DNA of 64,000 bases from a virus. Its lineage: Duplodnaviria; Caudoviricetes. This document shows positions 1 through 64,000 of this stretch, piece after piece; positions within the stretch are counted from its first letter, which is position 1; every line of letters starts with the position of its first letter. Below the pieces are notes generated by a model. It made no database searches, was not told the DNA's origin, and saw only the letters and a list, made by a program, of their open reading frames with translations. The DNA lies in IMG/VR virus record IMGVR_UViG_3300017909_004107, positions 32,001 to 96,000 of that record; one strand, written 5' to 3'. The position numbers were made by a program, and so were the translations under genes.

Positions 1-85
1 TTGATCTTACAAAATCAGATGAAGAATTTCTATCATTAGCGAAAGAAGGTAGTAAAATATCCGGAAACTCGTCGAAATATGCCAT
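1..85 (-). CDS. gp53: Baseplate wedge protein gp53, N-terminal fragment (runs off the left edge)
   Basis: Own translation MAYFDEFPDILLPSFANDRNSSSDFVRS; ATG overlaps the gp48 stop; gp48-gp53 order is typical of T4-like cyanophages. Confidence 0.7.
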   Translation of the reverse strand, partial: MAYFDEFPDILLPSFANDRNSSSDFVRS

Positions 86-1974
86 TAGAATCCTGTATCC
101 TCTTGTGTAATTGACTCAAATGCACCTTCACCTTTTTTATTTCTAAACTCATCACTAAATCCGCCAAGTCCAGACTGACTACCGGGGACTTCTGTTTGTT
201 CAAATTCAGAACGATAATCATTTTCAAATATTGGTGTCAATTCAGTGAAATTTAGATTCATAATAGTTCTAACTGGCGATGATCCTGCTTTTGTGTCTTC
301 GTATGATTGATATAAATTATCTGGAGCATAATTTATTTCACAAGTAGTCAAAGCACATATTTTATGTATTGGTAAACCCTTAATTCTGTCTCTTTGTTTT
401 GTTCTATATCTTATTCGGAATACATTTGGAGATCCTAAAAATATAAGATTTTCATTATTTCTCTTTGGTGCCATTCCCTGTTTAAAAAATCTTTGAATTT
501 TTCTCATAATGGAACCATCTAATTCATCATTAGGGGCAAAATTAAATGAAAATGTGAAACTTCTTAATTTTGGACCATTGAACAGGAGTTCTAAATTTGG
601 GTTGATTGATTGACCTACTCCTCTTTGAATAAATTGATTAGCATCAACGTTTATACCTATTCTTCCTAATGCAAACTGTGAAGCAAATGATGATAAGAGT
701 AGTCCTGCCGGTTGGGTTGAAGACAATTCGCCACCCTTTATATCATTCAAAAATTGTCCTAAATTATTTTTAACATTACCTGCTAAATCTTTTATGTCTC
801 CTCCTATTGCTTCTGCAATTGATGCATTTGCAGTCATAAATGCTGCTGCTTCCACTGCATTTATTCTACCATCTCCCCAAGAAACACCATTTGAAAAACT
901 TAGATTATTAGGAATTGGCAATCTGACGGCACCAATATATCGTTTTATATTTGAAGTTCTTCTGAGTCCTGTTAGATTAAGAGTTGAATCTCTTCCTTCT
1001 TTAGAAAAAATATGACTTTGTGAACCTTGATACTCAAACATCTCTATCACTATGTGATCTTGCCCTGCTAAATCATGAGTACCATAAACAGCATCGTGTG
1101 GGTATTTTAGTGAGATTATACCGGCATCAGTTAATGAACTACTAAAAGAATTTTTGAACTGTTCTGGTGCACTGTCAAAGGTGGTAATTATTTCTGAATA
1201 GTTTTTATTAAGTGGATTATTATCGTTATTATCATCGACATCTTTAAATTTCTTAACATTAAAAGTTTCATCAAAACTTTCTTCATAAAAATTCAGGTAA
1301 TCATCTTCATCACTAAAGTTATCCGATAGATATTCGGGGGTATATCGCCCGAATGTGTTACTGTCAGGTAAACCATAATCATTGTGATTTACATTTCTAT
1401 TTACTATCTCCTCAAATCTTTCACCAATATCTTCATTATTTGCTTTTAGTTTTTCTATTAATTCATCTTTATCTAAATCTGCTTTAGTAGCATATGCATC
1501 GAGTTGCATTAATTGATTATGTACAGCGAGAGTAAAGTTATCGTGATTTTTTAATTTTTTGTAAATATTACGTCCTATTGCATCATCACCTTCCCCTTGA
1601 TATGTGCCTGCCCCCAAACCAGTAAAAAAACTTGAAAGTCTGGTATTTCTAAAACCATACTTAGCATCTAATTTCCCAAAATCAGGACTTTCAGGATCTA
1701 AAATTATTCTAGCTTCATATCTCTGGGCATCCTCTCCTCCATTTGCTTTATTTCCTGATATTTGTAATCCGAGTTTTTCTGGCATTCCTCCACTAACATT
1801 TATACCATCTATAAATCCATCATCATGTATTTCATCATCATTTGCGATGTATAAATCAATGATTCCGTTGGGTTTAAAATCAACATTTTCTTCTGCCCAC
1901 TTATCATATGCTTTATCAAGACCCGGCCACATCGGAAGATTCCCGGAATAGTCTACATTCTCGTGCCAACTCAT
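85..1974 (-). CDS. gp48: Baseplate tail-tube cap gp48 with long N-terminal extension
   Basis: C-terminal half has gp48-like motifs (LPIPNNL, INPNLELLFNGPKLRSFTFSFNFAP, SPNVFRIRY, CALTTCEINYAPD, LNFTELTPI). Confidence 0.85.
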   Translation of the reverse strand: MSWHENVDYSGNLPMWPGLDKAYDKWAEENVDFKPNGIIDLYIANDDEIHDDGFIDGINVSGGMPEKLGLQISGNKANGGEDAQRYEARIILDPESPDFGKLDAKYGFRNTRLSSFFTGLGAGTYQGEGDDAIGRNIYKKLKNHDNFTLAVHNQLMQLDAYATKADLDKDELIEKLKANNEDIGERFEEIVNRNVNHNDYGLPDSNTFGRYTPEYLSDNFSDEDDYLNFYEESFDETFNVKKFKDVDDNNDNNPLNKNYSEIITTFDSAPEQFKNSFSSSLTDAGIISLKYPHDAVYGTHDLAGQDHIVIEMFEYQGSQSHIFSKEGRDSTLNLTGLRRTSNIKRYIGAVRLPIPNNLSFSNGVSWGDGRINAVEAAAFMTANASIAEAIGGDIKDLAGNVKNNLGQFLNDIKGGELSSTQPAGLLLSSFASQFALGRIGINVDANQFIQRGVGQSINPNLELLFNGPKLRSFTFSFNFAPNDELDGSIMRKIQRFFKQGMAPKRNNENLIFLGSPNVFRIRYRTKQRDRIKGLPIHKICALTTCEINYAPDNLYQSYEDTKAGSSPVRTIMNLNFTELTPIFENDYRSEFEQTEVPGSQSGLGGFSDEFRNKKGEGAFESITQEDTGF

Positions 1975-2366
1975 TATTGATACCTCGCTATATTTACCGG
2001 CATTTCAATACCACCTAGAACTCTCACAAATTCTGATAATGATAAACTAAATGCTTTTTCCCAATCTGACATAGGAACTTCTGAAAAATTCGACCTTACG
2101 TATCCGTAGAGATATTTATGGTATCCTGTGATGACTGTTGGATCATTATTATCATCAATATATCTCATAATTGCCATTCTATTTGCCGGTTTTGTGTAAT
2201 GAAGGTTTATACCATAAAAAGCACCTGATTCTGTTGCTAGAACATAGCATAAAGGGTGTTTATCGTAGAAAGGAAGTGTTTCTTTATACTTTGCAGAGTA
2301 TCTGAACAATAAAAGTTTGCCCGGGCTGACCGTTGAAGGTTGAGTGTTGAGTAGACTAGATGCCAA
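1974..2366 (-). CDS. gp2: DNA end protector gp2-like protein (short)
   Basis: PGKLLLFRYSAKYKETLPFYDKHPL...FYGINLHY resembles T4 gp2; adjacent to gp4. Confidence 0.65.
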   Translation of the reverse strand: MASSLLNTQPSTVSPGKLLLFRYSAKYKETLPFYDKHPLCYVLATESGAFYGINLHYTKPANRMAIMRYIDDNNDPTVITGYHKYLYGYVRSNFSEVPMSDWEKAFSLSLSEFVRVLGGIEMPVNIARYQ

Positions 2367-2790
2367 GTTCTTTCTCCGTGATTATTTGAAAATTCCATTT
2401 ACGATCTTGACAGAATGACTTTGCTGCCTCCCATTTTGCTTGATTTTTAGCAAATTCATATACCTCTGCTATGTATTTTTTAGTTCTTTTTTTCTGTATC
2501 GTAGGACCTTTGACCTGTTTTTCAGGTTTTACCTCAATTAGTCTTTCCTCTATTTTGCCAGTAGAACTCTTCATCTTGACATAAAAATCTGGAAAATATC
2601 TATGATAACGATTGTCAATTGGTGATTTGTATGGTATTACTACCTCTTCACTAGACCATTTTAATATATTCACATTACCATCACACCAACGCATGAATTT
2701 CAGTTCCCATAAAGACCTGTATATCACCTTTGTGGGATCACCTTTGTATTTTGTGGGGTTGGAAGGTCTAAACTTCCCCTTATATGACAT
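2356..2790 (-). CDS. gp4: Head completion nuclease gp4
   Basis: MSYKGKFRPSNPTKYKGD, YRSLWELKFM, WSSEE, RYFPDF, IEVKP. Confidence 0.92.
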   Translation of the reverse strand: MSYKGKFRPSNPTKYKGDPTKVIYRSLWELKFMRWCDGNVNILKWSSEEVVIPYKSPIDNRYHRYFPDFYVKMKSSTGKIEERLIEVKPEKQVKGPTIQKKRTKKYIAEVYEFAKNQAKWEAAKSFCQDRKWNFQIITEKELGI

Positions 2791-2818
2791 ACATAGTATA
2801 CACTGTCAATATATTTAG

Positions 2819-3613
2819 ATGTCTAATCCAAGAGTTTTCTCAAAAGATAGATTTTATCTGAGAACAGAGGAATTATATAATCTTGGTGGTTTCGATAACG
2901 CTCTCCCTGCTTTCAATAATGTCTATGATGTTTACATCAACTTCAATACGGGTGTTGGAGACCCAAGTTTAATGGAATTTATCAAGCAACATGTCTTGAT
3001 ACCATCCAATAATATAATGAATGAACCGGGTGATAATTTAGCATTGTTCTGTTCAGAAGCAATTTTACCGGGAACACAGGTTCAAACTGCATCAGTCAGT
3101 GGGTTGAGGCAGGGTATTACTCAAAATTATGCAGTTTATAGAAGATATCCTGATTTTAATCTTACATTCTATTCTCAGAAAGACTACTATACTCAAGATG
3201 TATTCAATGCATGGGTAGATTATATCTCTCCAATGCAAATTGAGAATCAGGTGCATGGTGGAGTTGATGGAATAAGATCAAGAGACAATACTTTTAGAAA
3301 TATGAAATATCCAAGAACTTATAAGTGTGAGATAGAGATAACCTCATTCAGTTCTGATTTTCTAATGCCTGAGTCGAGACTGTCAACAGAACGTGAAGTA
3401 GATAAAAGAACACCCTATTTTATTACATATTATATGAAAAATGCTTTTCCTTCAAATATTATCGCTGCTCCACTTGCCTATGGTAATGCAGAATTGATAA
3501 AAACAACTGTAAGTTTCAAATACGATTACTTTACTATCAATAGAGGTGCTAGAACTTCTGATGAAGATAGAGTAATCAAGCAAAAAGCAAGGAATTATAT
3601 AAGTCCCTTTTGA
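2819..3613 (+). CDS. Baseplate tail-tube initiator gp54-like (gp19 fold)
   Basis: LFCSEAILPG, FNAWVDYI, NAFPSNI, VSFKYDYF resemble the tail-tube fold; lies between gp4 and gp26. Confidence 0.6.
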   Translation: MSNPRVFSKDRFYLRTEELYNLGGFDNALPAFNNVYDVYINFNTGVGDPSLMEFIKQHVLIPSNNIMNEPGDNLALFCSEAILPGTQVQTASVSGLRQGITQNYAVYRRYPDFNLTFYSQKDYYTQDVFNAWVDYISPMQIENQVHGGVDGIRSRDNTFRNMKYPRTYKCEIEITSFSSDFLMPESRLSTEREVDKRTPYFITYYMKNAFPSNIIAAPLAYGNAELIKTTVSFKYDYFTINRGARTSDEDRVIKQKARNYISPF

Positions 3614-3645
3614 ACTGCTAAATAAAGCCACTGAAGTAAATAATT

Positions 3646-4368
3646 ATGCCATTACCAAAGGTTTCAACACCGGTATTTGAATTAGATCTAATTTCATCAA
3701 ACAAAAAGATAAAATATAGACCTTTCCTTGTAAAAGAAGAGAAATCTTTACTTATAGCATTGGAAAGTGGTGAGGAGAAAACAATTCTCAACACTCTAAA
3801 GAATGTACTCAAGTCATGTGTTATCTCTCGTGTGAAGATAGACGAACTTCCTAGTTTTGATTTAGAATTTCTATTTTTGAATATAAGAGGTAAATCTGTC
3901 GGCGAATCTGTGGAGTTGTTGGTCACTTGTGAGGATGACGGGGAGACTCAAGTCCCTTTGACCATACAAATGTCTGACATCAAATTAGATATTCCAGATG
4001 AACACTCAGATACTATAGACTTGGGAGATGACTTACATCTTAAGATGAAATACCCATCTTTTAGTCAATTTGCTGAGAATAATTTCTTTCCATCTAAAGT
4101 GAAAGATGATTTACTTGACAAAGCATTTGGAAATGTTGTTGATTGTATAGATCAAATTTACAACTCAGACGAAGCATGGTCAGGATCTGATTGCACAAAG
4201 AAAGAATTAATGGACTTTATTGAGCAATTGAGTTCTTCTCAGTTTCAAAAAATTGAAGAATTCTTTACAAGTATGCCCAAACTGGTTTATAAAACCACTG
4301 TGACAAATCCTAATACTAAAAAGGATAACAAAATTGTAATTGAGGGTTTATCAAATTTTTTCGCATAA
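3646..4368 (+). CDS. gp26: Baseplate hub subunit gp26
   Basis: MPLPKVSTP, KYRPFLVKEEK, FLNIRGKSVGE, FFTSMPKL, IEGLSNFF. Confidence 0.92.
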   Translation: MPLPKVSTPVFELDLISSNKKIKYRPFLVKEEKSLLIALESGEEKTILNTLKNVLKSCVISRVKIDELPSFDLEFLFLNIRGKSVGESVELLVTCEDDGETQVPLTIQMSDIKLDIPDEHSDTIDLGDDLHLKMKYPSFSQFAENNFFPSKVKDDLLDKAFGNVVDCIDQIYNSDEAWSGSDCTKKELMDFIEQLSSSQFQKIEEFFTSMPKLVYKTTVTNPNTKKDNKIVIEGLSNFFA

Positions 4369-4550
4369 TGATGTATCATGAGTCTTTATCAAATTTTATG
4401 GAGACAACTTTCGCTTTAGTGCAACATCATAACTGGAGCATCACTGAGATAGAGAACATGGTACCGTGGGAGAAGCAAACTTATGTAAAAATGCTTCAAA
4501 ACTTCATCGAGAAACGTAATTTAGAAAACCAACAAGCAAAGAATGCTTAA
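4368..4550 (+). CDS. gp51: Baseplate hub assembly catalyst gp51
   Basis: FALVQHHNWSITEIENMVPWEKQTYV; directly follows gp26. Confidence 0.88.
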   Translation: MMYHESLSNFMETTFALVQHHNWSITEIENMVPWEKQTYVKMLQNFIEKRNLENQQAKNA

Positions 4551-5832
4551 TCCGGGACAAAAAATGGTGATGATAGGGGGCATGATGATCCCTGAAGGTT
4601 TAGTAATACCTCAAAATTCTATGATACCAAATAGAATAAAAGAGGATGAAAAAACTAAACCAAAACCTTTAGATGTCAAACCATTGTCTCAGAGAATGAG
4701 TATTGCCTATGATAATATTGCTAATAATGAAAAAGAAGGAAAAGAGTTATCACCCAAATATGTTGTTGCATTAGGTAAGTTAGTACTAGAAATAGAACAG
4801 GTAAAAAATAATTTACAAAGTATAGCACAGGAAGTTCAGGCATCAAATAGGAAGAAAAAGGAACTTGATGATCAAGAACTTAAACTATTAGAGGATGAGA
4901 AAGATAGACTAACAGCACTAGGAGCATCTTTTAGAGGTTTTAGAAGGAGACTTGGCGGTATTACTGCTCTCATAGCAGGAAAACAATTTTTAGAGGGTGA
5001 TATTAGTGGAGGAATACAGAATGCCTCCATAGCAGTGGGTGCTCTCTTACCAGATATTGTAAGACTCACAAGTGGTGTGGTTTTAGGTGGAATGCTTAGA
5101 GGTGGTGGTGGAAGAGGAGTAGTAGCACCAAGAGGAGGTGGTAGAGGAAGTTTATTGCCATTGTTATTAGGTGGCGGTGGTTTATTAGGTTTAGGTTCAT
5201 TCTTAGGTTCAAGAGGTAGTGGTGATCAGAGAAGAATTGAATTGACAAAGAGAGAGGCATTTCCACAATTGCTATCACAAAATGATGTTAAAAGATTTAG
5301 ATTAACAACAGATAGATTTGACAATATTTTATCCAATGTCAACAATAATAAATTAAATATAACAACTAGTCCTTTTACTTCCGGAGTGGTAGAGGATGTA
5401 AAATTACCTCCAACTGTGGGTGAATCTGTTGGAGATGACAAAGATAAAATTCTTAATTTTTTAGGTGTAGGTGATAAAGAAGAATCTGATGAAGAAGAAA
5501 CAGAATCTTTGAATACAGATAATATTGAAAGGGAAACAGATCCTTTTGTTGACAACTATATGAACATGTTTAATATACAACCGTTATTTCTTAATTCTCT
5601 TCCTCAAGATCTAACAAACGATGATCTCGCATTTTTAGATGATGATACTATGGGTGAAAATATAAATGTATTTGATTTTGGTGGTGATGATGACGGACAG
5701 AATAATAAGATGGAAGGAGTAAAATATTCACCACAATTAGTATCAAGTAGTAATATATCTGTAAATCCTGAATTCAGTGACAATAGTAAAATAAGTTATA
5801 TTCTACAATATGGTGGAGGGGCAGTAGTATGA
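4543..5832 (+). CDS. Hub/tape-measure-like protein 1
   Basis: Coiled-coil N-terminus, Gly-rich hydrophobic middle, acidic C-terminus; position after gp51. Confidence 0.45.
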   Translation: MLNPGQKMVMIGGMMIPEGLVIPQNSMIPNRIKEDEKTKPKPLDVKPLSQRMSIAYDNIANNEKEGKELSPKYVVALGKLVLEIEQVKNNLQSIAQEVQASNRKKKELDDQELKLLEDEKDRLTALGASFRGFRRRLGGITALIAGKQFLEGDISGGIQNASIAVGALLPDIVRLTSGVVLGGMLRGGGGRGVVAPRGGGRGSLLPLLLGGGGLLGLGSFLGSRGSGDQRRIELTKREAFPQLLSQNDVKRFRLTTDRFDNILSNVNNNKLNITTSPFTSGVVEDVKLPPTVGESVGDDKDKILNFLGVGDKEESDEEETESLNTDNIERETDPFVDNYMNMFNIQPLFLNSLPQDLTNDDLAFLDDDTMGENINVFDFGGDDDGQNNKMEGVKYSPQLVSSSNISVNPEFSDNSKISYILQYGGGAVV

Positions 5833-7358
5833 ACATAGGTGTGTTGCTGAATAGAAGAAGTTTACTAGTATCATCAGCACAAAAACTTAACACCCTTATA
5901 AGGACTAGTAATAGAGCACAGATAATTGCAAAATCATTTTTACTAAGCAAAAAGAAAGAATTAAGTGATACAAGAGCAAAAGCATTTTCTTCCTTAAAAC
6001 GACAGAGTAAAGATGATAATGCTAATTTACTGGAAATAGGTGCCGGTATAGGTGGTGGGGCATCACTTTTGAGAAAAGGTAAACCAAAAGTAACCAAAGG
6101 AATTGGAAAATTAAAAGGATTAGGAAGACTAAGTAGAACAAATGTTTTATTGAATACTGCTTTTACTGCTGCAGATTTCATGGGACGAAAGAGTTCAGGT
6201 CAAACAAATCTACAGGCAGGGGTAGGAGCAGGAGCAGGATTGTTAGGTGGTCTTGGAGGATTTACTGCAGGTGCTAAGATAGGAGCATCTATAGGAGCAC
6301 TCGGAGGACCAGTTGGAATTGCTATAGGTGGTTTGTTAGGTGGTGCTGTAGGTAGTTTTGCCGGATCATCACTTGCAAGTGGTGCTGCAGACAGAGCAAC
6401 CGGTGTTACGGGATCAAATTTTAGAAGAAGAGAATTAGAAAGACAAGAAGTAAGAATTAATAAAAGAACTGAGTTTACAGTAGGTTTAGACAGTTTTGAT
6501 AAGGCACTTGATAAATTTAGAAAATATGATGAAGATTTGAAAGCATTTATATTACGTGCCACAGGTAGAGATAAAGATAATCAAGCACTTAAACCTTTCC
6601 TATTAGGTCCTTTTGGTCGTGGTGGTGCTACTCAAAGCGATGTAGATAAAGCATATAGTAGAGGTATCAGTACAGGTGTATATAGAACAGTGGGTGCAGT
6701 TATTATAGGTGCAGCAGTGATAAAGGCAGGTGGATTAATTCTTACTAAAAAATTCCTATTAAGTTTGCTAAAAGGTACACTCGCTAAAAAGATTTTAGGA
6801 AAGAAATTTCAATTTGGTCTAATGAAAGGAAAGGTTTTTCCTTCAAAACCAATCCAATTTCGTAAGGGGGGAATACTTAAAAAGAAAACCCCTGTTAAAG
6901 TCAAATCCAAAGTAACAAAAGGTGGAACAAAACCCGGAAAAAAGAAAATTCTGAGAGCTCAGGATCAAGTTACATATTCAGATGAAACAGGTAAAATAAT
7001 CAAAAAATATGATCAGAATAGACCAAAATTTGAACGTATAAAAAATAAATCCACAAATGAAGATGTACAGAATATTATTAGGAAAGGAAATCAACTAGAC
7101 TTACTAAACAAAAAATTAAATAAACAAACAATAATTAAGAATCAGAGAATAATAAAGAAATATCAAAAGAATAGAGTAATACAGAAAAACTTATTCAGAA
7201 AAAAAGAGAACTTTGATACTAATAATAAAGATATAACTGATGTTAGGATTATTAATGAGGGAAATAATGGAAATAATATAGCATTCAATTCTGATACAGA
7301 AGATCCCTACTTAGGCACAATAAATACCATCAAGGCATATAGTGAGTTGACAGTATAA
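5829..7358 (+). CDS. Hub/tape-measure-like protein 2
   Basis: Long glycine zipper (GAGAGLLGGLGG...GAKIGASIGALGGPVG) and Lys-rich C-terminus; ATGA overlap with the previous gene. Confidence 0.45.
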   Translation: MNIGVLLNRRSLLVSSAQKLNTLIRTSNRAQIIAKSFLLSKKKELSDTRAKAFSSLKRQSKDDNANLLEIGAGIGGGASLLRKGKPKVTKGIGKLKGLGRLSRTNVLLNTAFTAADFMGRKSSGQTNLQAGVGAGAGLLGGLGGFTAGAKIGASIGALGGPVGIAIGGLLGGAVGSFAGSSLASGAADRATGVTGSNFRRRELERQEVRINKRTEFTVGLDSFDKALDKFRKYDEDLKAFILRATGRDKDNQALKPFLLGPFGRGGATQSDVDKAYSRGISTGVYRTVGAVIIGAAVIKAGGLILTKKFLLSLLKGTLAKKILGKKFQFGLMKGKVFPSKPIQFRKGGILKKKTPVKVKSKVTKGGTKPGKKKILRAQDQVTYSDETGKIIKKYDQNRPKFERIKNKSTNEDVQNIIRKGNQLDLLNKKLNKQTIIKNQRIIKKYQKNRVIQKNLFRKKENFDTNNKDITDVRIINEGNNGNNIAFNSDTEDPYLGTINTIKAYSELTV

Positions 7359-8656
7359 TGAGTTATTCAAAGGGAGCAAAGATAGAGTTTTTTACTGTCA
7401 GAACACCAGATGACAAAGAAGAATTTGTAATCACAGAACAATTAGGACCAATTCAGTTTTATGAAGACATGATAGATGCTTCATTCCATGTCGAGGTCAT
7501 GGTGTTTGATACTGCAGGAAAGTTGCATGGTATACCTATAAGGAGTGGATCAAAAGTATTTTTTCGTATAAAGACTCCTTCTGGTATTATTGACTTTGGA
7601 AAAGAACCATTATTTATTAGTAATATCAAGACTTCTGGTAGTACTTCTAAAAAGGAATTCTTCGTAATGCAACTTGAGTCTAAAGGCACATTCCATAATC
7701 ATTTTACTAGACTTTACGAACGTTATGATGAAAAAGCGGATGTATTAATCAAGAAGTTTTTGAAGGATACCTTAGATATATCAGATGATAAAGTATTAGA
7801 TGAAAATTTCGAGAAACCAAGAAATAAAATATCTTTTTGTGGTAATTATAAGAGACCATTACAAACATGTGTAAGTCTGGCAACAAAATCTATACCTGAG
7901 ATTGGAACTCAACAAAATCTAACAAGAGGTGGATCTGGATTTTTCTTTTGGGAAACTATAAGAGGATATAAGTTTAGAAGTCCTGATGGTATTTTTAGTC
8001 AAATAAAGGAAGATAAAGATAGTATACCGGAATATCAAAAGGTGGCATCATTCAATGCACTAGACCCAGAAAATGACTTTCATATTGTTAATGAACCTTC
8101 ATGGTCTAATAATGATAATTTATTAGAAAAATTATCACTAGGTCAGTATTCTGCATATAATACTTTCTTTGATATCAATACAAGAAAACATGTAGTAGCA
8201 TATAGGGGTACAGAAGGGATACATGAGTATAAACCAAAATCTCAGGAAGAATCTGGTGTAAATGCTACAATGCTATCGAATGAACAACCATTTGTTCCTG
8301 AATTTTTCACTGATAAACCCTCAAGAATGATGTTATCTTTTATAGATAAGGGAACTTACACAAATGACTTGACTACACCACAGGAGCATGTATTATATGA
8401 AGCAAAGAGGCAATCACGTTATGCTGCACTCTTTTCACAAACACTTGTGATTACGGTGCCTATGAACGTACAGTTATCCGCAGGTTCTGTGGTAAAGGTC
8501 AAATTTCCTCGAATAAATATAGACAAATCCAATAGCAATAGTAACAATCCTGCTAGTGGATACTATATGATTAAATCATTGTCTCATCAACTAGGATCTC
8601 AAGGTGATTTTACCGGACTGAAATTAGTTAGAGACGCTTATTCTAAATTAACATGA
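7358..8656 (+). CDS. Baseplate hub protein (gp27-like)
   Basis: FYED, GFFFWETIRGYKF, ITVPMNVQLSAGSVV, SGYYMIKSLSH; upstream of gp5. Confidence 0.6.
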   Translation: MSYSKGAKIEFFTVRTPDDKEEFVITEQLGPIQFYEDMIDASFHVEVMVFDTAGKLHGIPIRSGSKVFFRIKTPSGIIDFGKEPLFISNIKTSGSTSKKEFFVMQLESKGTFHNHFTRLYERYDEKADVLIKKFLKDTLDISDDKVLDENFEKPRNKISFCGNYKRPLQTCVSLATKSIPEIGTQQNLTRGGSGFFFWETIRGYKFRSPDGIFSQIKEDKDSIPEYQKVASFNALDPENDFHIVNEPSWSNNDNLLEKLSLGQYSAYNTFFDINTRKHVVAYRGTEGIHEYKPKSQEESGVNATMLSNEQPFVPEFFTDKPSRMMLSFIDKGTYTNDLTTPQEHVLYEAKRQSRYAALFSQTLVITVPMNVQLSAGSVVKVKFPRINIDKSNSNSNNPASGYYMIKSLSHQLGSQGDFTGLKLVRDAYSKLT

Positions 8657-8880
8657 AAAGTATAGAAGATCACATAGCACACGACAAAGAGATCATTTCT
8701 GATCCAATTGCCAGTCCTGCTGCTAGAAGACATGCAAAAGAAGAATTGCAAGAGTTAGAAGAGTATGCAGAGCATCACAAAGATGAGATTGCTGCAGGGG
8801 ATCATCATGATCCTAATGCACTCGAATTATTTTGTGATTTGCACCCAGATGAACCTGAATGTTTAGTATACGACGACTAA
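8653..8880 (+). CDS. cp12: CP12 Calvin-cycle inhibitor (auxiliary metabolic gene)
   Basis: C-terminal LELFCDLHPDEPECLVYDD, the CP12 C-terminal Cys pair; phage-type N-terminus MKSIEDHI. Confidence 0.92.
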   Translation: MKSIEDHIAHDKEIISDPIASPAARRHAKEELQELEEYAEHHKDEIAAGDHHDPNALELFCDLHPDEPECLVYDD

Positions 8881-10827
8881 ATGGCACTGGAATCTCGTCT
8901 CAATAAGGTACATTTCTTTGGTCAAGATGGCAACATGCCATTTGTGGGTCAGGTGACAACTGATGCAGCTTGGCGAGAGTATCATGACCTGTATGGGTAT
9001 CGAGTCAAGGTAAGAATATTTGGTAAGCATCCTCCTTCAAGTGAATTACCTGATGAGAAATTACCATGGGCACATGTATCGGTGCCATGTACATTTGGTG
9101 CGGGTAAACATCATGCAGGCACTACATTATGCCTTCAAGGTGGAGAAACAGTTCATGGATATTTTGCTGACGGTGAGGATGGACAAATTCCTATAATATT
9201 AGGGGCATTTCAAACTGAATTTTCAATTAGAAATGAAACTGAATATCTATTAGCATCTAATAGTAGTTCAAAGTTTTATGAAATGTTTGCTAAACCAGAC
9301 TTGGAATGGTCCGCACTCAATCAAATTGGGGGTGTCAATCCTACTGAAACTAATGGCGTAAATATAGCGAAGAATGTAACTAAACAGAATGATATTGATG
9401 AAAAGAAAATAATCGTCAAAAAAGCAAAAAAATGTAAAGGTGGTAAAGGGTTTTTACATGAAGTCTCAAGATCTTTAGCATCATTCATCGAAGTTACAAA
9501 TGGATTGAATAAGTTTCAAGATACTTATATTGACCCTGTGATGGATGAAATTGCTGATGTAGCGGAACTTGCAAGAACTACTGCACAAGTCATTTCTGGA
9601 GCATATGCAACGGTTATTAGACTTGCAAGAAAGTATTTGTTTGATAAGATTCATAAGTTGGTAGAAAATCTTATGGGTTTTTTACAACTCGATAGTTTAT
9701 TGAAAGATATTGCTGTCAAGAAAGCAGTCGATTCAATATATTGTGTTATAGAAAATATTATTAAGAGTCTACAAAATGTTATAGAAGAATTTTTGATAGG
9801 ACTAATAGGTAAACTTGTACAAGCACCATTATGTGCTGCAGAGCAGTTTTTAGCAGGGTTGAATTCAAGATTCTTTAACGATATTGAAAAGAAGATAAGT
9901 GATGCAATGAATACTATATCAGGAATACTGGGTCCTATTGGGTCTTTTATGGGTTTTCTTGATAAAGCAATGAATTATGTTCAGATAGGTTTGAAGTTGC
10001 TATCTTGTGAAGATACAAAATGTCCTCCAGAACCATATGATTGGGCGTTGAACTTCGGTCCATCAAAACAACAAACACTCGATTTCAAAAAAACTATTGA
10101 TATATCATCTAAATTTGATGCAGTAGGTTTTGGAAAGTCAGTCAATGATGGAATAGAAAAATTCTTTGGATTAGATGAAAATGATCTTGAGAATGCAGAT
10201 AAAGTTGCAGCGATAGTCGGACCTTGCCCTATAGATAAGAAAGTATGTGGTGCACCTAAGATAGAAATATTTGGTGGTGGAGGAATAGGAGCAGTGGCAA
10301 ACGCTGTTGTGAATGAGTATGGGTCTATTGTGGGTGTTAATATGCAAGAACTTGGTTTTGGTTATACCTCAAAACCTTTTGTAAGTATCCTTGACAACTG
10401 TGGAGGCAATGGTGCTGAAGGTGAAGCAATTATTGAAAATGGTCAAGTCGTCAATATTATCATTAGAAGAGGTGGTGGAGGATATCAAATCCCAACAGAT
10501 ATTTCTGATAGTGATGGGATAAGTGTTGTTGGAGAAATAGAAGGTGTTGAGATAATAAACACAGGAAGAGATTATAAACCTGATGATATCATAACAAGTG
10601 AATGTGGACAACTTAAAATGGTGTTAGATAGTGATGGAAGAATAATTGATGCTAGAGTTATTTCTGCTCATAAAGGTTGTAAAGTGATTCCTGCTCTATC
10701 AATAAAAACAAAAACTGGTTATGGAGCACTTGTGAGACCCATTATGAGATATAGAAAGGTAGAAGATTATGATTCAACGATTCCTGCAGATGGAGTTATG
10801 GTTGTTGATTGTGTGAGTAGTTATTAA
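8881..10827 (+). CDS. gp5: Baseplate hub/central spike gp5 (N-terminal OB fold; no lysozyme motif seen)
   Basis: RVKVRIFGKHP...LPWAHV, GETVHGYFADGEDGQIPIILG. Confidence 0.85.
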   Translation: MALESRLNKVHFFGQDGNMPFVGQVTTDAAWREYHDLYGYRVKVRIFGKHPPSSELPDEKLPWAHVSVPCTFGAGKHHAGTTLCLQGGETVHGYFADGEDGQIPIILGAFQTEFSIRNETEYLLASNSSSKFYEMFAKPDLEWSALNQIGGVNPTETNGVNIAKNVTKQNDIDEKKIIVKKAKKCKGGKGFLHEVSRSLASFIEVTNGLNKFQDTYIDPVMDEIADVAELARTTAQVISGAYATVIRLARKYLFDKIHKLVENLMGFLQLDSLLKDIAVKKAVDSIYCVIENIIKSLQNVIEEFLIGLIGKLVQAPLCAAEQFLAGLNSRFFNDIEKKISDAMNTISGILGPIGSFMGFLDKAMNYVQIGLKLLSCEDTKCPPEPYDWALNFGPSKQQTLDFKKTIDISSKFDAVGFGKSVNDGIEKFFGLDENDLENADKVAAIVGPCPIDKKVCGAPKIEIFGGGGIGAVANAVVNEYGSIVGVNMQELGFGYTSKPFVSILDNCGGNGAEGEAIIENGQVVNIIIRRGGGGYQIPTDISDSDGISVVGEIEGVEIINTGRDYKPDDIITSECGQLKMVLDSDGRIIDARVISAHKGCKVIPALSIKTKTGYGALVRPIMRYRKVEDYDSTIPADGVMVVDCVSSY

Positions 10828-11414
10828 TGGAAAGAAAAACTCCCCCACTAGTCATAAACACACCCGAAGATGGATTTCTTAGAGTCGGATTGAATACTGA
10901 TGCTAAAACATCTCGTCCTGATCAAGTTCAATTAGCAGGAGGTTGTGGAGCGAGTCTTAGAATATTTGATGATGGTGGATGGGAACTCAGATCTGTAAAC
11001 AGATCAGGTAAACCAAATAAAAAAGGATGTAATATAATAGCACAGGGAGAAGGTGGATTACACATCTATTCAGATGGTGATGTTAATATAGATGCAAAAG
11101 GTGACTTCAATGTCTCTGCAAGAAATATTACAATGGAAACCACTGCAGATGATGGAGACTTTACTGTTTTTACTAAAAGAGATATAATGTTAGATGCAGA
11201 TAACAACTTCAAAGCATTTGGAACAAAAGTTGCTATTTCAGCAGCAGATGATTTGGTTACACACTCTAAAGGTTGGAACTTAATCGTGGGTAATCCAGTA
11301 TATGTTTATGAGAAGAAATCTAAACTTATACCAACTAGCACAAGTGATATTGTAAGCAGTATTCTTGATTCAGTTGATCTAAACGTTATTGGAGGAGGTT
11401 TTTATACTGATTAG
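10827..11414 (+). CDS. gp5 C-terminal/spike beta-helix-like protein
   Basis: Beta-strand repeats (HIYSDGDVNIDAKGDFNVSARNI); translationally coupled to gp5. Confidence 0.5.
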   Translation: MERKTPPLVINTPEDGFLRVGLNTDAKTSRPDQVQLAGGCGASLRIFDDGGWELRSVNRSGKPNKKGCNIIAQGEGGLHIYSDGDVNIDAKGDFNVSARNITMETTADDGDFTVFTKRDIMLDADNNFKAFGTKVAISAADDLVTHSKGWNLIVGNPVYVYEKKSKLIPTSTSDIVSSILDSVDLNVIGGGFYTD

Positions 11415-11417
11415 GTT

Positions 11418-11681
11418 ATGATTTTTTTCTCGATTATATTATCATTCTTTGCTAATCATCTACCAGTGATGTATGTTCAAGTGCCTCAGTGGGCAGATGA
11501 TTGGGCAGTGTGTGCTGTAGATATACCTGATGCCAAATGTCATTGGTATGTTATGGCACCTGATAACACATTTGGTGAGGGATTCGATTGGGAAGAAGCA
11601 CCATGGTTTGATGCAACAGGTCTAAATGATGTTGCACCAATGCAAAAAGAAACAGTTGTACAAAAACTACAGAAAAAATAA
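11418..11681 (+). CDS. Small Trp-rich protein with hydrophobic N-terminus
   Basis: 87 aa ORF, GGAGG upstream, signal-like MIFFSIILSFFA, one Cys pair. Confidence 0.6.
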   Translation: MIFFSIILSFFANHLPVMYVQVPQWADDWAVCAVDIPDAKCHWYVMAPDNTFGEGFDWEEAPWFDATGLNDVAPMQKETVVQKLQKK

Positions 11682-12481
11682 TGGAATCACCAGAAGTATC
11701 ATCGGGTAAAATCTATATCGGTCCATCTATACCGGCAAAACTCGATCGATCAATTACTACTAAGAATGGAGACAAACCTTATGATGGCACTCTAGCAGTC
11801 ACAGGACCTGCTTTTATAGGTGGACATTCACCTAGTGCTAAAGCTGTGCTAAATGTCGGGACAGATTTGGGAGATTTCAAACCCGCAATTGATGGTAGAG
11901 CATTAGATGTTGAGGGTGATGTCCATATTGTAGGACAGAAAGCAACGAATGCGGTTGTTATTCAAGGTGACTTATTTGTAAGTGGTGATATTGACGGTGG
12001 CAATAAAGGAAGACTTGCATCTAGATTTTCAACTGCTGATAGTTTACCATCAAAATCATTTGATATTCAACATCCAACAAAGGGAGAGGGATGGAGATTA
12101 CGCTACGTTTCGTTAGAAGGACCAGAATCTGCTGTTTACTATCGTGGTAGATTGACAGGATCAAATACGATTGAATTGCCATCCTACTGGAAAGATCTGG
12201 TTCATGAAGATAGTATTACGGTATCAATACAATCTATTGGATCTACTCAAAAAATTATCGTTATGGAATTTGACAATGAAAAAATAATTTTATCAGGTAA
12301 CACTGATTGTTTTTTTCATGTTTATGGTGAAAGAAAGGATGTGAATCCACTATTGACAGAGTATGAAGGTAATTGGAGATATGATTATCCGGATCCAAAC
12401 TTCAATCAAAATACTGATTTAGACCTTCGTAATTACAAAGATCCTAATTATGAATTCCCTAGAAACACTATTACAAAGTAG
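11681..12481 (+). CDS. Virion/tail-associated protein with C-terminal chaperone-like domain
   Basis: KSFDIQHP...LRYVSLEGPESAVYYRG...IELPSYWKDLV motif common in marine phage tail proteins. Confidence 0.55.
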   Translation: MESPEVSSGKIYIGPSIPAKLDRSITTKNGDKPYDGTLAVTGPAFIGGHSPSAKAVLNVGTDLGDFKPAIDGRALDVEGDVHIVGQKATNAVVIQGDLFVSGDIDGGNKGRLASRFSTADSLPSKSFDIQHPTKGEGWRLRYVSLEGPESAVYYRGRLTGSNTIELPSYWKDLVHEDSITVSIQSIGSTQKIIVMEFDNEKIILSGNTDCFFHVYGERKDVNPLLTEYEGNWRYDYPDPNFNQNTDLDLRNYKDPNYEFPRNTITK

Positions 12482-12503
12482 ATAAATAAAAAGAAAATTC
12501 ATT

Positions 12504-12773
12504 ATGCATTGTTATACTACTAGTGGAAAAGTCCACACTGATGGAATCATCGAATTACCCGAAAATTGGCAGGGTAATATCAAACCAGAAACAATATCTG
12601 TACAATTGACTCCCATAGGGACATTTCAGGAATTATTTGTAAAAGAGATACAGTGGGGGATGAAAGTTATTATAAGAAGCGGTGGAGGTGGTTCATTGAA
12701 TGCTTATTATACTGTAACTGCAGATCCTATAAAAGTTGAAGAGGCACCGGAACCACTAAAGTTGATTGCATGA
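12504..12773 (+). CDS. Stand-alone paralogue of the C-terminal domain of the preceding protein
   Basis: IELPENWQGNIKPETISVQLTPIG aligns with IELPSYWKDLVHEDSITVSIQSIG. Confidence 0.6.
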   Translation: MHCYTTSGKVHTDGIIELPENWQGNIKPETISVQLTPIGTFQELFVKEIQWGMKVIIRSGGGGSLNAYYTVTADPIKVEEAPEPLKLIA

Positions 12774-12774
12774 T

Positions 12775-12933
12775 ATGCATGGCAAAATAATATGCCCTGT
12801 ATGTGGACATTTATGTAATAGTAGAATTGAATTTGGTTCTCATATAAGGCGTTGTCAAGCAGTGACAGGCGAGAGAAATTTCAAATTCAATCGAAAAAAG
12901 AACTCAAAAAAGAAAAAGAAAAGATCACGCTAG
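12775..12933 (+). CDS. 52 aa C2HC zinc-finger microprotein with basic tail (not in ORF track)
   Basis: Own translation MHGKIICPVCGHLCNSRIEFGSHIRRCQAVTGERNFKFNRKKNSKKKKKRSR; starts 1 nt after the previous stop and fills most of the gap. Confidence 0.6.
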   Translation: MHGKIICPVCGHLCNSRIEFGSHIRRCQAVTGERNFKFNRKKNSKKKKKRSR

Positions 12934-12952
12934 ATCCCACATATAACTGAAG

Positions 12953-12960
12953 TATAAATA
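12953..12960 (+). promoter_or_regulatory. T4-type late promoter TATAAATA
   Basis: Exact gp55 consensus ~30 nt upstream of the 1766 aa structural gene. Confidence 0.8.
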
Positions 12961-12991
12961 GGTTGAAGGAGATAGTAGTGTATTTATAGGT

Positions 12992-15900
12992 ATGCCGTTA
13001 AGCAGACTCGAAAATTTTCTCAAGAATGTCACAGGTAATGTAATTTACGTTAATCCTGAAGAACTTGATGCAACAGATGATATTAGTAATAGAGGGAATA
13101 GTCGAGCGAGACCTTTTAAAACTATTCAACGTGCATTAATTGAGGCAGCGAGATTTTCATATCAAGTAGGAGATAACAACGATAAGTTTGATAAAACAAC
13201 AGTTTTAGTATCATCGGGTATCCATTATATTGATAACAGACCCGGATTACAAATCAACACTTCAGGTTCACTCACTGATGTAAATGGCACTGCAGCAACA
13301 ATTGATCAATTATCGATTGGAAGTAATTTTGATATTCAAGATCCTAATAATGTATTATACAAGTTTAACAGTGTCAGTGGTGGTGTCATAGTACCTCGTG
13401 GTACTTCATTAGTGGGATCAGATCTTAGAAAGACAAAGATAAAACCGAAGTTTGTTCCACAACCTGATAATGGCAACATTGATTCTGCAGCGATATTCAA
13501 AGTAACAGGTGCATGTTTTTTCTATGGATTTAGTTTCTTTGACGCTGATCCAAATGATAGAATTTTTAGAGATTATACAACAAATGTATATGTTCCGAAC
13601 TATTCTCATCACAAACTAACATGTTTTGAGTACGCTGATGGCGTGAATACTATTGCAGGTAAGGGTAACACCGACCTTGACATGTATTATTATAAGTTGA
13701 CACTTGCTTATGGTACTAACAGTGGTCGTGCTGTACCAGTATATCCTACAAATACAGATTTTGAGAAGTCAGTCGATGAAACTCGTATTGTAGGTGCTAT
13801 ATCACAGGTAGGAACTATTTCTATCAATGACATATATTCTGGTGCAAATCCAACAGATTCAACAGCAACACCTATTGTTACTGTTATCACAGCAACTAAT
13901 CATAATTTTGAAGTAGGAACACCAATATTAATAAATGGCGTTGATGATTCAAACTATGATGGAAGTTATATTGTATCTCAGATTCTTAGTGATACTTCTT
14001 TTACCTATGCTGTTCCTACAACACCTTCTAGCACAGCAACACCAAACTTATCTGGAAAGAATGCAGTTGTAAAAATTGAAAGTGATACTGTTTCATCTGC
14101 ATCACCATACATTTTCAACGTTTCTATAAGATCTGTATTCGGTATATGTGGTCTAAACGCTGATGGAAGTAAAGCAACTGGATTCAAGTCCATGGTTGTA
14201 GCACAGTTCACTGGTATTGCACTCAATAAAGATGATAATGCTTATGTCAAATATAATACTGCAACAGGTGTATGGCAAGATCAAGCAGCACTCGGATCTT
14301 CGGTAAGTTTACACACAGATAGTCTTGCTAAACATAAACCATCTTACGAAAACTATCATGTAAGAGTAAGTAATAATGGTATAATTCAGGCAGTATCAGT
14401 ATTCGCTATCGGTTATGCTAAACATTTCCATGCCACTACTGGTGGTGATATGTCAATCACCAACTCTAACTCTAACTTTGGTGCTAAGTCATTAGAAGCA
14501 GATAAGTTTAGATTTGAAGCATTTCTTAAAGATGATAAGGGATTTATAAGAGAGATCAATCCTCCACAACATAACTTTGCAAAAGAGACCTCAGTAGGAT
14601 TCTTACCATTAGATGTAGACGCAACCGTAGGTGTATCAACAGATATCAAGGTTTACCTCGATGGGTTCAAAAATAAAGATAATAAACCAAATGTAGAACT
14701 AAATGGATTTAAAGTTGGTGCAAAGGTTGGAGATCAACTCAACGTAAGTATTGGTAATACCGTATTTGGAGCAGAGATTGTTATGCCTGTTCCTCAGACT
14801 GACCCCGATGAAAGAGTGTCAGGTCAGAAAGAAATATTTGTTGGTAGAGTTTCAGGTATCAATAGTATAACTGGAAATACATTTACATTACAATCGGATC
14901 ATAAATTTATAACTGGTGAGACCGTTAGAGTTTACTCTGAAAATGGATCACTACCAGATGGATTAGAATATAATAGAGTTTATCATGCTATTACAGCATC
15001 ACTCAATACAGATCAAATTCAATTGGCATCATCTTTGAATAATGCCGTTGCTGGTAATGAGATCACAGGCATCAATAATTCAGGTGGTATACTTCGTATA
15101 GTATCAAAAGTATCAGATAAAGAAGCAGGAGATGTGGGACATCCCATACAATTTGATTCTTCAGGATGGCATGTAAATGTTGGTGTGGGTAATACTTTAT
15201 CCAGTGCTATAACAGCAAACCAGAGTGCTATTACACCAAAGACTAGAACCTCGTTCATAAAGAGAACGCTGGATAGGCGTGAAGAATCAGAGAAGAATTA
15301 TGGATTGAAGTATGTCATATCCCAAGATTCTAATCTTGCAGCACCACCGATAGCAGGTTTTAGTATTGCAGAAACATCTACAGTTCCTGATGACACCAAT
15401 TACCAGAATGATAACAATGTTCTTACATCATCTTCAAATCTAAGACAACAAAATCATATTATCAATGCGTCTTGGGGTGGTAATGTAGGTATTATAACTG
15501 CAGAACAACCTCATGGTTTGAAGGTGGGTCATATTGTACAGGTTTATAGAGTTAGAAGTTCATCTAATACGTCTGGAACTGATGATAGTGGATTCAATGG
15601 TATATTTGAAGTATCTGCAATCCCAAATGATACAACATTTAGAGTAGGGTTGAATACAAACCCCGGTGGAATCACAACAATCAGTACAGGAACACCTTAT
15701 ACATTTCATGATAGGACTATAGTTGGTTCAGGTAGAACTTTCAGTCCTTATTTTGTAAAACGTGATTTTAATGCTAGTTACCAGATACATTCCATAGATG
15801 AGATTCAAGAATACAAGCAGGGTGTACAAGATGGTGAATATGATCTAACATTACGTGGATATATCTCACAACCAGAAGTTTCTCCATTTTCTACAACCAC

Positions 15901-18292
15901 TAACTACTTTGGACAGGATATTTCTGATATTGTACAATTAGAAGATGTCGATAACAGAAACTATGATCCAAAAGCAGCAGTAAGTTATGCTGTGCGAGAT
16001 GAGATTGGTAAAGTAGAAACTAATGATCCTGAAAGAAGTATTACCAAAGAAAATCTAAATTCATTCCTGAGAGACACAGGTGTTGTAAAGAGTATTGATA
16101 CTACAGCAACCAGTTCGGGAACTCTTACTATAAACACTGTAGTCGATCATGGATTCAACGGTATTGTAGGAATACAAAGTATTACAGGTGGTACTCAATA
16201 TGGTACTAACAGTGGTAATGCTGAATTCTACTTCAATGTAAGACTTGAAGGTGGTACAGGTGAGGGTGCAACTGCTGATGTGACTGTATCTGCTGCAAGC
16301 GTAATAAGTGGTGTTGAAATATCTAATCCCGGTTCAGGTTATAAAGTAAATGATACTCTTACTGTAAAGGGAGTTCCCTTCCATACTCCCGGAACAGATT
16401 GCACTGTCGGAGTTTCAGCGATAGACAATAAAGTCGGTGATGTAGTTGAGATAGTGGGTGTATCGAGTGAATCATACGACGGATTATACAGAATCAAGGA
16501 AGTTACAGATAAAAATACTTTCACAGTCAACGGAACTGCTGATAGTTCAGGAACTGGAGGACACGTTTATCACGTTGGTATCTCTACGAATGTTGTTAAT
16601 ATAAACCATGATGCGATGAGTGGTATCGCCACAGTATTTTTGAGTGGAGATCTTGGACTTAGGAGAGGTGATCAAATCGTTATTGCTGGTGCCACTGACT
16701 TTGCATCAATCTATAATGGAACTCACTTTATTACAGATAGAGTAGGTTATGGTACTTCTTTATCAGTCAATATTGGTATAACTTCAAACGCACCTGCTTT
16801 CACTGGTGTAGCGACAGCCCACGGGACAGGTATTTCAATAAGAGGTCATGGAAGAGGTATACCATTATACGGTGGTCATACTACCAAAATCAATAATGAT
16901 CTTACTTCTACATCCACAGGTGTGACTCTTGCTAATAAGGGTAACTTGAGAAGAGGAGACTTCTTGATCATAGAGGATGAAATCGTGATGGTTTCAAACA
17001 CTGCGGTCACAACTGTAATTAGAGGTGTGCTTGGCACAAATGCAGTAGCACATGAAAAGGAAGTATCGGTAAGAAAGATCAAACCAATACCCACAGAAAA
17101 TAGAAGATATTCTATATTGAGAGCATCAGGACATACATTTGAGTATGTTGGATTCGGACCCGGAAATTACTCTACTGCAATGCCACAGGTACAAGATAGA
17201 GTAAGATCTGAAGAAGAGGAGTTGATCGCTCAATCATTACAAACAAGAGGTGGTTTCGTAGTCTACACTGGTATGAATGATGCCGGTGACTTCTATATCG
17301 GTAATATTAAGATTGAAGCAGGGTCAAATTCACTGAAAGTTCTTAATGGTGCAAGAGCAAGCAATAACGAAGTAGGACTCCCTGCAGATGCAACATTCGA
17401 TAACTTAGTTGCAGATGTTTCTTTCCAATCTAATGGAGATACAGAAGTCATTGATCTTCTTCTTAAAGGTAATCGTTCTGGAGATATTGGACAGAGTGTT
17501 TATGTTGGTATACAGGCAGGTAGTACCACTCCAACAAGTAATATTGATAATATTCTATTCAAGACATCATTTGATTCTGGTGGATATGTTGGATGGATAA
17601 AGACTGGTTCCAGTTGGAAACGTTTCGGACCGATTTCAAAATCAGGAGAGACACAATCGTATGAATTTGACAATCTTACAGTCACAGGTGTTTCAACGTA
17701 CTCAGGTGATGTAAACACAAATAAAATAAATGCAAGTGACACAGTTACCGCTACTGATTTCGTCGGTAATGGAACTATACCTATCGGTGGTATTATAATG
17801 TGGTCAGGTGCTGATAACGCTGTACCATCAAACTGGGCTCTCTGTAATGGAAGTAATGGTACACCTAACTTAGTTGACAGATTTATTGTTGGTCGTGGAT
17901 CTGCATATGCACAAGGTGCAACAGGTGGATCTGCCAATGCTACATTAGTAGAGCACAGTCATACAATAAACAATCACACTCACTCTGTTTCTGGCACAAC
18001 AAGTAATAAATCTCTAACTGGTAGTGTTGAGAGAATTGCTGAGACAATGGGTGCCTTTGGTACTACATCTGGTGTGTTTTCAAATACATCTAATATTAAT
18101 ACTCCTACCACTCCAAGTGCAACTGACTCTAGCCCTGCTGGTGGTTTTAGTATGGATGCTTCACACGATCACACTTTCTCTGCTACTTCTGGTAATCCAA
18201 GTGATACTGGAACTAATGCTCAAGGTTCATCAGCAACTAATGCTAATTTACCTCCATATTATGCAATCGCTTATATCATGCGAATTAGTTGA
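12992..18292 (+). CDS. Large tail/baseplate fibre structural protein with C-terminal tail-collar domain
   Basis: MPLSRLENFLKN...RPFKTIQRALIEAARFS N-terminus typical of cyanophage virion proteins; PIGGIIMWSG..WALCNGSNGTPNLVDRFIVG collar motif and HxH motifs. Confidence 0.8.
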   Translation: MPLSRLENFLKNVTGNVIYVNPEELDATDDISNRGNSRARPFKTIQRALIEAARFSYQVGDNNDKFDKTTVLVSSGIHYIDNRPGLQINTSGSLTDVNGTAATIDQLSIGSNFDIQDPNNVLYKFNSVSGGVIVPRGTSLVGSDLRKTKIKPKFVPQPDNGNIDSAAIFKVTGACFFYGFSFFDADPNDRIFRDYTTNVYVPNYSHHKLTCFEYADGVNTIAGKGNTDLDMYYYKLTLAYGTNSGRAVPVYPTNTDFEKSVDETRIVGAISQVGTISINDIYSGANPTDSTATPIVTVITATNHNFEVGTPILINGVDDSNYDGSYIVSQILSDTSFTYAVPTTPSSTATPNLSGKNAVVKIESDTVSSASPYIFNVSIRSVFGICGLNADGSKATGFKSMVVAQFTGIALNKDDNAYVKYNTATGVWQDQAALGSSVSLHTDSLAKHKPSYENYHVRVSNNGIIQAVSVFAIGYAKHFHATTGGDMSITNSNSNFGAKSLEADKFRFEAFLKDDKGFIREINPPQHNFAKETSVGFLPLDVDATVGVSTDIKVYLDGFKNKDNKPNVELNGFKVGAKVGDQLNVSIGNTVFGAEIVMPVPQTDPDERVSGQKEIFVGRVSGINSITGNTFTLQSDHKFITGETVRVYSENGSLPDGLEYNRVYHAITASLNTDQIQLASSLNNAVAGNEITGINNSGGILRIVSKVSDKEAGDVGHPIQFDSSGWHVNVGVGNTLSSAITANQSAITPKTRTSFIKRTLDRREESEKNYGLKYVISQDSNLAAPPIAGFSIAETSTVPDDTNYQNDNNVLTSSSNLRQQNHIINASWGGNVGIITAEQPHGLKVGHIVQVYRVRSSSNTSGTDDSGFNGIFEVSAIPNDTTFRVGLNTNPGGITTISTGTPYTFHDRTIVGSGRTFSPYFVKRDFNASYQIHSIDEIQEYKQGVQDGEYDLTLRGYISQPEVSPFSTTTNYFGQDISDIVQLEDVDNRNYDPKAAVSYAVRDEIGKVETNDPERSITKENLNSFLRDTGVVKSIDTTATSSGTLTINTVVDHGFNGIVGIQSITGGTQYGTNSGNAEFYFNVRLEGGTGEGATADVTVSAASVISGVEISNPGSGYKVNDTLTVKGVPFHTPGTDCTVGVSAIDNKVGDVVEIVGVSSESYDGLYRIKEVTDKNTFTVNGTADSSGTGGHVYHVGISTNVVNINHDAMSGIATVFLSGDLGLRRGDQIVIAGATDFASIYNGTHFITDRVGYGTSLSVNIGITSNAPAFTGVATAHGTGISIRGHGRGIPLYGGHTTKINNDLTSTSTGVTLANKGNLRRGDFLIIEDEIVMVSNTAVTTVIRGVLGTNAVAHEKEVSVRKIKPIPTENRRYSILRASGHTFEYVGFGPGNYSTAMPQVQDRVRSEEEELIAQSLQTRGGFVVYTGMNDAGDFYIGNIKIEAGSNSLKVLNGARASNNEVGLPADATFDNLVADVSFQSNGDTEVIDLLLKGNRSGDIGQSVYVGIQAGSTTPTSNIDNILFKTSFDSGGYVGWIKTGSSWKRFGPISKSGETQSYEFDNLTVTGVSTYSGDVNTNKINASDTVTATDFVGNGTIPIGGIIMWSGADNAVPSNWALCNGSNGTPNLVDRFIVGRGSAYAQGATGGSANATLVEHSHTINNHTHSVSGTTSNKSLTGSVERIAETMGAFGTTSGVFSNTSNINTPTTPSATDSSPAGGFSMDASHDHTFSATSGNPSDTGTNAQGSSATNANLPPYYAIAYIMRIS

Positions 18293-18321
18293 TAAATACA
18301 CATACGGAGAATACTGCATAA

Positions 18322-20682
18322 ATGGCATCAGTAAATAAGAAGTTTGGTATCGAGAAGGGTCTGGAGGTAGGAACAGACGCTTTAGTTGTAGATGCTGATA
18401 ATAATCGAACTGGTATTGGAAAAACCGATGCAAAATATGGTCTTGATGTAGCAACAACTGCAAACTTTGATGGCGTAGTTGCTGCCGGACAGGTTGGTGT
18501 TGGTAGTACACAACCGGCATATGATGTAGATATCAGAACAGACATGCGTCTGACTGGTAGATTTAGAGATGTTAATTCAAGTTCTGGCACGTCTCAGCAA
18601 GGACTTATATCAGTTGGAACAGGTGTGTCTTGGTCTGATCTATCTGATATTGAAACAAATGCTGCTGATAAAGTAAATTCAGTACAATATAAGAAAGCAA
18701 ATGAAAAGTTTGGTGGTGCAGATAATTTCGTATTTGACCCTACAAACTCCCGTGTTGGTATCGGAAGCACTCAACCTGAATATTTACTTCAGGTTCAGAG
18801 ACAAGGACAGAACGGTTATGTTCAGATAGGTGGAACATTCTTAGATTCTAACGGACAAACCGCAGGAATCGGATCAGTTCTCGGTGCTGCTGATGGAGAT
18901 TTAGCATGGGTAGGTGCCGGTGCTAGTACACTGAATGTTATATTCGTATCCGAAGATGGATTAGATACTAATGATGGAAGAAGACCAAGCACAGCAAAAA
19001 GAACAGTCAAGGCAGCAGCATCAATAGCAGTAAATGGAGACGTTATAAGAGTAGCAGGCGGTGTATATCAAGAAAACAATCCTATATCATTACCACAAAA
19101 TGTTTCAGTGGATGGTGATGATCTTAGAAATACAAAAATTATACCTACAAACACTGGACAAGATCTATTTCATGTTGATAATGGATGTTTAATTCAGAAC
19201 TGTTCATTTATTGGAGCAGCAAATACAGGTGCTATGGTAGCATACCACCCACCAAGAGAAGTTCTCAATGTATTTGACTCAGCAGTTTCAGGTGCGGTGC
19301 ACGTCCAATCTTTCGAGGCGTCAACTCTTAATGTTACTGGATTCGATTATAGTAGTAAGAGTGGTGTTGCTACAGTAACAGTTGGTGCAGATCATGGACT
19401 GACTGCTGGCGTTACACAGATTGGATTCAGGACAGAATCGATAGGTTTGAAATGCTCAACTGATAACTTCAACAAAGCAAAATTTTATCCTCGTGTTGGT
19501 AAAGACCCCTATGTTGGAACTTTTATTAGTATAGCATCAACAACTGCTACAACATTCACAACAAATATTGGAGTAGCAGGAATAGGATCCGAGTATGTTG
19601 GTTTTATTACACAGTCTCCATACGTAAGAAACTGCACAAACTTCGTACCAGATTCTATTGGTATGACGATCAATGGAGATCGTGCTAGAGGACTCAAGTC
19701 TATGGTTGTTGACTCATACACTCAATATAATGAGAATGGTATAGGTGTTTCTATAACAAATAATGGTTATGGTCAGTTAGTTTCTATCTTCACAATATGC
19801 ACAGACATTGGAGTATACTGTGGAGCAGGTGGGCAGTGTGACCTCACCAACTCAAATAGTTCTTTCGGTAATAAAGGTTTAGTAGCACAGGGTATTGGAA
19901 CTGTAGGATATAATGCTACGCTCGCTTCAAATGCAGTGGCAGAGGACAATACTTTCGTATTGTCAGGACTAGGGACATTCAGACCATATTCAGGACAGGT
20001 TCTATATGTTGGAGAGTTATTCCAAGATGTAGACACAGTTACAGTAACCAATGCGGGATCTGGTTATACGAGTGCACAACCTCCCGTTGTTACAATATCA
20101 AATCCTTCAGGACCCGGTGGAATCGCTGCAGACGGCGTAGCAGTGATTTCTGGATTTGGTTCTGTGACTGGAGTGAATCTAATTGCAAATGGTAGGCAGT
20201 ATCGAGAGAGTGATTCTGTCACTGTAACGATTGCACCTCCAACTTCAGGTGTTACTGCAACAGCGAGTGCTACGTTGGCACCTGCTTATTACACTATAAA
20301 TAGTGCAACGACCCCTTCTGCAGGTATTTCCACTGTAACAGTGGATCAGACAATTCCTGCAGCGATAGGTATTGGATCAACAGTTCCAATTGCTAGACAA
20401 TCACTTATACTAGCATCATCACACTCTTTCGAGTATATCGGAACAGGAGTTACTATTGCTCAAGCAAGACCGTCTCAAGGCGGAGTAACAATTCCTGAAA
20501 ATCAAGTTATATCGATTGAAGGTGGTAAAGTCGTTCATACATCAACTGATGAGAGAGGAAACTTCCTAATCGGTGATGACTTTACTATAAATCAACAAAC
20601 CGGGACGATCACCGGTGATTCTTTCAATAAGAGTATTCAAGCAACCCTAACACCACTTATCATAGCACTCGGAGGACAATAA
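18322..20682 (+). CDS. Tail fibre/structural protein with beta-helix-like region
   Basis: GVGSTQP repeats, AKRTVKAA, GDDLRNTKI, SMVVDSYTQ, SHSFEYIG shared with the upstream fibre. Confidence 0.7.
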   Translation: MASVNKKFGIEKGLEVGTDALVVDADNNRTGIGKTDAKYGLDVATTANFDGVVAAGQVGVGSTQPAYDVDIRTDMRLTGRFRDVNSSSGTSQQGLISVGTGVSWSDLSDIETNAADKVNSVQYKKANEKFGGADNFVFDPTNSRVGIGSTQPEYLLQVQRQGQNGYVQIGGTFLDSNGQTAGIGSVLGAADGDLAWVGAGASTLNVIFVSEDGLDTNDGRRPSTAKRTVKAAASIAVNGDVIRVAGGVYQENNPISLPQNVSVDGDDLRNTKIIPTNTGQDLFHVDNGCLIQNCSFIGAANTGAMVAYHPPREVLNVFDSAVSGAVHVQSFEASTLNVTGFDYSSKSGVATVTVGADHGLTAGVTQIGFRTESIGLKCSTDNFNKAKFYPRVGKDPYVGTFISIASTTATTFTTNIGVAGIGSEYVGFITQSPYVRNCTNFVPDSIGMTINGDRARGLKSMVVDSYTQYNENGIGVSITNNGYGQLVSIFTICTDIGVYCGAGGQCDLTNSNSSFGNKGLVAQGIGTVGYNATLASNAVAEDNTFVLSGLGTFRPYSGQVLYVGELFQDVDTVTVTNAGSGYTSAQPPVVTISNPSGPGGIAADGVAVISGFGSVTGVNLIANGRQYRESDSVTVTIAPPTSGVTATASATLAPAYYTINSATTPSAGISTVTVDQTIPAAIGIGSTVPIARQSLILASSHSFEYIGTGVTIAQARPSQGGVTIPENQVISIEGGKVVHTSTDERGNFLIGDDFTINQQTGTITGDSFNKSIQATLTPLIIALGGQ

Positions 20683-20686
20683 AAAA

Positions 20687-21028
20687 ATGGCAGCGATTCC
20701 ATTAAATAAATTTCGTACGATCACTCATACTCTTACTACATCATCGGTTGGTATATACACATGCCCTCCGGGTGTAGCATCATTGATTGTATTTGCTAAT
20801 GTGGCAAATGTAGGCTCTGGAACTTCAACAGTATCATTCAGTGCTTTTCATAGTAGAGGTGCAGTTGATACGCCGATCATTGAGAAAGGTCAAATTCCTA
20901 ATCAAGACTCAATGAATTTTATCGAAGGTAGATTAGTTCTTGAGACTGCAGATATTCTCAAAGTCAAGAGTGAGGATAGAGATGGCACACAAAAAATCAT
21001 CATAAGTATATTAGAGAACGCTAAGTAA
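20687..21028 (+). CDS. Small fibre-associated structural protein
   Basis: IYTCP...ANV...LVLETADILKV...ISILE pattern of cyanophage fibre accessory proteins. Confidence 0.55.
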   Translation: MAAIPLNKFRTITHTLTTSSVGIYTCPPGVASLIVFANVANVGSGTSTVSFSAFHSRGAVDTPIIEKGQIPNQDSMNFIEGRLVLETADILKVKSEDRDGTQKIIISILENAK

Positions 21029-22914
21029 TGGCAAAACTACTCTCTGGAAAGGTTGGTGTAACGACTTTTGCCGGTTTATCTACATCCCGAAATCAAATAG
21101 TTGGAGGACAACCAACATTCATTGGTTTGAATGAGGTTGAACCCAACTTAGGTTTATCTCCACAGAACGATTACGTTTTATTTGGAGATGTAAATGGAGC
21201 ACGTCGTTGGGGAGAGCTCATACCTGCCGGTTCAGTAAATGGTATAACAGTAAGAGACGAAGGGATAGCACCTGTTGGGTTAGCAGGTTCAATAACAATA
21301 TTAGACATAGTTGGCGATGGTGTAGTTGCTATACAAACACATATTTCTCAGAATGGAGTTCAGGTAGGATTAGCAACAATATCAATACGAGCAAATACTT
21401 TAGACGGTGAAAACGGATCAGGTTTTACACAAGTTTCAGGTATCTCTACAATAAGAGTTGGTACCGGTCTTACTATATTTGCACCGAGTGGTACTACTGG
21501 CATTGCTTCGATTGGCACACTCACTGCTTTCGGTGTTGATGTTTATGATGACAGTGGTTTCATTAGAGTCAGCACTGCTGCTCAACTTCAAGCAGGGATA
21601 GGTCTTTCTGTAACTGAACCACAAACAAATAGAGCAAAGTTTGATTTTACTGGTAATATACCACAATTAAATGTTAGTGGAATTTCAACATTAAATCAAA
21701 CACAATTATTAGATGCAAATGTAACAGGTATTGTTACTGCAACTGCTTTTGAAGGTAATCTTACAGGAAATGTAACCGGAAATGTCACCGGAGATCTTAC
21801 AGGTAATGTAACTGGTAATGTCACAGGAAACTTGACAGGTGATGTGTACGCAGGACTGGTAACAGCAACGAGAGGATTTACTGGTAATATTAATTCATCA
21901 GGTGTGAGTACTATATCTCAGTTACTTGTTTCTACTATAAACAATACTGCTTTTACGACTTCTTTCGGATACATAGCGAATGGTAACTCATTCATGGGTA
22001 ACCTGAATTCCGGTGGTATATCAACAGCAAGATATTTACAGAATGAGCATATAAACTCTACAGGTATTATAACAGCAACCTCATTTGTTGGTCCTGTTAC
22101 AGGTGATATATCCGGAAATGTTACCGGCAATACAAACGGAACTCACACAGGTGCTGTTAATGGTAATGTAACTGGTAATCTAAATGGCAATGTCACAGGT
22201 AATGTAACTGGAGATTTGACAGGTGATTTCTTAGCAGGACTGTCAACTGTCACAAATGAATTGCATATCAAGAGTGATGATGGAACTCCGGGTCGTATCA
22301 ATTACTATTGTGAGTCAAGTAATGCTCACTATTCTCAAGTAAAGGCAGCACCTCATTCAGAATATTCAGGAAATATTACCGCTATCCTGCCAACAAAATC
22401 AGGAGACTTTATCGTAGGTGACACTGAGGGTGCTATATCACAGAATATCATCACGAGTGGTATTATAACTGCTTCACAATTTAGTGGTAGTGGTCTAAAC
22501 ATGACAGACGTATCTGCAGCAAGTGTTTTAGTTACTGCTACAAACACGACAAATGCCACTCACTACATGGTATTCTCTGATTCAGTATCTGGTCAAGAGA
22601 CTATGAGAACTGACAACGCACTTACATATAATCCTAGCACAAATCAATTATCTGTTAATGGACCTATCAACGTAAGTGATATTACTTGTCATAATATAAC
22701 ACCTGAATTAAATAACAACTATAATTTAGGCACACCCTCTCAAAGATTTGCTAATATCTACTCTGCTGACCTTCAGTTGAGTAATGTAAGTGCAAATCCT
22801 AATAGTGTTGATGGAACTAAAGGAGATTGGACATTACAGGAAGGAGAAAATGATATTTTCATGATAAACAATATTACAGGAAAGAAATTCAAGATAAACC
22901 TCACAGAAGTCTAA
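21028..22914 (+). CDS. Tail fibre protein
   Basis: GNVTGNLTG tandem repeats, SGIST/GIITAT repeats, C-terminal NSVDGTKGDWTLQEGE domain. Confidence 0.75.
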   Translation: MAKLLSGKVGVTTFAGLSTSRNQIVGGQPTFIGLNEVEPNLGLSPQNDYVLFGDVNGARRWGELIPAGSVNGITVRDEGIAPVGLAGSITILDIVGDGVVAIQTHISQNGVQVGLATISIRANTLDGENGSGFTQVSGISTIRVGTGLTIFAPSGTTGIASIGTLTAFGVDVYDDSGFIRVSTAAQLQAGIGLSVTEPQTNRAKFDFTGNIPQLNVSGISTLNQTQLLDANVTGIVTATAFEGNLTGNVTGNVTGDLTGNVTGNVTGNLTGDVYAGLVTATRGFTGNINSSGVSTISQLLVSTINNTAFTTSFGYIANGNSFMGNLNSGGISTARYLQNEHINSTGIITATSFVGPVTGDISGNVTGNTNGTHTGAVNGNVTGNLNGNVTGNVTGDLTGDFLAGLSTVTNELHIKSDDGTPGRINYYCESSNAHYSQVKAAPHSEYSGNITAILPTKSGDFIVGDTEGAISQNIITSGIITASQFSGSGLNMTDVSAASVLVTATNTTNATHYMVFSDSVSGQETMRTDNALTYNPSTNQLSVNGPINVSDITCHNITPELNNNYNLGTPSQRFANIYSADLQLSNVSANPNSVDGTKGDWTLQEGENDIFMINNITGKKFKINLTEV

Positions 22915-22946
22915 ATATTAGGGTAGTATACTAACACAAATCACTT

Positions 22947-23648
22947 ATGTCTAGAGCAAGAGAACTTGCGAAGGCGGGTGGAGTACAACAACGTATTGCT
23001 GGTTTCAGTAGTCACGTTGGAATGTCTACATTCTTGGCTGCGGTTCACATGGAGGATAACCTCACTGTGGATGGTGACATAGGAGTAGGCGGTAACCTTA
23101 CAGTTACTGGTACCACAACCTTCAATGGTGGAACACTTAATCTTGGTAATGCTGCTACTGATAACGTAGTATTTGGTGGAGAGGTTGATAGTAATATCAT
23201 ACCCGATGATGACAATACATTCGACTTGGGATCTTCAAGTCAAGAATGGAAAGATTTATTCATAGACGGAACCGCACATATTGACACACTAGATGTTGAT
23301 GAAAATGCAGGTATCATCGGTAACTTAACACTGACTGGCAACGCTGATTTCAACGGAGATTTAGATGTTGATGGTACAACAAACTTAGATACAACGAATG
23401 TCGTTGGTACACTAACTGTTACTGGTTCTATACTACCGGATGCAAATGGTACTCGTGATTTAGGAGCATCAGGTACAAGATGGGCAAACGTCTACAGTTC
23501 TGACTTAGACTTATCAAACCAAGCAAAGGGTGCAAACTCGGTCGATGGCACTTGGGGATCTTATCTTATTGAAGAGGGAGAAGATCATCTATTCCTAACT
23601 AATAGAAGAAGCGGTAAAAAGTATCGTTTTGTTCTTGAAGAAGTATAA
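22947..23648 (+). CDS. Short tail fibre protein
   Basis: MSRARELA N-terminus; DLG..RWANVYSSDL..NSVDGTWGSYLIEEGE C-terminal domain shared with the previous gene. Confidence 0.7.
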   Translation: MSRARELAKAGGVQQRIAGFSSHVGMSTFLAAVHMEDNLTVDGDIGVGGNLTVTGTTTFNGGTLNLGNAATDNVVFGGEVDSNIIPDDDNTFDLGSSSQEWKDLFIDGTAHIDTLDVDENAGIIGNLTLTGNADFNGDLDVDGTTNLDTTNVVGTLTVTGSILPDANGTRDLGASGTRWANVYSSDLDLSNQAKGANSVDGTWGSYLIEEGEDHLFLTNRRSGKKYRFVLEEV

Positions 23649-23651
23649 ATA
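23644..23651 (+). promoter_or_regulatory. T4-type late promoter TATAAATA
   Basis: Exact consensus followed by AGGAG and ATG at 23672. Confidence 0.75.
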
Positions 23652-23671
23652 CCAACAGGAGATAAACAAAA

Positions 23672-24457
23672 ATGGCTTTATACGGTGACGGTTCTAACGT
23701 CAACAAAACGACGAGTGCTACGGCAGGTACCTATGGTAATTCAAGTGCGGTGCCTACAATTACGGTGGATGCGAATCAGAGAATTAGTGCTATAAATGAA
23801 ACATCAATTACACTTGATGCTTCTATAAACGCTAATGCTTCTGTCGGTGCGGTAGGTACATACGCTTTCCTACAACAGGCAACCACTAACGACGCAGTGA
23901 ACCCCGGTGCAACTGCTGCAGGGTCAACTCTTCGTTATTCTGATGCAACAGGTAGAATGGCCGGTACCCCTTCAGGACCAAATGGTAACTGGAGATGTAT
24001 GGGTTATGACTCAGGAGCAGCGTTAGCAAATACATCTAACACTGGTTCTGCTTCTGCTTCTGCTACGGGTAACATATCCGGTTCACTACAGGGTGGAGAA
24101 GTTCAGGGTGATGCTTCGTTACAAGGTGGTAACGTTCAGGGCAACACATCACTAAGTGGTGGTAACGTTCAGGGTAATACTAACGCAAACGGTACTTTAC
24201 AAATTGGTCCTACTTCTCAAACCTCAACTAAAGGTTCGTTATCTGTACCTACAGACCACTTAGGAGTTGGCGGTAACGTCAGTATCAGTGGTAACGTGGG
24301 TACGGATCACCTAGGCGTTGCTGGTAACGTTGGAACTTCGGGATTAGATGTTGCAGGTAACGTAACTGGAACAGCGTCTATCAACGTTTCAGTGAACTCT
24401 GTTTCTACAAACGTAACCGTTGCATACAGTTCAACATTATGGTTACGTTATTCATAA
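23672..24457 (+). CDS. Tail fibre tip/adhesin-like protein
   Basis: VGTYAFL...GSTLRYS...WRCMG...LWLRYS scaffold with Gly-rich repeat insertion. Confidence 0.6.
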   Translation: MALYGDGSNVNKTTSATAGTYGNSSAVPTITVDANQRISAINETSITLDASINANASVGAVGTYAFLQQATTNDAVNPGATAAGSTLRYSDATGRMAGTPSGPNGNWRCMGYDSGAALANTSNTGSASASATGNISGSLQGGEVQGDASLQGGNVQGNTSLSGGNVQGNTNANGTLQIGPTSQTSTKGSLSVPTDHLGVGGNVSISGNVGTDHLGVAGNVGTSGLDVAGNVTGTASINVSVNSVSTNVTVAYSSTLWLRYS

Positions 24458-24466
24458 GGAGGTTTT

Positions 24467-24886
24467 ATGCATTTTACAATCACAGAAGCTAGAAACCCTC
24501 AGTGGGTAGACAGCAATCATAATAAAATTGACCTAGAGGTCAACTTTGCCGAGTTAGAGGAAGAGTGGTTACCATACACTGCAGCACCTGATGATGTGTG
24601 TGAACACTCAAGAACTCTATATTCAAAAGCAGTGGCAGGGGATTACGGTACAGTAAGTGACGAGTACGTAATCACAGAAGATGATTTATGGACACCTGTC
24701 ACAGAGATTCAAACATCCGTTTCAAAAGAAGCGTTGGTTCAGATTCTTCTTGAAAAGGGAGTATTATCTGATGAAGATGTTGACGAGATTCTTGTAGATT
24801 CAGAGGTTGCAATTGGTTTCACAAGACCTACTAAAGATGGTTCTAACCCAGTATATCACAGTCCTTTGAGTGGCACTGGAGGTTAG
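24467..24886 (+). CDS. Tail fibre assembly chaperone-like protein
   Basis: ARNPQWVD..IDLEVNF..WLPYTAAPDD..LY..AVAGDYG resembles Tfa-type chaperones; AGGAGG SD. Confidence 0.6.
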   Translation: MHFTITEARNPQWVDSNHNKIDLEVNFAELEEEWLPYTAAPDDVCEHSRTLYSKAVAGDYGTVSDEYVITEDDLWTPVTEIQTSVSKEALVQILLEKGVLSDEDVDEILVDSEVAIGFTRPTKDGSNPVYHSPLSGTGG

Positions 24887-24939
24887 TAATTCAGACTGCT
24901 GAACAAAGCGATAAGTGGCAACACTCTTTTCAGAGGTAT

Positions 24940-25860
24940 TTGGGATTTACTCCCGATACCTCTTTTTCGTTTGGAATTTTGCCGGGTGTGTGTCGTGAAG
25001 CAATGGGTAGGAGAGACTGGATATATACCAACCCACAATTATTTCGCAGCAGCAAGATATACTCATGGAGTGACTTTCATCATAAGAGGTTATGTAAAGA
25101 AGGACGTTCTATTATATCATACTATGGTTCTGCACCATGGTTGTGGGACTTAGATCCAGCAGCAGGTGAAACTGGCGGATCATTGTTTTTTCTACCACGA
25201 GACGATTGTGGTACTATAAGAGACGCTGATATTAACATAGTACAAGATGCGATAGATTCAGCACCAGAACCAATTACTTTCCTGCTGCCATGGCGTTTAT
25301 GTGACCAGTGGAAAAGTTGGGAACAACTGGAAATCCCCAGTCATGCAGATTTTGTACAAATGTCAGATCGTAGTACAAGACAACTTATACTAACAAAACT
25401 ATTCCAACAGCATGAGTATGTGTATCTGCCGTGGGTGGGCACAGATTTATACTACGCCGAATTCCTTGATAAGAAAGTTGTGATTTATGATAGTATAAAG
25501 AACTATAGAAAGAGAACAATAGAGGAGCAGGAAGAAGTGGGCACGAAAAGTTGGATCACCCGTAATTTAGTATGGGGTTATGACTTTCTAAATGACATAC
25601 AAAAGGAGTTTTTACATCATACAGAGAAATGGTACGATATGAGTGAAGACGATAGAAAATTCCTAACATCAAAGATGCTAGGATTAGATGTTTTGAAGTC
25701 TCCTCGTGAATTATATGATGATCTAATTCGTGTCGGATATCTTCACAAAGAAAAGTTTACAAGTAATGAGAAATATGAGGCAAATTATGAGTGGTTGAAG
25801 GAAAAATGTGTAGATTTCACACCAAGTGACCATATTCAGCAATTATACGCAAAATTGTAA
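24940..25860 (+). CDS. Hypothetical protein (possibly glycan-related); start uncertain
   Basis: 306 aa ORF; reading frame is open further upstream; next to the sugar-nucleotide cluster. Confidence 0.5.
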   Translation: MGFTPDTSFSFGILPGVCREAMGRRDWIYTNPQLFRSSKIYSWSDFHHKRLCKEGRSIISYYGSAPWLWDLDPAAGETGGSLFFLPRDDCGTIRDADINIVQDAIDSAPEPITFLLPWRLCDQWKSWEQLEIPSHADFVQMSDRSTRQLILTKLFQQHEYVYLPWVGTDLYYAEFLDKKVVIYDSIKNYRKRTIEEQEEVGTKSWITRNLVWGYDFLNDIQKEFLHHTEKWYDMSEDDRKFLTSKMLGLDVLKSPRELYDDLIRVGYLHKEKFTSNEKYEANYEWLKEKCVDFTPSDHIQQLYAKL

Positions 25861-25937
25861 CATTTGATACCAAACTGCTCCCTCCAGAATCGCCTGTAAG
25901 GTGCCTGTTTTTATCTTTAGGTATGATAGTAACCCCC

Positions 25938-26780
25938 CTATGTTACGTTCCAATCGATCTTCGTGCGAATTTTTTCGTTATATTTCCATATCTCTTTGAA
26001 CATCTTACTATTCAGTCCTACTTCGTCAAACTGAGCAATCAAAGCATTGAGGTCTTTCGGGAAACATGTTCCTCCAAATCCTCTATCATTATCTACACCC
26101 GGAACTTGAGTATGTGAATCTCCTATTCGTGGGTCTGCAACCACACCTCGTCTTACATGTTCATAATCCATTTTATGTTTTTCACAAAAATCATACATTT
26201 TATTAAAGTATGCAACCTTGTATGCTAAAAAGACATTAGAAAAATATTTTACTGTTTCACTTTCATTACTTGTCATATAATGTACATCAGTATTACTAAA
26301 ATAATAATTATAGAATGTTCCTAACTTACTACTATAATGTTGTCTTGCTCCTATGATAGTTCGTGGTGCATCACGAAAATCTTTTACAGCATTTCTTGCT
26401 GTTAGAAACTCAGGATTATGACATACAGTATGACCTAACTCAGCATATTTCTCAGTTGTTCCAACTGGAACTGTAGACTTGATAACATACAAAGGGTCAT
26501 CATAAGCATCATTATCCAACGCTTCAAGTGATTGATATGGGTCTAACTTAGAAAAGAATTCGTCTAAGTATGTCAAGTCACACGTTCCGTCCATTTTCAT
26601 TGGAGTGGGCAAGCAGACAAAAACAATACTTTGCTTCGTTGTTTCTTCAAATGTATTCAATGATCTCAATGGGTCTATATCATATACCTTTGTTTCTACT
26701 TCGTCTCTTACATTCTGATATATTGCATTTCCTACAAATCCATTACCTACGATACCAACAGTTAATCTATCTGAATACAT
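25938..26780 (-). CDS. UDP-glucose/GDP-mannose dehydrogenase-like protein (lacks C-terminal domain)
   Basis: GIVGNGFVG Rossmann motif, FVCLPTP, IKSTVPVGTT, NPEFL, GFGGTCFPKD catalytic motif. Confidence 0.88.
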   Translation of the reverse strand: MYSDRLTVGIVGNGFVGNAIYQNVRDEVETKVYDIDPLRSLNTFEETTKQSIVFVCLPTPMKMDGTCDLTYLDEFFSKLDPYQSLEALDNDAYDDPLYVIKSTVPVGTTEKYAELGHTVCHNPEFLTARNAVKDFRDAPRTIIGARQHYSSKLGTFYNYYFSNTDVHYMTSNESETVKYFSNVFLAYKVAYFNKMYDFCEKHKMDYEHVRRGVVADPRIGDSHTQVPGVDNDRGFGGTCFPKDLNALIAQFDEVGLNSKMFKEIWKYNEKIRTKIDWNVT

Positions 26781-26809
26781 ATTCTATTTGTAAAGTACAT
26801 TATATTATA

Positions 26810-27649
26810 TCACAATGATTCTTCTTTGTCAAGGAAGAAATCAGAATCATTTATTGCTCTATCGTCCACATATATTTTTGCTCTAGGTTTTCCAAAGAAT
26901 AACCTAGTGTATTTTAGACCCCACTCTTTGAGTTGCTTTTCGGTTCGTGACCTGACATGATAGTCTGCTTCTCTTTGTTGAGCAAGTATATCATGAGGGT
27001 ATCGAGTACTACTATGAATGAACCCTCTTGCTGTCATAAGGTATATTGTAGCACCTTCGTCAAAAAGTTTATTCACCTTCTCTATCCTGCTTGGTATGGG
27101 TATTGCTTCAAATGGAGTTCCATCATGAGGTTCAGTCAGAGTTCCATCTATATCAATACAATATACATTATCTCTAACACTCACATCTATATTATTCTGA
27201 ACGATCTTAGGAAGAGTTGGTAAACTGACACCTGTTTGTTGCATCAGCATGTACATTGCATACAACGATCTACATTCAAATTCGTGATAATATGTTGATT
27301 CTATTCTTACTGTTGGTATTATATCGTGATAATCAGGAGCAAATAGTATTACGTTATCAAGATTTACTAACTGTCGGGTAAGTGGACTCTCAACTCTACA
27401 TGTGATAGCAATAATCAAATCAGCACCACCTCGTGCATAATCTAACCATTTTGATTTCCAGTCTCCGTCTCCACCTAAAGCAGTCAGATTGACTGAATCA
27501 GGAGCAAAACAAAACTTTCCTGTATGACGATACATGTCACTTGCCATGTGTTGAGCAATGGCAAGATTTCCTCCTGTACCAATAAGAGCAATACTTCGTG
27601 CTTTTTTGAATTTAGATAATATTTTACTCTCAATGAGAAGATTCATCAT
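26810..27649 (-). CDS. SIS sugar-phosphate isomerase (GmhA-like) fused to HAD phosphatase
   Basis: N-terminal IGTGGNLAIAQHMASDM; C-terminal CIDIDGTL, MTARG, FGKP, YVDDRA. Confidence 0.75.
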   Translation of the reverse strand: MMNLLIESKILSKFKKARSIALIGTGGNLAIAQHMASDMYRHTGKFCFAPDSVNLTALGGDGDWKSKWLDYARGGADLIIAITCRVESPLTRQLVNLDNVILFAPDYHDIIPTVRIESTYYHEFECRSLYAMYMLMQQTGVSLPTLPKIVQNNIDVSVRDNVYCIDIDGTLTEPHDGTPFEAIPIPSRIEKVNKLFDEGATIYLMTARGFIHSSTRYPHDILAQQREADYHVRSRTEKQLKEWGLKYTRLFFGKPRAKIYVDDRAINDSDFFLDKEESL

Positions 27650-28386
27650 AGTTTAGACTCTACCTCCTGTATGTGGTGTGGACGATCAACTGATCTTATT
27701 TTACCACAATTTAGGTCGTATGGTACAACATTATATTTGCCACAGAACCCAATAGTATCTAGACCTTTCCAATATTTGACAATACCCATATCACAATTAG
27801 GAAAGTCACGAATTACATTTATTTTATACAGATAAAAACCTAACTGAACAATAATATTATCGCACACTATTTCACATTTTCTCATCATATTCGTTATTAC
27901 ACCATTATTGCATATCATTTTTACTACATCTTCGTCTTGTATATCGCTTTGTTCTAACTGTCTCATTGGTTGCACCATATCACACTGATGCCTGACACCA
28001 AACTTTATTACCTGATCTAACCAGTCAGGTTGAGTTAGCGGTTCGTCTCCCTGCAAATTAAGAATGTAATCACTTTCCACATTTTGAGATACCTCTGCAA
28101 CTCTATGAGTGCAAGTGTAGTGTTTTCCTGTAAGTCTGGATTCATAACCCTCCTTTTTGCAAAGATCGACAATTTCGTGATCTTCGGTAGCAACAATAAC
28201 ATTGTCAATATATTTAGACTTTCGTGCAATGTCGGCAACCCTGAGAACCATTGCTCTATCGTGTATGAGAGCAAGTGGTTTTCGTGGAAACCTAGATGAC
28301 GACAGTCTAGCAGGGATTACACATGTAATCTTCTGACCTAGATACATAATTTTTCTCTTGTATAGATATGATAACAGTGGTTGCAA
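27646..28386 (-). CDS. kdsB: CMP-Kdo synthetase-like cytidylyltransferase
   Basis: VIPARLSSSRFPRKPLALI, VATED, THRVAEV, LNLQGDEPL, SVDRP. Confidence 0.8.
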   Translation of the reverse strand: MQPLLSYLYKRKIMYLGQKITCVIPARLSSSRFPRKPLALIHDRAMVLRVADIARKSKYIDNVIVATEDHEIVDLCKKEGYESRLTGKHYTCTHRVAEVSQNVESDYILNLQGDEPLTQPDWLDQVIKFGVRHQCDMVQPMRQLEQSDIQDEDVVKMICNNGVITNMMRKCEIVCDNIIVQLGFYLYKINVIRDFPNCDMGIVKYWKGLDTIGFCGKYNVVPYDLNCGKIRSVDRPHHIQEVESKL

Positions 28387-28428
28387 AATATTGCAACGTG
28401 GAATATTATATAGAATTACAGTTTATCT

Positions 28429-28704
28429 ATGAGAAGAATCAATTTAGGAGACATTGTAACGTCAGGAAACGATACTGGCGAGGTCTGTTTTGTTTCTACT
28501 CATTATTTTTGTATGTGTGTTAGAATGGGGGAGATCGCATTGAATGATGTAAAAATAGTTGTATCCAGAACAATAGACAACTTTGAGATTATACGCAAGG
28601 TGGAGAGTGACAGTTTAGAAAGTGTCACAAAAGAAATTGAAAAGAAATACATGTACAATAGAGTTAGATCAAATCAAAAATGGAGAGTTCCTTATGTTAT
28701 CTGA
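28429..28704 (+). CDS. Hypothetical protein
   Basis: 91 aa ORF at the start of the + strand early block. Confidence 0.5.
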   Translation: MRRINLGDIVTSGNDTGEVCFVSTHYFCMCVRMGEIALNDVKIVVSRTIDNFEIIRKVESDSLESVTKEIEKKYMYNRVRSNQKWRVPYVI

Positions 28705-28867
28705 GAACGAGTACAATCTCATTTGTTATTGTTTAGAACATCAACTATATGAGTTCACACCTGAAGAGAGAAATGATGCTAATAATATAGTAGTCAAATT
28801 ATCAGAGCATGTGACACTTGACAAACTGGCACATAGGCACGAGCGTAGAGATTTAGACACACTATAA
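28694..28867 (+). CDS. Hypothetical small protein (likely ATG at 28694)
   Basis: In frame with ORF 28622..28867; GGAGAG upstream. Confidence 0.4.
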   Translation: MLSENEYNLICYCLEHQLYEFTPEERNDANNIVVKLSEHVTLDKLAHRHERRDLDTL

Positions 28868-28889
28868 TGATAGTATAACAACAAAGATT

Positions 28890-31145
28890 ATGACAGTATC
28901 AATCGAAATCAAAGGTAATCTTGCTAAACTTCTAGCAACTGAAGACCTTATCATAGAGCATAAACCAGTCGAGACAGCATCATTTGATGTTGACAGAAGA
29001 GTACTTACTCTACCTGTATGGGATAGAGCAAGTGAGACTGTTTACGATATGCTAGTGGCACATGAGGTGGGTCATGCCCTATACACACCTAATAGAGAGT
29101 GGTTCTTAGAACCAGAGTGGAAAACAATACCAAAGGATTATGTCAATGTGGTTGAAGATGCTCGCATTGAAAGACTTATCAAGCAAAGATACAGAGGTCT
29201 CAACAGAGATTTCAAAAATGGATACAATGAATTACATAATGATGATCTATTTGAATTATCAGATCAGAATGTAAATCATTTGAAACCTATTGACAAAATC
29301 AATCTATACTTCAAGATCGGTGGTTACATTGACATTGAGTTCAATGACACTGAGAATGAGTTTGTGACCAGAATATCTAAATGTCAAACATTTGACGAGG
29401 TACTTGTTATATCTAAAGAGATACATGAGTACACTAAAGAAATGCAAGAGCAAATGCAGAAGCAAGCAAATGCCGAGCAAAAAGAGTCCGAAGCACAAGA
29501 TAATGGCAAAGTCGAGTCCAGACCTGACATGTCAAAATCTAATGATGATACTCAAGCACAAAAAGATGAGCAAAAAACTGATACTCAAGGAGAACCAGAA
29601 GAAGAACCAGTACAAAGTAGATCAGACAAATCATTTCCTGATGAAGTAGATGATACTGAACAGGAACAGAAACAGGAAGAGATACAGAATTCTGGGGATA
29701 CTCAAGGTGGAGAGTTCGGAGACATCAATACTGCTACAACTCAGAGATCACTTGATGAGAGTATTGAAGACTTGACCAACACATATAAAGATCAAGTGCC
29801 TACACAATATGTTACTATCCCGAACATGGTTTTGGATAAAGTTGTTGTTGATTTCAATACTATCAAGACATATCTTGATGAACATTTTGTCAAGGAAAAT
29901 ACTACTGACTCATCAAATCAATTCTTGATCGAGCATACAAGAAGATTCAATGATTTCAAGAAGTCCAGTAACAAAGAAGTCAACTATCTTGTCAAAGAGT
30001 TTGAAATGAAAAAATCAGCAGACTCATATTCTAGACAGGCAACAGCAAAGACTGGTATGCTTGACACATCTAAATTGCACACATATATGTACAATGAAGA
30101 TATATTCAGAAAGGTAACAACAATACCTGACGGAAAGAATCATGGTCTTATATTTGTTCTGGACTGGTCAGGTTCAATGAACAGTATACTTGAAGATACT
30201 CTCAAGCAATTATTTCAATTAGTCTGGTTCTGTAAAAAGACTCAAATCCCTTACGAGGTCTACGCTTTTACAAATGATTCATGGCAATTAGGTAAGAGTG
30301 ATGATAATGCTGACCAACCACATTCATCATACAGAAGTGCATCACAGGAAATTCTGGTTGATAAGTGGAAAGAGGGAGACATCAATATTGATGGGTATTT
30401 CCGTATGGTAAACATATTATCATCTAAGGCAAGAACCAAAGATATTGAAAAGCAAATGCTAAACTTGTGGTTGACAAACTGTAGTTTCAAGTATCACTAC
30501 AATCATCATTTCCCACACCCTGCTAAGTTTCATCTATCAGGCACACCATTGAATGAAGCAATCATTTGTACTAAACAATTAGTCAAGCAAATGATGAAGA
30601 AAATCCAGAAGGTACACGTTGTTATCCTGACTGATGGAGAAGCACATCAACCTAGTTACAATGTTGACAGATCAAAATTACATGATGGTTATGGTCTAGA
30701 TCATAAGGGTACAAGATCAATCAATTCAACTTGTATGTTGAGAAATCGTAAGTCAGGAAAGACTTACGGATTGACCTATAGTAATTGTTCATTGAAACTC
30801 ATTGAGTGCATCAAGGACGATCTACCTAATGTCTCATTCATTGCTTTCAGAGTGGTTGAGAGGGGTGGTATGAGATATGTCTGGACTCAGTATGGTATGG
30901 AGACATATCCTGATTACGAGGTCATGAAAGAGCAAATCAAGAAAGGCAATCTTTCACTCACATTGAACTCATACGATAAATTCTTTATGATACCACAGCA
31001 TCATCTAAGTGTGGACTCAGATCAACTAGAACAAGTTGAAGAGGGTGCATCTAAGGGAGAAGTCTCAAAGGCATTTCGTAAGATGTTCAAAAACAAAAAG
31101 ACTAACAAGTTTATGCTCTCAGAGTTTGCGAAAGCAATCGCATAA
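28890..31145 (+). CDS. CobT-like protein: HExxH metallopeptidase-like domain + acidic linker + vWA domain
   Basis: AHEVGHAL, NVVEDARIE, FVLDWSGSM (MIDAS), SGTPLNEA, ILTDGE; partner of the downstream AAA+ ATPase. Confidence 0.85.
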   Translation: MTVSIEIKGNLAKLLATEDLIIEHKPVETASFDVDRRVLTLPVWDRASETVYDMLVAHEVGHALYTPNREWFLEPEWKTIPKDYVNVVEDARIERLIKQRYRGLNRDFKNGYNELHNDDLFELSDQNVNHLKPIDKINLYFKIGGYIDIEFNDTENEFVTRISKCQTFDEVLVISKEIHEYTKEMQEQMQKQANAEQKESEAQDNGKVESRPDMSKSNDDTQAQKDEQKTDTQGEPEEEPVQSRSDKSFPDEVDDTEQEQKQEEIQNSGDTQGGEFGDINTATTQRSLDESIEDLTNTYKDQVPTQYVTIPNMVLDKVVVDFNTIKTYLDEHFVKENTTDSSNQFLIEHTRRFNDFKKSSNKEVNYLVKEFEMKKSADSYSRQATAKTGMLDTSKLHTYMYNEDIFRKVTTIPDGKNHGLIFVLDWSGSMNSILEDTLKQLFQLVWFCKKTQIPYEVYAFTNDSWQLGKSDDNADQPHSSYRSASQEILVDKWKEGDINIDGYFRMVNILSSKARTKDIEKQMLNLWLTNCSFKYHYNHHFPHPAKFHLSGTPLNEAIICTKQLVKQMMKKIQKVHVVILTDGEAHQPSYNVDRSKLHDGYGLDHKGTRSINSTCMLRNRKSGKTYGLTYSNCSLKLIECIKDDLPNVSFIAFRVVERGGMRYVWTQYGMETYPDYEVMKEQIKKGNLSLTLNSYDKFFMIPQHHLSVDSDQLEQVEEGASKGEVSKAFRKMFKNKKTNKFMLSEFAKAIA

Positions 31146-31225
31146 ACCAATCATCAAAGTGGCACATTGCTTATTGCATTGCCACTTTGCCCCAATTACA
31201 ATAAACACATAAGCAATCAATCATT

Positions 31226-32356
31226 ATGCCAAGAACAATCAACTTTGAACCACACTTTGATGCAATCACTTCTAAGTATGGTCAGGAACTAGATGCTGAT
31301 ATGGTCAAGGAGTATGTTGCAAACAATCCTGACGTATCCTATCAGACTGTCACTAAGTACCTAAACAAATGGAAAATATCTAGAGGTAAGTGGAATATCA
31401 AGACACCACAACAAGAGACTCAGATACCAACTGCTACATTCCAAGTACAGCAACCACAATCAACTAAACTCACAAAGACTGAGAAAGTTGAACAGAATCT
31501 TATCCCTGCAAAGGATAACACATTCATTCCTTTTGGCAACTTCCCTGCACTCAAGAAAGTAATCGCATCTAGGGAGTTCTATCCTACATTCATCACTGGT
31601 ATGAGTGGCAATGGTAAGACATTCGGTGTTGAGCAAGCATGCTCTCAGTTGAACAGAGAACTTATCAGAGTCAACATTACAGTCGAGACTGACGAGGACG
31701 ATTTGATCGGTGGTTTCAGACTTGTCAATGGTCAAACAGTATGGCACAATGGTGCTGTTGTTGAAGCGTTAGAGCGTGGTGCAATCTTATTACTTGATGA
31801 GATCGATCTAGCATCAAACAAGATACTATGCTTACAACCCATACTAGAGGGCAAAGGTCTGTTTCTCAAGAAGATTGGCGAGTACATCAAACCTGCTAAA
31901 GGATTCAATGTCATTGCTACTGCTAACACAAAGGGTAAGGGTTCTGATGATGGTCGTTTCATAGGTACTAACATACTCAATGAAGCGTTCCTTGAGAGAT
32001 TCCCTATCACATTCGAGCAAGAGTATCCTACAGTCGTGACTGAGAAAAAGATACTTACAAGATTATGTGAAGAGATCGGCATACCACTTACAGGAGATCA
32101 CAAAGGATTCATTGACTACCTATGTGACTGGAGTGATATTGTAAGACGTACATTCAAAGACGGTGGTGTTGATGAAATCATATCCACTCGTAGACTCGTT
32201 CACATCATGAGAGCATATCAAATCTTCGGCGATAAAGTCAAAGCAATGCAAATGTGTCTCAACAGATTTGATGACGAGACTAAAGAGTCATTCATGCAAC
32301 TCTATACTAAACTAGACGAGCATATCAAGTCAGAAGAGAATGTTACCGAGTCGTAA
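31226..32356 (+). CDS. cobS: CobS/MoxR-family AAA+ ATPase
   Basis: Walker A GMSGNGKT, Walker B LLLDEID, ATANTKGKG, NEAFLERF, STRRL. Confidence 0.92.
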   Translation: MPRTINFEPHFDAITSKYGQELDADMVKEYVANNPDVSYQTVTKYLNKWKISRGKWNIKTPQQETQIPTATFQVQQPQSTKLTKTEKVEQNLIPAKDNTFIPFGNFPALKKVIASREFYPTFITGMSGNGKTFGVEQACSQLNRELIRVNITVETDEDDLIGGFRLVNGQTVWHNGAVVEALERGAILLLDEIDLASNKILCLQPILEGKGLFLKKIGEYIKPAKGFNVIATANTKGKGSDDGRFIGTNILNEAFLERFPITFEQEYPTVVTEKKILTRLCEEIGIPLTGDHKGFIDYLCDWSDIVRRTFKDGGVDEIISTRRLVHIMRAYQIFGDKVKAMQMCLNRFDDETKESFMQLYTKLDEHIKSEENVTES

Positions 32357-32363
32357 CATTCCC

Positions 32364-32392
32364 TTGACAGGGTAAACCAAACCTGTCATAAT
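32364..32392 (+). promoter_or_regulatory. Sigma70-type promoter TTGACA-N17-CATAAT
   Basis: Read directly; embedded in the TGACAGG/CCTGTCA inverted repeat. Confidence 0.75.
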
Positions 32393-32474
32393 GAGTATGT
32401 CAGTCAAGGTTTTGATTGATGACTGTTGACTGACAAACTCTTTCGAGTCCTGTCGTATGACCTAAAACTAGGCA

Positions 32475-32714
32475 TTGAAAACTTACAACATTATGATTAT
32501 GCAAATCACAGGTTCTTCCGCTATCGCAAACGTAAACTTCAAAGACGCTAGTCTTGTTGGTATCACATTCACATCACAAGATACTGAATATGATTTCCTT
32601 GCGAAGGATTCAAACCTTGTTCGTAATGAACTAAGTAATGCTATCTCTAAGGGAGACAGCGTTGGTAAGTTGATCGCTTCATACAGAAGAGAAGGTCAAC
32701 TAACAGAAGTGTAA
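32475..32714 (+). CDS. Small KTSC-like protein (true start probably a downstream ATG near 32493-32499)
   Basis: SSAIANVNF...VGITFTS..EYDF...LSNAISKGDSVGKLIASYRR resembles the KTSC pattern. Confidence 0.5.
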   Translation: MKTYNIMIMQITGSSAIANVNFKDASLVGITFTSQDTEYDFLAKDSNLVRNELSNAISKGDSVGKLIASYRREGQLTEV

Positions 32715-32770
32715 TCTAGAATTACACAAAGACAATTGAATATTTTGATACTAGCATAATCTCGCAAAGC

Positions 32771-32797
32771 AAACCCACTCACAAGGTGGGTTTTCTT
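32771..32797 (+). terminator. Intrinsic terminator
   Basis: AAACCCAC-loop-GTGGGTTT followed by TCTT. Confidence 0.65.
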
Positions 32798-32877
32798 ATG
32801 CCAATTTATATACTGGTACGAACTGGTTGTTATAGCATAACAATTATACTATAATGAGTATATCAATCAAACATACA

Positions 32878-33402
32878 ATGATTACAGCAAAAGACATTTT
32901 ACAATTCAAGACACACAAAGTTTCTCTACAAGAAAGTAAGAGTTGTATCTACAATGGTAGTCCGTTTCAAATCTACAAACAAATGAGTAGTAAGAAGAAA
33001 GGGGCAAGGTTCGAGGGTATTGTACAAGAGTATTGCACAAACTTAGGATACAAAGTTACAAAACCAGATAACTCAGATCATGATAGAAAGATCAACAATA
33101 TCAAGGTTGAGATCAAGGGTTCAATGTTATGGTCTAATCCACAGTTTTTCCGTTGGCAACAATTACGACCGCATCAAGATTATGATGTTGTTATATTCCT
33201 TGCAATATTCCCACAACAAATAGAATTCTATGGGTGTACAAAACAAGATATAAAAGATCATCTTGAAATACAGGACGAGAAGGGCAACTGGATACACAAC
33301 CAACATGGAGGACTCAAGGTCAACTCAGGCACATTCTTTTTGGATAGTGACGGTCTAACCATACCCACATGGTTCAAATCAATCAAAGAGGTATTACAAT
33401 GA
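32878..33402 (+). CDS. Putative PD-(D/E)xK restriction-type endonuclease
   Basis: KGARFE...DHD...KVEIKGS...FRWQQLRP.QDYD; ATG 32878 follows promoter -10 at 32850; ATGA overlap with the MTase. Confidence 0.65.
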   Translation: MITAKDILQFKTHKVSLQESKSCIYNGSPFQIYKQMSSKKKGARFEGIVQEYCTNLGYKVTKPDNSDHDRKINNIKVEIKGSMLWSNPQFFRWQQLRPHQDYDVVIFLAIFPQQIEFYGCTKQDIKDHLEIQDEKGNWIHNQHGGLKVNSGTFFLDSDGLTIPTWFKSIKEVLQ

Positions 33403-34187
33403 AACTCAACACAATTACAAACTCAGACTGTTTGAAGTATCTAAAGAAACTACCAGACAACTCAGTTGATCTCGTATTGACTGACCCGCCATACTTCATA
33501 GGATTTGACGGTGGTAAGGGTTGGGATAGTCAATGGAAGAGTGACAGGGAGTACATTCAATGGTGTATAGAGTGGACTAAGGAGTGTGTCAGGGTACTCA
33601 AGGACGAGCGTATGCTCGTTGTATGGGGTACTCTCAAGACTGAAGCGTTCTTGCTATACAAACTAGCACTCAATCGTATGGAAGGTATCAAACCACAGAA
33701 TGAGATCATTTGGTCTTATAACTGGGGTGGTAGGTCTAAGGATAACTTTGCTCGTAAACATGAGTATGCTTGGTGCTATTCGACAGGTGATAAATTTTTA
33801 TTCAACGGTGATGATGTAAGAATTGATCGTAAGATGAATACTAACATAAGAACTGGATTACAGCATACAAAGGGAACTATACCAACATGTGTATGGGAGA
33901 AGAACAATCACACAACCAGTAAGGACTATATCGGTTGGCATGCTACAACTAAGAACATTGATATACTGTCAAGAATAATCAAGGCATATACAAATGTCAA
34001 TGATGTGGTTCTGGACTGTTTCATGGGTTCTGGAAGTACAGCAGTTGCAAGTATCAGGACTGGACGTAACTTCATAGGGTGTGAAAGAGATAAAGAATAC
34101 TACACAAAGGCAAAGAAACGTATTTGTGACAGTCAAAAAAGTGACACTAAAAACTTGTCTAAGGCAAGTCTAGCGTCTATACTATAG
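33399..34187 (+). CDS. Beta-class N6-adenine/N4-cytosine DNA methyltransferase
   Basis: TDPPY catalytic motif precedes LDCFMGSGST SAM-binding motif; start 33399 overlaps the nuclease stop. Confidence 0.92.
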   Translation: MKLNTITNSDCLKYLKKLPDNSVDLVLTDPPYFIGFDGGKGWDSQWKSDREYIQWCIEWTKECVRVLKDERMLVVWGTLKTEAFLLYKLALNRMEGIKPQNEIIWSYNWGGRSKDNFARKHEYAWCYSTGDKFLFNGDDVRIDRKMNTNIRTGLQHTKGTIPTCVWEKNNHTTSKDYIGWHATTKNIDILSRIIKAYTNVNDVVLDCFMGSGSTAVASIRTGRNFIGCERDKEYYTKAKKRICDSQKSDTKNLSKASLASIL

Positions 34188-36525
34188 ACATGTACAGGAG
34201 TTACACCTATGAGACAATTCACAGTTTCAGCACTTCTTGAAGGATATAGGGTGGAAGAGACTGTAACAGCAGTTTCTATTCATCATGCTATCAGAATCAT
34301 GAAGGCAAAGTATGGCAATTCTGCTAGAAACATTTACGTCCTAAACTAATCAATCAAATGAACAGAACTAAACAACAACTTCAGAGAGACATTCAATTCT
34401 GCAGAAATGTCTTAGGTCTTACTGACGAGCAAACCGATCAAATGATTATGGTCTGCGACAAATTGAAAATAGGTGCAGAGTATTTCTCAGAGGAATTCGT
34501 ATTCGAGGGAGACGGTATTCAATCTATTATCAGACTCAATGACCCTGACTATCTCAAAATCACATGGAGACTAGAATGAAACTAGACATCAACAAAGAGG
34601 AACAGCAAATCTTATTAGATGCTATGATGTTCTACTTCACATTCTACTATTACAATACAAAAGGTCATACAACAGACAACCTCGTTGACCAGTATAGTGT
34701 ATGGTATGAGAAACTCACTCGTCAAGAGACAAAATCAATTTTTGAAAAGGTATTTCATGGAACTTAGAAAAGATAGCTAGGTCAATTCAAAGACTGACAC
34801 ACAATCGGTTGCTATTCTATTGTAACCGATTATTATAATACTATAGCAATCAATCAATCATGGCAATGACACCTCGACAATTCATGGAAGAAGTTTACGA
34901 GATAGCGTATGGCGATCAAGCATACTATCGTGGTTTCTTTCCAGAAGAAGTGCTAGAAACACTCAGAGAATTTTCAGATAATGCTCTCAAGGTCGAAGAG
35001 TTGAGTCTAGAACCCGAACAGTATGAAGACATGGATAGGCAACTCGAAGAGTCTTACCGCAGAGGATACATGGACGGTCGTAAATTTGCATTACAGCAAC
35101 AAGAATCATGAAACAGTACACTATTACAGCAATCAAAGAGTATGAATACACTAAGACAGTTTTCGCTGAAAACCTCGTTGATGCACATGTCAAGGCATTT
35201 GAGAAACCAGAAGACCCAGAGGACGATTGGCAACTTATTACTGACCCTGACTATGATGACCACAACCCTTACAACATTTCACTAATTGAGGAATCATGAC
35301 TCTACCATTGAAAACAGTCACTTACACATTTGATGAACTACACGCTTTTAGCGAACACGTTACTTGGTGCATCATGGAACAAGATCAACCAGTAGATGAC
35401 AACCTACAATCGTTTATCGACAAAACTTTATACGATAATCAATTATGAAAGTCTACACTCTACTATTGACAGAAGGCGAGATCAATTCGTTGAAAGATCG
35501 TCTTGAGTCAGACAACTACGTCAATTATGACAATGATCTCAAATCAGTAGTTGAAAAGATCGGGTATTTCTTTGAACCCGAAAACACTTACAATGACATT
35601 CCTGAGAGGTATTGAACATGGACAAACTAACTAAAGAACAATTTGACACACTCAAAGAGTTATATGTTGAAAGACTCGTTGATAATATGTCAACAAAAGA
35701 CCTCGTGAATTATGTTATGACTGACTTATCAGAGTGGGTTGACGGTCTCGGATATACTGAAGCAATGAATGAATTTGAGAACTACTGGCAAGAATACTTC
35801 ACAGATACGATAAATGAGGTGCTAGAGGGTCAGATATAAAAGTGTCATCATATCGTTGACTTATAGTATCATAACGTTTATTATAAGAGTAATTCAATCA
35901 ATCACATGAACTCAGGAACAGCAGAAAGAGATCTAAACCAAGAACTCAAAGATTTTATCGATTATGTTTTTTCGTTTTATGGAGACGTTGACCCTGTTTA
36001 TCCTATGAGAAAAGTTATTGGAGACGCTCCACTCAATAAGAGTGATATTCTAGATGCTACCTATGACTACCTATCAGCAATTTCTAAGAGAAATTCTGAG
36101 ACTTACACATGGGGCGAGGGCGATAGTCTTGATCGTGAAAGAGTGAGAGATATTCTATTACAGAATTACGATTTCTACCTCGTTCATTTACAGCATGGTA
36201 ACATTTGATACCATAGCAGAAATTCGTTGAAATTGGTAGTTGACATACTCAAGACTACCATATAATATAAAAGTAATCAATCAATCAAACAATCATGGCA
36301 AAAACAAAACTAATCACAGTTGACGGATTCACACTAGATGAGCGTTACAGAGTCAGTTTACAATGGTGCGGTCACGCTTATCCATTATGGGTTGCAACAT
36401 TTTGTGATGATGAGATTCTAGGGTGGTATAAAACTGAAGATGAAGCGAAAACCGCATGCCTAGTTTATAGAAAATCTCAAGTCAAGTCACTCAATTTTAC
36501 TTGGGACTAATCAATTTCGATTATG

Positions 36526-36567
36526 GTATCATTTGATACAACATTATGATACCATAACCATTATAAT
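36526..36567 (+). promoter_or_regulatory. NtcA-type promoter
   Basis: GTATCATTTGATAC-N22-TATAAT. Confidence 0.75.
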
Positions 36568-36754
36568 AGAAACATCAATCAATTCAAAAACTATGATCCA
36601 ATTAGGCATGTATGTAAATCACAAAATCCATGATGATCTCAACGGAAGTGAGGTTATATTATTGGATAGAGTGACTAATACCGCAGTCATAAAAAACTGG
36701 TTCGACGAATTTGATTTTCAGACTATAGAAGTATTTTTATCAGATTTGGAAATG

Positions 36755-36796
36755 GTATAATCTGATACAACACAATAATACAATACCCACTATAAT
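36755..36796 (+). promoter_or_regulatory. NtcA-type promoter
   Basis: GTATAATCTGATAC-N22-TATAAT. Confidence 0.75.
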
Positions 36797-37177
36797 AGAA
36801 ACATCAATCAATCAATCAATCACTATGGACGCTTATCAAAAAAGAATTCTCTACGCTATCAACAAAAGAGAATCATGCAGTCTAAGAAATCACGTTACAG
36901 TATGGAACAGTTATCATACAGGCAACGAATTTACAAGTGCTATCAGAGTACAAAACAAGACAGTTGCAACTGTTCACTATAAACTTAGTCATGATGACCT
37001 ATCTGTCAACATACATGGGGGAACATCAAAAGATTTTGATGATATGATGAAAAATGATAAATGGGAGATCGAAGAGTTATTTGTAAATGAGCAGGCAGTT
37101 CAACGTTGTTTAGGTACTCAGGCAAGAAGAGTTGTAAATTTCTTGAATCAGGCACTTTTTACCTAATTTCTAAAATG

Positions 37178-37219
37178 GTATCAAATGATACAACATTATG
37201 ATACCATAACCACTATAAT
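37178..37219 (+). promoter_or_regulatory. NtcA-type promoter
   Basis: GTATCAAATGATAC-N22-TATAAT. Confidence 0.75.
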
Positions 37220-38072
37220 AGAAACATCAATCAATCATTATTATGTTTGTAATTTACACCAGTCCAGTCAAATTTACGACTGACGAAAATCACGCTCGCA
37301 TTATTGCTGAAGATCACTTTCAGCAAACTCGCGAAATAGTTGCTATCGAAGAAATCGATACAACAAAAGAATTTTATACAACATCACTATAGGAGGTTTT
37401 TACAATGTCAGTTTTACATCATGAGGGCATACTTGAAACTTGTTTTGAAGATGCTTATGAGTCTTTCAGAATCGAAAACAATTATACAATTTCAGAAATG
37501 GAAGATTTGTATATTGAGAATCAAAACCTTAGAATGAGACTAGAAGAAGTTGCTACACAGTTATTTGAGGATAAATGCCAGTAACTAACCAATTCTATAA
37601 ATCATTCTCTCAAATCGGAATAGGGGATAAAGTCAAGTATCTCACAATAGATTATCAGGTTATCATGAGATTTGACACTAATGAATGTGTTGTATTACAT
37701 AATGATCTAGGCAATATTTCAACCTATAACTGGGAAGAACTTGAAATAATTGACCTAATGAATGAGTAACTCATATTTTACTTGTTTAGAGAGTCGAAAG
37801 AAATTTATTGACATTCGACTCTTATCCACTATAATGTAAGTAAATCAATCAATCACTCAAATGTTCACAAAAACAACTAAGTCTCAAGCGATCGAACAAT
37901 TCAAGTATAATTGGAAGGTTTACACGCTAAGATGCAAACGTGAAGGTTTACCAGTCACAAAACTAGCAAAAGTTTTTGCATGGAATGATTATACTGAATT
38001 TCTTGCAAGTGATGGATACATTACTGAATGGCAAAGAGCAAACTGGACAAATCCCTACGAATATCGAAATTA

Positions 38073-38114
38073 GTATCGAATGATACTAGACAAACGTCCA
38101 GAATCCACTATAAT
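38073..38114 (+). promoter_or_regulatory. NtcA-type promoter
   Basis: GTATCGAATGATAC-N22-TATAAT. Confidence 0.75.
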
Positions 38115-38497
38115 AACAGTATAGCAATCAATCAATCAATCAATCATGACAACACTAAAATCAATTCTACTCGACGCAATCAATCAAGACTTAGAATCAA
38201 GCGATTACTCTAACAATGCTATACTCGATAATACTGACTCTAAAAACTGGTCAGACTCAGATAAATTTGAATGGTGCTTCGATCGCTACATGATCGAGGT
38301 AGGTGGTTATGAAAGTCTAGAATATTGGTTTTCAGGTTTAGCACTTAGTGGAATTCCATTTACATATTATGAGATCGGAAAGTTAGGATTCAATACTGAT
38401 ACATTCTTTCAAGATTTATCTGACGAATTGCAGAGAATTACAGGATACAGCGATAGAAAAGCATATAAGAGAAAGTTGAGAGCATAAAAAAAGATAT

Positions 38498-38536
38498 AGG
38501 GAACTGGTTGACAGTTCCCTTTTTTTCCCTTATAAT
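38498..38536 (+). promoter_or_regulatory. Consensus sigma70 promoter overlapping an intrinsic terminator
   Basis: TTGACA(38508)-N17-TATAAT(38531); AGGGAACTG/CAGTTCCCT stem followed by a T run. Confidence 0.85.
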
Positions 38537-39022
38537 AAAGTATATCAATCAATCAATCAAAAAAATGGAATTCAATCTTACTGAACTTACAAACAAGTCT
38601 TATATCTGGAGTACATTTTCAAAAGTGTCTCAAGATACATCTCTCATCATGAGAATGAATTGCACACAAAAGAGTGGTAACACAGAAACAAGAGTCAGGC
38701 AAGACGGTAGTCGTATTGTAGACGTATTTCTACATGGTAACCTCATCTGTTCATACAATCCTACAAACTACGATAATCAGAAAGTCAAATTATTCTCAGC
38801 AGGTTACTACACAAAAACAACAAAAGAACGACTCAATGCAATTTTACACTTACATACGAATGGTAAGGTTAGAATCGTACAAGTTAGAGGTAAGTGGATA
38901 GTCAGAGATTCAAATACTGGTGCAGAGATCAATTTCTACGACGGCATGGTAGTATTTCAAAAACCTCTAACACTAGCAGATATTGAGGAAACAAAACAAT
39001 TAGAATTTATACCAGTATAGGG

Positions 39023-39051
39023 TTGACATACTCACATATAACCCTTATAAT
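39023..39051 (+). promoter_or_regulatory. Consensus sigma70 promoter
   Basis: TTGACA-N17-TATAAT. Confidence 0.85.
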
Positions 39052-39598
39052 AAAGTATATCAATCAATCACTAATCAATCATGAATTTATTTGATGCAGT
39101 TCCAGTAGTAGTCAAAGAAAGATACGACGGTTATGTAGTAGGCGATTCTATTTCAACTAAAGACTTTCAATCAACTATGAATGAGGTTATCGACCGTTGC
39201 GAAAACTTTACAAGAGAAACACTTGACTCACAGACATACATGCAAATTAGGAGAATGGTCAGTAATGCTATCGACCTATTGCTACATGATAGGAGGACAT
39301 TCGACAGCATGATGACTGACATACTTATAGATGATTTATGGAGTTAGGAGGGCGTTACGCAAAATGAAAGAAATATCATTATAAATCTAAAAGTGTTATT
39401 TCTTTCATTCTCTTAGCGGTCATCTTATAAAAGTCAACCAAACTTCACAAAATCCACACAATTCTCCCAGATTCGTGATTATGACAGTATCGTGTAATTT
39501 TTCGTTTATTGAATCGTCCTTACATCATCGTCCACACTTTGAGACAGTTATGCAGGATTTTGAAAAAAGCAAATTGTTACATAATCCAAACAAAAGGG

Positions 39599-39627
39599 TT
39601 GACAGTATGACAAACACGCATTATAAT
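39599..39627 (+). promoter_or_regulatory. Consensus sigma70 promoter with no sizeable downstream ORF
   Basis: TTGACA-N17-TATAAT. Confidence 0.85.
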
Positions 39628-39632
39628 AAAGG

Positions 39633-39785
39633 CATGGGAAGGAGGTTTTAGTTAGCACTGGCAAACAGTTAGGATAAACCACCCGACCAACTCACACGAT
39701 ACCCGAAGCGAGGGGAATCGAATCAGACAGTTATAAACAGTTCTGGGCGGTTCTCCCCGTTTTTTTATGGGGGGCGGTGCCCGTT
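39633..39785 (+). ncRNA. Candidate structured non-coding RNA
   Basis: GC-enriched, several hairpins, only a 5-codon ORF after a perfect promoter. Confidence 0.4.
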
Positions 39786-39886
39786 ATTAAAACAATGGGT
39801 CCTTCTAACCTACAAACGTTTCCAGACGCGAGAGTGATATCGACTTTCAGTTACATCAAATATCAAAATTTTTTTCGGATATAAAA

Positions 39887-40498
39887 TTACCCCACACCCC
39901 GATCATATGCATAGTGTACGTATGGACCTTGTGCATTGACATAATGAAAGAAGATCTGATGATGATATGAGTCTTTTCCTGTAAGAGGTTCTCTCCAATG
40001 ATCTCTTTCACACCCTTTGTATAATACCATATCTCCATTCTTCATACTAACAGAGTTTTCTGTATGATCTGGCAGTTCAAACCATATCGGCCATGCTTCA
40101 TCACGATTGGTGCTGATTTGTACTGTTGCACTGATCTCACAGGATGGTCGATCATGATGTCGAGTCAGTTCCTGTCCCTCATAGTAAAACCGGTCAAAGT
40201 AATATGTGGGCAATAAGTCCATACTCAGAATACCTTCGATCTTTTTCATTAAGGAGTAATGTGTTCTCTTATAGAATGGATGATTGTATCTTGCTAAAGA
40301 ACCATTGACCTGTGGTTCGACTGAATTGAACTCTGTCTTTTGATGTCGAAAGTGTCTTTCAATTCCAGTGATTCTTTGACCCTCTTTGTCAACAGGCGGT
40401 GAGCAGTAAAGACTTTTGAAGTCAACTGCATCAGGAACATAAAGATATCCAGTCGTATCAAATTGTTTTCTTATTTCCATCTTGGACCTACCACCCAT
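39887..40498 (-). CDS. 2OG-Fe(II) oxygenase-like protein
   Basis: LTRHHDRPSCEISAT (HxD), GDMVLYKGC..HWREPL, HQIFFHYV; true start probably MEIRKQ. Confidence 0.8.
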   Translation of the reverse strand: MGGRSKMEIRKQFDTTGYLYVPDAVDFKSLYCSPPVDKEGQRITGIERHFRHQKTEFNSVEPQVNGSLARYNHPFYKRTHYSLMKKIEGILSMDLLPTYYFDRFYYEGQELTRHHDRPSCEISATVQISTNRDEAWPIWFELPDHTENSVSMKNGDMVLYKGCERDHWREPLTGKDSYHHQIFFHYVNAQGPYVHYAYDRGVG

Positions 40499-41088
40499 CC
40501 TACGATACTCTTACGAAGTCCCTCTTTGACCTTTCTGACTCGGTGACGAGTTCTTGAATCAAAGACAATCATCGTGCCTCTCTGTTTAGGTGCCAAAAAT
40601 CTTTGACCTTCACTATCTAAGAATTCAACCTCTCCTCCTCTGTAATCTGTGGGGTCGGATAATTGTAGAGTAAATGAGAGTTTCCTGACATATTCTCCTG
40701 CTTGAATCATTTCCTCCTTTGCTCGATTTGCTCCTGAACGGAAATTTTCTTGTGGTTTATGATAAGTATCTAAAACTGTATCTGAGTGCCAAGTGTAATA
40801 TTGTCCTTCCTGATAATGAGTATATTGTAGAGTTTGACTGTCAATATCTATAATGTCGTATAAAAAGTTATCACGATTAATTTTAGAGACATAATACCAT
40901 AGATACCCACCTATCCAGTGTGATGTGGGGATCCATGTATTCTGACTGTTACGAATGAAGTTATTACTATAATCGCCCTTCAACAGAGAAGGTTGAACAG
41001 ATGTATCAAATTTCTTGATGTCATTCTCTAAAATGTCAATCACTTCAACTGGAAGTTCAGTAAACTCCCAACATACACTATTCGCCAT
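40471..41088 (-). CDS. 2OG-Fe(II) oxygenase (prolyl-hydroxylase/PKHD type)
   Basis: YTWHSD, RKLSFTLQLSDP.DY.GGE, HRVRKV..GLRKSIVGW..GP. Confidence 0.9.
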   Translation of the reverse strand: MANSVCWEFTELPVEVIDILENDIKKFDTSVQPSLLKGDYSNNFIRNSQNTWIPTSHWIGGYLWYYVSKINRDNFLYDIIDIDSQTLQYTHYQEGQYYTWHSDTVLDTYHKPQENFRSGANRAKEEMIQAGEYVRKLSFTLQLSDPTDYRGGEVEFLDSEGQRFLAPKQRGTMIVFDSRTRHRVRKVKEGLRKSIVGWVVGPRWK

Positions 41089-41719
41089 GATTCAATAGAT
41101 AATCTGCAATTTTTTGATGAGCAGGTTCGAGTGGGTGAGTTTCATCTTCTCCAAGAGGACCTTCTTTATATGTATGTCCAAGCATTTGAGCCCATATCCA
41201 GTGATGCTTCATTCTACAAAGTTGATACCAGTAACTTTGCTCATGCATCCAATATCTCTTCTTCTTATTATCACCGCAACAATCAGCAGATAGGAATATG
41301 AGTGGAGTACGATAGTCTACAGCATTTTCAATCAGAAACTTATTCTTATACATGTTCTCAATACCGAGTTGTCGATTGTAGACCCACTTATAATATCTTC
41401 TTCCCTCATAATAATACTTTTCTTCCCTTTTCCGTCGTTCCATCATCTGTATTCTGAACTTGTGAGTATCATTTTCAGTGAAATACTCTAATCGACTTGG
41501 TATTGTAAGTTGAACATAGATTCTATCATATCTTCTTTTTCGAGTCTCTTCAACAGTTCTTCGGGCAATCCAATCATTACTCTGACCACACTCAGCAATG
41601 TTATGTTCATTTGCCCCCAAAGCATCACAGACAAGTTTACTGTAACGTGTATTCAATCGGTCTTTCAACTCATCACCCCATGTGATGCTACATCCTACAA
41701 ATAAAAAATCCATCAGCAC
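41078..41719 (-). CDS. SGNH/GDSL-like hydrolase or acyltransferase
   Basis: FVGCSITWGDEL block I, GQSNDWI, C-terminal THP...H..IA. Confidence 0.65.
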   Translation of the reverse strand: MLMDFLFVGCSITWGDELKDRLNTRYSKLVCDALGANEHNIAECGQSNDWIARRTVEETRKRRYDRIYVQLTIPSRLEYFTENDTHKFRIQMMERRKREEKYYYEGRRYYKWVYNRQLGIENMYKNKFLIENAVDYRTPLIFLSADCCGDNKKKRYWMHEQSYWYQLCRMKHHWIWAQMLGHTYKEGPLGEDETHPLEPAHQKIADYLLNHGE

Positions 41720-42276
41720 ATATTGAAAGAAATAGAGATACGTTTGTCTTCACTCATATTAGGTGAGACGTAATGCTCTAACCAAGATGGAAAGATATAA
41801 AGAGATGATTCACGGGCAGGCATTATACGTCTTGATGATGTGTAATTAGTCAGTTCTTCTTCGACAGTATCATAGTCCCAATCATGATTCATATGTGTCG
41901 CCGGATTACATAATACAAGATCTCCACAGTTTTCAGGTGTCTTCACATAGTATACTCCAGATAACATGCAACGACTGTGAATGTGTGAAAGATTGCTGTC
42001 TTTATATCCATTTATATTGATCCAGACATCAGTAAGTTGAGTGGGTTTCAACCCAATAAGTTTTGCCATCTTATTTGAATGGTGTATAATATTTTCAAAT
42101 AGATCATTCAACATAGGTATCGTTCCAGTTAGAGGATTTGATTGATATCCGCCAGAATTAGATATAGTGCGACCTTCATCTTTTTTTGAGTGATGTACAC
42201 AATATAAGGATATTGCCTTATTGTCTAGTTTGAGTTCAGTTTGATATACAGGTGTTTTGAATACATCATTTATCAT
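41713..42276 (-). CDS. Putative 2OG-Fe(II) oxygenase (TIGR02466-like)
   Basis: SNSGGYQS, WININ, HIHS..LSGVYYV, IFPSWLEHYV, RISISFN. Confidence 0.85.
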   Translation of the reverse strand: MINDVFKTPVYQTELKLDNKAISLYCVHHSKKDEGRTISNSGGYQSNPLTGTIPMLNDLFENIIHHSNKMAKLIGLKPTQLTDVWININGYKDSNLSHIHSRCMLSGVYYVKTPENCGDLVLCNPATHMNHDWDYDTVEEELTNYTSSRRIMPARESSLYIFPSWLEHYVSPNMSEDKRISISFNMC

Positions 42277-42277
42277 A

Positions 42278-42439
42278 TTAGAAAGATGCCTCCTCTACAC
42301 ATACTTCATCATAGCATACAGTGTATGTAATGTCTTCTTTCCAGTATGAAGTGTAAAGTTTATTCCATATGAGACCAAACTCTTCAAGTGTGAGATTTTT
42401 GAATAGAACTTTTTCTTGAAAGTAAATGTGATAAGTCAT
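42278..42439 (-). CDS. 53 aa hypothetical protein (not in ORF track)
   Basis: Own translation MTYHIYFQEKVLFKNLTLEEFGLIWNKLYTSYWKEDITYTVCYDEVCVEEASF; ATGA overlap with the sulfotransferase. Confidence 0.65.
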   Translation of the reverse strand: MTYHIYFQEKVLFKNLTLEEFGLIWNKLYTSYWKEDITYTVCYDEVCVEEASF

Positions 42440-43239
42440 AGTTGCTCTCCTGTACCTCCGATTTCGATAGGACGTTCAATGTTCAATACCTCCTCATCTA
42501 TATACTCAATATTTTTTTGACTTAAATAATCTTTATATGCACCAATTATTCCTTTTCTGACCTTTAATTGTCTTTCATCACTTTTATCTATATAACTTTT
42601 TTCACTTAAAGGAACACGACCAGATATCTCTGCTTCTCTCATTTTATCAAATGTAGATTCATCAATTGCTTGATATAATATATCTTTATCTATTTTAGCA
42701 CCCATTATATTTAATATCTTTTCTAAAAAAACTTCTGGTGTTTCACACAAATCTTCATAGTCTATTACTAATTCGTGATTAAAATTTTTAATAACATTTT
42801 CAAACTTCAAAAGACTTGTTATGCCTAAATCAGATTCTATAAACTCTGATATTGTTCCATCAAATAGTTTTTTTCTATAACGACATTGATGATAAAATGA
42901 AACAATTGTATCATATCTATTTCTTTTTAAAAATATTGTTTTTCCTTCAATACTTTGATTACCTTTAATACCTTGAAGTTTTATATAATTTTGAAGTTTT
43001 ATATAATTTATTCCATCTTCGTCTTCTTCCTCCGATGAACCTGCATGAGTAAAATGTAAATTATATAAACAATTATAACCTCTAGCAAATTTACTATAAT
43101 TAAGTACATCATATTCTTCAAGATTATGTTTTAGTTGAAAATATTTTCCAATCATATATCTCAAATATGTTCTTCCTGATTTAGGAAAAGAAAATAAATA
43201 AATCGAATCACTTCTCAAACATCTGGGTTTCAACATCAC
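42436..43239 (-). CDS. PAPS-dependent sulfotransferase
   Basis: SFPKSGRTY (5'-PSB), RNRYDTIVSFYH (3'-PB), YEDL, KVRKGIIG. Confidence 0.88.
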   Translation of the reverse strand: MMLKPRCLRSDSIYLFSFPKSGRTYLRYMIGKYFQLKHNLEEYDVLNYSKFARGYNCLYNLHFTHAGSSEEEDEDGINYIKLQNYIKLQGIKGNQSIEGKTIFLKRNRYDTIVSFYHQCRYRKKLFDGTISEFIESDLGITSLLKFENVIKNFNHELVIDYEDLCETPEVFLEKILNIMGAKIDKDILYQAIDESTFDKMREAEISGRVPLSEKSYIDKSDERQLKVRKGIIGAYKDYLSQKNIEYIDEEVLNIERPIEIGGTGEQL

Positions 43240-43439
43240 CCAAAACCTCTCGTTTTTTTCTCTGGTATATTTAGAACCTCGACGACTGCATCAAAACCAA
43301 TCATATTAGAATGATTCCACCACCACTCTTGAACCTCTTCCCAAGACTTTACAATAAAAGTAGCATAGTGCTTAGAAACTATCTTATAATGATGCCTGTC
43401 ATAGGGGGCATCTGATGTCTGCTTGAAGAACTTAGTCAT
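43236..43439 (-). CDS. Conserved hypothetical cyanophage protein
   Basis: FKQTSDAPYDRHHYKIV...SWEEVQEWWWN. Confidence 0.65.
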   Translation of the reverse strand: MTKFFKQTSDAPYDRHHYKIVSKHYATFIVKSWEEVQEWWWNHSNMIGFDAVVEVLNIPEKKTRGFG

Positions 43440-43578
43440 TTTGTTTTGGATAGTAGACTTCTACATATGAGTTGCATTTAGGGCAGGATAGGTTTGTTAC
43501 GAAACTATACTGCTCATCATAGTCACAATCATGGTCACCGCCCCAAATGAGTTCAGTCTGACAGTGCCAACAGTTCAA
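43432..43578 (-). CDS. 48 aa zinc-ribbon microprotein (TTG start; not in ORF track)
   Basis: Own translation MNCWHCQTELIWGGDHDCDYDEQYSFVTNLSCPKCNSYVEVYYPKQND; two CxxC motifs. Confidence 0.65.
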   Translation of the reverse strand: MNCWHCQTELIWGGDHDCDYDEQYSFVTNLSCPKCNSYVEVYYPKQND

Positions 43579-43894
43579 TTGCTTTCTCCACGTATACTTT
43601 TGCTTTCATAAGATCATCCAGTTCCGTCTCTCCTGACTTGGAACCTGCACGACATACGTATTTTACCACGTTACCTTTGAAGAAGTCAAGTTTCTGGTCG
43701 GCAATAAAATCCCAAACCTGTATGTTACCCTTCTGATAATGTTGTGGGTCGTGCTTTTTTACGATGGGTTTCCCCCAAAACTCAGCAGGAATGTCTTCTC
43801 TGATAGGATAAGTCTCTTCCTGCTTCTCTAGTTCTTGCTTTTTCTTAGCAAGTTGGTAAAAATTTAGTTCTTCCATGATTATAGTATACCACAA
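43553..43894 (-). CDS. DUF3310 (T7 gp1.7 nucleotide-kinase-like) protein
   Basis: PQHYQKGNIQVWDFI...FFKGNVVKYVCRAGSK...DDLMKAKVY. Confidence 0.8.
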   Translation of the reverse strand: MWYTIIMEELNFYQLAKKKQELEKQEETYPIREDIPAEFWGKPIVKKHDPQHYQKGNIQVWDFIADQKLDFFKGNVVKYVCRAGSKSGETELDDLMKAKVYVEKAIELLALSD

Positions 43895-43967
43895 TACCGC
43901 AAAAATGCAAGTATTTCAAAAAAACAGACGGTCGCTGCTGCAATAATCAAGAATTTTAGTGTTTTTA

Positions 43968-44882
43968 TCATTCGTAACGAAGGAATACAGTATCCATTTG
44001 GATTCCCCAAAACTTGCCAAGTTCTGCATAGTGACTCTTAATCTTGGTTTTGATGTCCGTGTTCATCAATTTTTCAACCTGCGTCATGGTTGAACAATAG
44101 AAGATAATCAGTGCTTTCTTCTTATTGTTCTCCATACACTCAACAAAGGCAGATGAAATGGCAGTACGGTCCCATCCATCCAATGTGCGAGGTTCTGTAA
44201 TAACGTGGTCTTTGTAGTCCTCCAGATTCTCAAAGTTGATACGTTGACTGGCAAGTTCTCCAGTAGTATAAGTTCGCATGGGTTTCATGCGCCCACCAAC
44301 AACTCCATGGTGTGAGATCCACTGCCCAATGGTTTTGCGAGAGATGTGTGGATAAGTTTCAACAAATTCATCAAGAATGTCATCTGTTGGTTTAGGGTCA
44401 AGACCTTCAGATTGACGCTCTTCCATCAACTCATACAATTCTTTCCGAACATCATTACTCTTTACAGCAGTCTTTTCTACGTCCTGCTTGTTCAGAAGAT
44501 TGCCAAGTCGAATAGCATTAGACTTTTTACCTCCCAACTGAGTGTCAAAATTGACAATACAAGCGTTAGACTTGAAAATGTTAATTTTTACCTTAATCTC
44601 AGCAGTGTGGTTGCCATCCAGAAGTTTAACTTCATTCTCATCTGGAAAATAAACACAGGTGAGATCTTCAAGTTTGCTAGTATCTCCAGATTGTTTGATT
44701 TTGTTGGAGATACGCTCTACAAAATCAATGTCGCGGTCAACATCTCTAACCTGAACACGTTTGTCACGATTAGGAATAAATTCACCGTCGTTCATTTTGT
44801 GAAAAAATTGAGTGATATCAATCTCTTCGCGTGGATATTCACCAGAACGAATTTGGTCAGCAAGTTGTTGAATGGGGTTCAT
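43968..44882 (-). CDS. Protein with ParB/Srx-like N-terminal motif
   Basis: VQVRD...LLDGNHTAE; helical C-terminal part. Confidence 0.5.
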   Translation of the reverse strand: MNPIQQLADQIRSGEYPREEIDITQFFHKMNDGEFIPNRDKRVQVRDVDRDIDFVERISNKIKQSGDTSKLEDLTCVYFPDENEVKLLDGNHTAEIKVKINIFKSNACIVNFDTQLGGKKSNAIRLGNLLNKQDVEKTAVKSNDVRKELYELMEERQSEGLDPKPTDDILDEFVETYPHISRKTIGQWISHHGVVGGRMKPMRTYTTGELASQRINFENLEDYKDHVITEPRTLDGWDRTAISSAFVECMENNKKKALIIFYCSTMTQVEKLMNTDIKTKIKSHYAELGKFWGIQMDTVFLRYE

Positions 44883-44946
44883 TGATTTGTTTGAACTGAA
44901 GTTAGTATAGGGTCAATAGGTGGGAGCATTGCTCCCTATGGGACAC

Positions 44947-45456
44947 TTATTGAACTGGCACATACATCTGACCATACTTGCCGAATACCTCTTTGAATCG
45001 GTCCATATCTTTACCCAGATAGATGATGGCAGATTGAAATGGTGCAGCACTAGCAGCAGCACCAAACCTTAGACGCTTGTTTACAGCAATCCAAGGATAT
45101 TTGGTGATTGCTCTCCACCATTTGGTAGAAACATCCAGTTTGATGAGAAGAACCATTTCTTTTGCATTTCCAGATTCATACTGGAGTGCAGCATAAGGAA
45201 CCCAAGTTTTAGAATCAGAATATGGATGATTCATAAAAACTTTTCCCAACCACGGATGTGCTAAACCGTTGGTTTCTTCAGTATAAAGAACCTTGGCAGG
45301 TACATTCGGATTGTTGACATCATTACAACACGGGTCAGTATCAATCTGCCCGTCGAAGAACTTAACAACGTCGCCAACAAATTCGACAGGAGTGTTCCAA
45401 CAATCAGTACGATTGCCCGTAGTTGCTGTTAGTGCCTTGAGTGCAGTTGATGTCAT
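44947..45456 (-). CDS. Phage Dam-like DNA N6-adenine methyltransferase
   Basis: DCWNTP, DTDPC, TNGLAHPW.GKVFMNHPYS (NPPY variant), RLRF, APFQSAIIY. Confidence 0.82.
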   Translation of the reverse strand: MTSTALKALTATTGNRTDCWNTPVEFVGDVVKFFDGQIDTDPCCNDVNNPNVPAKVLYTEETNGLAHPWLGKVFMNHPYSDSKTWVPYAALQYESGNAKEMVLLIKLDVSTKWWRAITKYPWIAVNKRLRFGAAASAAPFQSAIIYLGKDMDRFKEVFGKYGQMYVPVQ

Positions 45457-45869
45457 TGATAGGTATACTCTTGAACAAATTGATCGTGATTGATGATACG
45501 AACGTCTGGATAGATAGACTTCATTTTAGCACGGAAATCGTCAGAAAGATAGTAATCTTTCCACTTCCATGCTTTATCTGGTCCAGCAACAATAATCGTT
45601 GCAGATTTATATCCATGGTCATCAATCGCATGTTGCAATTTCATGAACTCAAAAGGAATTTTCTCCTCTGCTGTTCCTTGAACACGTTGATACTTTAGAC
45701 TGATAAGTTCAATTTTGTTGATAACAATGTCACAGTAATGTTTGCCACCATTACGTTTTGCACCAATCATAACTTGTGACTCTACTTCATGGTCACTGAA
45801 TTGTTCTAGAAGATTCTCAACTTCTGTTTCATATTTAGTTCCTGTTGTAGTATTACGAGACATAATCAA
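45453..45869 (-). CDS. PD-(D/E)xK nuclease-like protein
   Basis: GTKYETEV...YCDIVI...ISLKYQRVQGTAEEKIPFE; ATGA overlap with the Dam-like gene. Confidence 0.65.
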   Translation of the reverse strand: MIMSRNTTTGTKYETEVENLLEQFSDHEVESQVMIGAKRNGGKHYCDIVINKIELISLKYQRVQGTAEEKIPFEFMKLQHAIDDHGYKSATIIVAGPDKAWKWKDYYLSDDFRAKMKSIYPDVRIINHDQFVQEYTYQ

Positions 45870-45916
45870 TATAACTTACAATATGTTAATTATAACACAA
45901 AAAAAGACTTTTGCAA

Positions 45917-46156
45917 CTATTTTCTGACGACTACGATGTCTCCTTCGCCATCATCTTCGTCTTCATCTTCGGATGCATGAAAAATTAGCAGTTCAGTACC
46001 GCTTTGAACGTCTCTCATCTCTGGGTGAACGTTAGATTTCATCGGTTTTCCCATTTCACTGAAGACAAACGTCATACTTCTCCACATAAAGACGAGTGCA
46101 GAGACCAAAGTTACCATGAAAAGTAGAAAATAGAGAAAAATGACGGTTGAATTCAT
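45917..46156 (-). CDS. Small membrane protein (DUF2973-like)
   Basis: N-terminal TM helix, HPEM motif, acidic tail. Confidence 0.55.
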   Translation of the reverse strand: MNSTVIFLYFLLFMVTLVSALVFMWRSMTFVFSEMGKPMKSNVHPEMRDVQSGTELLIFHASEDEDEDDGEGDIVVVRK

Positions 46157-46518
46157 TATCTAATCATAGATTTGAGTTTGAGAAGCATATCTCCTTCGAT
46201 TTTGTCCAAAATATTAACATTGAGGTCCATAAAAGGTGGAATTATCCCTAACATTCTGAGTAAACCATCTACAAACAAGGCAAGTGTTGTAAATCCAAGT
46301 ATCATACTGATGACAGTAGCATCTCGATTGTGTTTTTTCATCGATGCTTCATCAATTTCTCTTGCTTTTGCCACCGCACCGGCAATCAGAGCATCAACCT
46401 CCTCGGTTGTGTACACTGTTTTTGGCATTTTGAACTGTACATTAGCAAAGTTATCCGAAACTGGAAAATGTTTGACGAATTTGTTGATCATAGTTACTTG
46501 AGAAGGAGATTTGCCCAC
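46156..46518 (-). CDS. Conserved hypothetical membrane protein
   Basis: KHNRDATVISMILGFTTLALFVDGLLRMLGIIPPF. Confidence 0.6.
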   Translation of the reverse strand: MGKSPSQVTMINKFVKHFPVSDNFANVQFKMPKTVYTTEEVDALIAGAVAKAREIDEASMKKHNRDATVISMILGFTTLALFVDGLLRMLGIIPPFMDLNVNILDKIEGDMLLKLKSMIR

Positions 46519-46551
46519 GCTGCAATCACTAAGAGTGTCAGACAGAGTTGA

Positions 46552-47592
46552 TTATACCTCATAGTTGTACGGTTTTCCCCAGTATAGCGGTAAACTGCCA
46601 TACCTGTCCACCCATTGTTGGTAAACTGGGAAAAATGGTTTGACTTGATTGTATAATTCGTCTCGTAACCAATATTTATCAGATGACCACTGGTCCATTA
46701 GACCCGCATACTTCGGAGCGTTTGGTCCACGGTCAGGACAATAGACATTTTCATGTATATTTTTGATGTCATAGTCTAGGAAGTCGGATAACCGTTGCTT
46801 TTCTCTCTCTTGTTTGTCGCCCTCCCACAATTGTTCCATTATGATGACATGAAGTGGACAAATCTTCTCCCATTTGTCAATAATTCTAAAATAACTGGAT
46901 TGATTAGTCCTCTTGATGAAATCGTAAAATAGTTTGTGTTGCTCTTCTTCTGTGCCCCCATCTGGTTGATCCTCATAATTCCGCAATCCGCATCGTCCAC
47001 TTGCTTCTGACCATAAACGACGAATTGGGTCTCTCACAATCATGACTGCTTTGACATCAAAATATTCAGAGAGTCTCTCAACCAATTTATGACAAAATTC
47101 TTCTGGCATCCAAGCATTTGCATTAGAAAAATCACCAACTGCTTTATATGGGCAATTATTTTCCTGTAAGGTCTCCCAGAGTCTTTTATAGTAATTGATA
47201 TACTTTTCTAGGGAGAGGGGTAGTGAAGTGTAGTCATCTATTTCTTCTTGAGTCAAAAAAAGGTCTTTTTTTACTTCTGGAATACGACATTTTTCTTCTG
47301 GAATACGACTACTGACATTATGATAAAATTTTCTATTACTGAACTTGAATGCACCAGTCAACAAAGCACGACCCACAACATAATCACTAGTTATACCGTA
47401 TGCCTTGAAACGTTTTCGATGTTCTAATCTCTTCTTTAGTCTATCAGCAGGTTTTTCTGCTATAAGTGGAAGATATTCGCAATCTTTCGCAATTCCTACA
47501 TGCAAGTACTGATTATCTGCTTGAAGAGTATACCAAAGAGGAGTGGTTGCCGACCACCCAATGCCTAGACTTATCACAAAAGTCGGTTTCAA
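46552..47592 (-). CDS. Divergent sulfotransferase-like (P-loop) protein
   Basis: GIGWSATTPLWYTL, IVRDPIRRLWS, LSDFLDY. Confidence 0.65.
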   Translation of the reverse strand: MKPTFVISLGIGWSATTPLWYTLQADNQYLHVGIAKDCEYLPLIAEKPADRLKKRLEHRKRFKAYGITSDYVVGRALLTGAFKFSNRKFYHNVSSRIPEEKCRIPEVKKDLFLTQEEIDDYTSLPLSLEKYINYYKRLWETLQENNCPYKAVGDFSNANAWMPEEFCHKLVERLSEYFDVKAVMIVRDPIRRLWSEASGRCGLRNYEDQPDGGTEEEQHKLFYDFIKRTNQSSYFRIIDKWEKICPLHVIIMEQLWEGDKQEREKQRLSDFLDYDIKNIHENVYCPDRGPNAPKYAGLMDQWSSDKYWLRDELYNQVKPFFPVYQQWVDRYGSLPLYWGKPYNYEV

Positions 47593-47621
47593 AATAAATA
47601 AAAATACTATACCAAATATAT

Positions 47622-48005
47622 ATGCTACTTAGCAAACCTTCAGATTATGTTTTTGAAATGTTGGTGAGTAATTATGGTAAAGCGAAAAAGATGTGGAGGA
47701 GAAATATAAAGGAGGCATGGGATTATAGGTGTGCCTACTGTGGTGAATACGGAGATACGATAGATCACATACACCCTCAAACATACGGCGGTAGAGATGA
47801 GTTACCAAACATGATATGTTGTTGTAATCATTGTAATAAAGAAAAATCACACGAACCTGTGCAAATTTGGTATTTTCAACAAGATTTCTTCAATCAGGAA
47901 CGATGGGACAAAATTGAAGAATGGAGAGATAATCGTGCACCTGCTCAACGAAAACGCTATATAAGAGGTAGGGGAGGAATTCCTACAAAGTGTATAGTTT
48001 TATGA
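47622..48005 (+). CDS. HNH endonuclease
   Basis: CAYCG...TIDHIHPQTYGG...NMICCCNHCNKEKS. Confidence 0.9.
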   Translation: MLLSKPSDYVFEMLVSNYGKAKKMWRRNIKEAWDYRCAYCGEYGDTIDHIHPQTYGGRDELPNMICCCNHCNKEKSHEPVQIWYFQQDFFNQERWDKIEEWRDNRAPAQRKRYIRGRGGIPTKCIVL

Positions 48006-48416
48006 GTTACTCCGTATATCTCAACGAAAAAAGAATTTATCACGACATCAGTGAAGAAGAAGCATTACGACGACAGAAAATGTTTCGTCAAATGATACAT
48101 GCCGGTGTTAAGAGTTGTTATTCACCAGAACAGGTGACAATTAAGTATGATTCTGTTACAATAGAGTAAACAAGTAAAAAAATGGAAAAAGACTCACTTC
48201 TCGATGAATTAGCAGATGCGATAGCACAAGGTCCTGTAATTTTTACTCCTGACGACTCTTGGGAAGAGAAACTTGAGGAGAAAAAGAATGAAACTTAAAA
48301 ATACACCATTTACCATACAGCATGTGAAGAATTGGCATCCAATTCGTTGGATCAAGACTCAGTACAAACTATGGAAACTTAGAAAGGATGATCCTTTCGA
48401 TTATGACGAAAATTGA
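48002..48416 (+). other. Three microprotein ORFs (48002-48169, 48182-48298, 48288-48416)
   Basis: Own translation; tightly packed downstream of the HNH gene. Confidence 0.5.
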
Positions 48417-48483
48417 CATAGGTTAAAATTTTTATAACTAACTCTGTGAGTTTTCACCGAAGGGTATAACTTAATATTTCTTT

Positions 48484-48507
48484 AAGGCGACAAAAGTCGC
48501 CTTTTTT
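48484..48507 (+). terminator. Intrinsic terminator
   Basis: AAGGCGAC-AAAA-GTCGCCTT followed by a T run. Confidence 0.8.
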
Positions 48508-48610
48508 AATAAAATGGATAAAATTGAAATTAGATATAGAAGCATTATAAAATCATGAATTGACACTTACTAAATAAACCAGTATAATGAATTGAAAAGC
48601 ATTTTCTGTA

Positions 48611-49372
48611 ATGGCAAAAGGATTTAAGGTGGTGACTACTCCACCAAAAACAGCAAAAAAAGATGAGACTGAGTTTTCGATAGATGAAGCAAGAAAACTC
48701 ATCAAAGGTAAAGCAATTGTATTCTGTCTTCCCGGTCGTGGAGTATCATACACCTTTCTAAAGAACTTTGTACAACTCTGTTTTGAATGTGTGCAGCAAG
48801 GAGCATCAATACAGATCTCACAAGACTACTCTTCAATGGTCAACTTTGCTCGATGTAAAGTATTAGGAGCAAACGTGCTCAAAGGACCAGATCAGTTACC
48901 ATGGCAAGGTAAACTTGAATATGACTATCAATTATGGATTGACAGCGATATTGTATTCAATCTAGAAGCATTTTATAAACTTGTATGGATGCAAAAAGAT
49001 ATTGCTGCAGGATGGTATGTGACAGAAGATGGTAGAACTACATCTGTTGCACATTGGTTAGAAGAAGATGAATTTGAACAGAATGGTGGAGTCATGAATC
49101 ATGAAATGGTTGATGGTATACAGAAGAGAAGAAAACCATTTACATGTGATTACACAGGGTTTGGATGGGTTATGATTAAGAAAGGTGTGTTTGAACATCC
49201 TGATATGAAGTATCCATGGTTTGCACCACAAATGCAGGTTTTTGAATCTGGTGCAGTACAGGACATGTGTGGTGAAGACGTTTCTTTCTGTCTTGAAGCA
49301 ATCAAAGCAGGATTCGAGATTTGGTGCGATCCAACCATAAGAGTGGGACACGAGAAGACAAGAATTATATAA
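48611..49372 (+). CDS. Glycosyltransferase-like protein (GT-A fold)
   Basis: VNFARC, LWIDSDIVF (DxD), TGFGWVMIKKGVFE, GEDVSFC, RVGHEK. Confidence 0.8.
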   Translation: MAKGFKVVTTPPKTAKKDETEFSIDEARKLIKGKAIVFCLPGRGVSYTFLKNFVQLCFECVQQGASIQISQDYSSMVNFARCKVLGANVLKGPDQLPWQGKLEYDYQLWIDSDIVFNLEAFYKLVWMQKDIAAGWYVTEDGRTTSVAHWLEEDEFEQNGGVMNHEMVDGIQKRRKPFTCDYTGFGWVMIKKGVFEHPDMKYPWFAPQMQVFESGAVQDMCGEDVSFCLEAIKAGFEIWCDPTIRVGHEKTRII

Positions 49373-49407
49373 GTAGGGTTGTAATGTTAAATATACAACC
49401 AACAAAG

Positions 49408-49575
49408 ATGGAAAGATACGATATATACTTGCAGGGTGAGAAAATCCGTTCTGACATTGATGAAGAAGAGATGCTTGATGTAACTCAAGAACTTGCAGAA
49501 CAATTTTATCGTGACGGAACTCCACACCCTGACGATATCGAAGTCAAATACCTTGGTTTAGACAGAGAGGACTAA
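49408..49575 (+). CDS. Small acidic hypothetical protein
   Basis: MERYDIYLQGEKIRSDIDEEEM...; in frame with ORF 49321..49575. Confidence 0.6.
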   Translation: MERYDIYLQGEKIRSDIDEEEMLDVTQELAEQFYRDGTPHPDDIEVKYLGLDRED

Positions 49576-49587
49576 TGTCCTCTTTTT

Positions 49588-50184
49588 TTATGTCACAAGA
49601 CAGTCTACTGCCTTCTGCCATTCGAGTGGGTTGTCAAAACGATAAGAGAAAGAAAATCTACGACATTCAGTTTTAGCACAGTGCCATAATACGTTCTCTG
49701 GTTCTGCAGGAAATCTACCCACTCTCGCATTCCATCCGGGTTTATCCTCTAGAGTTACCAACTTATTTTTATGATAATATTTGAAATATCCTTTTCCCTC
49801 TTCAGACCAGTTGAATAATATAATCCATCCCGGTGCATTACAGTTTGTATGCCAACCAACATATCCCATCGGCGGGTAATAACCAATTACAGGATTGTCT
49901 ATACACGCAGGAAACTTAGATGTAAGTAAATTCTTTATTTGTTCTAAATCGAATTTCTCTCGTTTTGTTTCTGCCCATTGAGCACTACGAACAACACTAG
50001 TTGGTGGGAGATCATGTATAATCCCACGAGATTGTATCATTTCGAGTAAGGTAAAACTACACTCCCATATCGGATCTTCAACTATCTTATATGGAAACTC
50101 CCACTGACTATCAGTTATACATCTTCTCTCTACCTTCGTCAAAAACTTAGCAAACTCGTCACCGATCTTAATATTGTCAAACAT
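49588..50184 (-). CDS. Cupin/2OG-Fe(II) oxygenase-like protein
   Basis: YYPPMGYVGWHTN, LWHCA, RRFSFSY. Confidence 0.6.
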   Translation of the reverse strand: MFDNIKIGDEFAKFLTKVERRCITDSQWEFPYKIVEDPIWECSFTLLEMIQSRGIIHDLPPTSVVRSAQWAETKREKFDLEQIKNLLTSKFPACIDNPVIGYYPPMGYVGWHTNCNAPGWIILFNWSEEGKGYFKYYHKNKLVTLEDKPGWNARVGRFPAEPENVLWHCAKTECRRFSFSYRFDNPLEWQKAVDCLVT

Positions 50185-50219
50185 TTTTTTGTTATAATTA
50201 CTAATAGTGATAGTTTATT

Positions 50220-50936
50220 ATGTCAACACTGATCTGTAATTTACCTGCAATACATGTGTGGGTAAGGAAGGAGTATCTAAGAGACCATAAAGATGGACAT
50301 GGTGAGTTTGTAAAAGGAGTGTGGGTATCTGCAAAGTCTATGCCCGGTCGTGCCTTTTACTTTGAAACATATTTATATGAGTATGCTGCATTATTTGATA
50401 AACTGCCGATCTCTGCTTTTGTCTCTTCTCCTAAGACACCGGATCCTGATATGAATCTGCCAAATTTACAATTCTGGAACTGTATGGACTATGGAGTCAC
50501 AGCAATTGCAAAATCAATCATCGGAAGTGCAGATTACGAAATTAATACCCGTGATCACGGAAGCATTAGAGGAGAATACATTTGCACACTGGACAACTAC
50601 CACGACTCTGCAGATAGCATTGACTGTTCTACTGCTGAGACTCCTGCAGAACATAAAAGTCACAACCTGATTGCATTGAATAACGGTCAGTTCGCTCTGT
50701 ATCCCAATAACAGGATGAGAATCTATGACAACAGTCTAACACCCCCAGAACCTAAAACACCCGACTTCAAGGTCTCTACAGAGTACTATCAGGTTGAGCA
50801 TGGATATGATAATCTAGGACTTGGTGATCAAGAGGAGTATTTCTGGAAGACTCAGAAGGACAGAGAAGTCATGGCAGACATAGATGATCAATATTATCAC
50901 CACTTTACTGAGCAACATCGATCAGACGAAAGATAA
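50220..50936 (+). CDS. Conserved hypothetical cyanophage protein upstream of gp25
   Basis: LICNLP..VWVRKEYLRDH, KLPISAF, EHKSHN, FALYPNNR. Confidence 0.7.
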   Translation: MSTLICNLPAIHVWVRKEYLRDHKDGHGEFVKGVWVSAKSMPGRAFYFETYLYEYAALFDKLPISAFVSSPKTPDPDMNLPNLQFWNCMDYGVTAIAKSIIGSADYEINTRDHGSIRGEYICTLDNYHDSADSIDCSTAETPAEHKSHNLIALNNGQFALYPNNRMRIYDNSLTPPEPKTPDFKVSTEYYQVEHGYDNLGLGDQEEYFWKTQKDREVMADIDDQYYHHFTEQHRSDER

Positions 50937-50985
50937 CTCGTAGCAACTGTCTAAATAGCACTAAATACACGAGTATTGTATAAAA

Positions 50986-51390
50986 GTGCCTCTCAATAAA
51001 ATATCAAGAGGTTTTAGGGACATTTCATTATCCTTCAAACGTCACCCTGTTACAAATGATTTGCTTCCTCTAAAGAATGAGGATGCGATCAAACGTGCTG
51101 TACAGAATCTTGTTAGAACAAAAATTGGTGAAGTATTTTTTAGAAATGATATAGGTACAAGGATTACAGGATCATTATTTGAATTAGCGAATGATGATTT
51201 AGTTGATCCTATTTCTACCGAAATTGAAACTGTTATAACAAACTTTGAACCTAGAGTTAATCTTAAAAATGTAAATGTGAATTCTAGACCTGAAGATAAT
51301 GCATTAGATATTGAAATATCATACAATATCGTTGGGTTATCTTTACCAATTCAAACCATCAATTTTATACTAGAACCGACTAGACTATAA
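50986..51390 (+). CDS. gp25: Baseplate wedge subunit gp25
   Basis: FRDISLSF, NEDAIKRAVQNLVRT..GE, LFE, NFEPRV; two CTAAATA late-promoter-like boxes upstream. Confidence 0.93.
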   Translation: MPLNKISRGFRDISLSFKRHPVTNDLLPLKNEDAIKRAVQNLVRTKIGEVFFRNDIGTRITGSLFELANDDLVDPISTEIETVITNFEPRVNLKNVNVNSRPEDNALDIEISYNIVGLSLPIQTINFILEPTRL

Positions 51391-53513
51391 TGGCTCTCAA
51401 TCAATTCACAAATCTAAATTTTGAAGATATAAAAACTTCAATCAAAGATTATCTGAGGCAAAACTCTAATTTCTCAGATTTTGACTTTGAGGGATCTAAT
51501 CTGTCTGTACTTATTAATACACTAGCATATAATTCTTATATTACAGCATATAACACAAATATGGTTGCCAATGAGTCATTTATTGATTCGGCGACACTTA
51601 GAGAAAATGTAGTATCATTAGCAAGAAATATTGGTTATGTCCCTAGATCTAAACGTGCAGCGACAGCACTTGTGCAATTTGTAACAACAGGTATATCAAC
51701 AGATAACACATCTATAACATTACAACCCGGAGTATTTGCTAATTCAGGTATAAATCAAACTAATTTTATATACTCACTTCCAGAAAGAGTGCAGGCTCCT
51801 TCTTTCTTAGGACAATCACAGGGTATGGTTACAATCTATCAGGGTCAATATCTAGAGAAAGAGTGGACAATTGATACATCACAACCAAATCAAAAATATG
51901 TATTACCTAATGATAGTATTGACACATCTACTTTACGAGTGTTCGTCAAAGAGAGTTCTTCAAGCAATACACGAACTGAATACAAGTTGCTTGATAGTAT
52001 AGTAGGAATAACTTCGGTAACTAATATGTTCCTCATTCAGGAGACGTCTGATGAAAAATATGAGTTATTATTTGGAGATGGTATTTTTGGTAAGAAATTA
52101 GAGTCTGGTAATGTAGTCACCGCATCTTATATAAAAACTGATGGTAAAGATGGTAATGGAGCAACTAATTTTAATTATGCAGGAACTATAAAAGACGAAA
52201 ATGGTGGTGATATTACCACTGCCACTACTAGATTAATTACTATGATACCATCTGAGAATGGTGATGATATAGAATCAGTGGAAAGTATTAGAAACTACGC
52301 ACCTAGAAGATTTGCTGCACAGAATCGTGCGGTGACTGCTACTGATTATGAAGCATTACTCCCATCAATATACCCAAACATTCAATCAGTTAGTGCTTTT
52401 GGCGGTGAAGATTTGAATCCACCTCAATATGGTCGTGTCTTTATTGCTGCAAAACCAAGAAACGGTAATTTCCTTGCAGATTCGACTAAGAAAAGTTTAC
52501 TCAAATCACTAAAAAACTATTCCATAGCAGGTATTGTGCCATCTTTCGTAGACTTAAAGTTTTTGTACGTTGAATTAGATAGTTACATCTATTACAATAC
52601 TAATTTTATTGGAAACGCTGATACTTTGCGAGCAAGCATTGTAAATTCAGTCATACAGTATGGTGGATCAAGTGAATTAAACAAATTTGGCGGTAGATTC
52701 AAATACTCTAAGATGATTTCGGTAATCGATAATACAGATTCCTCCATCACATCAAATATTACTAACATCAAGATTAGAAGAAACTTAAAAACTCTACCAA
52801 ATACTTTTTCACAATATGAATTATGTTATGACAATGAATTTTATAAAGAGTTAGACTCTTATAATATCAAGAGCACTGGATTTACAGTATCAGGAATTAC
52901 AGGCACAGTATATCTTGCTGATAAAACAATCGAGGGTTCAGATATTGGTAATCTCTTCTTGTTTAGAATTACGGATGACGTTGAAGTTGATATAGTGTCA
53001 TCAAACTTTGGAACTGTAAATTATAAGAAAGGAGAAATCTTAATTAATACAGTAAATATCACATCAACTGTACAACCAGAGGGAATTATTGAAATACAAG
53101 CGATTCCACTATCAAATGATGTTCTAGGTAGAAAAGAATTATACTTACAACTGAGTGTAGAAAATAGTAACTTCACTATGAGACAAGACTTGATTGCTTC
53201 GGGTGCGAATGTGTCTGGAACAAGATTTGACGTGCAATCTAGTTACAGTAATGGAAGTAAGGTAAGAGGTTCCATAGTAACAAGTTCAACGGGAAGTACT
53301 TTAGTTGGATATGTCAATGGTCAAGCTTATTATGGTGAGTTTCATACTATGCCAGATGGCACTAAAATGACCGGTTCTTCTCACTCAGTAAATAGTGTAC
53401 AGATTCGTGATAATCTTAATTTCGTATCTCCTGTGAATACTTCTTCTACCACGACATCATCATCTTCGTCATCAACAAGTTCATCGCCAAATAATTATAG
53501 TAGCGGATACTAA
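51390..53513 (+). CDS. gp6: Baseplate wedge subunit gp6
   Basis: NLNFEDIK, DFDFEGSNL, ESFIDSATLRENVVSLAR, FGDGIFG, QNRAVTATDYE. Confidence 0.95.
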   Translation: MALNQFTNLNFEDIKTSIKDYLRQNSNFSDFDFEGSNLSVLINTLAYNSYITAYNTNMVANESFIDSATLRENVVSLARNIGYVPRSKRAATALVQFVTTGISTDNTSITLQPGVFANSGINQTNFIYSLPERVQAPSFLGQSQGMVTIYQGQYLEKEWTIDTSQPNQKYVLPNDSIDTSTLRVFVKESSSSNTRTEYKLLDSIVGITSVTNMFLIQETSDEKYELLFGDGIFGKKLESGNVVTASYIKTDGKDGNGATNFNYAGTIKDENGGDITTATTRLITMIPSENGDDIESVESIRNYAPRRFAAQNRAVTATDYEALLPSIYPNIQSVSAFGGEDLNPPQYGRVFIAAKPRNGNFLADSTKKSLLKSLKNYSIAGIVPSFVDLKFLYVELDSYIYYNTNFIGNADTLRASIVNSVIQYGGSSELNKFGGRFKYSKMISVIDNTDSSITSNITNIKIRRNLKTLPNTFSQYELCYDNEFYKELDSYNIKSTGFTVSGITGTVYLADKTIEGSDIGNLFLFRITDDVEVDIVSSNFGTVNYKKGEILINTVNITSTVQPEGIIEIQAIPLSNDVLGRKELYLQLSVENSNFTMRQDLIASGANVSGTRFDVQSSYSNGSKVRGSIVTSSTGSTLVGYVNGQAYYGEFHTMPDGTKMTGSSHSVNSVQIRDNLNFVSPVNTSSTTTSSSSSSTSSSPNNYSSGY

Positions 53514-56500
53514 TGATAGAAACCTCATTATCTAGAGTCAAAATACACGAAGTAATTGAGAGTCAGATACCTGAAGCAATAGATTCTGACAATCCTTTAC
53601 TTGGTACATTTCTAAAGCAATATTACATATCACAAGAGTTTCAAGGTGGTCCAGTTGATATCGCTGAGAATCTCAATGACTATAGAAGTGTTGATTTTCT
53701 CAATAAAGACAATCTTACTGGATTTACTTCAACCTCTCAGTTCATAAAAAAGTTTGACAAAACAATATATGTTGACTCTACAATAGGGTGGCCTAGTAAG
53801 TATGGTTTACTTAAAATCGATGATGAGATAATCACTTATACTGGTATAGGTTCTACTTCATTTACAGGATGCGTTAGAGGATTTAGTGGTATTGAAAATA
53901 GCGAGAAAACAAACTCTCCAGAGTACCTCACATTTTCTGAAACCGGTATTAGTACTCATGCAGAGAACGCACAAGTCAAGAATCTAAGTAATATCTTCTT
54001 ACAGAAGTTTTATAAGAAAGTAAAGACACAAATATCTCCGGGGTTTGAAGATCGATCCTTTACAGGAGACTTAGATATATCAAATTTTCTAAGACAGTCA
54101 AAAGACTTCTATACCACTAAAGGCACAGAAGAAGCGTATAAAATTTTATTTGGAACTCTGTATAAAGAGAAGGTTGAATTAGTCAAACCTCAAGAGTTTC
54201 TCTTCAAACCATCAGATGCAGAGTATTCTGTCAATGATGTGCTAATTTGCGAAAAGGTATCAGGCGATCCTGAATCAATTGTTAATGAAGGTATAATTCA
54301 AGGAGATGCGAGTGCATCAGTGTATGAAGTGGAGAATATTTTTCTTGATGGTAAGACTTACTATAAAATAAGACTATCTTCAGATACAATCATAGGTTCT
54401 TTCAAACCTATCACTAGAACTCATATAACTGCTTATGTTGCAGCAGGTTCAAGTGTTGTAAGTGTAGACTCTACAGTTGGTTTTGCTAAATCTTCATCAT
54501 TTAATGTAGGGAGACAAAAATTTACCTACACAGATAAAACCATTAATGAATTTTTGAATGTAAGTGGTATAGGCACTATAAGTGTAGGTGCAACTGTAGA
54601 TGCAGGTGATGATGCAATCGCATTTATGAGAATACCTGTAAGATTAAAAATATTGAATAGTATTACCGGTTTTACAGGGACAGGTATTCTTCAGCAAAAA
54701 GGCAGTGAATATAATATTAAGACTCTTGGTATCAAAAAGAAAGATATAAGATATAGTCAGTGGTTGGAGAATATTGCAACTAAACACACAGTAAAAGACT
54801 TCAAGACAATATCTGCAGGTAATTTTGAACTTGTATTGACTGCGAAACACTATTATAAGAAAGGGCAACCTATATCCGTAATAGATATCGATGGTCAGAA
54901 TCAAGATGGCGTTATTACAGGAATATTGAATGATCAAGTTGTGTATATAAGTGCACCATCTCTTTTAGCGGGTAATCAATATTACATTCAAGCAAAATTA
55001 TATAAACAAAATAATAATGTCGCTAATATTCAAAATACCTACGCACAAGGTGACACTGTTGTTGTAGCATCAAATAGTTTACCTCATTATTTAATAGATG
55101 TACAAAAAAGAATTAGAAACTTTAGCACATCTGGAATTTCTACAAGATCTCAAGTGATTACAATACCAGATCACAATTTACAGAATGGTGATATCGTTCT
55201 TTATAATCCTAGTGTATCAGGATCCCCTGTAGCAGGTCTCAGCACCGGTCAATCATACTATGTGACCAATCTAACCTCATCTACGATTTCACTCTCTCTA
55301 TCGGCAGAGAACGCCCGTAGAAGTCAATATATTACTGTTTTTGATACTTCTGATATTGGAACTAACACTAATCATAATCTCACTCCATTTGAAGTTGGTT
55401 TCGGAACTATTGGTGCTCAAAAAATACTTCGTAAGTTTGCGGAACCAGAATACGGATCTTCTAAAGATAAAACTGAAACAGGTAAAGGTGTAGGACTCTT
55501 TGTAAATGGTGTAGAGGCATATTCTTATAAATCTTCTGATAAAATTTACTATGGATCACTAGAAACAGTAGATGTATTGAATACTGGATCTGATTATGAT
55601 GTAATCAATCCTCCTCGCATTTCAATACAGCAGAATGGACACACTGGTGTGGGTGCATCTGTTATCGCTCATGTTAGTGGTAAATTAAGAGAAATACAAG
55701 TAACTTCTCGTGGATTAGATTACGAGACAACTCCTGATGTCAAGATTACCGGTGGTAATGGACAGGCGACTGCTGAAGCGAAGATGAGACTCGCACCCCA
55801 TGAAGTATTCTTTGACAGCACTAGTGTTGGTGGTATTTTAAATACCAGCACTGACAAATTTACATTTACTGAACCACATGGATTCAAACATGGAGAAGAA
55901 ATTATCTATGGAACCGATGGTTCAACGACCATTGGAATTGGCACTACTCCGGGAAATCTTATTAACAAATCAAGTTATTTTGTCAATAAGAATGATGATT
56001 TTACCATATCACTCACCAAAACCCGTAATGAGGCACTTGCAGGTATCGCAACACTTCCAATTACAACCAATGGTGGAGGATTGCATAAGTTTGAAACAAA
56101 AGAGTCTAGACTAAAAGTAGATAATATAGAAATTATTTCGTCCACTGATTTTCAAAATAGAGAGAACACTGTTGATAGTGTAGGTATCAATACCTTCAAA
56201 GATTTAATAACCATACCAAATCATAGATACTCATCAGGAGAATTAATAAGATATGGTGGAGGGACAGTAACAGATATCTCTGGTCTTACATCTGGAAAAG
56301 ATTATTATGTTGTAAAGATTGATGATAATAATTTCAGAGTTTCTATTTCAACTTCTTTAGTTGATTATGTAAAGATGTCTTTACCCGGAACCGGAAAACA
56401 TACATTCAATTATCCACCACTATCCGTAACTATTGATGGTAGACAAGGAATATCAACTTCAAACGCGACTGCATCTGCTGTCATTCGAGGAGAAGTTGAT

Positions 56501-59500
56501 GGAATTCATATAAAAGCAAAAGGTGATAATTTTGGATCTCTCTTTATCAATGACAATTATAAACCTGATGCGATAGTTGTTGAAGGATCTAAATCGGCAT
56601 TTGATCCTGTTATTGTAAATGGAAGAATAGATTCTGTGTCAATTAAGAGTGGTGGTAAGGATTATTTCAGTGCTCCTGATATAATTGTGAATGGCGACGG
56701 TGTGGGTGCAAAACTAATTGCAAGAGTGGCAAATGGAAAAATCGTGGGTGTAGATGTAATAACAAAAGGTGCTGGATACACAGTTAATGGAACCACTATC
56801 ACCGCAAAAACTCCGGGTTCTGGTGTAATTATATCACCTAACTTGAAGACATGGACTATTAATAATGTTCAACGTTACGCTAATTATGGTGATGTAAAGG
56901 ATGATGATGGATTTTATGGCGAATTAAAGGTAGCAGAAAACGGATACCCTTACGTAAATTATTATGCATCAAGAAAATTACGCGATTATTTGGATGATAA
57001 TGGCACTGATCATTCACCAATACTAGGATGGGCATATGACGGTCATCCAATATACGGACCTTACGCGACTCAAAATTTTGATGGTAGTGGACCTCTAAAA
57101 TACATGCAATCCAGTTATGTCAAGATATCTGGAATATCGAGAAGTGATGGTCCCGCATTGACAGACTATCCTGCAGGATTTTTTATTGAAGATTATGAAT
57201 ATCAAGAAGGATACGGAGATCTTGATGAACATAATGGTAGATTTGCGGTAACACCAGAATATCCTAATGGTGTATACGCTTACTACATTACAGTTTCTAA
57301 TAATCTTGTTACAAATCCTTTATCACCCTTTACTAATAGAAGAGAACCTATTTTCCCTTATATTGTTGGTGATACTTACAACTCTAAGTTATTACAGTAT
57401 AACAATCAATTTACATCAACACAGGATTCTTTTCCTGAAGATTTGTTAAGAAATACTGAGAAATATAACTTAGAAGAATACTCAGGCGTTGCTGCTAGTG
57501 CAAAGAAAAAAGTAAGCATTGCTAAAATAAAAAATACTCAAAAAGGATCTGTTGACTCTGTTAAAATTGTAGAAGGTGGGACAAATTATAATGTAGGAGA
57601 TAAACTTACTTTTGATAATTCAAACACAGATGGTTTTGGTGCATTTGGTAAAGTTACTGAATTAGTTGGAGTTGCTGCAACTGTTGTCACCTCTACCGTA
57701 AAAATCAACAAAAGAATTGAACTATTTGCCAAAGGTAAAACTGTAACAGGTATTGTTACGACAGGTATACATGATTACGTAACTGGAATACCAATACAGA
57801 TTAGTGGCATATCATCTACGGCATTTAGTGGATTAGAGGGCACATTTCCAATCAAAGTTAATTTTGTAAGAAGTGGATTAGGAACATCACTTCTTGCAAG
57901 TGGTCTGACAACTACAATACCTCTTCGAGACGACATAGACATTTTTGATAATAATGATCTTGTGCAGGTAGATGAAGAGCAAATGAGAGTGATTTCACAC
58001 GATCGTCTCAATCAGAAAATTACATTACTACGTGCTCAGAACGGAACTACAGGTGCTGCACATACAGATAGAGCAGAAATTTATAGAAGAGAAAATAAGT
58101 TTACATATGAAATTGATAGACCAATAGTTACTGCAACACCTATCAATGAATCACTATTTTTTGATGCCACAAAAAATATTGGTGCGGGTCTTACAAGTGG
58201 TGTAGGAATTGGTTCTACAGTATCATTCATAGGTGCAGGAAATATATCTACAACAACATTTATTCCAATCAAGTCAATAAGACTTCCCGGACACCCATTT
58301 AAGCATGGTGATCCTCTAACTTATACACCTAACAATGGAACAAATTTACTGTATTCATTTGATGGCACTAACACACACTTTTTACCAAATTCAGGATTAT
58401 TTGTACAAAAAATTAATAATGATCTAATTGGTATCGTGACGAATGCTTATCAAATTGATAATAAGCATGATAGAGTCTTTTTGACTGGAAATACAGGTGT
58501 GGGTAATAGTCACTCATTTAGAACTAATAGAAACGTTGCAACTGCAGATGCAACTACATTTGAGGTCACTGTTTCCACTGCTACAACACATCATCTTGAT
58601 AGTTTCGATGAAATCGACATGAAGATTGTCTCTGCAGGATCAAGCACACTTAATATTAATTACGATCCCGGAACAAAATTTATAAGTATTGGTTCATCAA
58701 ATAATCCACCAATTGAAAGCACAGTTGGTGAAAAACTTATTTTCGATACTTCTGATTCTGATTTGTTAGGAACAAAACTTGATTTCTTTTTAGATCAAAA
58801 ATTTACAAAAACATTTGTAGGATCTGGTAAATCTACAGTGGAACGAACTGATAATTTAATTCCCGGAATCACATCTGCAAGAACCACACTTCACTTAACA
58901 GAAAATGTTCCTGATGTTTTATATTATAAGTTCTCATCTGTTTCTAACAAAATTGTAAATATTGATGAAGATACTACTGATTATGGTAAGATTATTGTTA
59001 ACCCAAGTAAATTTACAGGTAAACATTCTCTAACAACATCTACAGGTGGAACATTCACATTCTTGGTTGGTGGACTACCAGAAAGAGTCGGATATACAAG
59101 TGAATCAAGTATTACTTACACTACTAATTCTACTAATGCTCGTGGACCTATTTCAAGAGTTATTTTAGAAGAAGGTGGATTAAACTACAAAGATTTACCC
59201 AAAATTTCTGTTGCTTCCACTACAGGTAAATCAGCAGTGATATTAGCAGAAACTGAAACAGCAGGTAAATTACTAACCACAGAAATTTTAGAATTTGGAT
59301 ATGATTATCCTTCAGATTCAACATTATCTCCTGAAGCATCTGTACCAAATATTATTACACTCAAAGATAATTTTAGTCTAAAATCTATAGGAATTACTTC
59401 TACTGGTTCTAAGTATCTAACTGCCCCTGATATCATCATATACAATAGAGAAGATGATGTTGTGAATACAACTGTAGAGGCAGTGGCAAATCTTGAGGGT

Positions 59501-61678
59501 TCATCTGTTAATAATGTTAGAATCATAAATTCCGGTGGTAATTTGAAAAGCACAGATACTGAAGTCTTTGCTGTCAACAATACGAATGGTGTTGGTATTA
59601 TAAGTGCAACATATTCCGATCCTACTGTTACTTTAAGATTACAAACACCTTCAGGTGGTTTTACAACAGCACTGCCTGTACCATTCACAATAGGTGATGA
59701 GATTTTTGTTGAAAATGTTGGTGTATCAACAGGACACGGTTACAATTCCTCTGATTTCCAGTACTCATATTTTGTTGTCAGTGGTGTTAATACAAATGCA
59801 GGTCTTGTAAATCAGGCAACTATTACATACATTGTAAACACAAATCCCGGAATTCATGATTTTCAAAATTTTGGTATGGTGACAAAGAAATCTGATATTG
59901 CACAATTCAACGCTATCTTAGAGGAAGGAACTTTCTTCTCAGGTGAAGAAGTTTATACTGACAATACAGCAACAAACATCTCAAGGGGACAAGATAGTTC
60001 TACAAATATTATTCGAGTTGATTCTGTTGATGGACTCAATGTCGGAGATTTAGTATCAGGTAGAACTTCTAGAGCATCAGGTATTATAGAGAGCATCACT
60101 CCAAACACAGGTAGATTTAAGTTAGGGTCTACATTGAAAAAAGCGTACGGGTGGGAGAGAGATACTGGTAAAACAAATGAGTTTTTTCAAAGAATACAAG
60201 ATAATGATTATTATCAAAATTTTTCTTACTCTCTCAAGTCTCTTGTAGGTATATCAAGTTGGAGTGAGCCAGTTGAATCATTGGCACATCCTGCAGGATT
60301 CAAAAAACATTCTGATCTTTTAGTGCCTTCAGTAGGGTCTGTTGGTTTTGGATCTACAGTTGCAGCAAAAGAGCAAGTTATTTCTTCCATTGTTCTTATT
60401 GATAATAAAGCAGATATTAATTGTAAGCATGACTTTGATTTAGTCAGAGAAATTACTGACGCTACTCAAACTAAAAGTGATAAGGTTGTATTTCAGTCTA
60501 ATAAGTTTGGTAATGCTCTTGTTTGTAAGTCAAACAGAGTTTTGGAGATAGATGATATTAGTCCTCAATTCTATACAGATCCAAATTTATTAAGATCAGC
60601 ACAAATTGATGCTTGGTCTGCTGCTGAAATTTCAGCAGTGAAATACTATGCTCAAGTAGTTCTTGACGCCACTGCGGGTGTCTTGGTAAATGAAACACAA
60701 TATTCAGAGTTTGTTGTATCACATAATGGTGATGTGGCAATAATCAATCAATATTCAGATTTATCAGATTCCTTTGATCTGGGTGATTTCACTGCAGATA
60801 TGGCAAATGGTCAGGTTTCAGTATCGTTCAGTCCTTATAATAGCACCTTTGTTTATGATATAACAGTGTATCGTGAGATCTTGAATCAGGGAGTGGGTGT
60901 TGGAACTACGTCCTACGGTGGTATAAAGAAGGTCGGTGTTTCATCTTTTGTCGCATCTTCAGGTTCTCCATCTGAACAGATAATTCAATCAATTGATGCT
61001 AATGCATTCAAGTCTGGAACTGTCCTTGTCGCTGCAACTGGAAATACAAAAGAAAAAGAATTTCTAGAAGCGAGTTTTGTTGGAATAGGATCTACAGTTC
61101 AATTCATTGAATATGGCAAGATGAAAGAGGATATGGATTTAGGCACATTCAATGTGGGTATGACCACTACAAATAATATACAACTCAAGTTCACACCTGC
61201 TGCAGGTATAGGTGTGACGATTGCAACACTAGCAACTCTTGTAGGTGTGGGCACTACAGTGTCGGATGGTATTCCGGGTGGTTCTTATGAGGTGGGAGAT
61301 GCATATCTACAATCGAATAGAACTGAGATATCAGCATCTGGAACTCCTGCTGCTACTAATGTATCCTCTTTATCATATAGTAATTACACCAGTGTTAAAT
61401 ATTATGTGGAAGTTGAAAACGTTACTAATAACGAATATTCAACATTTCATGTCGCTACTAATGCATATGAGGGTGATTCTAATTATATCAAGTATGGAAA
61501 TGTCTCTACTGCTCTAACTGCTAAACGAGATATTCAAAATACAGATATTATTGTTTCTGGTTTCAATGTAATTTTACAATTTACTCCTATGGAAAATAGA
61601 GATTATATTGTAAGAGTATCTGAGATAAGAATCGACAAACCTGATGATGTTAATAACGATACTACAATAGAATACTAA
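53513..61678 (+). CDS. gp7: Giant baseplate wedge initiator gp7-like protein (2721 aa) with YHYH-like domain
   Basis: Follows gp6; FLKQYYISQE, DFYTTKGT, HSPILGWAYDGHPIYG, DLDEHNGRF, QDNDYYQNFSYS, HPAGFK. Confidence 0.75.
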   Translation: MIETSLSRVKIHEVIESQIPEAIDSDNPLLGTFLKQYYISQEFQGGPVDIAENLNDYRSVDFLNKDNLTGFTSTSQFIKKFDKTIYVDSTIGWPSKYGLLKIDDEIITYTGIGSTSFTGCVRGFSGIENSEKTNSPEYLTFSETGISTHAENAQVKNLSNIFLQKFYKKVKTQISPGFEDRSFTGDLDISNFLRQSKDFYTTKGTEEAYKILFGTLYKEKVELVKPQEFLFKPSDAEYSVNDVLICEKVSGDPESIVNEGIIQGDASASVYEVENIFLDGKTYYKIRLSSDTIIGSFKPITRTHITAYVAAGSSVVSVDSTVGFAKSSSFNVGRQKFTYTDKTINEFLNVSGIGTISVGATVDAGDDAIAFMRIPVRLKILNSITGFTGTGILQQKGSEYNIKTLGIKKKDIRYSQWLENIATKHTVKDFKTISAGNFELVLTAKHYYKKGQPISVIDIDGQNQDGVITGILNDQVVYISAPSLLAGNQYYIQAKLYKQNNNVANIQNTYAQGDTVVVASNSLPHYLIDVQKRIRNFSTSGISTRSQVITIPDHNLQNGDIVLYNPSVSGSPVAGLSTGQSYYVTNLTSSTISLSLSAENARRSQYITVFDTSDIGTNTNHNLTPFEVGFGTIGAQKILRKFAEPEYGSSKDKTETGKGVGLFVNGVEAYSYKSSDKIYYGSLETVDVLNTGSDYDVINPPRISIQQNGHTGVGASVIAHVSGKLREIQVTSRGLDYETTPDVKITGGNGQATAEAKMRLAPHEVFFDSTSVGGILNTSTDKFTFTEPHGFKHGEEIIYGTDGSTTIGIGTTPGNLINKSSYFVNKNDDFTISLTKTRNEALAGIATLPITTNGGGLHKFETKESRLKVDNIEIISSTDFQNRENTVDSVGINTFKDLITIPNHRYSSGELIRYGGGTVTDISGLTSGKDYYVVKIDDNNFRVSISTSLVDYVKMSLPGTGKHTFNYPPLSVTIDGRQGISTSNATASAVIRGEVDGIHIKAKGDNFGSLFINDNYKPDAIVVEGSKSAFDPVIVNGRIDSVSIKSGGKDYFSAPDIIVNGDGVGAKLIARVANGKIVGVDVITKGAGYTVNGTTITAKTPGSGVIISPNLKTWTINNVQRYANYGDVKDDDGFYGELKVAENGYPYVNYYASRKLRDYLDDNGTDHSPILGWAYDGHPIYGPYATQNFDGSGPLKYMQSSYVKISGISRSDGPALTDYPAGFFIEDYEYQEGYGDLDEHNGRFAVTPEYPNGVYAYYITVSNNLVTNPLSPFTNRREPIFPYIVGDTYNSKLLQYNNQFTSTQDSFPEDLLRNTEKYNLEEYSGVAASAKKKVSIAKIKNTQKGSVDSVKIVEGGTNYNVGDKLTFDNSNTDGFGAFGKVTELVGVAATVVTSTVKINKRIELFAKGKTVTGIVTTGIHDYVTGIPIQISGISSTAFSGLEGTFPIKVNFVRSGLGTSLLASGLTTTIPLRDDIDIFDNNDLVQVDEEQMRVISHDRLNQKITLLRAQNGTTGAAHTDRAEIYRRENKFTYEIDRPIVTATPINESLFFDATKNIGAGLTSGVGIGSTVSFIGAGNISTTTFIPIKSIRLPGHPFKHGDPLTYTPNNGTNLLYSFDGTNTHFLPNSGLFVQKINNDLIGIVTNAYQIDNKHDRVFLTGNTGVGNSHSFRTNRNVATADATTFEVTVSTATTHHLDSFDEIDMKIVSAGSSTLNINYDPGTKFISIGSSNNPPIESTVGEKLIFDTSDSDLLGTKLDFFLDQKFTKTFVGSGKSTVERTDNLIPGITSARTTLHLTENVPDVLYYKFSSVSNKIVNIDEDTTDYGKIIVNPSKFTGKHSLTTSTGGTFTFLVGGLPERVGYTSESSITYTTNSTNARGPISRVILEEGGLNYKDLPKISVASTTGKSAVILAETETAGKLLTTEILEFGYDYPSDSTLSPEASVPNIITLKDNFSLKSIGITSTGSKYLTAPDIIIYNREDDVVNTTVEAVANLEGSSVNNVRIINSGGNLKSTDTEVFAVNNTNGVGIISATYSDPTVTLRLQTPSGGFTTALPVPFTIGDEIFVENVGVSTGHGYNSSDFQYSYFVVSGVNTNAGLVNQATITYIVNTNPGIHDFQNFGMVTKKSDIAQFNAILEEGTFFSGEEVYTDNTATNISRGQDSSTNIIRVDSVDGLNVGDLVSGRTSRASGIIESITPNTGRFKLGSTLKKAYGWERDTGKTNEFFQRIQDNDYYQNFSYSLKSLVGISSWSEPVESLAHPAGFKKHSDLLVPSVGSVGFGSTVAAKEQVISSIVLIDNKADINCKHDFDLVREITDATQTKSDKVVFQSNKFGNALVCKSNRVLEIDDISPQFYTDPNLLRSAQIDAWSAAEISAVKYYAQVVLDATAGVLVNETQYSEFVVSHNGDVAIINQYSDLSDSFDLGDFTADMANGQVSVSFSPYNSTFVYDITVYREILNQGVGVGTTSYGGIKKVGVSSFVASSGSPSEQIIQSIDANAFKSGTVLVAATGNTKEKEFLEASFVGIGSTVQFIEYGKMKEDMDLGTFNVGMTTTNNIQLKFTPAAGIGVTIATLATLVGVGTTVSDGIPGGSYEVGDAYLQSNRTEISASGTPAATNVSSLSYSNYTSVKYYVEVENVTNNEYSTFHVATNAYEGDSNYIKYGNVSTALTAKRDIQNTDIIVSGFNVILQFTPMENRDYIVRVSEIRIDKPDDVNNDTTIEY

Positions 61679-64000
61679 TGTTTAAGATAGGATCAGTAAA
61701 TAAAAAATTTAATAAAGAAACTGAAACCTTTAGGTATTCATTTCATCTAACTCATAAGGGAGATCCTATTTTCCTAAAATCTTTTGATGGGGCGGACCCA
61801 GAAAAGGTTTTGTTAGGTTCAGATTCAATAGTATTAAAAAATCATTTCTTCACCACAGGTGAGGAGTTAGAATATTTTGCAGATGGTTCATCAATAGGTA
61901 TAGATCACACAAGTAGTGGTGTTGGTGCTGCCACTACATTACCGACTAAGGTTTATGCTATAAAGGTCGATGAAAATAAAATAAAACTTGCAGCGACACC
62001 TGCTTTAGCAGCAGCAGGAACACACATCGGATTAACAACCGTTGGCGTTGGAGCAAGTCATGCATTTATTGCAACGAAACAGAATAGTAAAGTTATTGTA
62101 GCATTAGATAATATAATTCAGTCTCCACTTTACGAAAAGGTTGGTGCTGCCACCACAACAGTATCGATTCTAAACAGAGTTGTGTCATTATATGATGCAA
62201 GTATATTTAAACCATATGATCTTATAAAGATTGATAATGAGATCATGAGAATTCAAGTTGTTGGATATAATGGAAATACAAATGATGTATTTGTTGACAG
62301 AGAATGGATGGGAACACAACTATCAGGACATACTAATGGATCTGATGTTCAATTAGTAAAAGGTGACTATAACATTATTAAGGATAAAATAACTTTTGCT
62401 GATGTTCCTTTTGGTGGTATAAAGGAAACTGTTGGTGTGAGTTCAAATCAATTTAATCTAGTAACAAATAGTTTTACAGCACTATCAGATTTCTTAATCA
62501 CTGGATCGGAAGTAAGATTAAGAAGTTTCAATCCTCCTGCACCATTAGTAGGAAATGATAATTACTTTATAATAAAAAATGGTAATAATAACTTTTCTCT
62601 TGCAGCAAATAAAGGTGATGCTCTTGTAGGAACTGCCATAACCTTTACATCTGCAGGGGTGGGAACTCACAACTTTTTATTTGTAGACACTTCAAATGGA
62701 AGTTCATTTCAAGGTAGATCATTTATGCGATCTGACTACACTGGTAATGTGATTATGGACGATGTTTCTGGAGGTTTTACTGGTATAGCAAAGACTTTTA
62801 CTATTACAAGTTCAGGAGTCAATACAACAGGTATTACAAGTGATTTTGGTGCTATACTGGTAAATAATATTTTTCAAAAACCAGAAATAGATTATGACTT
62901 TATAGGTGGTTCTGCAACAGGTATTACATCAATAAGATTTACAGGTAATGATACAGATACTATAAATCTAAGTGATGTAAATGCGAATCAATTACCTAGA
63001 AAAGGTCTTATAGTTTCAATAGCAAATTCGGAGGGATATGGATATCAACAACGACAAGTGGGAACAGGAACCGCAGTGGTTACGGGATTTGGTACGATTA
63101 CAGTTGCAATTGGATTCAGTGGATCCGGATACAGAAATCCTCCTACAACTTATAGAATTTTGGTCGATGGCGGAAATCCTACGGTTGGGAGTGCTGGCAC
63201 ATTTACAGTCGAAGGGGGACATATAAAGGATGTGTTTATGAGTCCTGTTGGAACAGGATACACACATACGAATGTACCTAGAATTACTTTTGACAGTCCA
63301 GTTGGATATGATGATTTACAACTCATCAGTTCTTCCACAGGTATTGGTGCCTCTGTAACTGTAGATGTGGGAGTAGGTCTAAGTATAACTTCAGTAAATC
63401 TGAATAATATAGGTTATGGTTTTACAATTGGTGAACAACTTAGAATTGCAGGAATACCCACAGTAGCAAGTATTGGATCTACATTTCAAAACGCTGTATT
63501 TACAGTGACTGAAACGAGAGATGATGAATTTGCAGGATGGGTATTTGGTAAATTACAAGTTTTGGATGATTTTTCCAATGAATTTGATGGTCGTAAGAAA
63601 GTCTTTACAATGACTGAGAACAAACAACCATTGAGTGTCGAGAAAGATGCAGGTTCACTTATAGATTTAGAGAATAACTTACTAATATTCTTAAATGATA
63701 TTATACAAGAACCTAATGTTGCATATGTGTTTAGTGGTGGAACTCAAATTGAATTTACTGAACCCCCTGTAGAGGGAACATCTTTACAAATTCTTTTGTA
63801 TAGAGGAACTGACTCTGATGTTGCTATAGAAGGAGCATTACAAACAATCAAGACTGGTGACAGTATAACAATAAGAAAGAGTAATGGTGAAATCACCCCT
63901 GTTACACAAAATGAGAGAATTGTTGCTGCAATTACATCAAGAGATACATTGAGAACTAACATATATTCTCAACAAGGAATATCAAATCAGATCTCACCAC
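61678..64000 (+). CDS. Large virion structural protein (VrlC-like), truncated by the window end
   Basis: TAATG coupling; own translation begins MFKIGSVNKKFNKETETFRYSFHLTHKGDPIF; repeats like those in the gp7-like gene; absent from the track presumably because no stop falls in the window. Confidence 0.75.
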   Translation, partial: MFKIGSVNKKFNKETETFRYSFHLTHKGDPIFLKSFDGADPEKVLLGSDSIVLKNHFFTTGEELEYFADGSSIGIDHTSSGVGAATTLPTKVYAIKVDENKIKLAATPALAAAGTHIGLTTVGVGASHAFIATKQNSKVIVALDNIIQSPLYEKVGAATTTVSILNRVVSLYDASIFKPYDLIKIDNEIMRIQVVGYNGNTNDVFVDREWMGTQLSGHTNGSDVQLVKGDYNIIKDKITFADVPFGGIKETVGVSSNQFNLVTNSFTALSDFLITGSEVRLRSFNPPAPLVGNDNYFIIKNGNNNFSLAANKGDALVGTAITFTSAGVGTHNFLFVDTSNGSSFQGRSFMRSDYTGNVIMDDVSGGFTGIAKTFTITSSGVNTTGITSDFGAILVNNIFQKPEIDYDFIGGSATGITSIRFTGNDTDTINLSDVNANQLPRKGLIVSIANSEGYGYQQRQVGTGTAVVTGFGTITVAIGFSGSGYRNPPTTYRILVDGGNPTVGSAGTFTVEGGHIKDVFMSPVGTGYTHTNVPRITFDSPVGYDDLQLISSSTGIGASVTVDVGVGLSITSVNLNNIGYGFTIGEQLRIAGIPTVASIGSTFQNAVFTVTETRDDEFAGWVFGKLQVLDDFSNEFDGRKKVFTMTENKQPLSVEKDAGSLIDLENNLLIFLNDIIQEPNVAYVFSGGTQIEFTEPPVEGTSLQILLYRGTDSDVAIEGALQTIKTGDSITIRKSNGEITPVTQNERIVAAITSRDTLRTNIYSQQGISNQISP

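Follow-up and report, generated by a model that had tools for sequence, protein, structure and literature searches.

A 14.6-kb region of predicted early genes in a T4-like cyanophage has lost several short DNA words together, and TTAA is the sharpest of these signals. The window analysed here is a stretch of 64,000 nucleotides, positions 32001-96000 of the 120,973-bp contig IMGVR_UViG_3300017909_004107, and the word-poor region, termed the island, lies at about 25557-40141 of it. Restriction-site avoidance is commonly judged genome by genome; in this case it matters where a site lies, with 0 of about 75 TTAA remaining and four to seven further words affected.

TTAA and the other missing words

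TTAA is found at window position 28058 and next at 39787, which leaves a gap of 11,729 bp. The second-largest TTAA gap of the whole contig is 2,334 bp. A preliminary description of this DNA had claimed that the interval is free of TTAA, which our count confirms. The two intervals that define the desert are:

28062..39786, no strand: TTAA-free interval (the block), 0 TTAA against 60-75 expected by codon-preserving nulls
25557..40141, no strand: full multi-word desert (the island), pooled GGATG, GGTGA, GGATC and CGATG on both strands, 5 sites against ~83 expected

The earlier estimate of about 100 expected TTAA had the right order of magnitude, and the abundance of TTAA reported at 1-7 kb, 42.4-43.2 kb and 51-64 kb agrees with the recount. 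The AT-only control tetramers AATT and TATA, named earlier as a possible refutation, are both near expectation in the block (71 against 79 and 52 against 59, respectively), with AT-rich tetramers as a class about twofold low. Outside the block, the same genome has 282 TTAA against 695 expected, a ratio of 0.41. The TTAA-free block is the extreme of a genome-wide tendency, on a background that is itself depleted.

The desert had been read as the mark of a possible TTAA-targeting system, but it is not specific to TTAA. CCGG has no copy between 26100 and 40189, and GGATG, GGTGA, GGATC and CGATG disappear over the same 14.6 kb. GGATG+CATCC was counted 0 times against 12.5 expected, GGTGA+TCACC twice against 16, GGATC+GATCC once against 12, and CGATG+CATCG once against 11.7. 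In the rest of the genome GGATG, GGTGA, GGATC and CGATG occur at ratios near 1, and control words are unaffected. GCAGC is likewise absent from the block, where the neighbour words AGATG and TGATG are not missing. In relatives, AGCT/RGCY and partly TCGA vanish from the island. Since several words are missing together, a single TTAA-targeting system cannot be the whole story.

As for the identity of these words, GGATG, GGTGA, GGATC and GCAGC are the type IIS sites of FokI, HphI, AlwI and BbvI, and TTAA, AGCT, CCGG and TCGA are the 4-bp sites of MseI, AluI, MspI and TaqI. CGATG could not be assigned to any known enzyme. Classical genome-wide avoidance is present in this phage too, for AGCT, GGCC, GCGC and CGCG.

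Of the four asymmetric words GGATG, GGTGA, GGATC and CGATG, a gene block read from one strand lacks both orientations, and selection therefore acts on double-stranded DNA, not on RNA. One explanation offered earlier was a UUAA-specific endoribonuclease that early mRNAs must escape. The desert does cover the early transcripts, but middle and late messages keep UUAA, and the desert also takes in promoters, spacers and other intergenic DNA, the terminator region and an oppositely transcribed unit. We rejected this ribonuclease, as the avoidance is not limited to the transcribed strand and extends to both orientations of the asymmetric words; it is hardly credible.

Layout of the island and identity of the phage

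The borders of the desert are those of two divergent early units, with convergent junctions closing both sides. The features are as follows:

25938..26780, minus strand: leftward unit gene 3, UDP-glucose/GDP-mannose dehydrogenase-like (PF00984, PF03721)
26804..26832, minus strand: perfect sigma-70-type promoter (TTGACA-17-TATAAT with TG) serving gene 25938-26780
26810..27649, minus strand: leftward unit gene 2, SIS/phosphoheptose-isomerase-like (weak PF01380; phrog_1238)
27646..28386, minus strand: leftward unit gene 1, cytidylyltransferase (PF02348), containing the last TTAA before the desert (28058)
28387..28428, no strand: 42-bp divergent junction separating both early units
28429..28704, plus strand: 91-aa ORF that opens the rightward unit and is conserved in relatives
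28890..31145, plus strand: 751-aa "peptidase" (phrog_459), clade marker
31226..32356, plus strand: CobS-like AAA+ (AAA_5) ATPase
32854..33402, plus strand: predicted 182-aa restriction-type nuclease of the PD-(D/E)XK fold (P0001), its D77, E86 and K88 invariant
33369..34187, plus strand: 272-aa beta-class N6/N4 DNA methyltransferase (PF01555, 1e-49), overlapping the nuclease gene
34209..39651, plus strand: ~18 small ORFs (50-170 aa) in cassettes
38508-39020, plus strand: Kyano_Gp96 protein, within the small-ORF set
39652..39886, no strand: convergent intergenic region with a terminator-like hairpin (39745-39762) and the first TTAA after the desert (39787)

Consensus sigma-70 promoters inside the island, seen by gene map and promoter scan, point to an early region read by the host sigma-70 RNA polymerase. 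The late-promoter core TAAATA has no copy on the plus strand of the block. Each small-ORF cassette carries a near-consensus sigma-70 promoter and an (ATCA)n leader, with promoters for example at 35856, 36240, 37808, 38087, 38508, 39023 and 39599, and between strains cassettes have been inserted or deleted. The earlier claim that the desert coincides with host-type early genes is borne out by the consensus promoters and the pooled-word borders 25557-40141. The part that invoked NtcA is not, with GTA-N8-TAC sites not enriched (7/46).

This coincidence with units driven by the host polymerase bears on a second earlier proposal, in which a modification or bound protein at the words hinders that polymerase. 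The twofold scarcity of AT-rich tetramers in the block is also in its favour. However, the same core enzyme reads the middle and late genes, one methylase cannot mark so many words, and the absolute loss of TTAA next to a mild loss of AATT and TATA better fits a sequence-specific nuclease. Methyl groups are not known to stop bacterial RNA polymerase, and we consider this hindrance very unlikely.

In terms of identity, genes for the baseplate wedge, hub and tail-tube cap and the Kyano_Gp96 protein are T4-like traits. Among the relatives, sister contig G004 carries TerL, portal and capsid proteins, and G005 carries gp43, gp55, RegA and psbA. This gene content identifies the phage as a T4-like cyanomyovirus (Kyanoviridae-like) of an uncultured marine clade, with the closest isolates only ~40% identical in the peptidase. 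None of the four cultured Kyanoviridae examined shows an early-gene island. The terminase of G004 is 71% identical to the T4-type gp17 of S-RIM32, so headful packaging and a circularly permuted genome are predicted, with no fixed end entering first. This T4-type terminase reinforces the earlier caution on circular permutation.

Depth in exact-match contigs of one metagenome was 5.6-6.5 over the block, 5.8-6.8 to its left and 8.3-9.6 to its right. The island is thus not covered at double depth, and both of its borders are bridged by contigs of the same set. Depth and bridging contigs argue, indirectly, against a terminal repeat like that of T5 or SPO1.

The nuclease-methylase pair and the relatives

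D77, E86 and K88 of P0001 do not vary across 22 homologues. Its structure model has a pLDDT of 90.8, and the top fold matches are all restriction or homing endonucleases, with I-Ssp6803I, NhoI, EcoRV and PvuII as the best. On this basis P0001 is a predicted restriction-type enzyme. The overlapping methyltransferase is the only DNA methylase detected in the 121-kb contig, which covers 61% of the genome. The same pairing is found in L031, G005 and G006 and also in unrelated phage contexts, and the S-RIM32 pair gp042/gp041 is annotated as restriction enzyme and methylase. Chloroviruses encode type II restriction-modification systems. These systems and the S-RIM32 pair resemble the one here, in which a lytic virus couples translation of a small PD-(D/E)XK nuclease to that of a beta-class methylase. 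Virus-encoded type II systems are not known to create a local desert.

The pair gives rise to an explanation based on self-immunity: the island nuclease would cut TTAA, for example in host DNA, the coupled methylase would protect the phage, and TTAA would be purged where methylation is unreliable, foremost around the enzyme genes. The conserved pair sits in the middle of the desert. Strong TTAA depletion was found at 14 of 38 loci with a methylase at least 63% identical to that of the window, against 0 of 26 other loci, and in AG-345-D19, whose available part shows no such pair, TTAA is at normal levels across the early block. On the other hand, one enzyme cannot account for five to eight words absent together, and words are gained and lost independently among relatives that keep the same pair. 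The nuclease homologue is not predictive, with depletion at 8 of 18 loci that have it and 6 of 20 without; L031 and L032 have homologues and normal TTAA. Across loci, depletion thus correlates with the methylase subfamily and not with the nuclease. Nor does protection of the phage from its own enzyme give any reason why virion DNA methylated during the preceding cycle would be at risk in the island only. We regard this origin of the desert as improbable. It may still explain the partial depletion of TTAA genome-wide.

The preliminary description had also named an MseI-like nuclease, possibly the one encoded in the block, and this proposal finds partial support. A restriction-type nuclease does lie inside the desert, next to a methylase, but in G004 the TTAA desert persists with an ORF at the nuclease position that is nuclease-like and not homologous.

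The island occupies the same syntenic place in G001 to G006, L039, L041 and L045. Its peptidase is 46-86% identical among these lineages, with flanks equally diverged, and lineages only 46-55% identical still hold 0-2 TTAA in the island. These alignments indicate the same island in at least six related lineages. The missing words differ: the GGATG/GGTGA/GGATC/CGATG set is absent from the islands of the window's phage (G000), G004 and G005 and present in those of G003 and G006, and L038 and L041 regained single words that are missing in sister contigs. The missing-word set switches among close relatives and does not follow phylogeny.

Synonymous differences between G000 and G001 would be expected to create ~7 new TTAA in the island, and none was seen; in the rest of the genome 52 new TTAA were seen against 59 expected. 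For G003, synonymous changes should have produced ~12 new island TTAA, of which there is not one; the only two TTAA of its island both lie within one novel ORF. New TTAA are still being removed from the island, under continuing selection.

These counts weigh most on a reading by mosaic history only, in which the island came from a lineage that avoids these words genome-wide and retained the signature with no vulnerability today. Deserts elsewhere agree with it: S-RIM32 has TGCA deserts within its giant tail-fibre genes, the AGCT desert of AG-345-D19 begins 7 kb left of the early block, and some relatives are TTAA-poor across 18-20 kb or more. The syntenic position, divergence like the flanks and near-complete loss of TTAA at such low identity speak against it, as do the near-neutral rest of the genome and the confinement of both G003 sites to one ORF. 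The synonymous-change count largely refutes it, and a purely historical origin has very little probability.

Another possibility is that the island is selected as a module. It would outlive a genome cut up by host enzymes or by the nuclease of a co-infecting phage. It would then either be expressed, disarming the cell for later related phages, or be rescued by recombination into another genome, and would evolve to be uncuttable. This is compatible with a permuted genome, with the self-contained pair of units, the repeated promoter/leader cassettes inserted and deleted among strains, the nuclease and methylase aboard, and the union-like, lineage-variable sets of missing words. However, island and flanks are alike in divergence and tree shape, so that inheritance looks vertical, and the strength of purging (0/75) would need frequent co-infection or sequential infection. 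We find it quite improbable.

Proposed restriction-site avoidance in early DNA

The explanation that we prefer, at about an even chance of being right, is intensified restriction-site avoidance in DNA needed before protection exists, as in the first-step-transfer DNA of T5. The early region lost restriction words that the rest keeps, and early DNA would thus be far more exposed to DNA-cutting defences. Type II/IIS recognition words would be purged from the island far more strictly than elsewhere, as its DNA must remain uncut and serve as a template while the phage is still unprotected, and any cut there would be fatal. Sites elsewhere may be shielded by an island-encoded function (the methylase or other early proteins) or by later contact with nucleases. 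Each nuclease that a lineage meets, the host's or possibly the phage's own island enzyme, would purge its own word from the island, and the word would drift back when the pressure lapses. Experiments have demonstrated the same logic for T5 first-step-transfer DNA and for the leading region of T7-like phages. The analysis establishes the desert and its borders, its basis in DNA, its conservation and turnover, and the continuing selection, whereas we infer that nucleases are the agent, which ones they are, and the reason for sparing the remaining genome. Several points count against this preferred explanation. Nothing found here would spare the rest of the genome, and one methylase in the 61% of the genome covered is too few for five to eight words. 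The T4-type terminase predicts that no fixed end enters first, and contig depth and bridging contigs speak against a terminal repeat. The four cultured Kyanoviridae show no early-gene island, and mosaicism can also create deserts, as in S-RIM32 and AG-345-D19.

Classical restriction-site avoidance in phages is uniform along the genome. It loses the same kind of words, whereas in this phage the early region alone has a second tier that is far stricter. In T5-like phages, restriction-modification systems hit only via sites in the first-step-transfer DNA (PMC10644984). This DNA in T5, BF23 and Tequintavirus resembles the island in its size of ~10-15 kb (6-8% of the genome), small genes and host promoters (PMC10644984). 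T5 pre-early DNA likewise has two inversely oriented units, with restriction sites kept in the rest of the genome, and encodes host DNA destruction, which we count as a likeness (PMC10644984). By contrast, T5 is a siphovirus whose genome has fixed ends, and its block, a 10-kb terminal repeat, is delivered by itself ahead of all other DNA; the present phage is T4-like with a gp17-type terminase. The island also differs from T5 in lacking the twofold depth and a long non-coding stop region, and no T5 pre-early protein name was found among the PHROG/Pfam matches of its genes.

A similar picture is seen with Autographiviridae (Murciavirus, T7-like). Restriction of Murciavirus acts only via the first-injected region, and the position of words in early DNA, not their count in the genome, decides sensitivity, as in the island (PMC12455610). 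That variable leading region abounds in anti-defence genes, again counted as a likeness; these phages have fixed ends and transcription-coupled entry, and a type I system was shown (PMC12455610). The island differs in its 4-5 bp type II/IIS words, divergent early units and probably permuted genome. Leading regions of conjugative plasmids are, like the island, the first DNA acting in a new cell and rich in anti-defence genes, with no consistent depletion of short palindromes found (PMC13478746); unlike there, TTAA depletion is total here.

That the desert occurs in a T4-like cyanophage whose terminase is T4-type calls into question the customary account, by which such DNA enters first. It is conceivable, although we would not bet on it, that early DNA is selectively vulnerable to restriction despite headful packaging, through T5-like staged delivery on a T4-type body or through a race between cutting and resealing. 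In the latter version, a cut would be fatal only in DNA requiring immediate transcription. Such a race would explain three tiers of avoidance. AGCT, GGCC, RGCY and CGCG, the words of blunt cutters, would be avoided genome-wide; TTAA and TCGA would be partly avoided; and type IIS words would be avoided only in the early units, since their unique overhangs can rejoin only correctly.

The desert offers a way to find, from sequence alone, where uncultured phages carry their early, anti-defence region, and the missing words may be readable as the nucleases that a lineage currently faces. It also makes testable how T4-like cyanophages with unmodified DNA come through host restriction, and how they degrade host DNA while sparing their own. 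Lastly, the clade is widespread, being found in seawater of 11 studies, metatranscriptomes included.

A TTAA-free block in a marine cyanophage contig

TTAA occurs at position 28058 of the window and then at 39787, with zero sites between. This 11.7 kb gap, which the preliminary description had noted as a TTAA-free early-gene block, is borne out and is unique in the contig, where the next largest gap is 2.3 kb. The number of sites expected in the block is 114 from composition, 48 under a Markov model, 60 +/- 6 under synonymous shuffling and 75 from the codon usage of the remaining genome. The depletion is much greater than in codon-shuffled controls and does not extend to the AT-only tetramers AATT and TATA, which, like GATC, have normal counts inside the block. 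Chance, codon usage and amino-acid composition are ruled out as causes by three nulls. Outside the block, TTAA stands at 0.41 of expectation, with regional values from 0.1 to 0.8. Overall, the earlier observation is confirmed and extended, and its interpretation is supported in part only.

The source is a single viral contig of 120,973 bp, of which the window is bases 32001-96000, with an estimated completeness of 61%. Among the products of the window are baseplate, tail-tube-cap and tail-fibre proteins of T4 type, together with CobS, a Kyano_Gp96 protein and phrog_459, the cyanophage “peptidase”. Genes for a gp17-type terminase, portal, capsid protein, gp43 polymerase, gp55 and RegA, as well as psbA, are found on sister contigs. 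On this gene content, the virus is assigned from sequence as an uncultured marine T4-like cyanomyovirus. Its peptidase is only ~40% identical to those of the nearest isolates, and near-identical DNA is found in 11 studies of seawater metagenomes and metatranscriptomes.

Upstream of the window, genome positions 59-28659 hold a run of 37 same-strand genes, each of ~250-300 aa, where TTAA is low (0.15-0.35 of expectation) and CATG is high. The density of CATG varies fivefold along the contig.

Further missing words and the anatomy of the island

CCGG is also missing, over a coincident 14.1 kb, and is over-represented elsewhere in the contig. Its loss is modest under a protein-preserving null (0 against 4.3 expected), with 15.6 expected by the rate in the remaining genome and 15.7 when five islands are pooled, again with 0 observed.

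When every 4-, 5- and 6-mer was compared, without bias, between the block and elsewhere, GGATG/CATCC, GGTGA/TCACC, GGATC/GATCC and CGATG/CATCG proved to be missing or almost missing from the block, with ratios near 1 elsewhere. These asymmetric words are lost in both orientations, and AGATG, TGATG and GATGA are not depleted. The agent behind the desert therefore reads double-stranded DNA, and the UUAA-specific RNase proposed earlier fails as an explanation. GCAGC was not counted among the avoided words because protein composition largely explains its loss (0 against 2.4 expected). Avoidance of Shine-Dalgarno-like words (GGTGA, GATCC) was rejected, as GGAG is not depleted and the words are kept in two relatives, G003 and G006.

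A different set, AGCT, AGCC/GGCT, GGCC, GCGC and CGCG, is nearly missing genome-wide and not just in the island. This is avoidance of RGCY-like words and GC-only palindromes, of the classical genome-wide kind. The 121-kb contig holds 13 AGCT (0.04 of the codon-shuffled expectation), 9 GGCC, 1 GCGC and 17 CGCG, and AGCC/GGCT is also nearly missing.

The four asymmetric words, pooled, occur at 5.7 per kb genome-wide and delimit an island holding 5 sites, against ~83 expected. Two of these five are GGTGA within the methylase gene. The surviving GGTGA/GGATC sites of the islands sit inside or at the edge of methylase genes.

Features of the island (window coordinates unless stated)
25557-40141: island
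25938-28386, minus strand: leftward unit, three sugar-nucleotide genes
42 bp between leftward and rightward units: divergent junction
28429-39651, plus strand: rightward unit, ~24 ORFs (peptidase, CobS, nuclease, methylase, ~18 small ORFs)
32854-33402: predicted nuclease ORF, 182 aa, no Pfam match
33786 and 33807 (genome 65786 and 65807): surviving GGTGA or GGATC; in relatives, G004 53332 and 53343, and G005rc 126240

The leftward unit has a perfect TTGACA-17-TATAAT promoter, and the small ORFs are arranged in cassettes, each with a near-consensus sigma-70 promoter and an (ATCA)n leader. Such leaders, for example ATCAATCAATC, lie directly 5' of the start codons of small early ORFs (spacers at window 34188-39080), and 30 of the 34 copies of ATCAATCA in the contig are within the island. 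The leader is not shared by the relatives G003-G006 and is therefore lineage-specific; it may serve as a signal for translation where no Shine-Dalgarno sequence is present. The two outer borders of the island are convergent junctions. The plus strand of the block lacks TAAATA, the core of T4-type late promoters. NtcA-type sites are not enriched in the block, so the suggestion that NtcA drives its genes is not supported.

Directly right of the island, a minus-strand cluster (window 39887-43239) encodes a ferrochelatase-like protein (phrog_2954) and three 2OG-Fe(II) oxygenase-like proteins. From 42.5 kb on, TTAA sites are closely spaced once more.

Relatives and the nuclease-methylase pair

The island is syntenic in other viruses, with the tail-fibre module on one side and an auxiliary-gene block on the other.

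Relatives with the island in the syntenic place (peptidase identity; island TTAA, then AGCT plus AGCC/GGCT, observed/expected)
G001, G002: 86%
G003: 55%; 2/58; 0/42
G004: ~46%; 0/55; 0/58
G005: ~46%; 0/63; 0/58
G006: ~46%; 2/79; 4/49
L039, L041, L045: island present

Outside the islands of G004-G006, the ratio for AGCT plus AGCC/GGCT is ~0.1-0.25. TCGA is partially depleted in the relatives' islands. Both TTAA sites of the G003 island lie inside one 155-aa ORF (L003, G003rc 65323-65790) without a homologue in our contig, which looks like a recent insertion that purging has yet to reach.

The GGATG/GGTGA/GGATC/CGATG set is missing in our contig, G004 and G005 and present in G003 and G006, a distribution that does not follow the peptidase and CobS trees. 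In L038, the sister contig of G004, the deserts of GGTGA, GGATC and AGCT persist, but 29 GGATG and 17 TTAA are present; in L041, GGATG and CGATG are present and are missing from its sisters. The words are therefore gained and lost singly, as expected if each corresponds to a separate nuclease. No early-gene island was found in the cultured Kyanoviridae S-RIM32, Syn1, S-CAM1 and DSL-LC02.

The predicted nuclease is one of a family that spans over 100 marine viral clusters and in which D77, E86 and K88 are invariant. The best structural matches of its model (pLDDT 90.8) are all PD-(D/E)XK endonucleases: I-Ssp6803I, NhoI, EcoRV and PvuII. Its ORF overlaps the PF01555 methylase gene, whose 272-aa product has M.MboIIA, M.RsrI and CcrM as nearest solved relatives. 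The pair is also found in an unrelated 175-kb phage and, with a second PF01555 methylase, in G005 and G006, and its S-RIM32 counterpart (gp042/gp041, adjoining psbA, 184306-185576) is annotated as restriction enzyme plus methylase. In G004, the position of the nuclease is taken by an ORF of 213 aa that is not homologous to it; this ORF has a D..EYK motif, and profile comparison gave no similarity to the family.

The preliminary description had suggested, as one option, an MseI-like nuclease, possibly one encoded in the block. Correlations across loci are mixed: strong TTAA depletion is limited to loci with this methylase subfamily (14/38 against 0/26), and a nuclease homologue is not predictive (8/18 against 6/20 loci). 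Homologues in distant phages (L031-L033) come with no TTAA desert. The TTAA component may come from the nuclease that the phage itself encodes. A single methylase cannot protect this number of words, and no further DNA methylase families were found in the contig.

Early DNA and present-day selection

In T5-like phages, restriction systems act only via sites in the first-step-transfer DNA (PMC10644984), and in the T7-like Murciavirus sensitivity is decided by the first-injected region (PMC12455610). The island shows the same pattern. In plasmid leading regions, this pattern is not consistently seen (PMC13478746). By analogy we adopt the phage logic for the island, as a reading on which the balance is even: early DNA would have to function before protection exists, so that restriction sites in it would be lethal and sites elsewhere tolerated.

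This could reflect staged DNA entry despite the T4-type machinery. Against this candidate, the T4-type terminase of a sister contig predicts permuted ends, and the assembled public contigs, whose sole bearing on fixed termini is their lack of twofold depth, give no sign of a terminal repeat over the island and bridge both its borders. Other candidates are that transcribed DNA is more accessible, that cutting and resealing compete so that cuts are fatal only in DNA needed at once, and that selection acts on the island as on a module outliving the remaining genome. Having no obvious first-entering end makes the island more interesting than one more T5-like case.

For 8 of 12 relatives, the contig stops within the island. 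These stops were not taken as a sign of physical ends, since the repeated promoter cassettes and the variation among strains account for breaks in assembly; cassettes inserted, deleted or exchanged may be the cause. Public contigs differ in window 32400-38600 by such strain-level changes of whole small-ORF cassettes, with joints for example at 32799/33411, 35893/36277 and 36295/36803.

Considering single-base synonymous differences in island genes, none creates a TTAA, against ~7 expected in the comparison with G001 and ~12 with G003, because neighbouring codons differ wherever a new site would arise. Outside the island, 52 such changes were observed against 59 expected. Selection against TTAA in the island is current, which makes an origin by history or mosaicism alone unlikely.

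Mosaic deserts are known in the group. S-RIM32 (NC_031235.1), with 4.2 TGCA per kb over its genome, has hardly any at 92764-107235 and 173183-183153, in one tail-fibre gene of 10.5 kb and the genes of three giant virion proteins; this late-gene desert is probably mosaic or compositional. In AG-345-D19 (L029, MH319720.1), which comes from a picocyanobacterial single cell, AGCT is missing for 12.8 kb (12825-25610), a stretch that opens abruptly within a tail-fibre-like gene 7 kb left of the early block and takes in late genes as well as that block; TTAA is normal there.

Follow-up and report, generated by a model that had tools for sequence, protein, structure and literature searches.

A phage-encoded nuclease-methyltransferase gene pair in a T4-like cyanophage: a putative TTAA-specific restriction-modification system

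The locus lies within a window of 64,000 nucleotides, bases 32001-96000 of the 120,973-bp IMG/VR viral contig IMGVR_UViG_3300017909_004107 (estimated 61% complete; 36% G+C), which comes from an uncultured marine phage. The contig is assigned to a T4-like cyanomyovirus by its baseplate, tail-fibre, peptidase and cobS genes. A small predicted nuclease gene overlaps a DNA methyltransferase (MTase) gene on the same strand, the start codon at 33399-33401 and the stop codon at 33400-33402 together forming an ATGA (Table 1). An earlier in-frame ATG of the nuclease ORF, at 32854, lies inside the -10 hexamer (32850-32855) of a promoter-like site, and homologues begin at the position of 32878, in agreement with the start chosen in the first-pass annotation. 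The promoter-like site matches the consensus at 10 of 12 positions and is preceded by a hairpin, for which a stem was called at 32777-32791 and to which we add one or two further pairs on each side plus the T-run. In two relatives, L005 and L006 (IMG/VR loci whose nucleases are 94% and 69% identical to that of the window), the stem is kept through compensatory changes and the -10 and its surroundings (ACTATAATGAGTATA) are conserved. The pair therefore has its own promoter-like site, although early expression, as the first-pass annotation proposed, is an inference.

Table 1. Coordinates of the features discussed, in window positions.
Feature	Position	Strand	Description
Hairpin	32773-32800	+	Terminator-like, with T-run; closes the upstream unit
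Promoter-like site	32827-32855	+	Sigma-70-type, TTGTTA-N17-TATAAT
Nuclease	32878-33402	+	174 aa; predicted PD-(D/E)xK fold; putative TTAA-specific type II restriction endonuclease
Methyltransferase	33399-34187	+	262 aa; beta-class, N6-adenine-type; putative cognate methylase
TTAA-free island	28062-39786		11.7 kb; roughly centred on the pair
Second pair, nuclease	45456-45869	-	PDDEXK_11
Second pair, methyltransferase	44950-45456	-	Dam family

The downstream protein matches PF01555 over the whole profile (positions 1-221 of 221; E 1.9e-49; 169 bits against a cut-off of 26.7). DPPY (motif IV, near residue 30) precedes FMGSGST (motif I, near residue 207), which is the beta-class order. Its best solved relatives are M.MboIIA, M.RsrI and CcrM, at about 30% identity, too distant for its specificity to be read from them.

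The upstream protein belongs to phrog_6927 (function unknown), and searches of Pfam, NCBIfam and PDB sequences found nothing significant. It does match the PADLOC type II restriction endonuclease model REase_II PDLC03515 at E 4e-15 (residues 31-130, profile positions 31-128 of 186), though that library has no curated cut-off and the model's specificity is not stated. An alignment of 34 homologues revealed invariant E54, D77 and E86-x-K88 (numbered from the 32854 start) together with a family-specific C-terminal NQHGG...NSGT motif. The AlphaFold model is confident (pLDDT 91.3, pTM 0.83), and its best matches are restriction-endonuclease-like folds: I-Ssp6803I (Z 11.8, rmsd 2.4 over 115 residues; Foldseek E 2.5e-4), NhoI (Z 9.9), Hjc (Z 8.4-8.5), PvuII, EcoRV, NaeI and DpnI. 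There is no detectable sequence similarity to the PvuII/EcoRV-type enzymes. The PD-(D/E)xK assignment made in the first-pass annotation, and its reading of the pair as restriction-modification (R-M)-like, are thus supported. A scan of 185,579 bacterial and archaeal genomes with family patterns found no relative. An HMM search of 1.8 billion representatives found 886 relatives, but the 10 clusters looked up gave no informative name (two members are labelled only 'hypothetical protein'), and a protein atlas gave only unnamed viral clusters and a weak lead to Bsp6I-type restriction endonucleases.

The best structural match, I-Ssp6803I, is a homing endonuclease, and the gene is patchily distributed and sits at more than one locus. 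It is therefore conceivable that the nuclease is a free-standing homing endonuclease that spreads its own gene, and the neighbouring MTase, by cutting a long site in cassette-less phages. We consider this very unlikely. The gene lies between small ORFs and an MTase rather than in or beside an interrupted conserved gene, its coupling to the MTase is conserved, PADLOC files it with type II restriction endonucleases, and a long homing site would not purge a 4-mer from 192 kb, as described below.

Homologues of the nuclease were found in 41 IMG/VR contigs and 19 cultured-phage records. In about 30 of the 41 contigs, a homologue of the same MTase starts within -15 to +50 bp of the nuclease's end on the same strand, with nuclease identities of 42-94% and MTase identities of 40-97%, so the linkage is conserved over deep divergence. 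The exceptions were informative. Five contigs (L016, L024, L025, L044 and L045) have the nuclease alone, as do the cultured phages S-ShM2, S-SSM2 and S-RIM14, while in S-BM3 the nuclease and the homologous MTase lie 82 kb apart. The homologues in these cultured cyanomyoviruses (37-43% identity; SBM3_00004 in S-BM3, SShM2_059 in S-ShM2) belong to T4-GC 685, 'restriction endonuclease', and the S-ShM2 copy matches PADLOC REase_II at E 1.4e-22 (profile positions 23-155). In the papers that could be searched, no specificity and no link to TTAA were given for them.

To examine the proposed link to TTAA avoidance, TTAA was counted against a second-order Markov expectation in carriers and non-carriers among about 130 related phage sequences. 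Carriers without a working MTase have essentially none: G001, a complete 192,351-bp genome with no MTase homologue, has 0/693 (observed/expected), and the carrier contigs G004 and G005 have 0/170 and 2/219, both sites in G005 falling in the last 250 bp of the contig. S-ShM2, counted over 50 kb far from the gene, has 0/173. A further carrier, G002, has 0/322; its MTase has motif IV changed from DPPY to EPPP or EPPS, and an internal deletion. In contrast, thirty-eight non-carrier loci (anchored on cobS, or cultured, including S-PM2 and S-SSM5) sum to 3159/3498 (0.90), with largest gaps of 0.4-2.2 kb, and none is TTAA-free except one 7 kb fragment. On the nuclease tree, the lineages without a working MTase fall in six separate places and are all at zero, against 0 of 37 non-carrier loci (Fisher p = 1.6e-7), although this treats the lineages as independent, which is only approximately true. 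Conversely, every locus that keeps TTAA has an MTase with DPPY and FxGSGST. Distant homologues break the rule: ACG-2014f, with a 31% identical nuclease, has TTAA at 13/26 and no MTase hit at the E 1e-30 limit used.

Complete purges of other words (AGTACT, CTGCAG, CCGG, CCWGG) are common and lineage-specific in these phages, indicating that host restriction alone can empty a genome of a word. TTAA avoidance might therefore be imposed by the hosts, with the phage pair a passenger, or a protective orphan-like methylase beside an unrelated nuclease such as a recombination or repair enzyme, for which the resemblance to Hjc resolvases offers some support. However, S-SSM5, which lacks the nuclease, infects the same strain (WH8102) as S-ShM2 yet has TTAA at 193/214. 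Given also that TTAA-free status follows the presence of the nuclease and the state of the MTase across six lineages, we regard this explanation as unlikely.

It is also possible that the pair recognises a target other than plain TTAA, the shared loss reflecting common ancestry or ecology of the carriers. The specificity is inferred only from word statistics, and the solved enzymes nearest to the MTase have other targets (GAAGA, GAATTC, GANTC). Yet TTAA is the only 4-mer absent from all three solitary-type genomes tested, no 5- or 6-mer lacking TTAA is missing in common, a site longer than TTAA would not remove all TTAA, and the carriers fall in several deep clades. This alternative likewise appears improbable.

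The first-pass annotation had offered AGCT and CCWGG as alternative avoided words, but neither is linked to this pair. AGCT (0.09) and GGCC (0.07) are as depleted in the closest non-carriers as in carriers. CCWGG is absent from this genome (0/99) and from its two nearest relatives, but is normal in solitary carriers (G001 265/304, S-ShM2 88/97). GCGC was likewise rejected as a target. The window's second nuclease-MTase pair occurs in 22 loci with normal TTAA (0.86) and CCWGG (0.69), and with GATC at 0.49. It was therefore rejected as the cause of TTAA or CCWGG loss, and serves as a negative control for the TTAA association.

A second, unrelated nuclease accompanies the same methylase in other phages. 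In loci L079 and L081, downstream of cobS, an MTase 78-80% identical to that of the window is coupled to a different protein of 212-213 aa. Profile-profile comparison of this protein with the window's family gives a probability of 0.2%, its model (pLDDT 88.9) matches PvuII at Foldseek E 4e-7, and it has its own invariant E-D-EYK. The family occurs in 41 viral loci, mostly followed directly by the MTase, and many of these are TTAA-poor with gaps of 5-14 kb, though several solitary copies lie in TTAA-containing DNA. Similar methylases paired with unrelated nucleases are generally the usual pattern among isoschizomeric R-M systems, and the arrangement is hard to explain if the upstream gene were not the methylase's restriction partner.

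The window's genome, in which both genes are intact, has 301 TTAA against 678 expected (0.44). No TTAA occurs between 28058 and 39787, a gap of 11,729 bp in which 48 sites are expected, with the pair 4.8 kb from its left edge and 5.6 kb from its right. The next largest gap in the genome is 2.3 kb. Likewise, in all six long contigs with a nuclease and an intact MTase the largest gap (8.7-16.4 kb) contains the cassette, while overall observed/expected is 0.12-0.44. The fraction of each contig lying in its largest gap is 0.09-0.31 and the product over the six is about 5e-6, although several share the cobS-linked locus and may share the island by descent. One of them, G007, has no cobS or peptidase gene on its 109 kb contig and still shows the pattern, and the edges of the island differ between relatives. 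The island therefore follows the cassette and is not simply the cobS/early transcription unit, which also speaks against avoidance imposed by the hosts.

Why the island exists could not be shown. Its peptidase and cobS genes are no closer to TTAA-free genomes than to TTAA-normal relatives, giving no support for import from a sampled TTAA-free lineage, and TTAA density against distance from the cassette was flat when 36 carriers were pooled. Identity to the nearest relatives is mosaic across the whole genome, with a switch from 78% to 88.5% about 0.7 kb left of the island's edge that is suggestive but not decisive. TTAA positions differ between relatives that are 88% identical, so sites turn over quickly. 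We favour two explanations, both inferences. In the first, DNA tightly linked to the nuclease gene has been exposed longest to leaky self-restriction, while more distant segments are renewed by recombination with TTAA-rich non-carriers. In the second, selection acts at the level of the cassette, against nearby cuts that risk its loss by repair from a cassette-less template.

We therefore propose that the two genes form a phage-borne type II R-M system whose target is most likely the 4-bp palindrome TTAA, an MseI-like specificity. We are highly confident that this is a nuclease-methylase pair of the R-M type, and consider TTAA its probable target, although shared specificity and protection by methylation are inferred by comparison, without biochemical evidence. 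By inference, the methylase marks the adenine of TTAA on phage DNA, and the nuclease cuts unmethylated TTAA in host DNA and in co-infecting phages. These uses, host-DNA degradation or exclusion of competing phages, were suggested in the first-pass annotation and remain plausible, but are about as likely to be wrong as right. An intact MTase should make avoidance unnecessary, so the depletion and the island in this genome need the added assumption of leaky protection, or of linkage. The likely evolutionary path is acquisition of nuclease and methylase, purge of TTAA, then decay or loss of the methylase, ending with a solitary nuclease in a TTAA-free genome. More tentatively, the cassette may behave as a selfish, competition-driving element that reshapes whole phage genomes, TTAA removal going fastest in the 5-8 kb on either side of it and the resulting island being maintained against gene flow or selected because nearby cuts would convert the cassette away. 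On this view the solitary nuclease would destroy host DNA and any co-infecting TTAA-bearing phage, and two unrelated nucleases have been recruited to the same methylase for this role.

Literature searches found no report of a TTAA system or of TTAA-free genomes in cyanophages. The closest biological parallel is probably the chlorovirus type II R-M systems, such as the CviAI/M.CviAI and CviAII/M.CviAII pairs of PBCV-1, in which a lytic dsDNA virus appears to encode a small frequent-cutter with a cognate adenine methyltransferase. Here, the virus is a T4-like myovirus of cyanobacteria, the nuclease family has no Pfam model, many relatives have dropped the methylase and removed the site from the whole genome instead, and carriers with the methylase show a site-free island around the cassette. 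Complete avoidance of a short palindrome likely has precedent, as in the GATC-free Staphylococcus phage K, but here the nuclease that appears to drive it is encoded by the phage itself.

If this reading is right, the pair would add a new restriction endonuclease family, and possibly new TTAA isoschizomers, to the enzyme catalogue. It would make the path from R-M pair to solitary nuclease directly testable in cultured phages with the nuclease alone (S-ShM2), the nuclease and methylase apart (S-BM3), or neither (S-SSM5). Abundant marine cyanophages would carry their own frequent-cutter restriction enzyme, a concrete candidate for part of the rapid host-DNA breakdown seen in cyanomyovirus infections and a weapon against co-infecting phages. 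A phage would also be seen to protect itself from its own nuclease in two interchangeable ways, by methylation or by deleting every target site from a genome of up to 192 kb, with intermediates such as this one that still carry both genes and a site-free island around them.

A second nuclease-MTase pair is encoded on the minus strand of the window. It comprises a 138-aa PDDEXK_11 protein (PF20472, 27.2 bits against a cut-off of 23.7) coupled to a 169-aa Dam-family MTase (PF05869, E 9e-16). Its 22 viral relatives lie in DNA in which TTAA (observed/expected 0.86) and CCWGG (0.69) are normal, but with GATC at 0.49. Neither this pair nor the first is the cause of the complete absence of CCWGG from the 121 kb genome to which the window belongs (G000; 0/99, observed/expected) and from its two nearest relatives, G011 and G012 (0/37 and 0/40). 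CCWGG is normal in other carriers of the nuclease. GCGC (1/34), AGCT (13/206), and GGCC (9/39) are also strongly depleted, window-wide and in G000; AGCT and GGCC are equally depleted in close relatives that lack the nuclease. Other words are wholly absent in a lineage-specific way from three further genomes that carry the nuclease, G001, G002, and G005 (loci L046-L061, L122-L125). Counting both strands, G001 lacks AGTACT (0/70), GACGTC (0/36), and TTCGAA (0/38), G002 lacks CTGCAG (0/50), and G005 lacks CCGG (0/102), CAAGG (0/69), and GGTACC (0/33).

Coordinates of additional features in the window and in related loci
Sequence	Coordinates	Strand	Feature
Window	32475-32714	plus	79-aa ORF of unknown function between cobS and the pair
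L079	11444-11701		Conserved counterpart of the 79-aa ORF
L081	11416-11676		Conserved counterpart of the 79-aa ORF
Window	44950-45869	minus	Second nuclease-MTase pair (PDDEXK_11 protein and Dam-family MTase)
L079	12313-12951		PvuII-like nuclease
L081	12274-12912		PvuII-like nuclease
L012, L013, L018, L031 (G002)	about 4519-5160		MTase with altered motif IV, next to the nuclease
L003 (Synechococcus phage ACG-2014f, KJ019103)	36918-37454		Distant homologue of the nuclease

At the same cobS-downstream locus in two related viral loci, L079 and L081, a non-homologous PvuII-like nuclease replaces the nuclease of the window in front of a 78-80% identical MTase. The assignment is based on an AF2 model (pLDDT 89) and its Foldseek match to PvuII (E 4e-7), and the family has 41 viral loci. 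The small ORF that separates cobS from the pair is conserved in relatives, including those with the alternative nuclease.

In L012, L013, L018, and L031 (G002), motif IV of the MTase next to the nuclease is changed from DPPY to EPPP or EPPS, and the protein carries an internal deletion of about 50 aa. These genomes have no TTAA (0/322 in 112 kb). A distant homologue of the nuclease (31% identity) in Synechococcus phage ACG-2014f, by contrast, lies in DNA with TTAA at 13/26, and no MTase hit appeared at the E 1e-30 limit used. The ACG-2014f homologue is either an exception to the rule that TTAA is lost where the nuclease lacks a working MTase, or a relative with another specificity.
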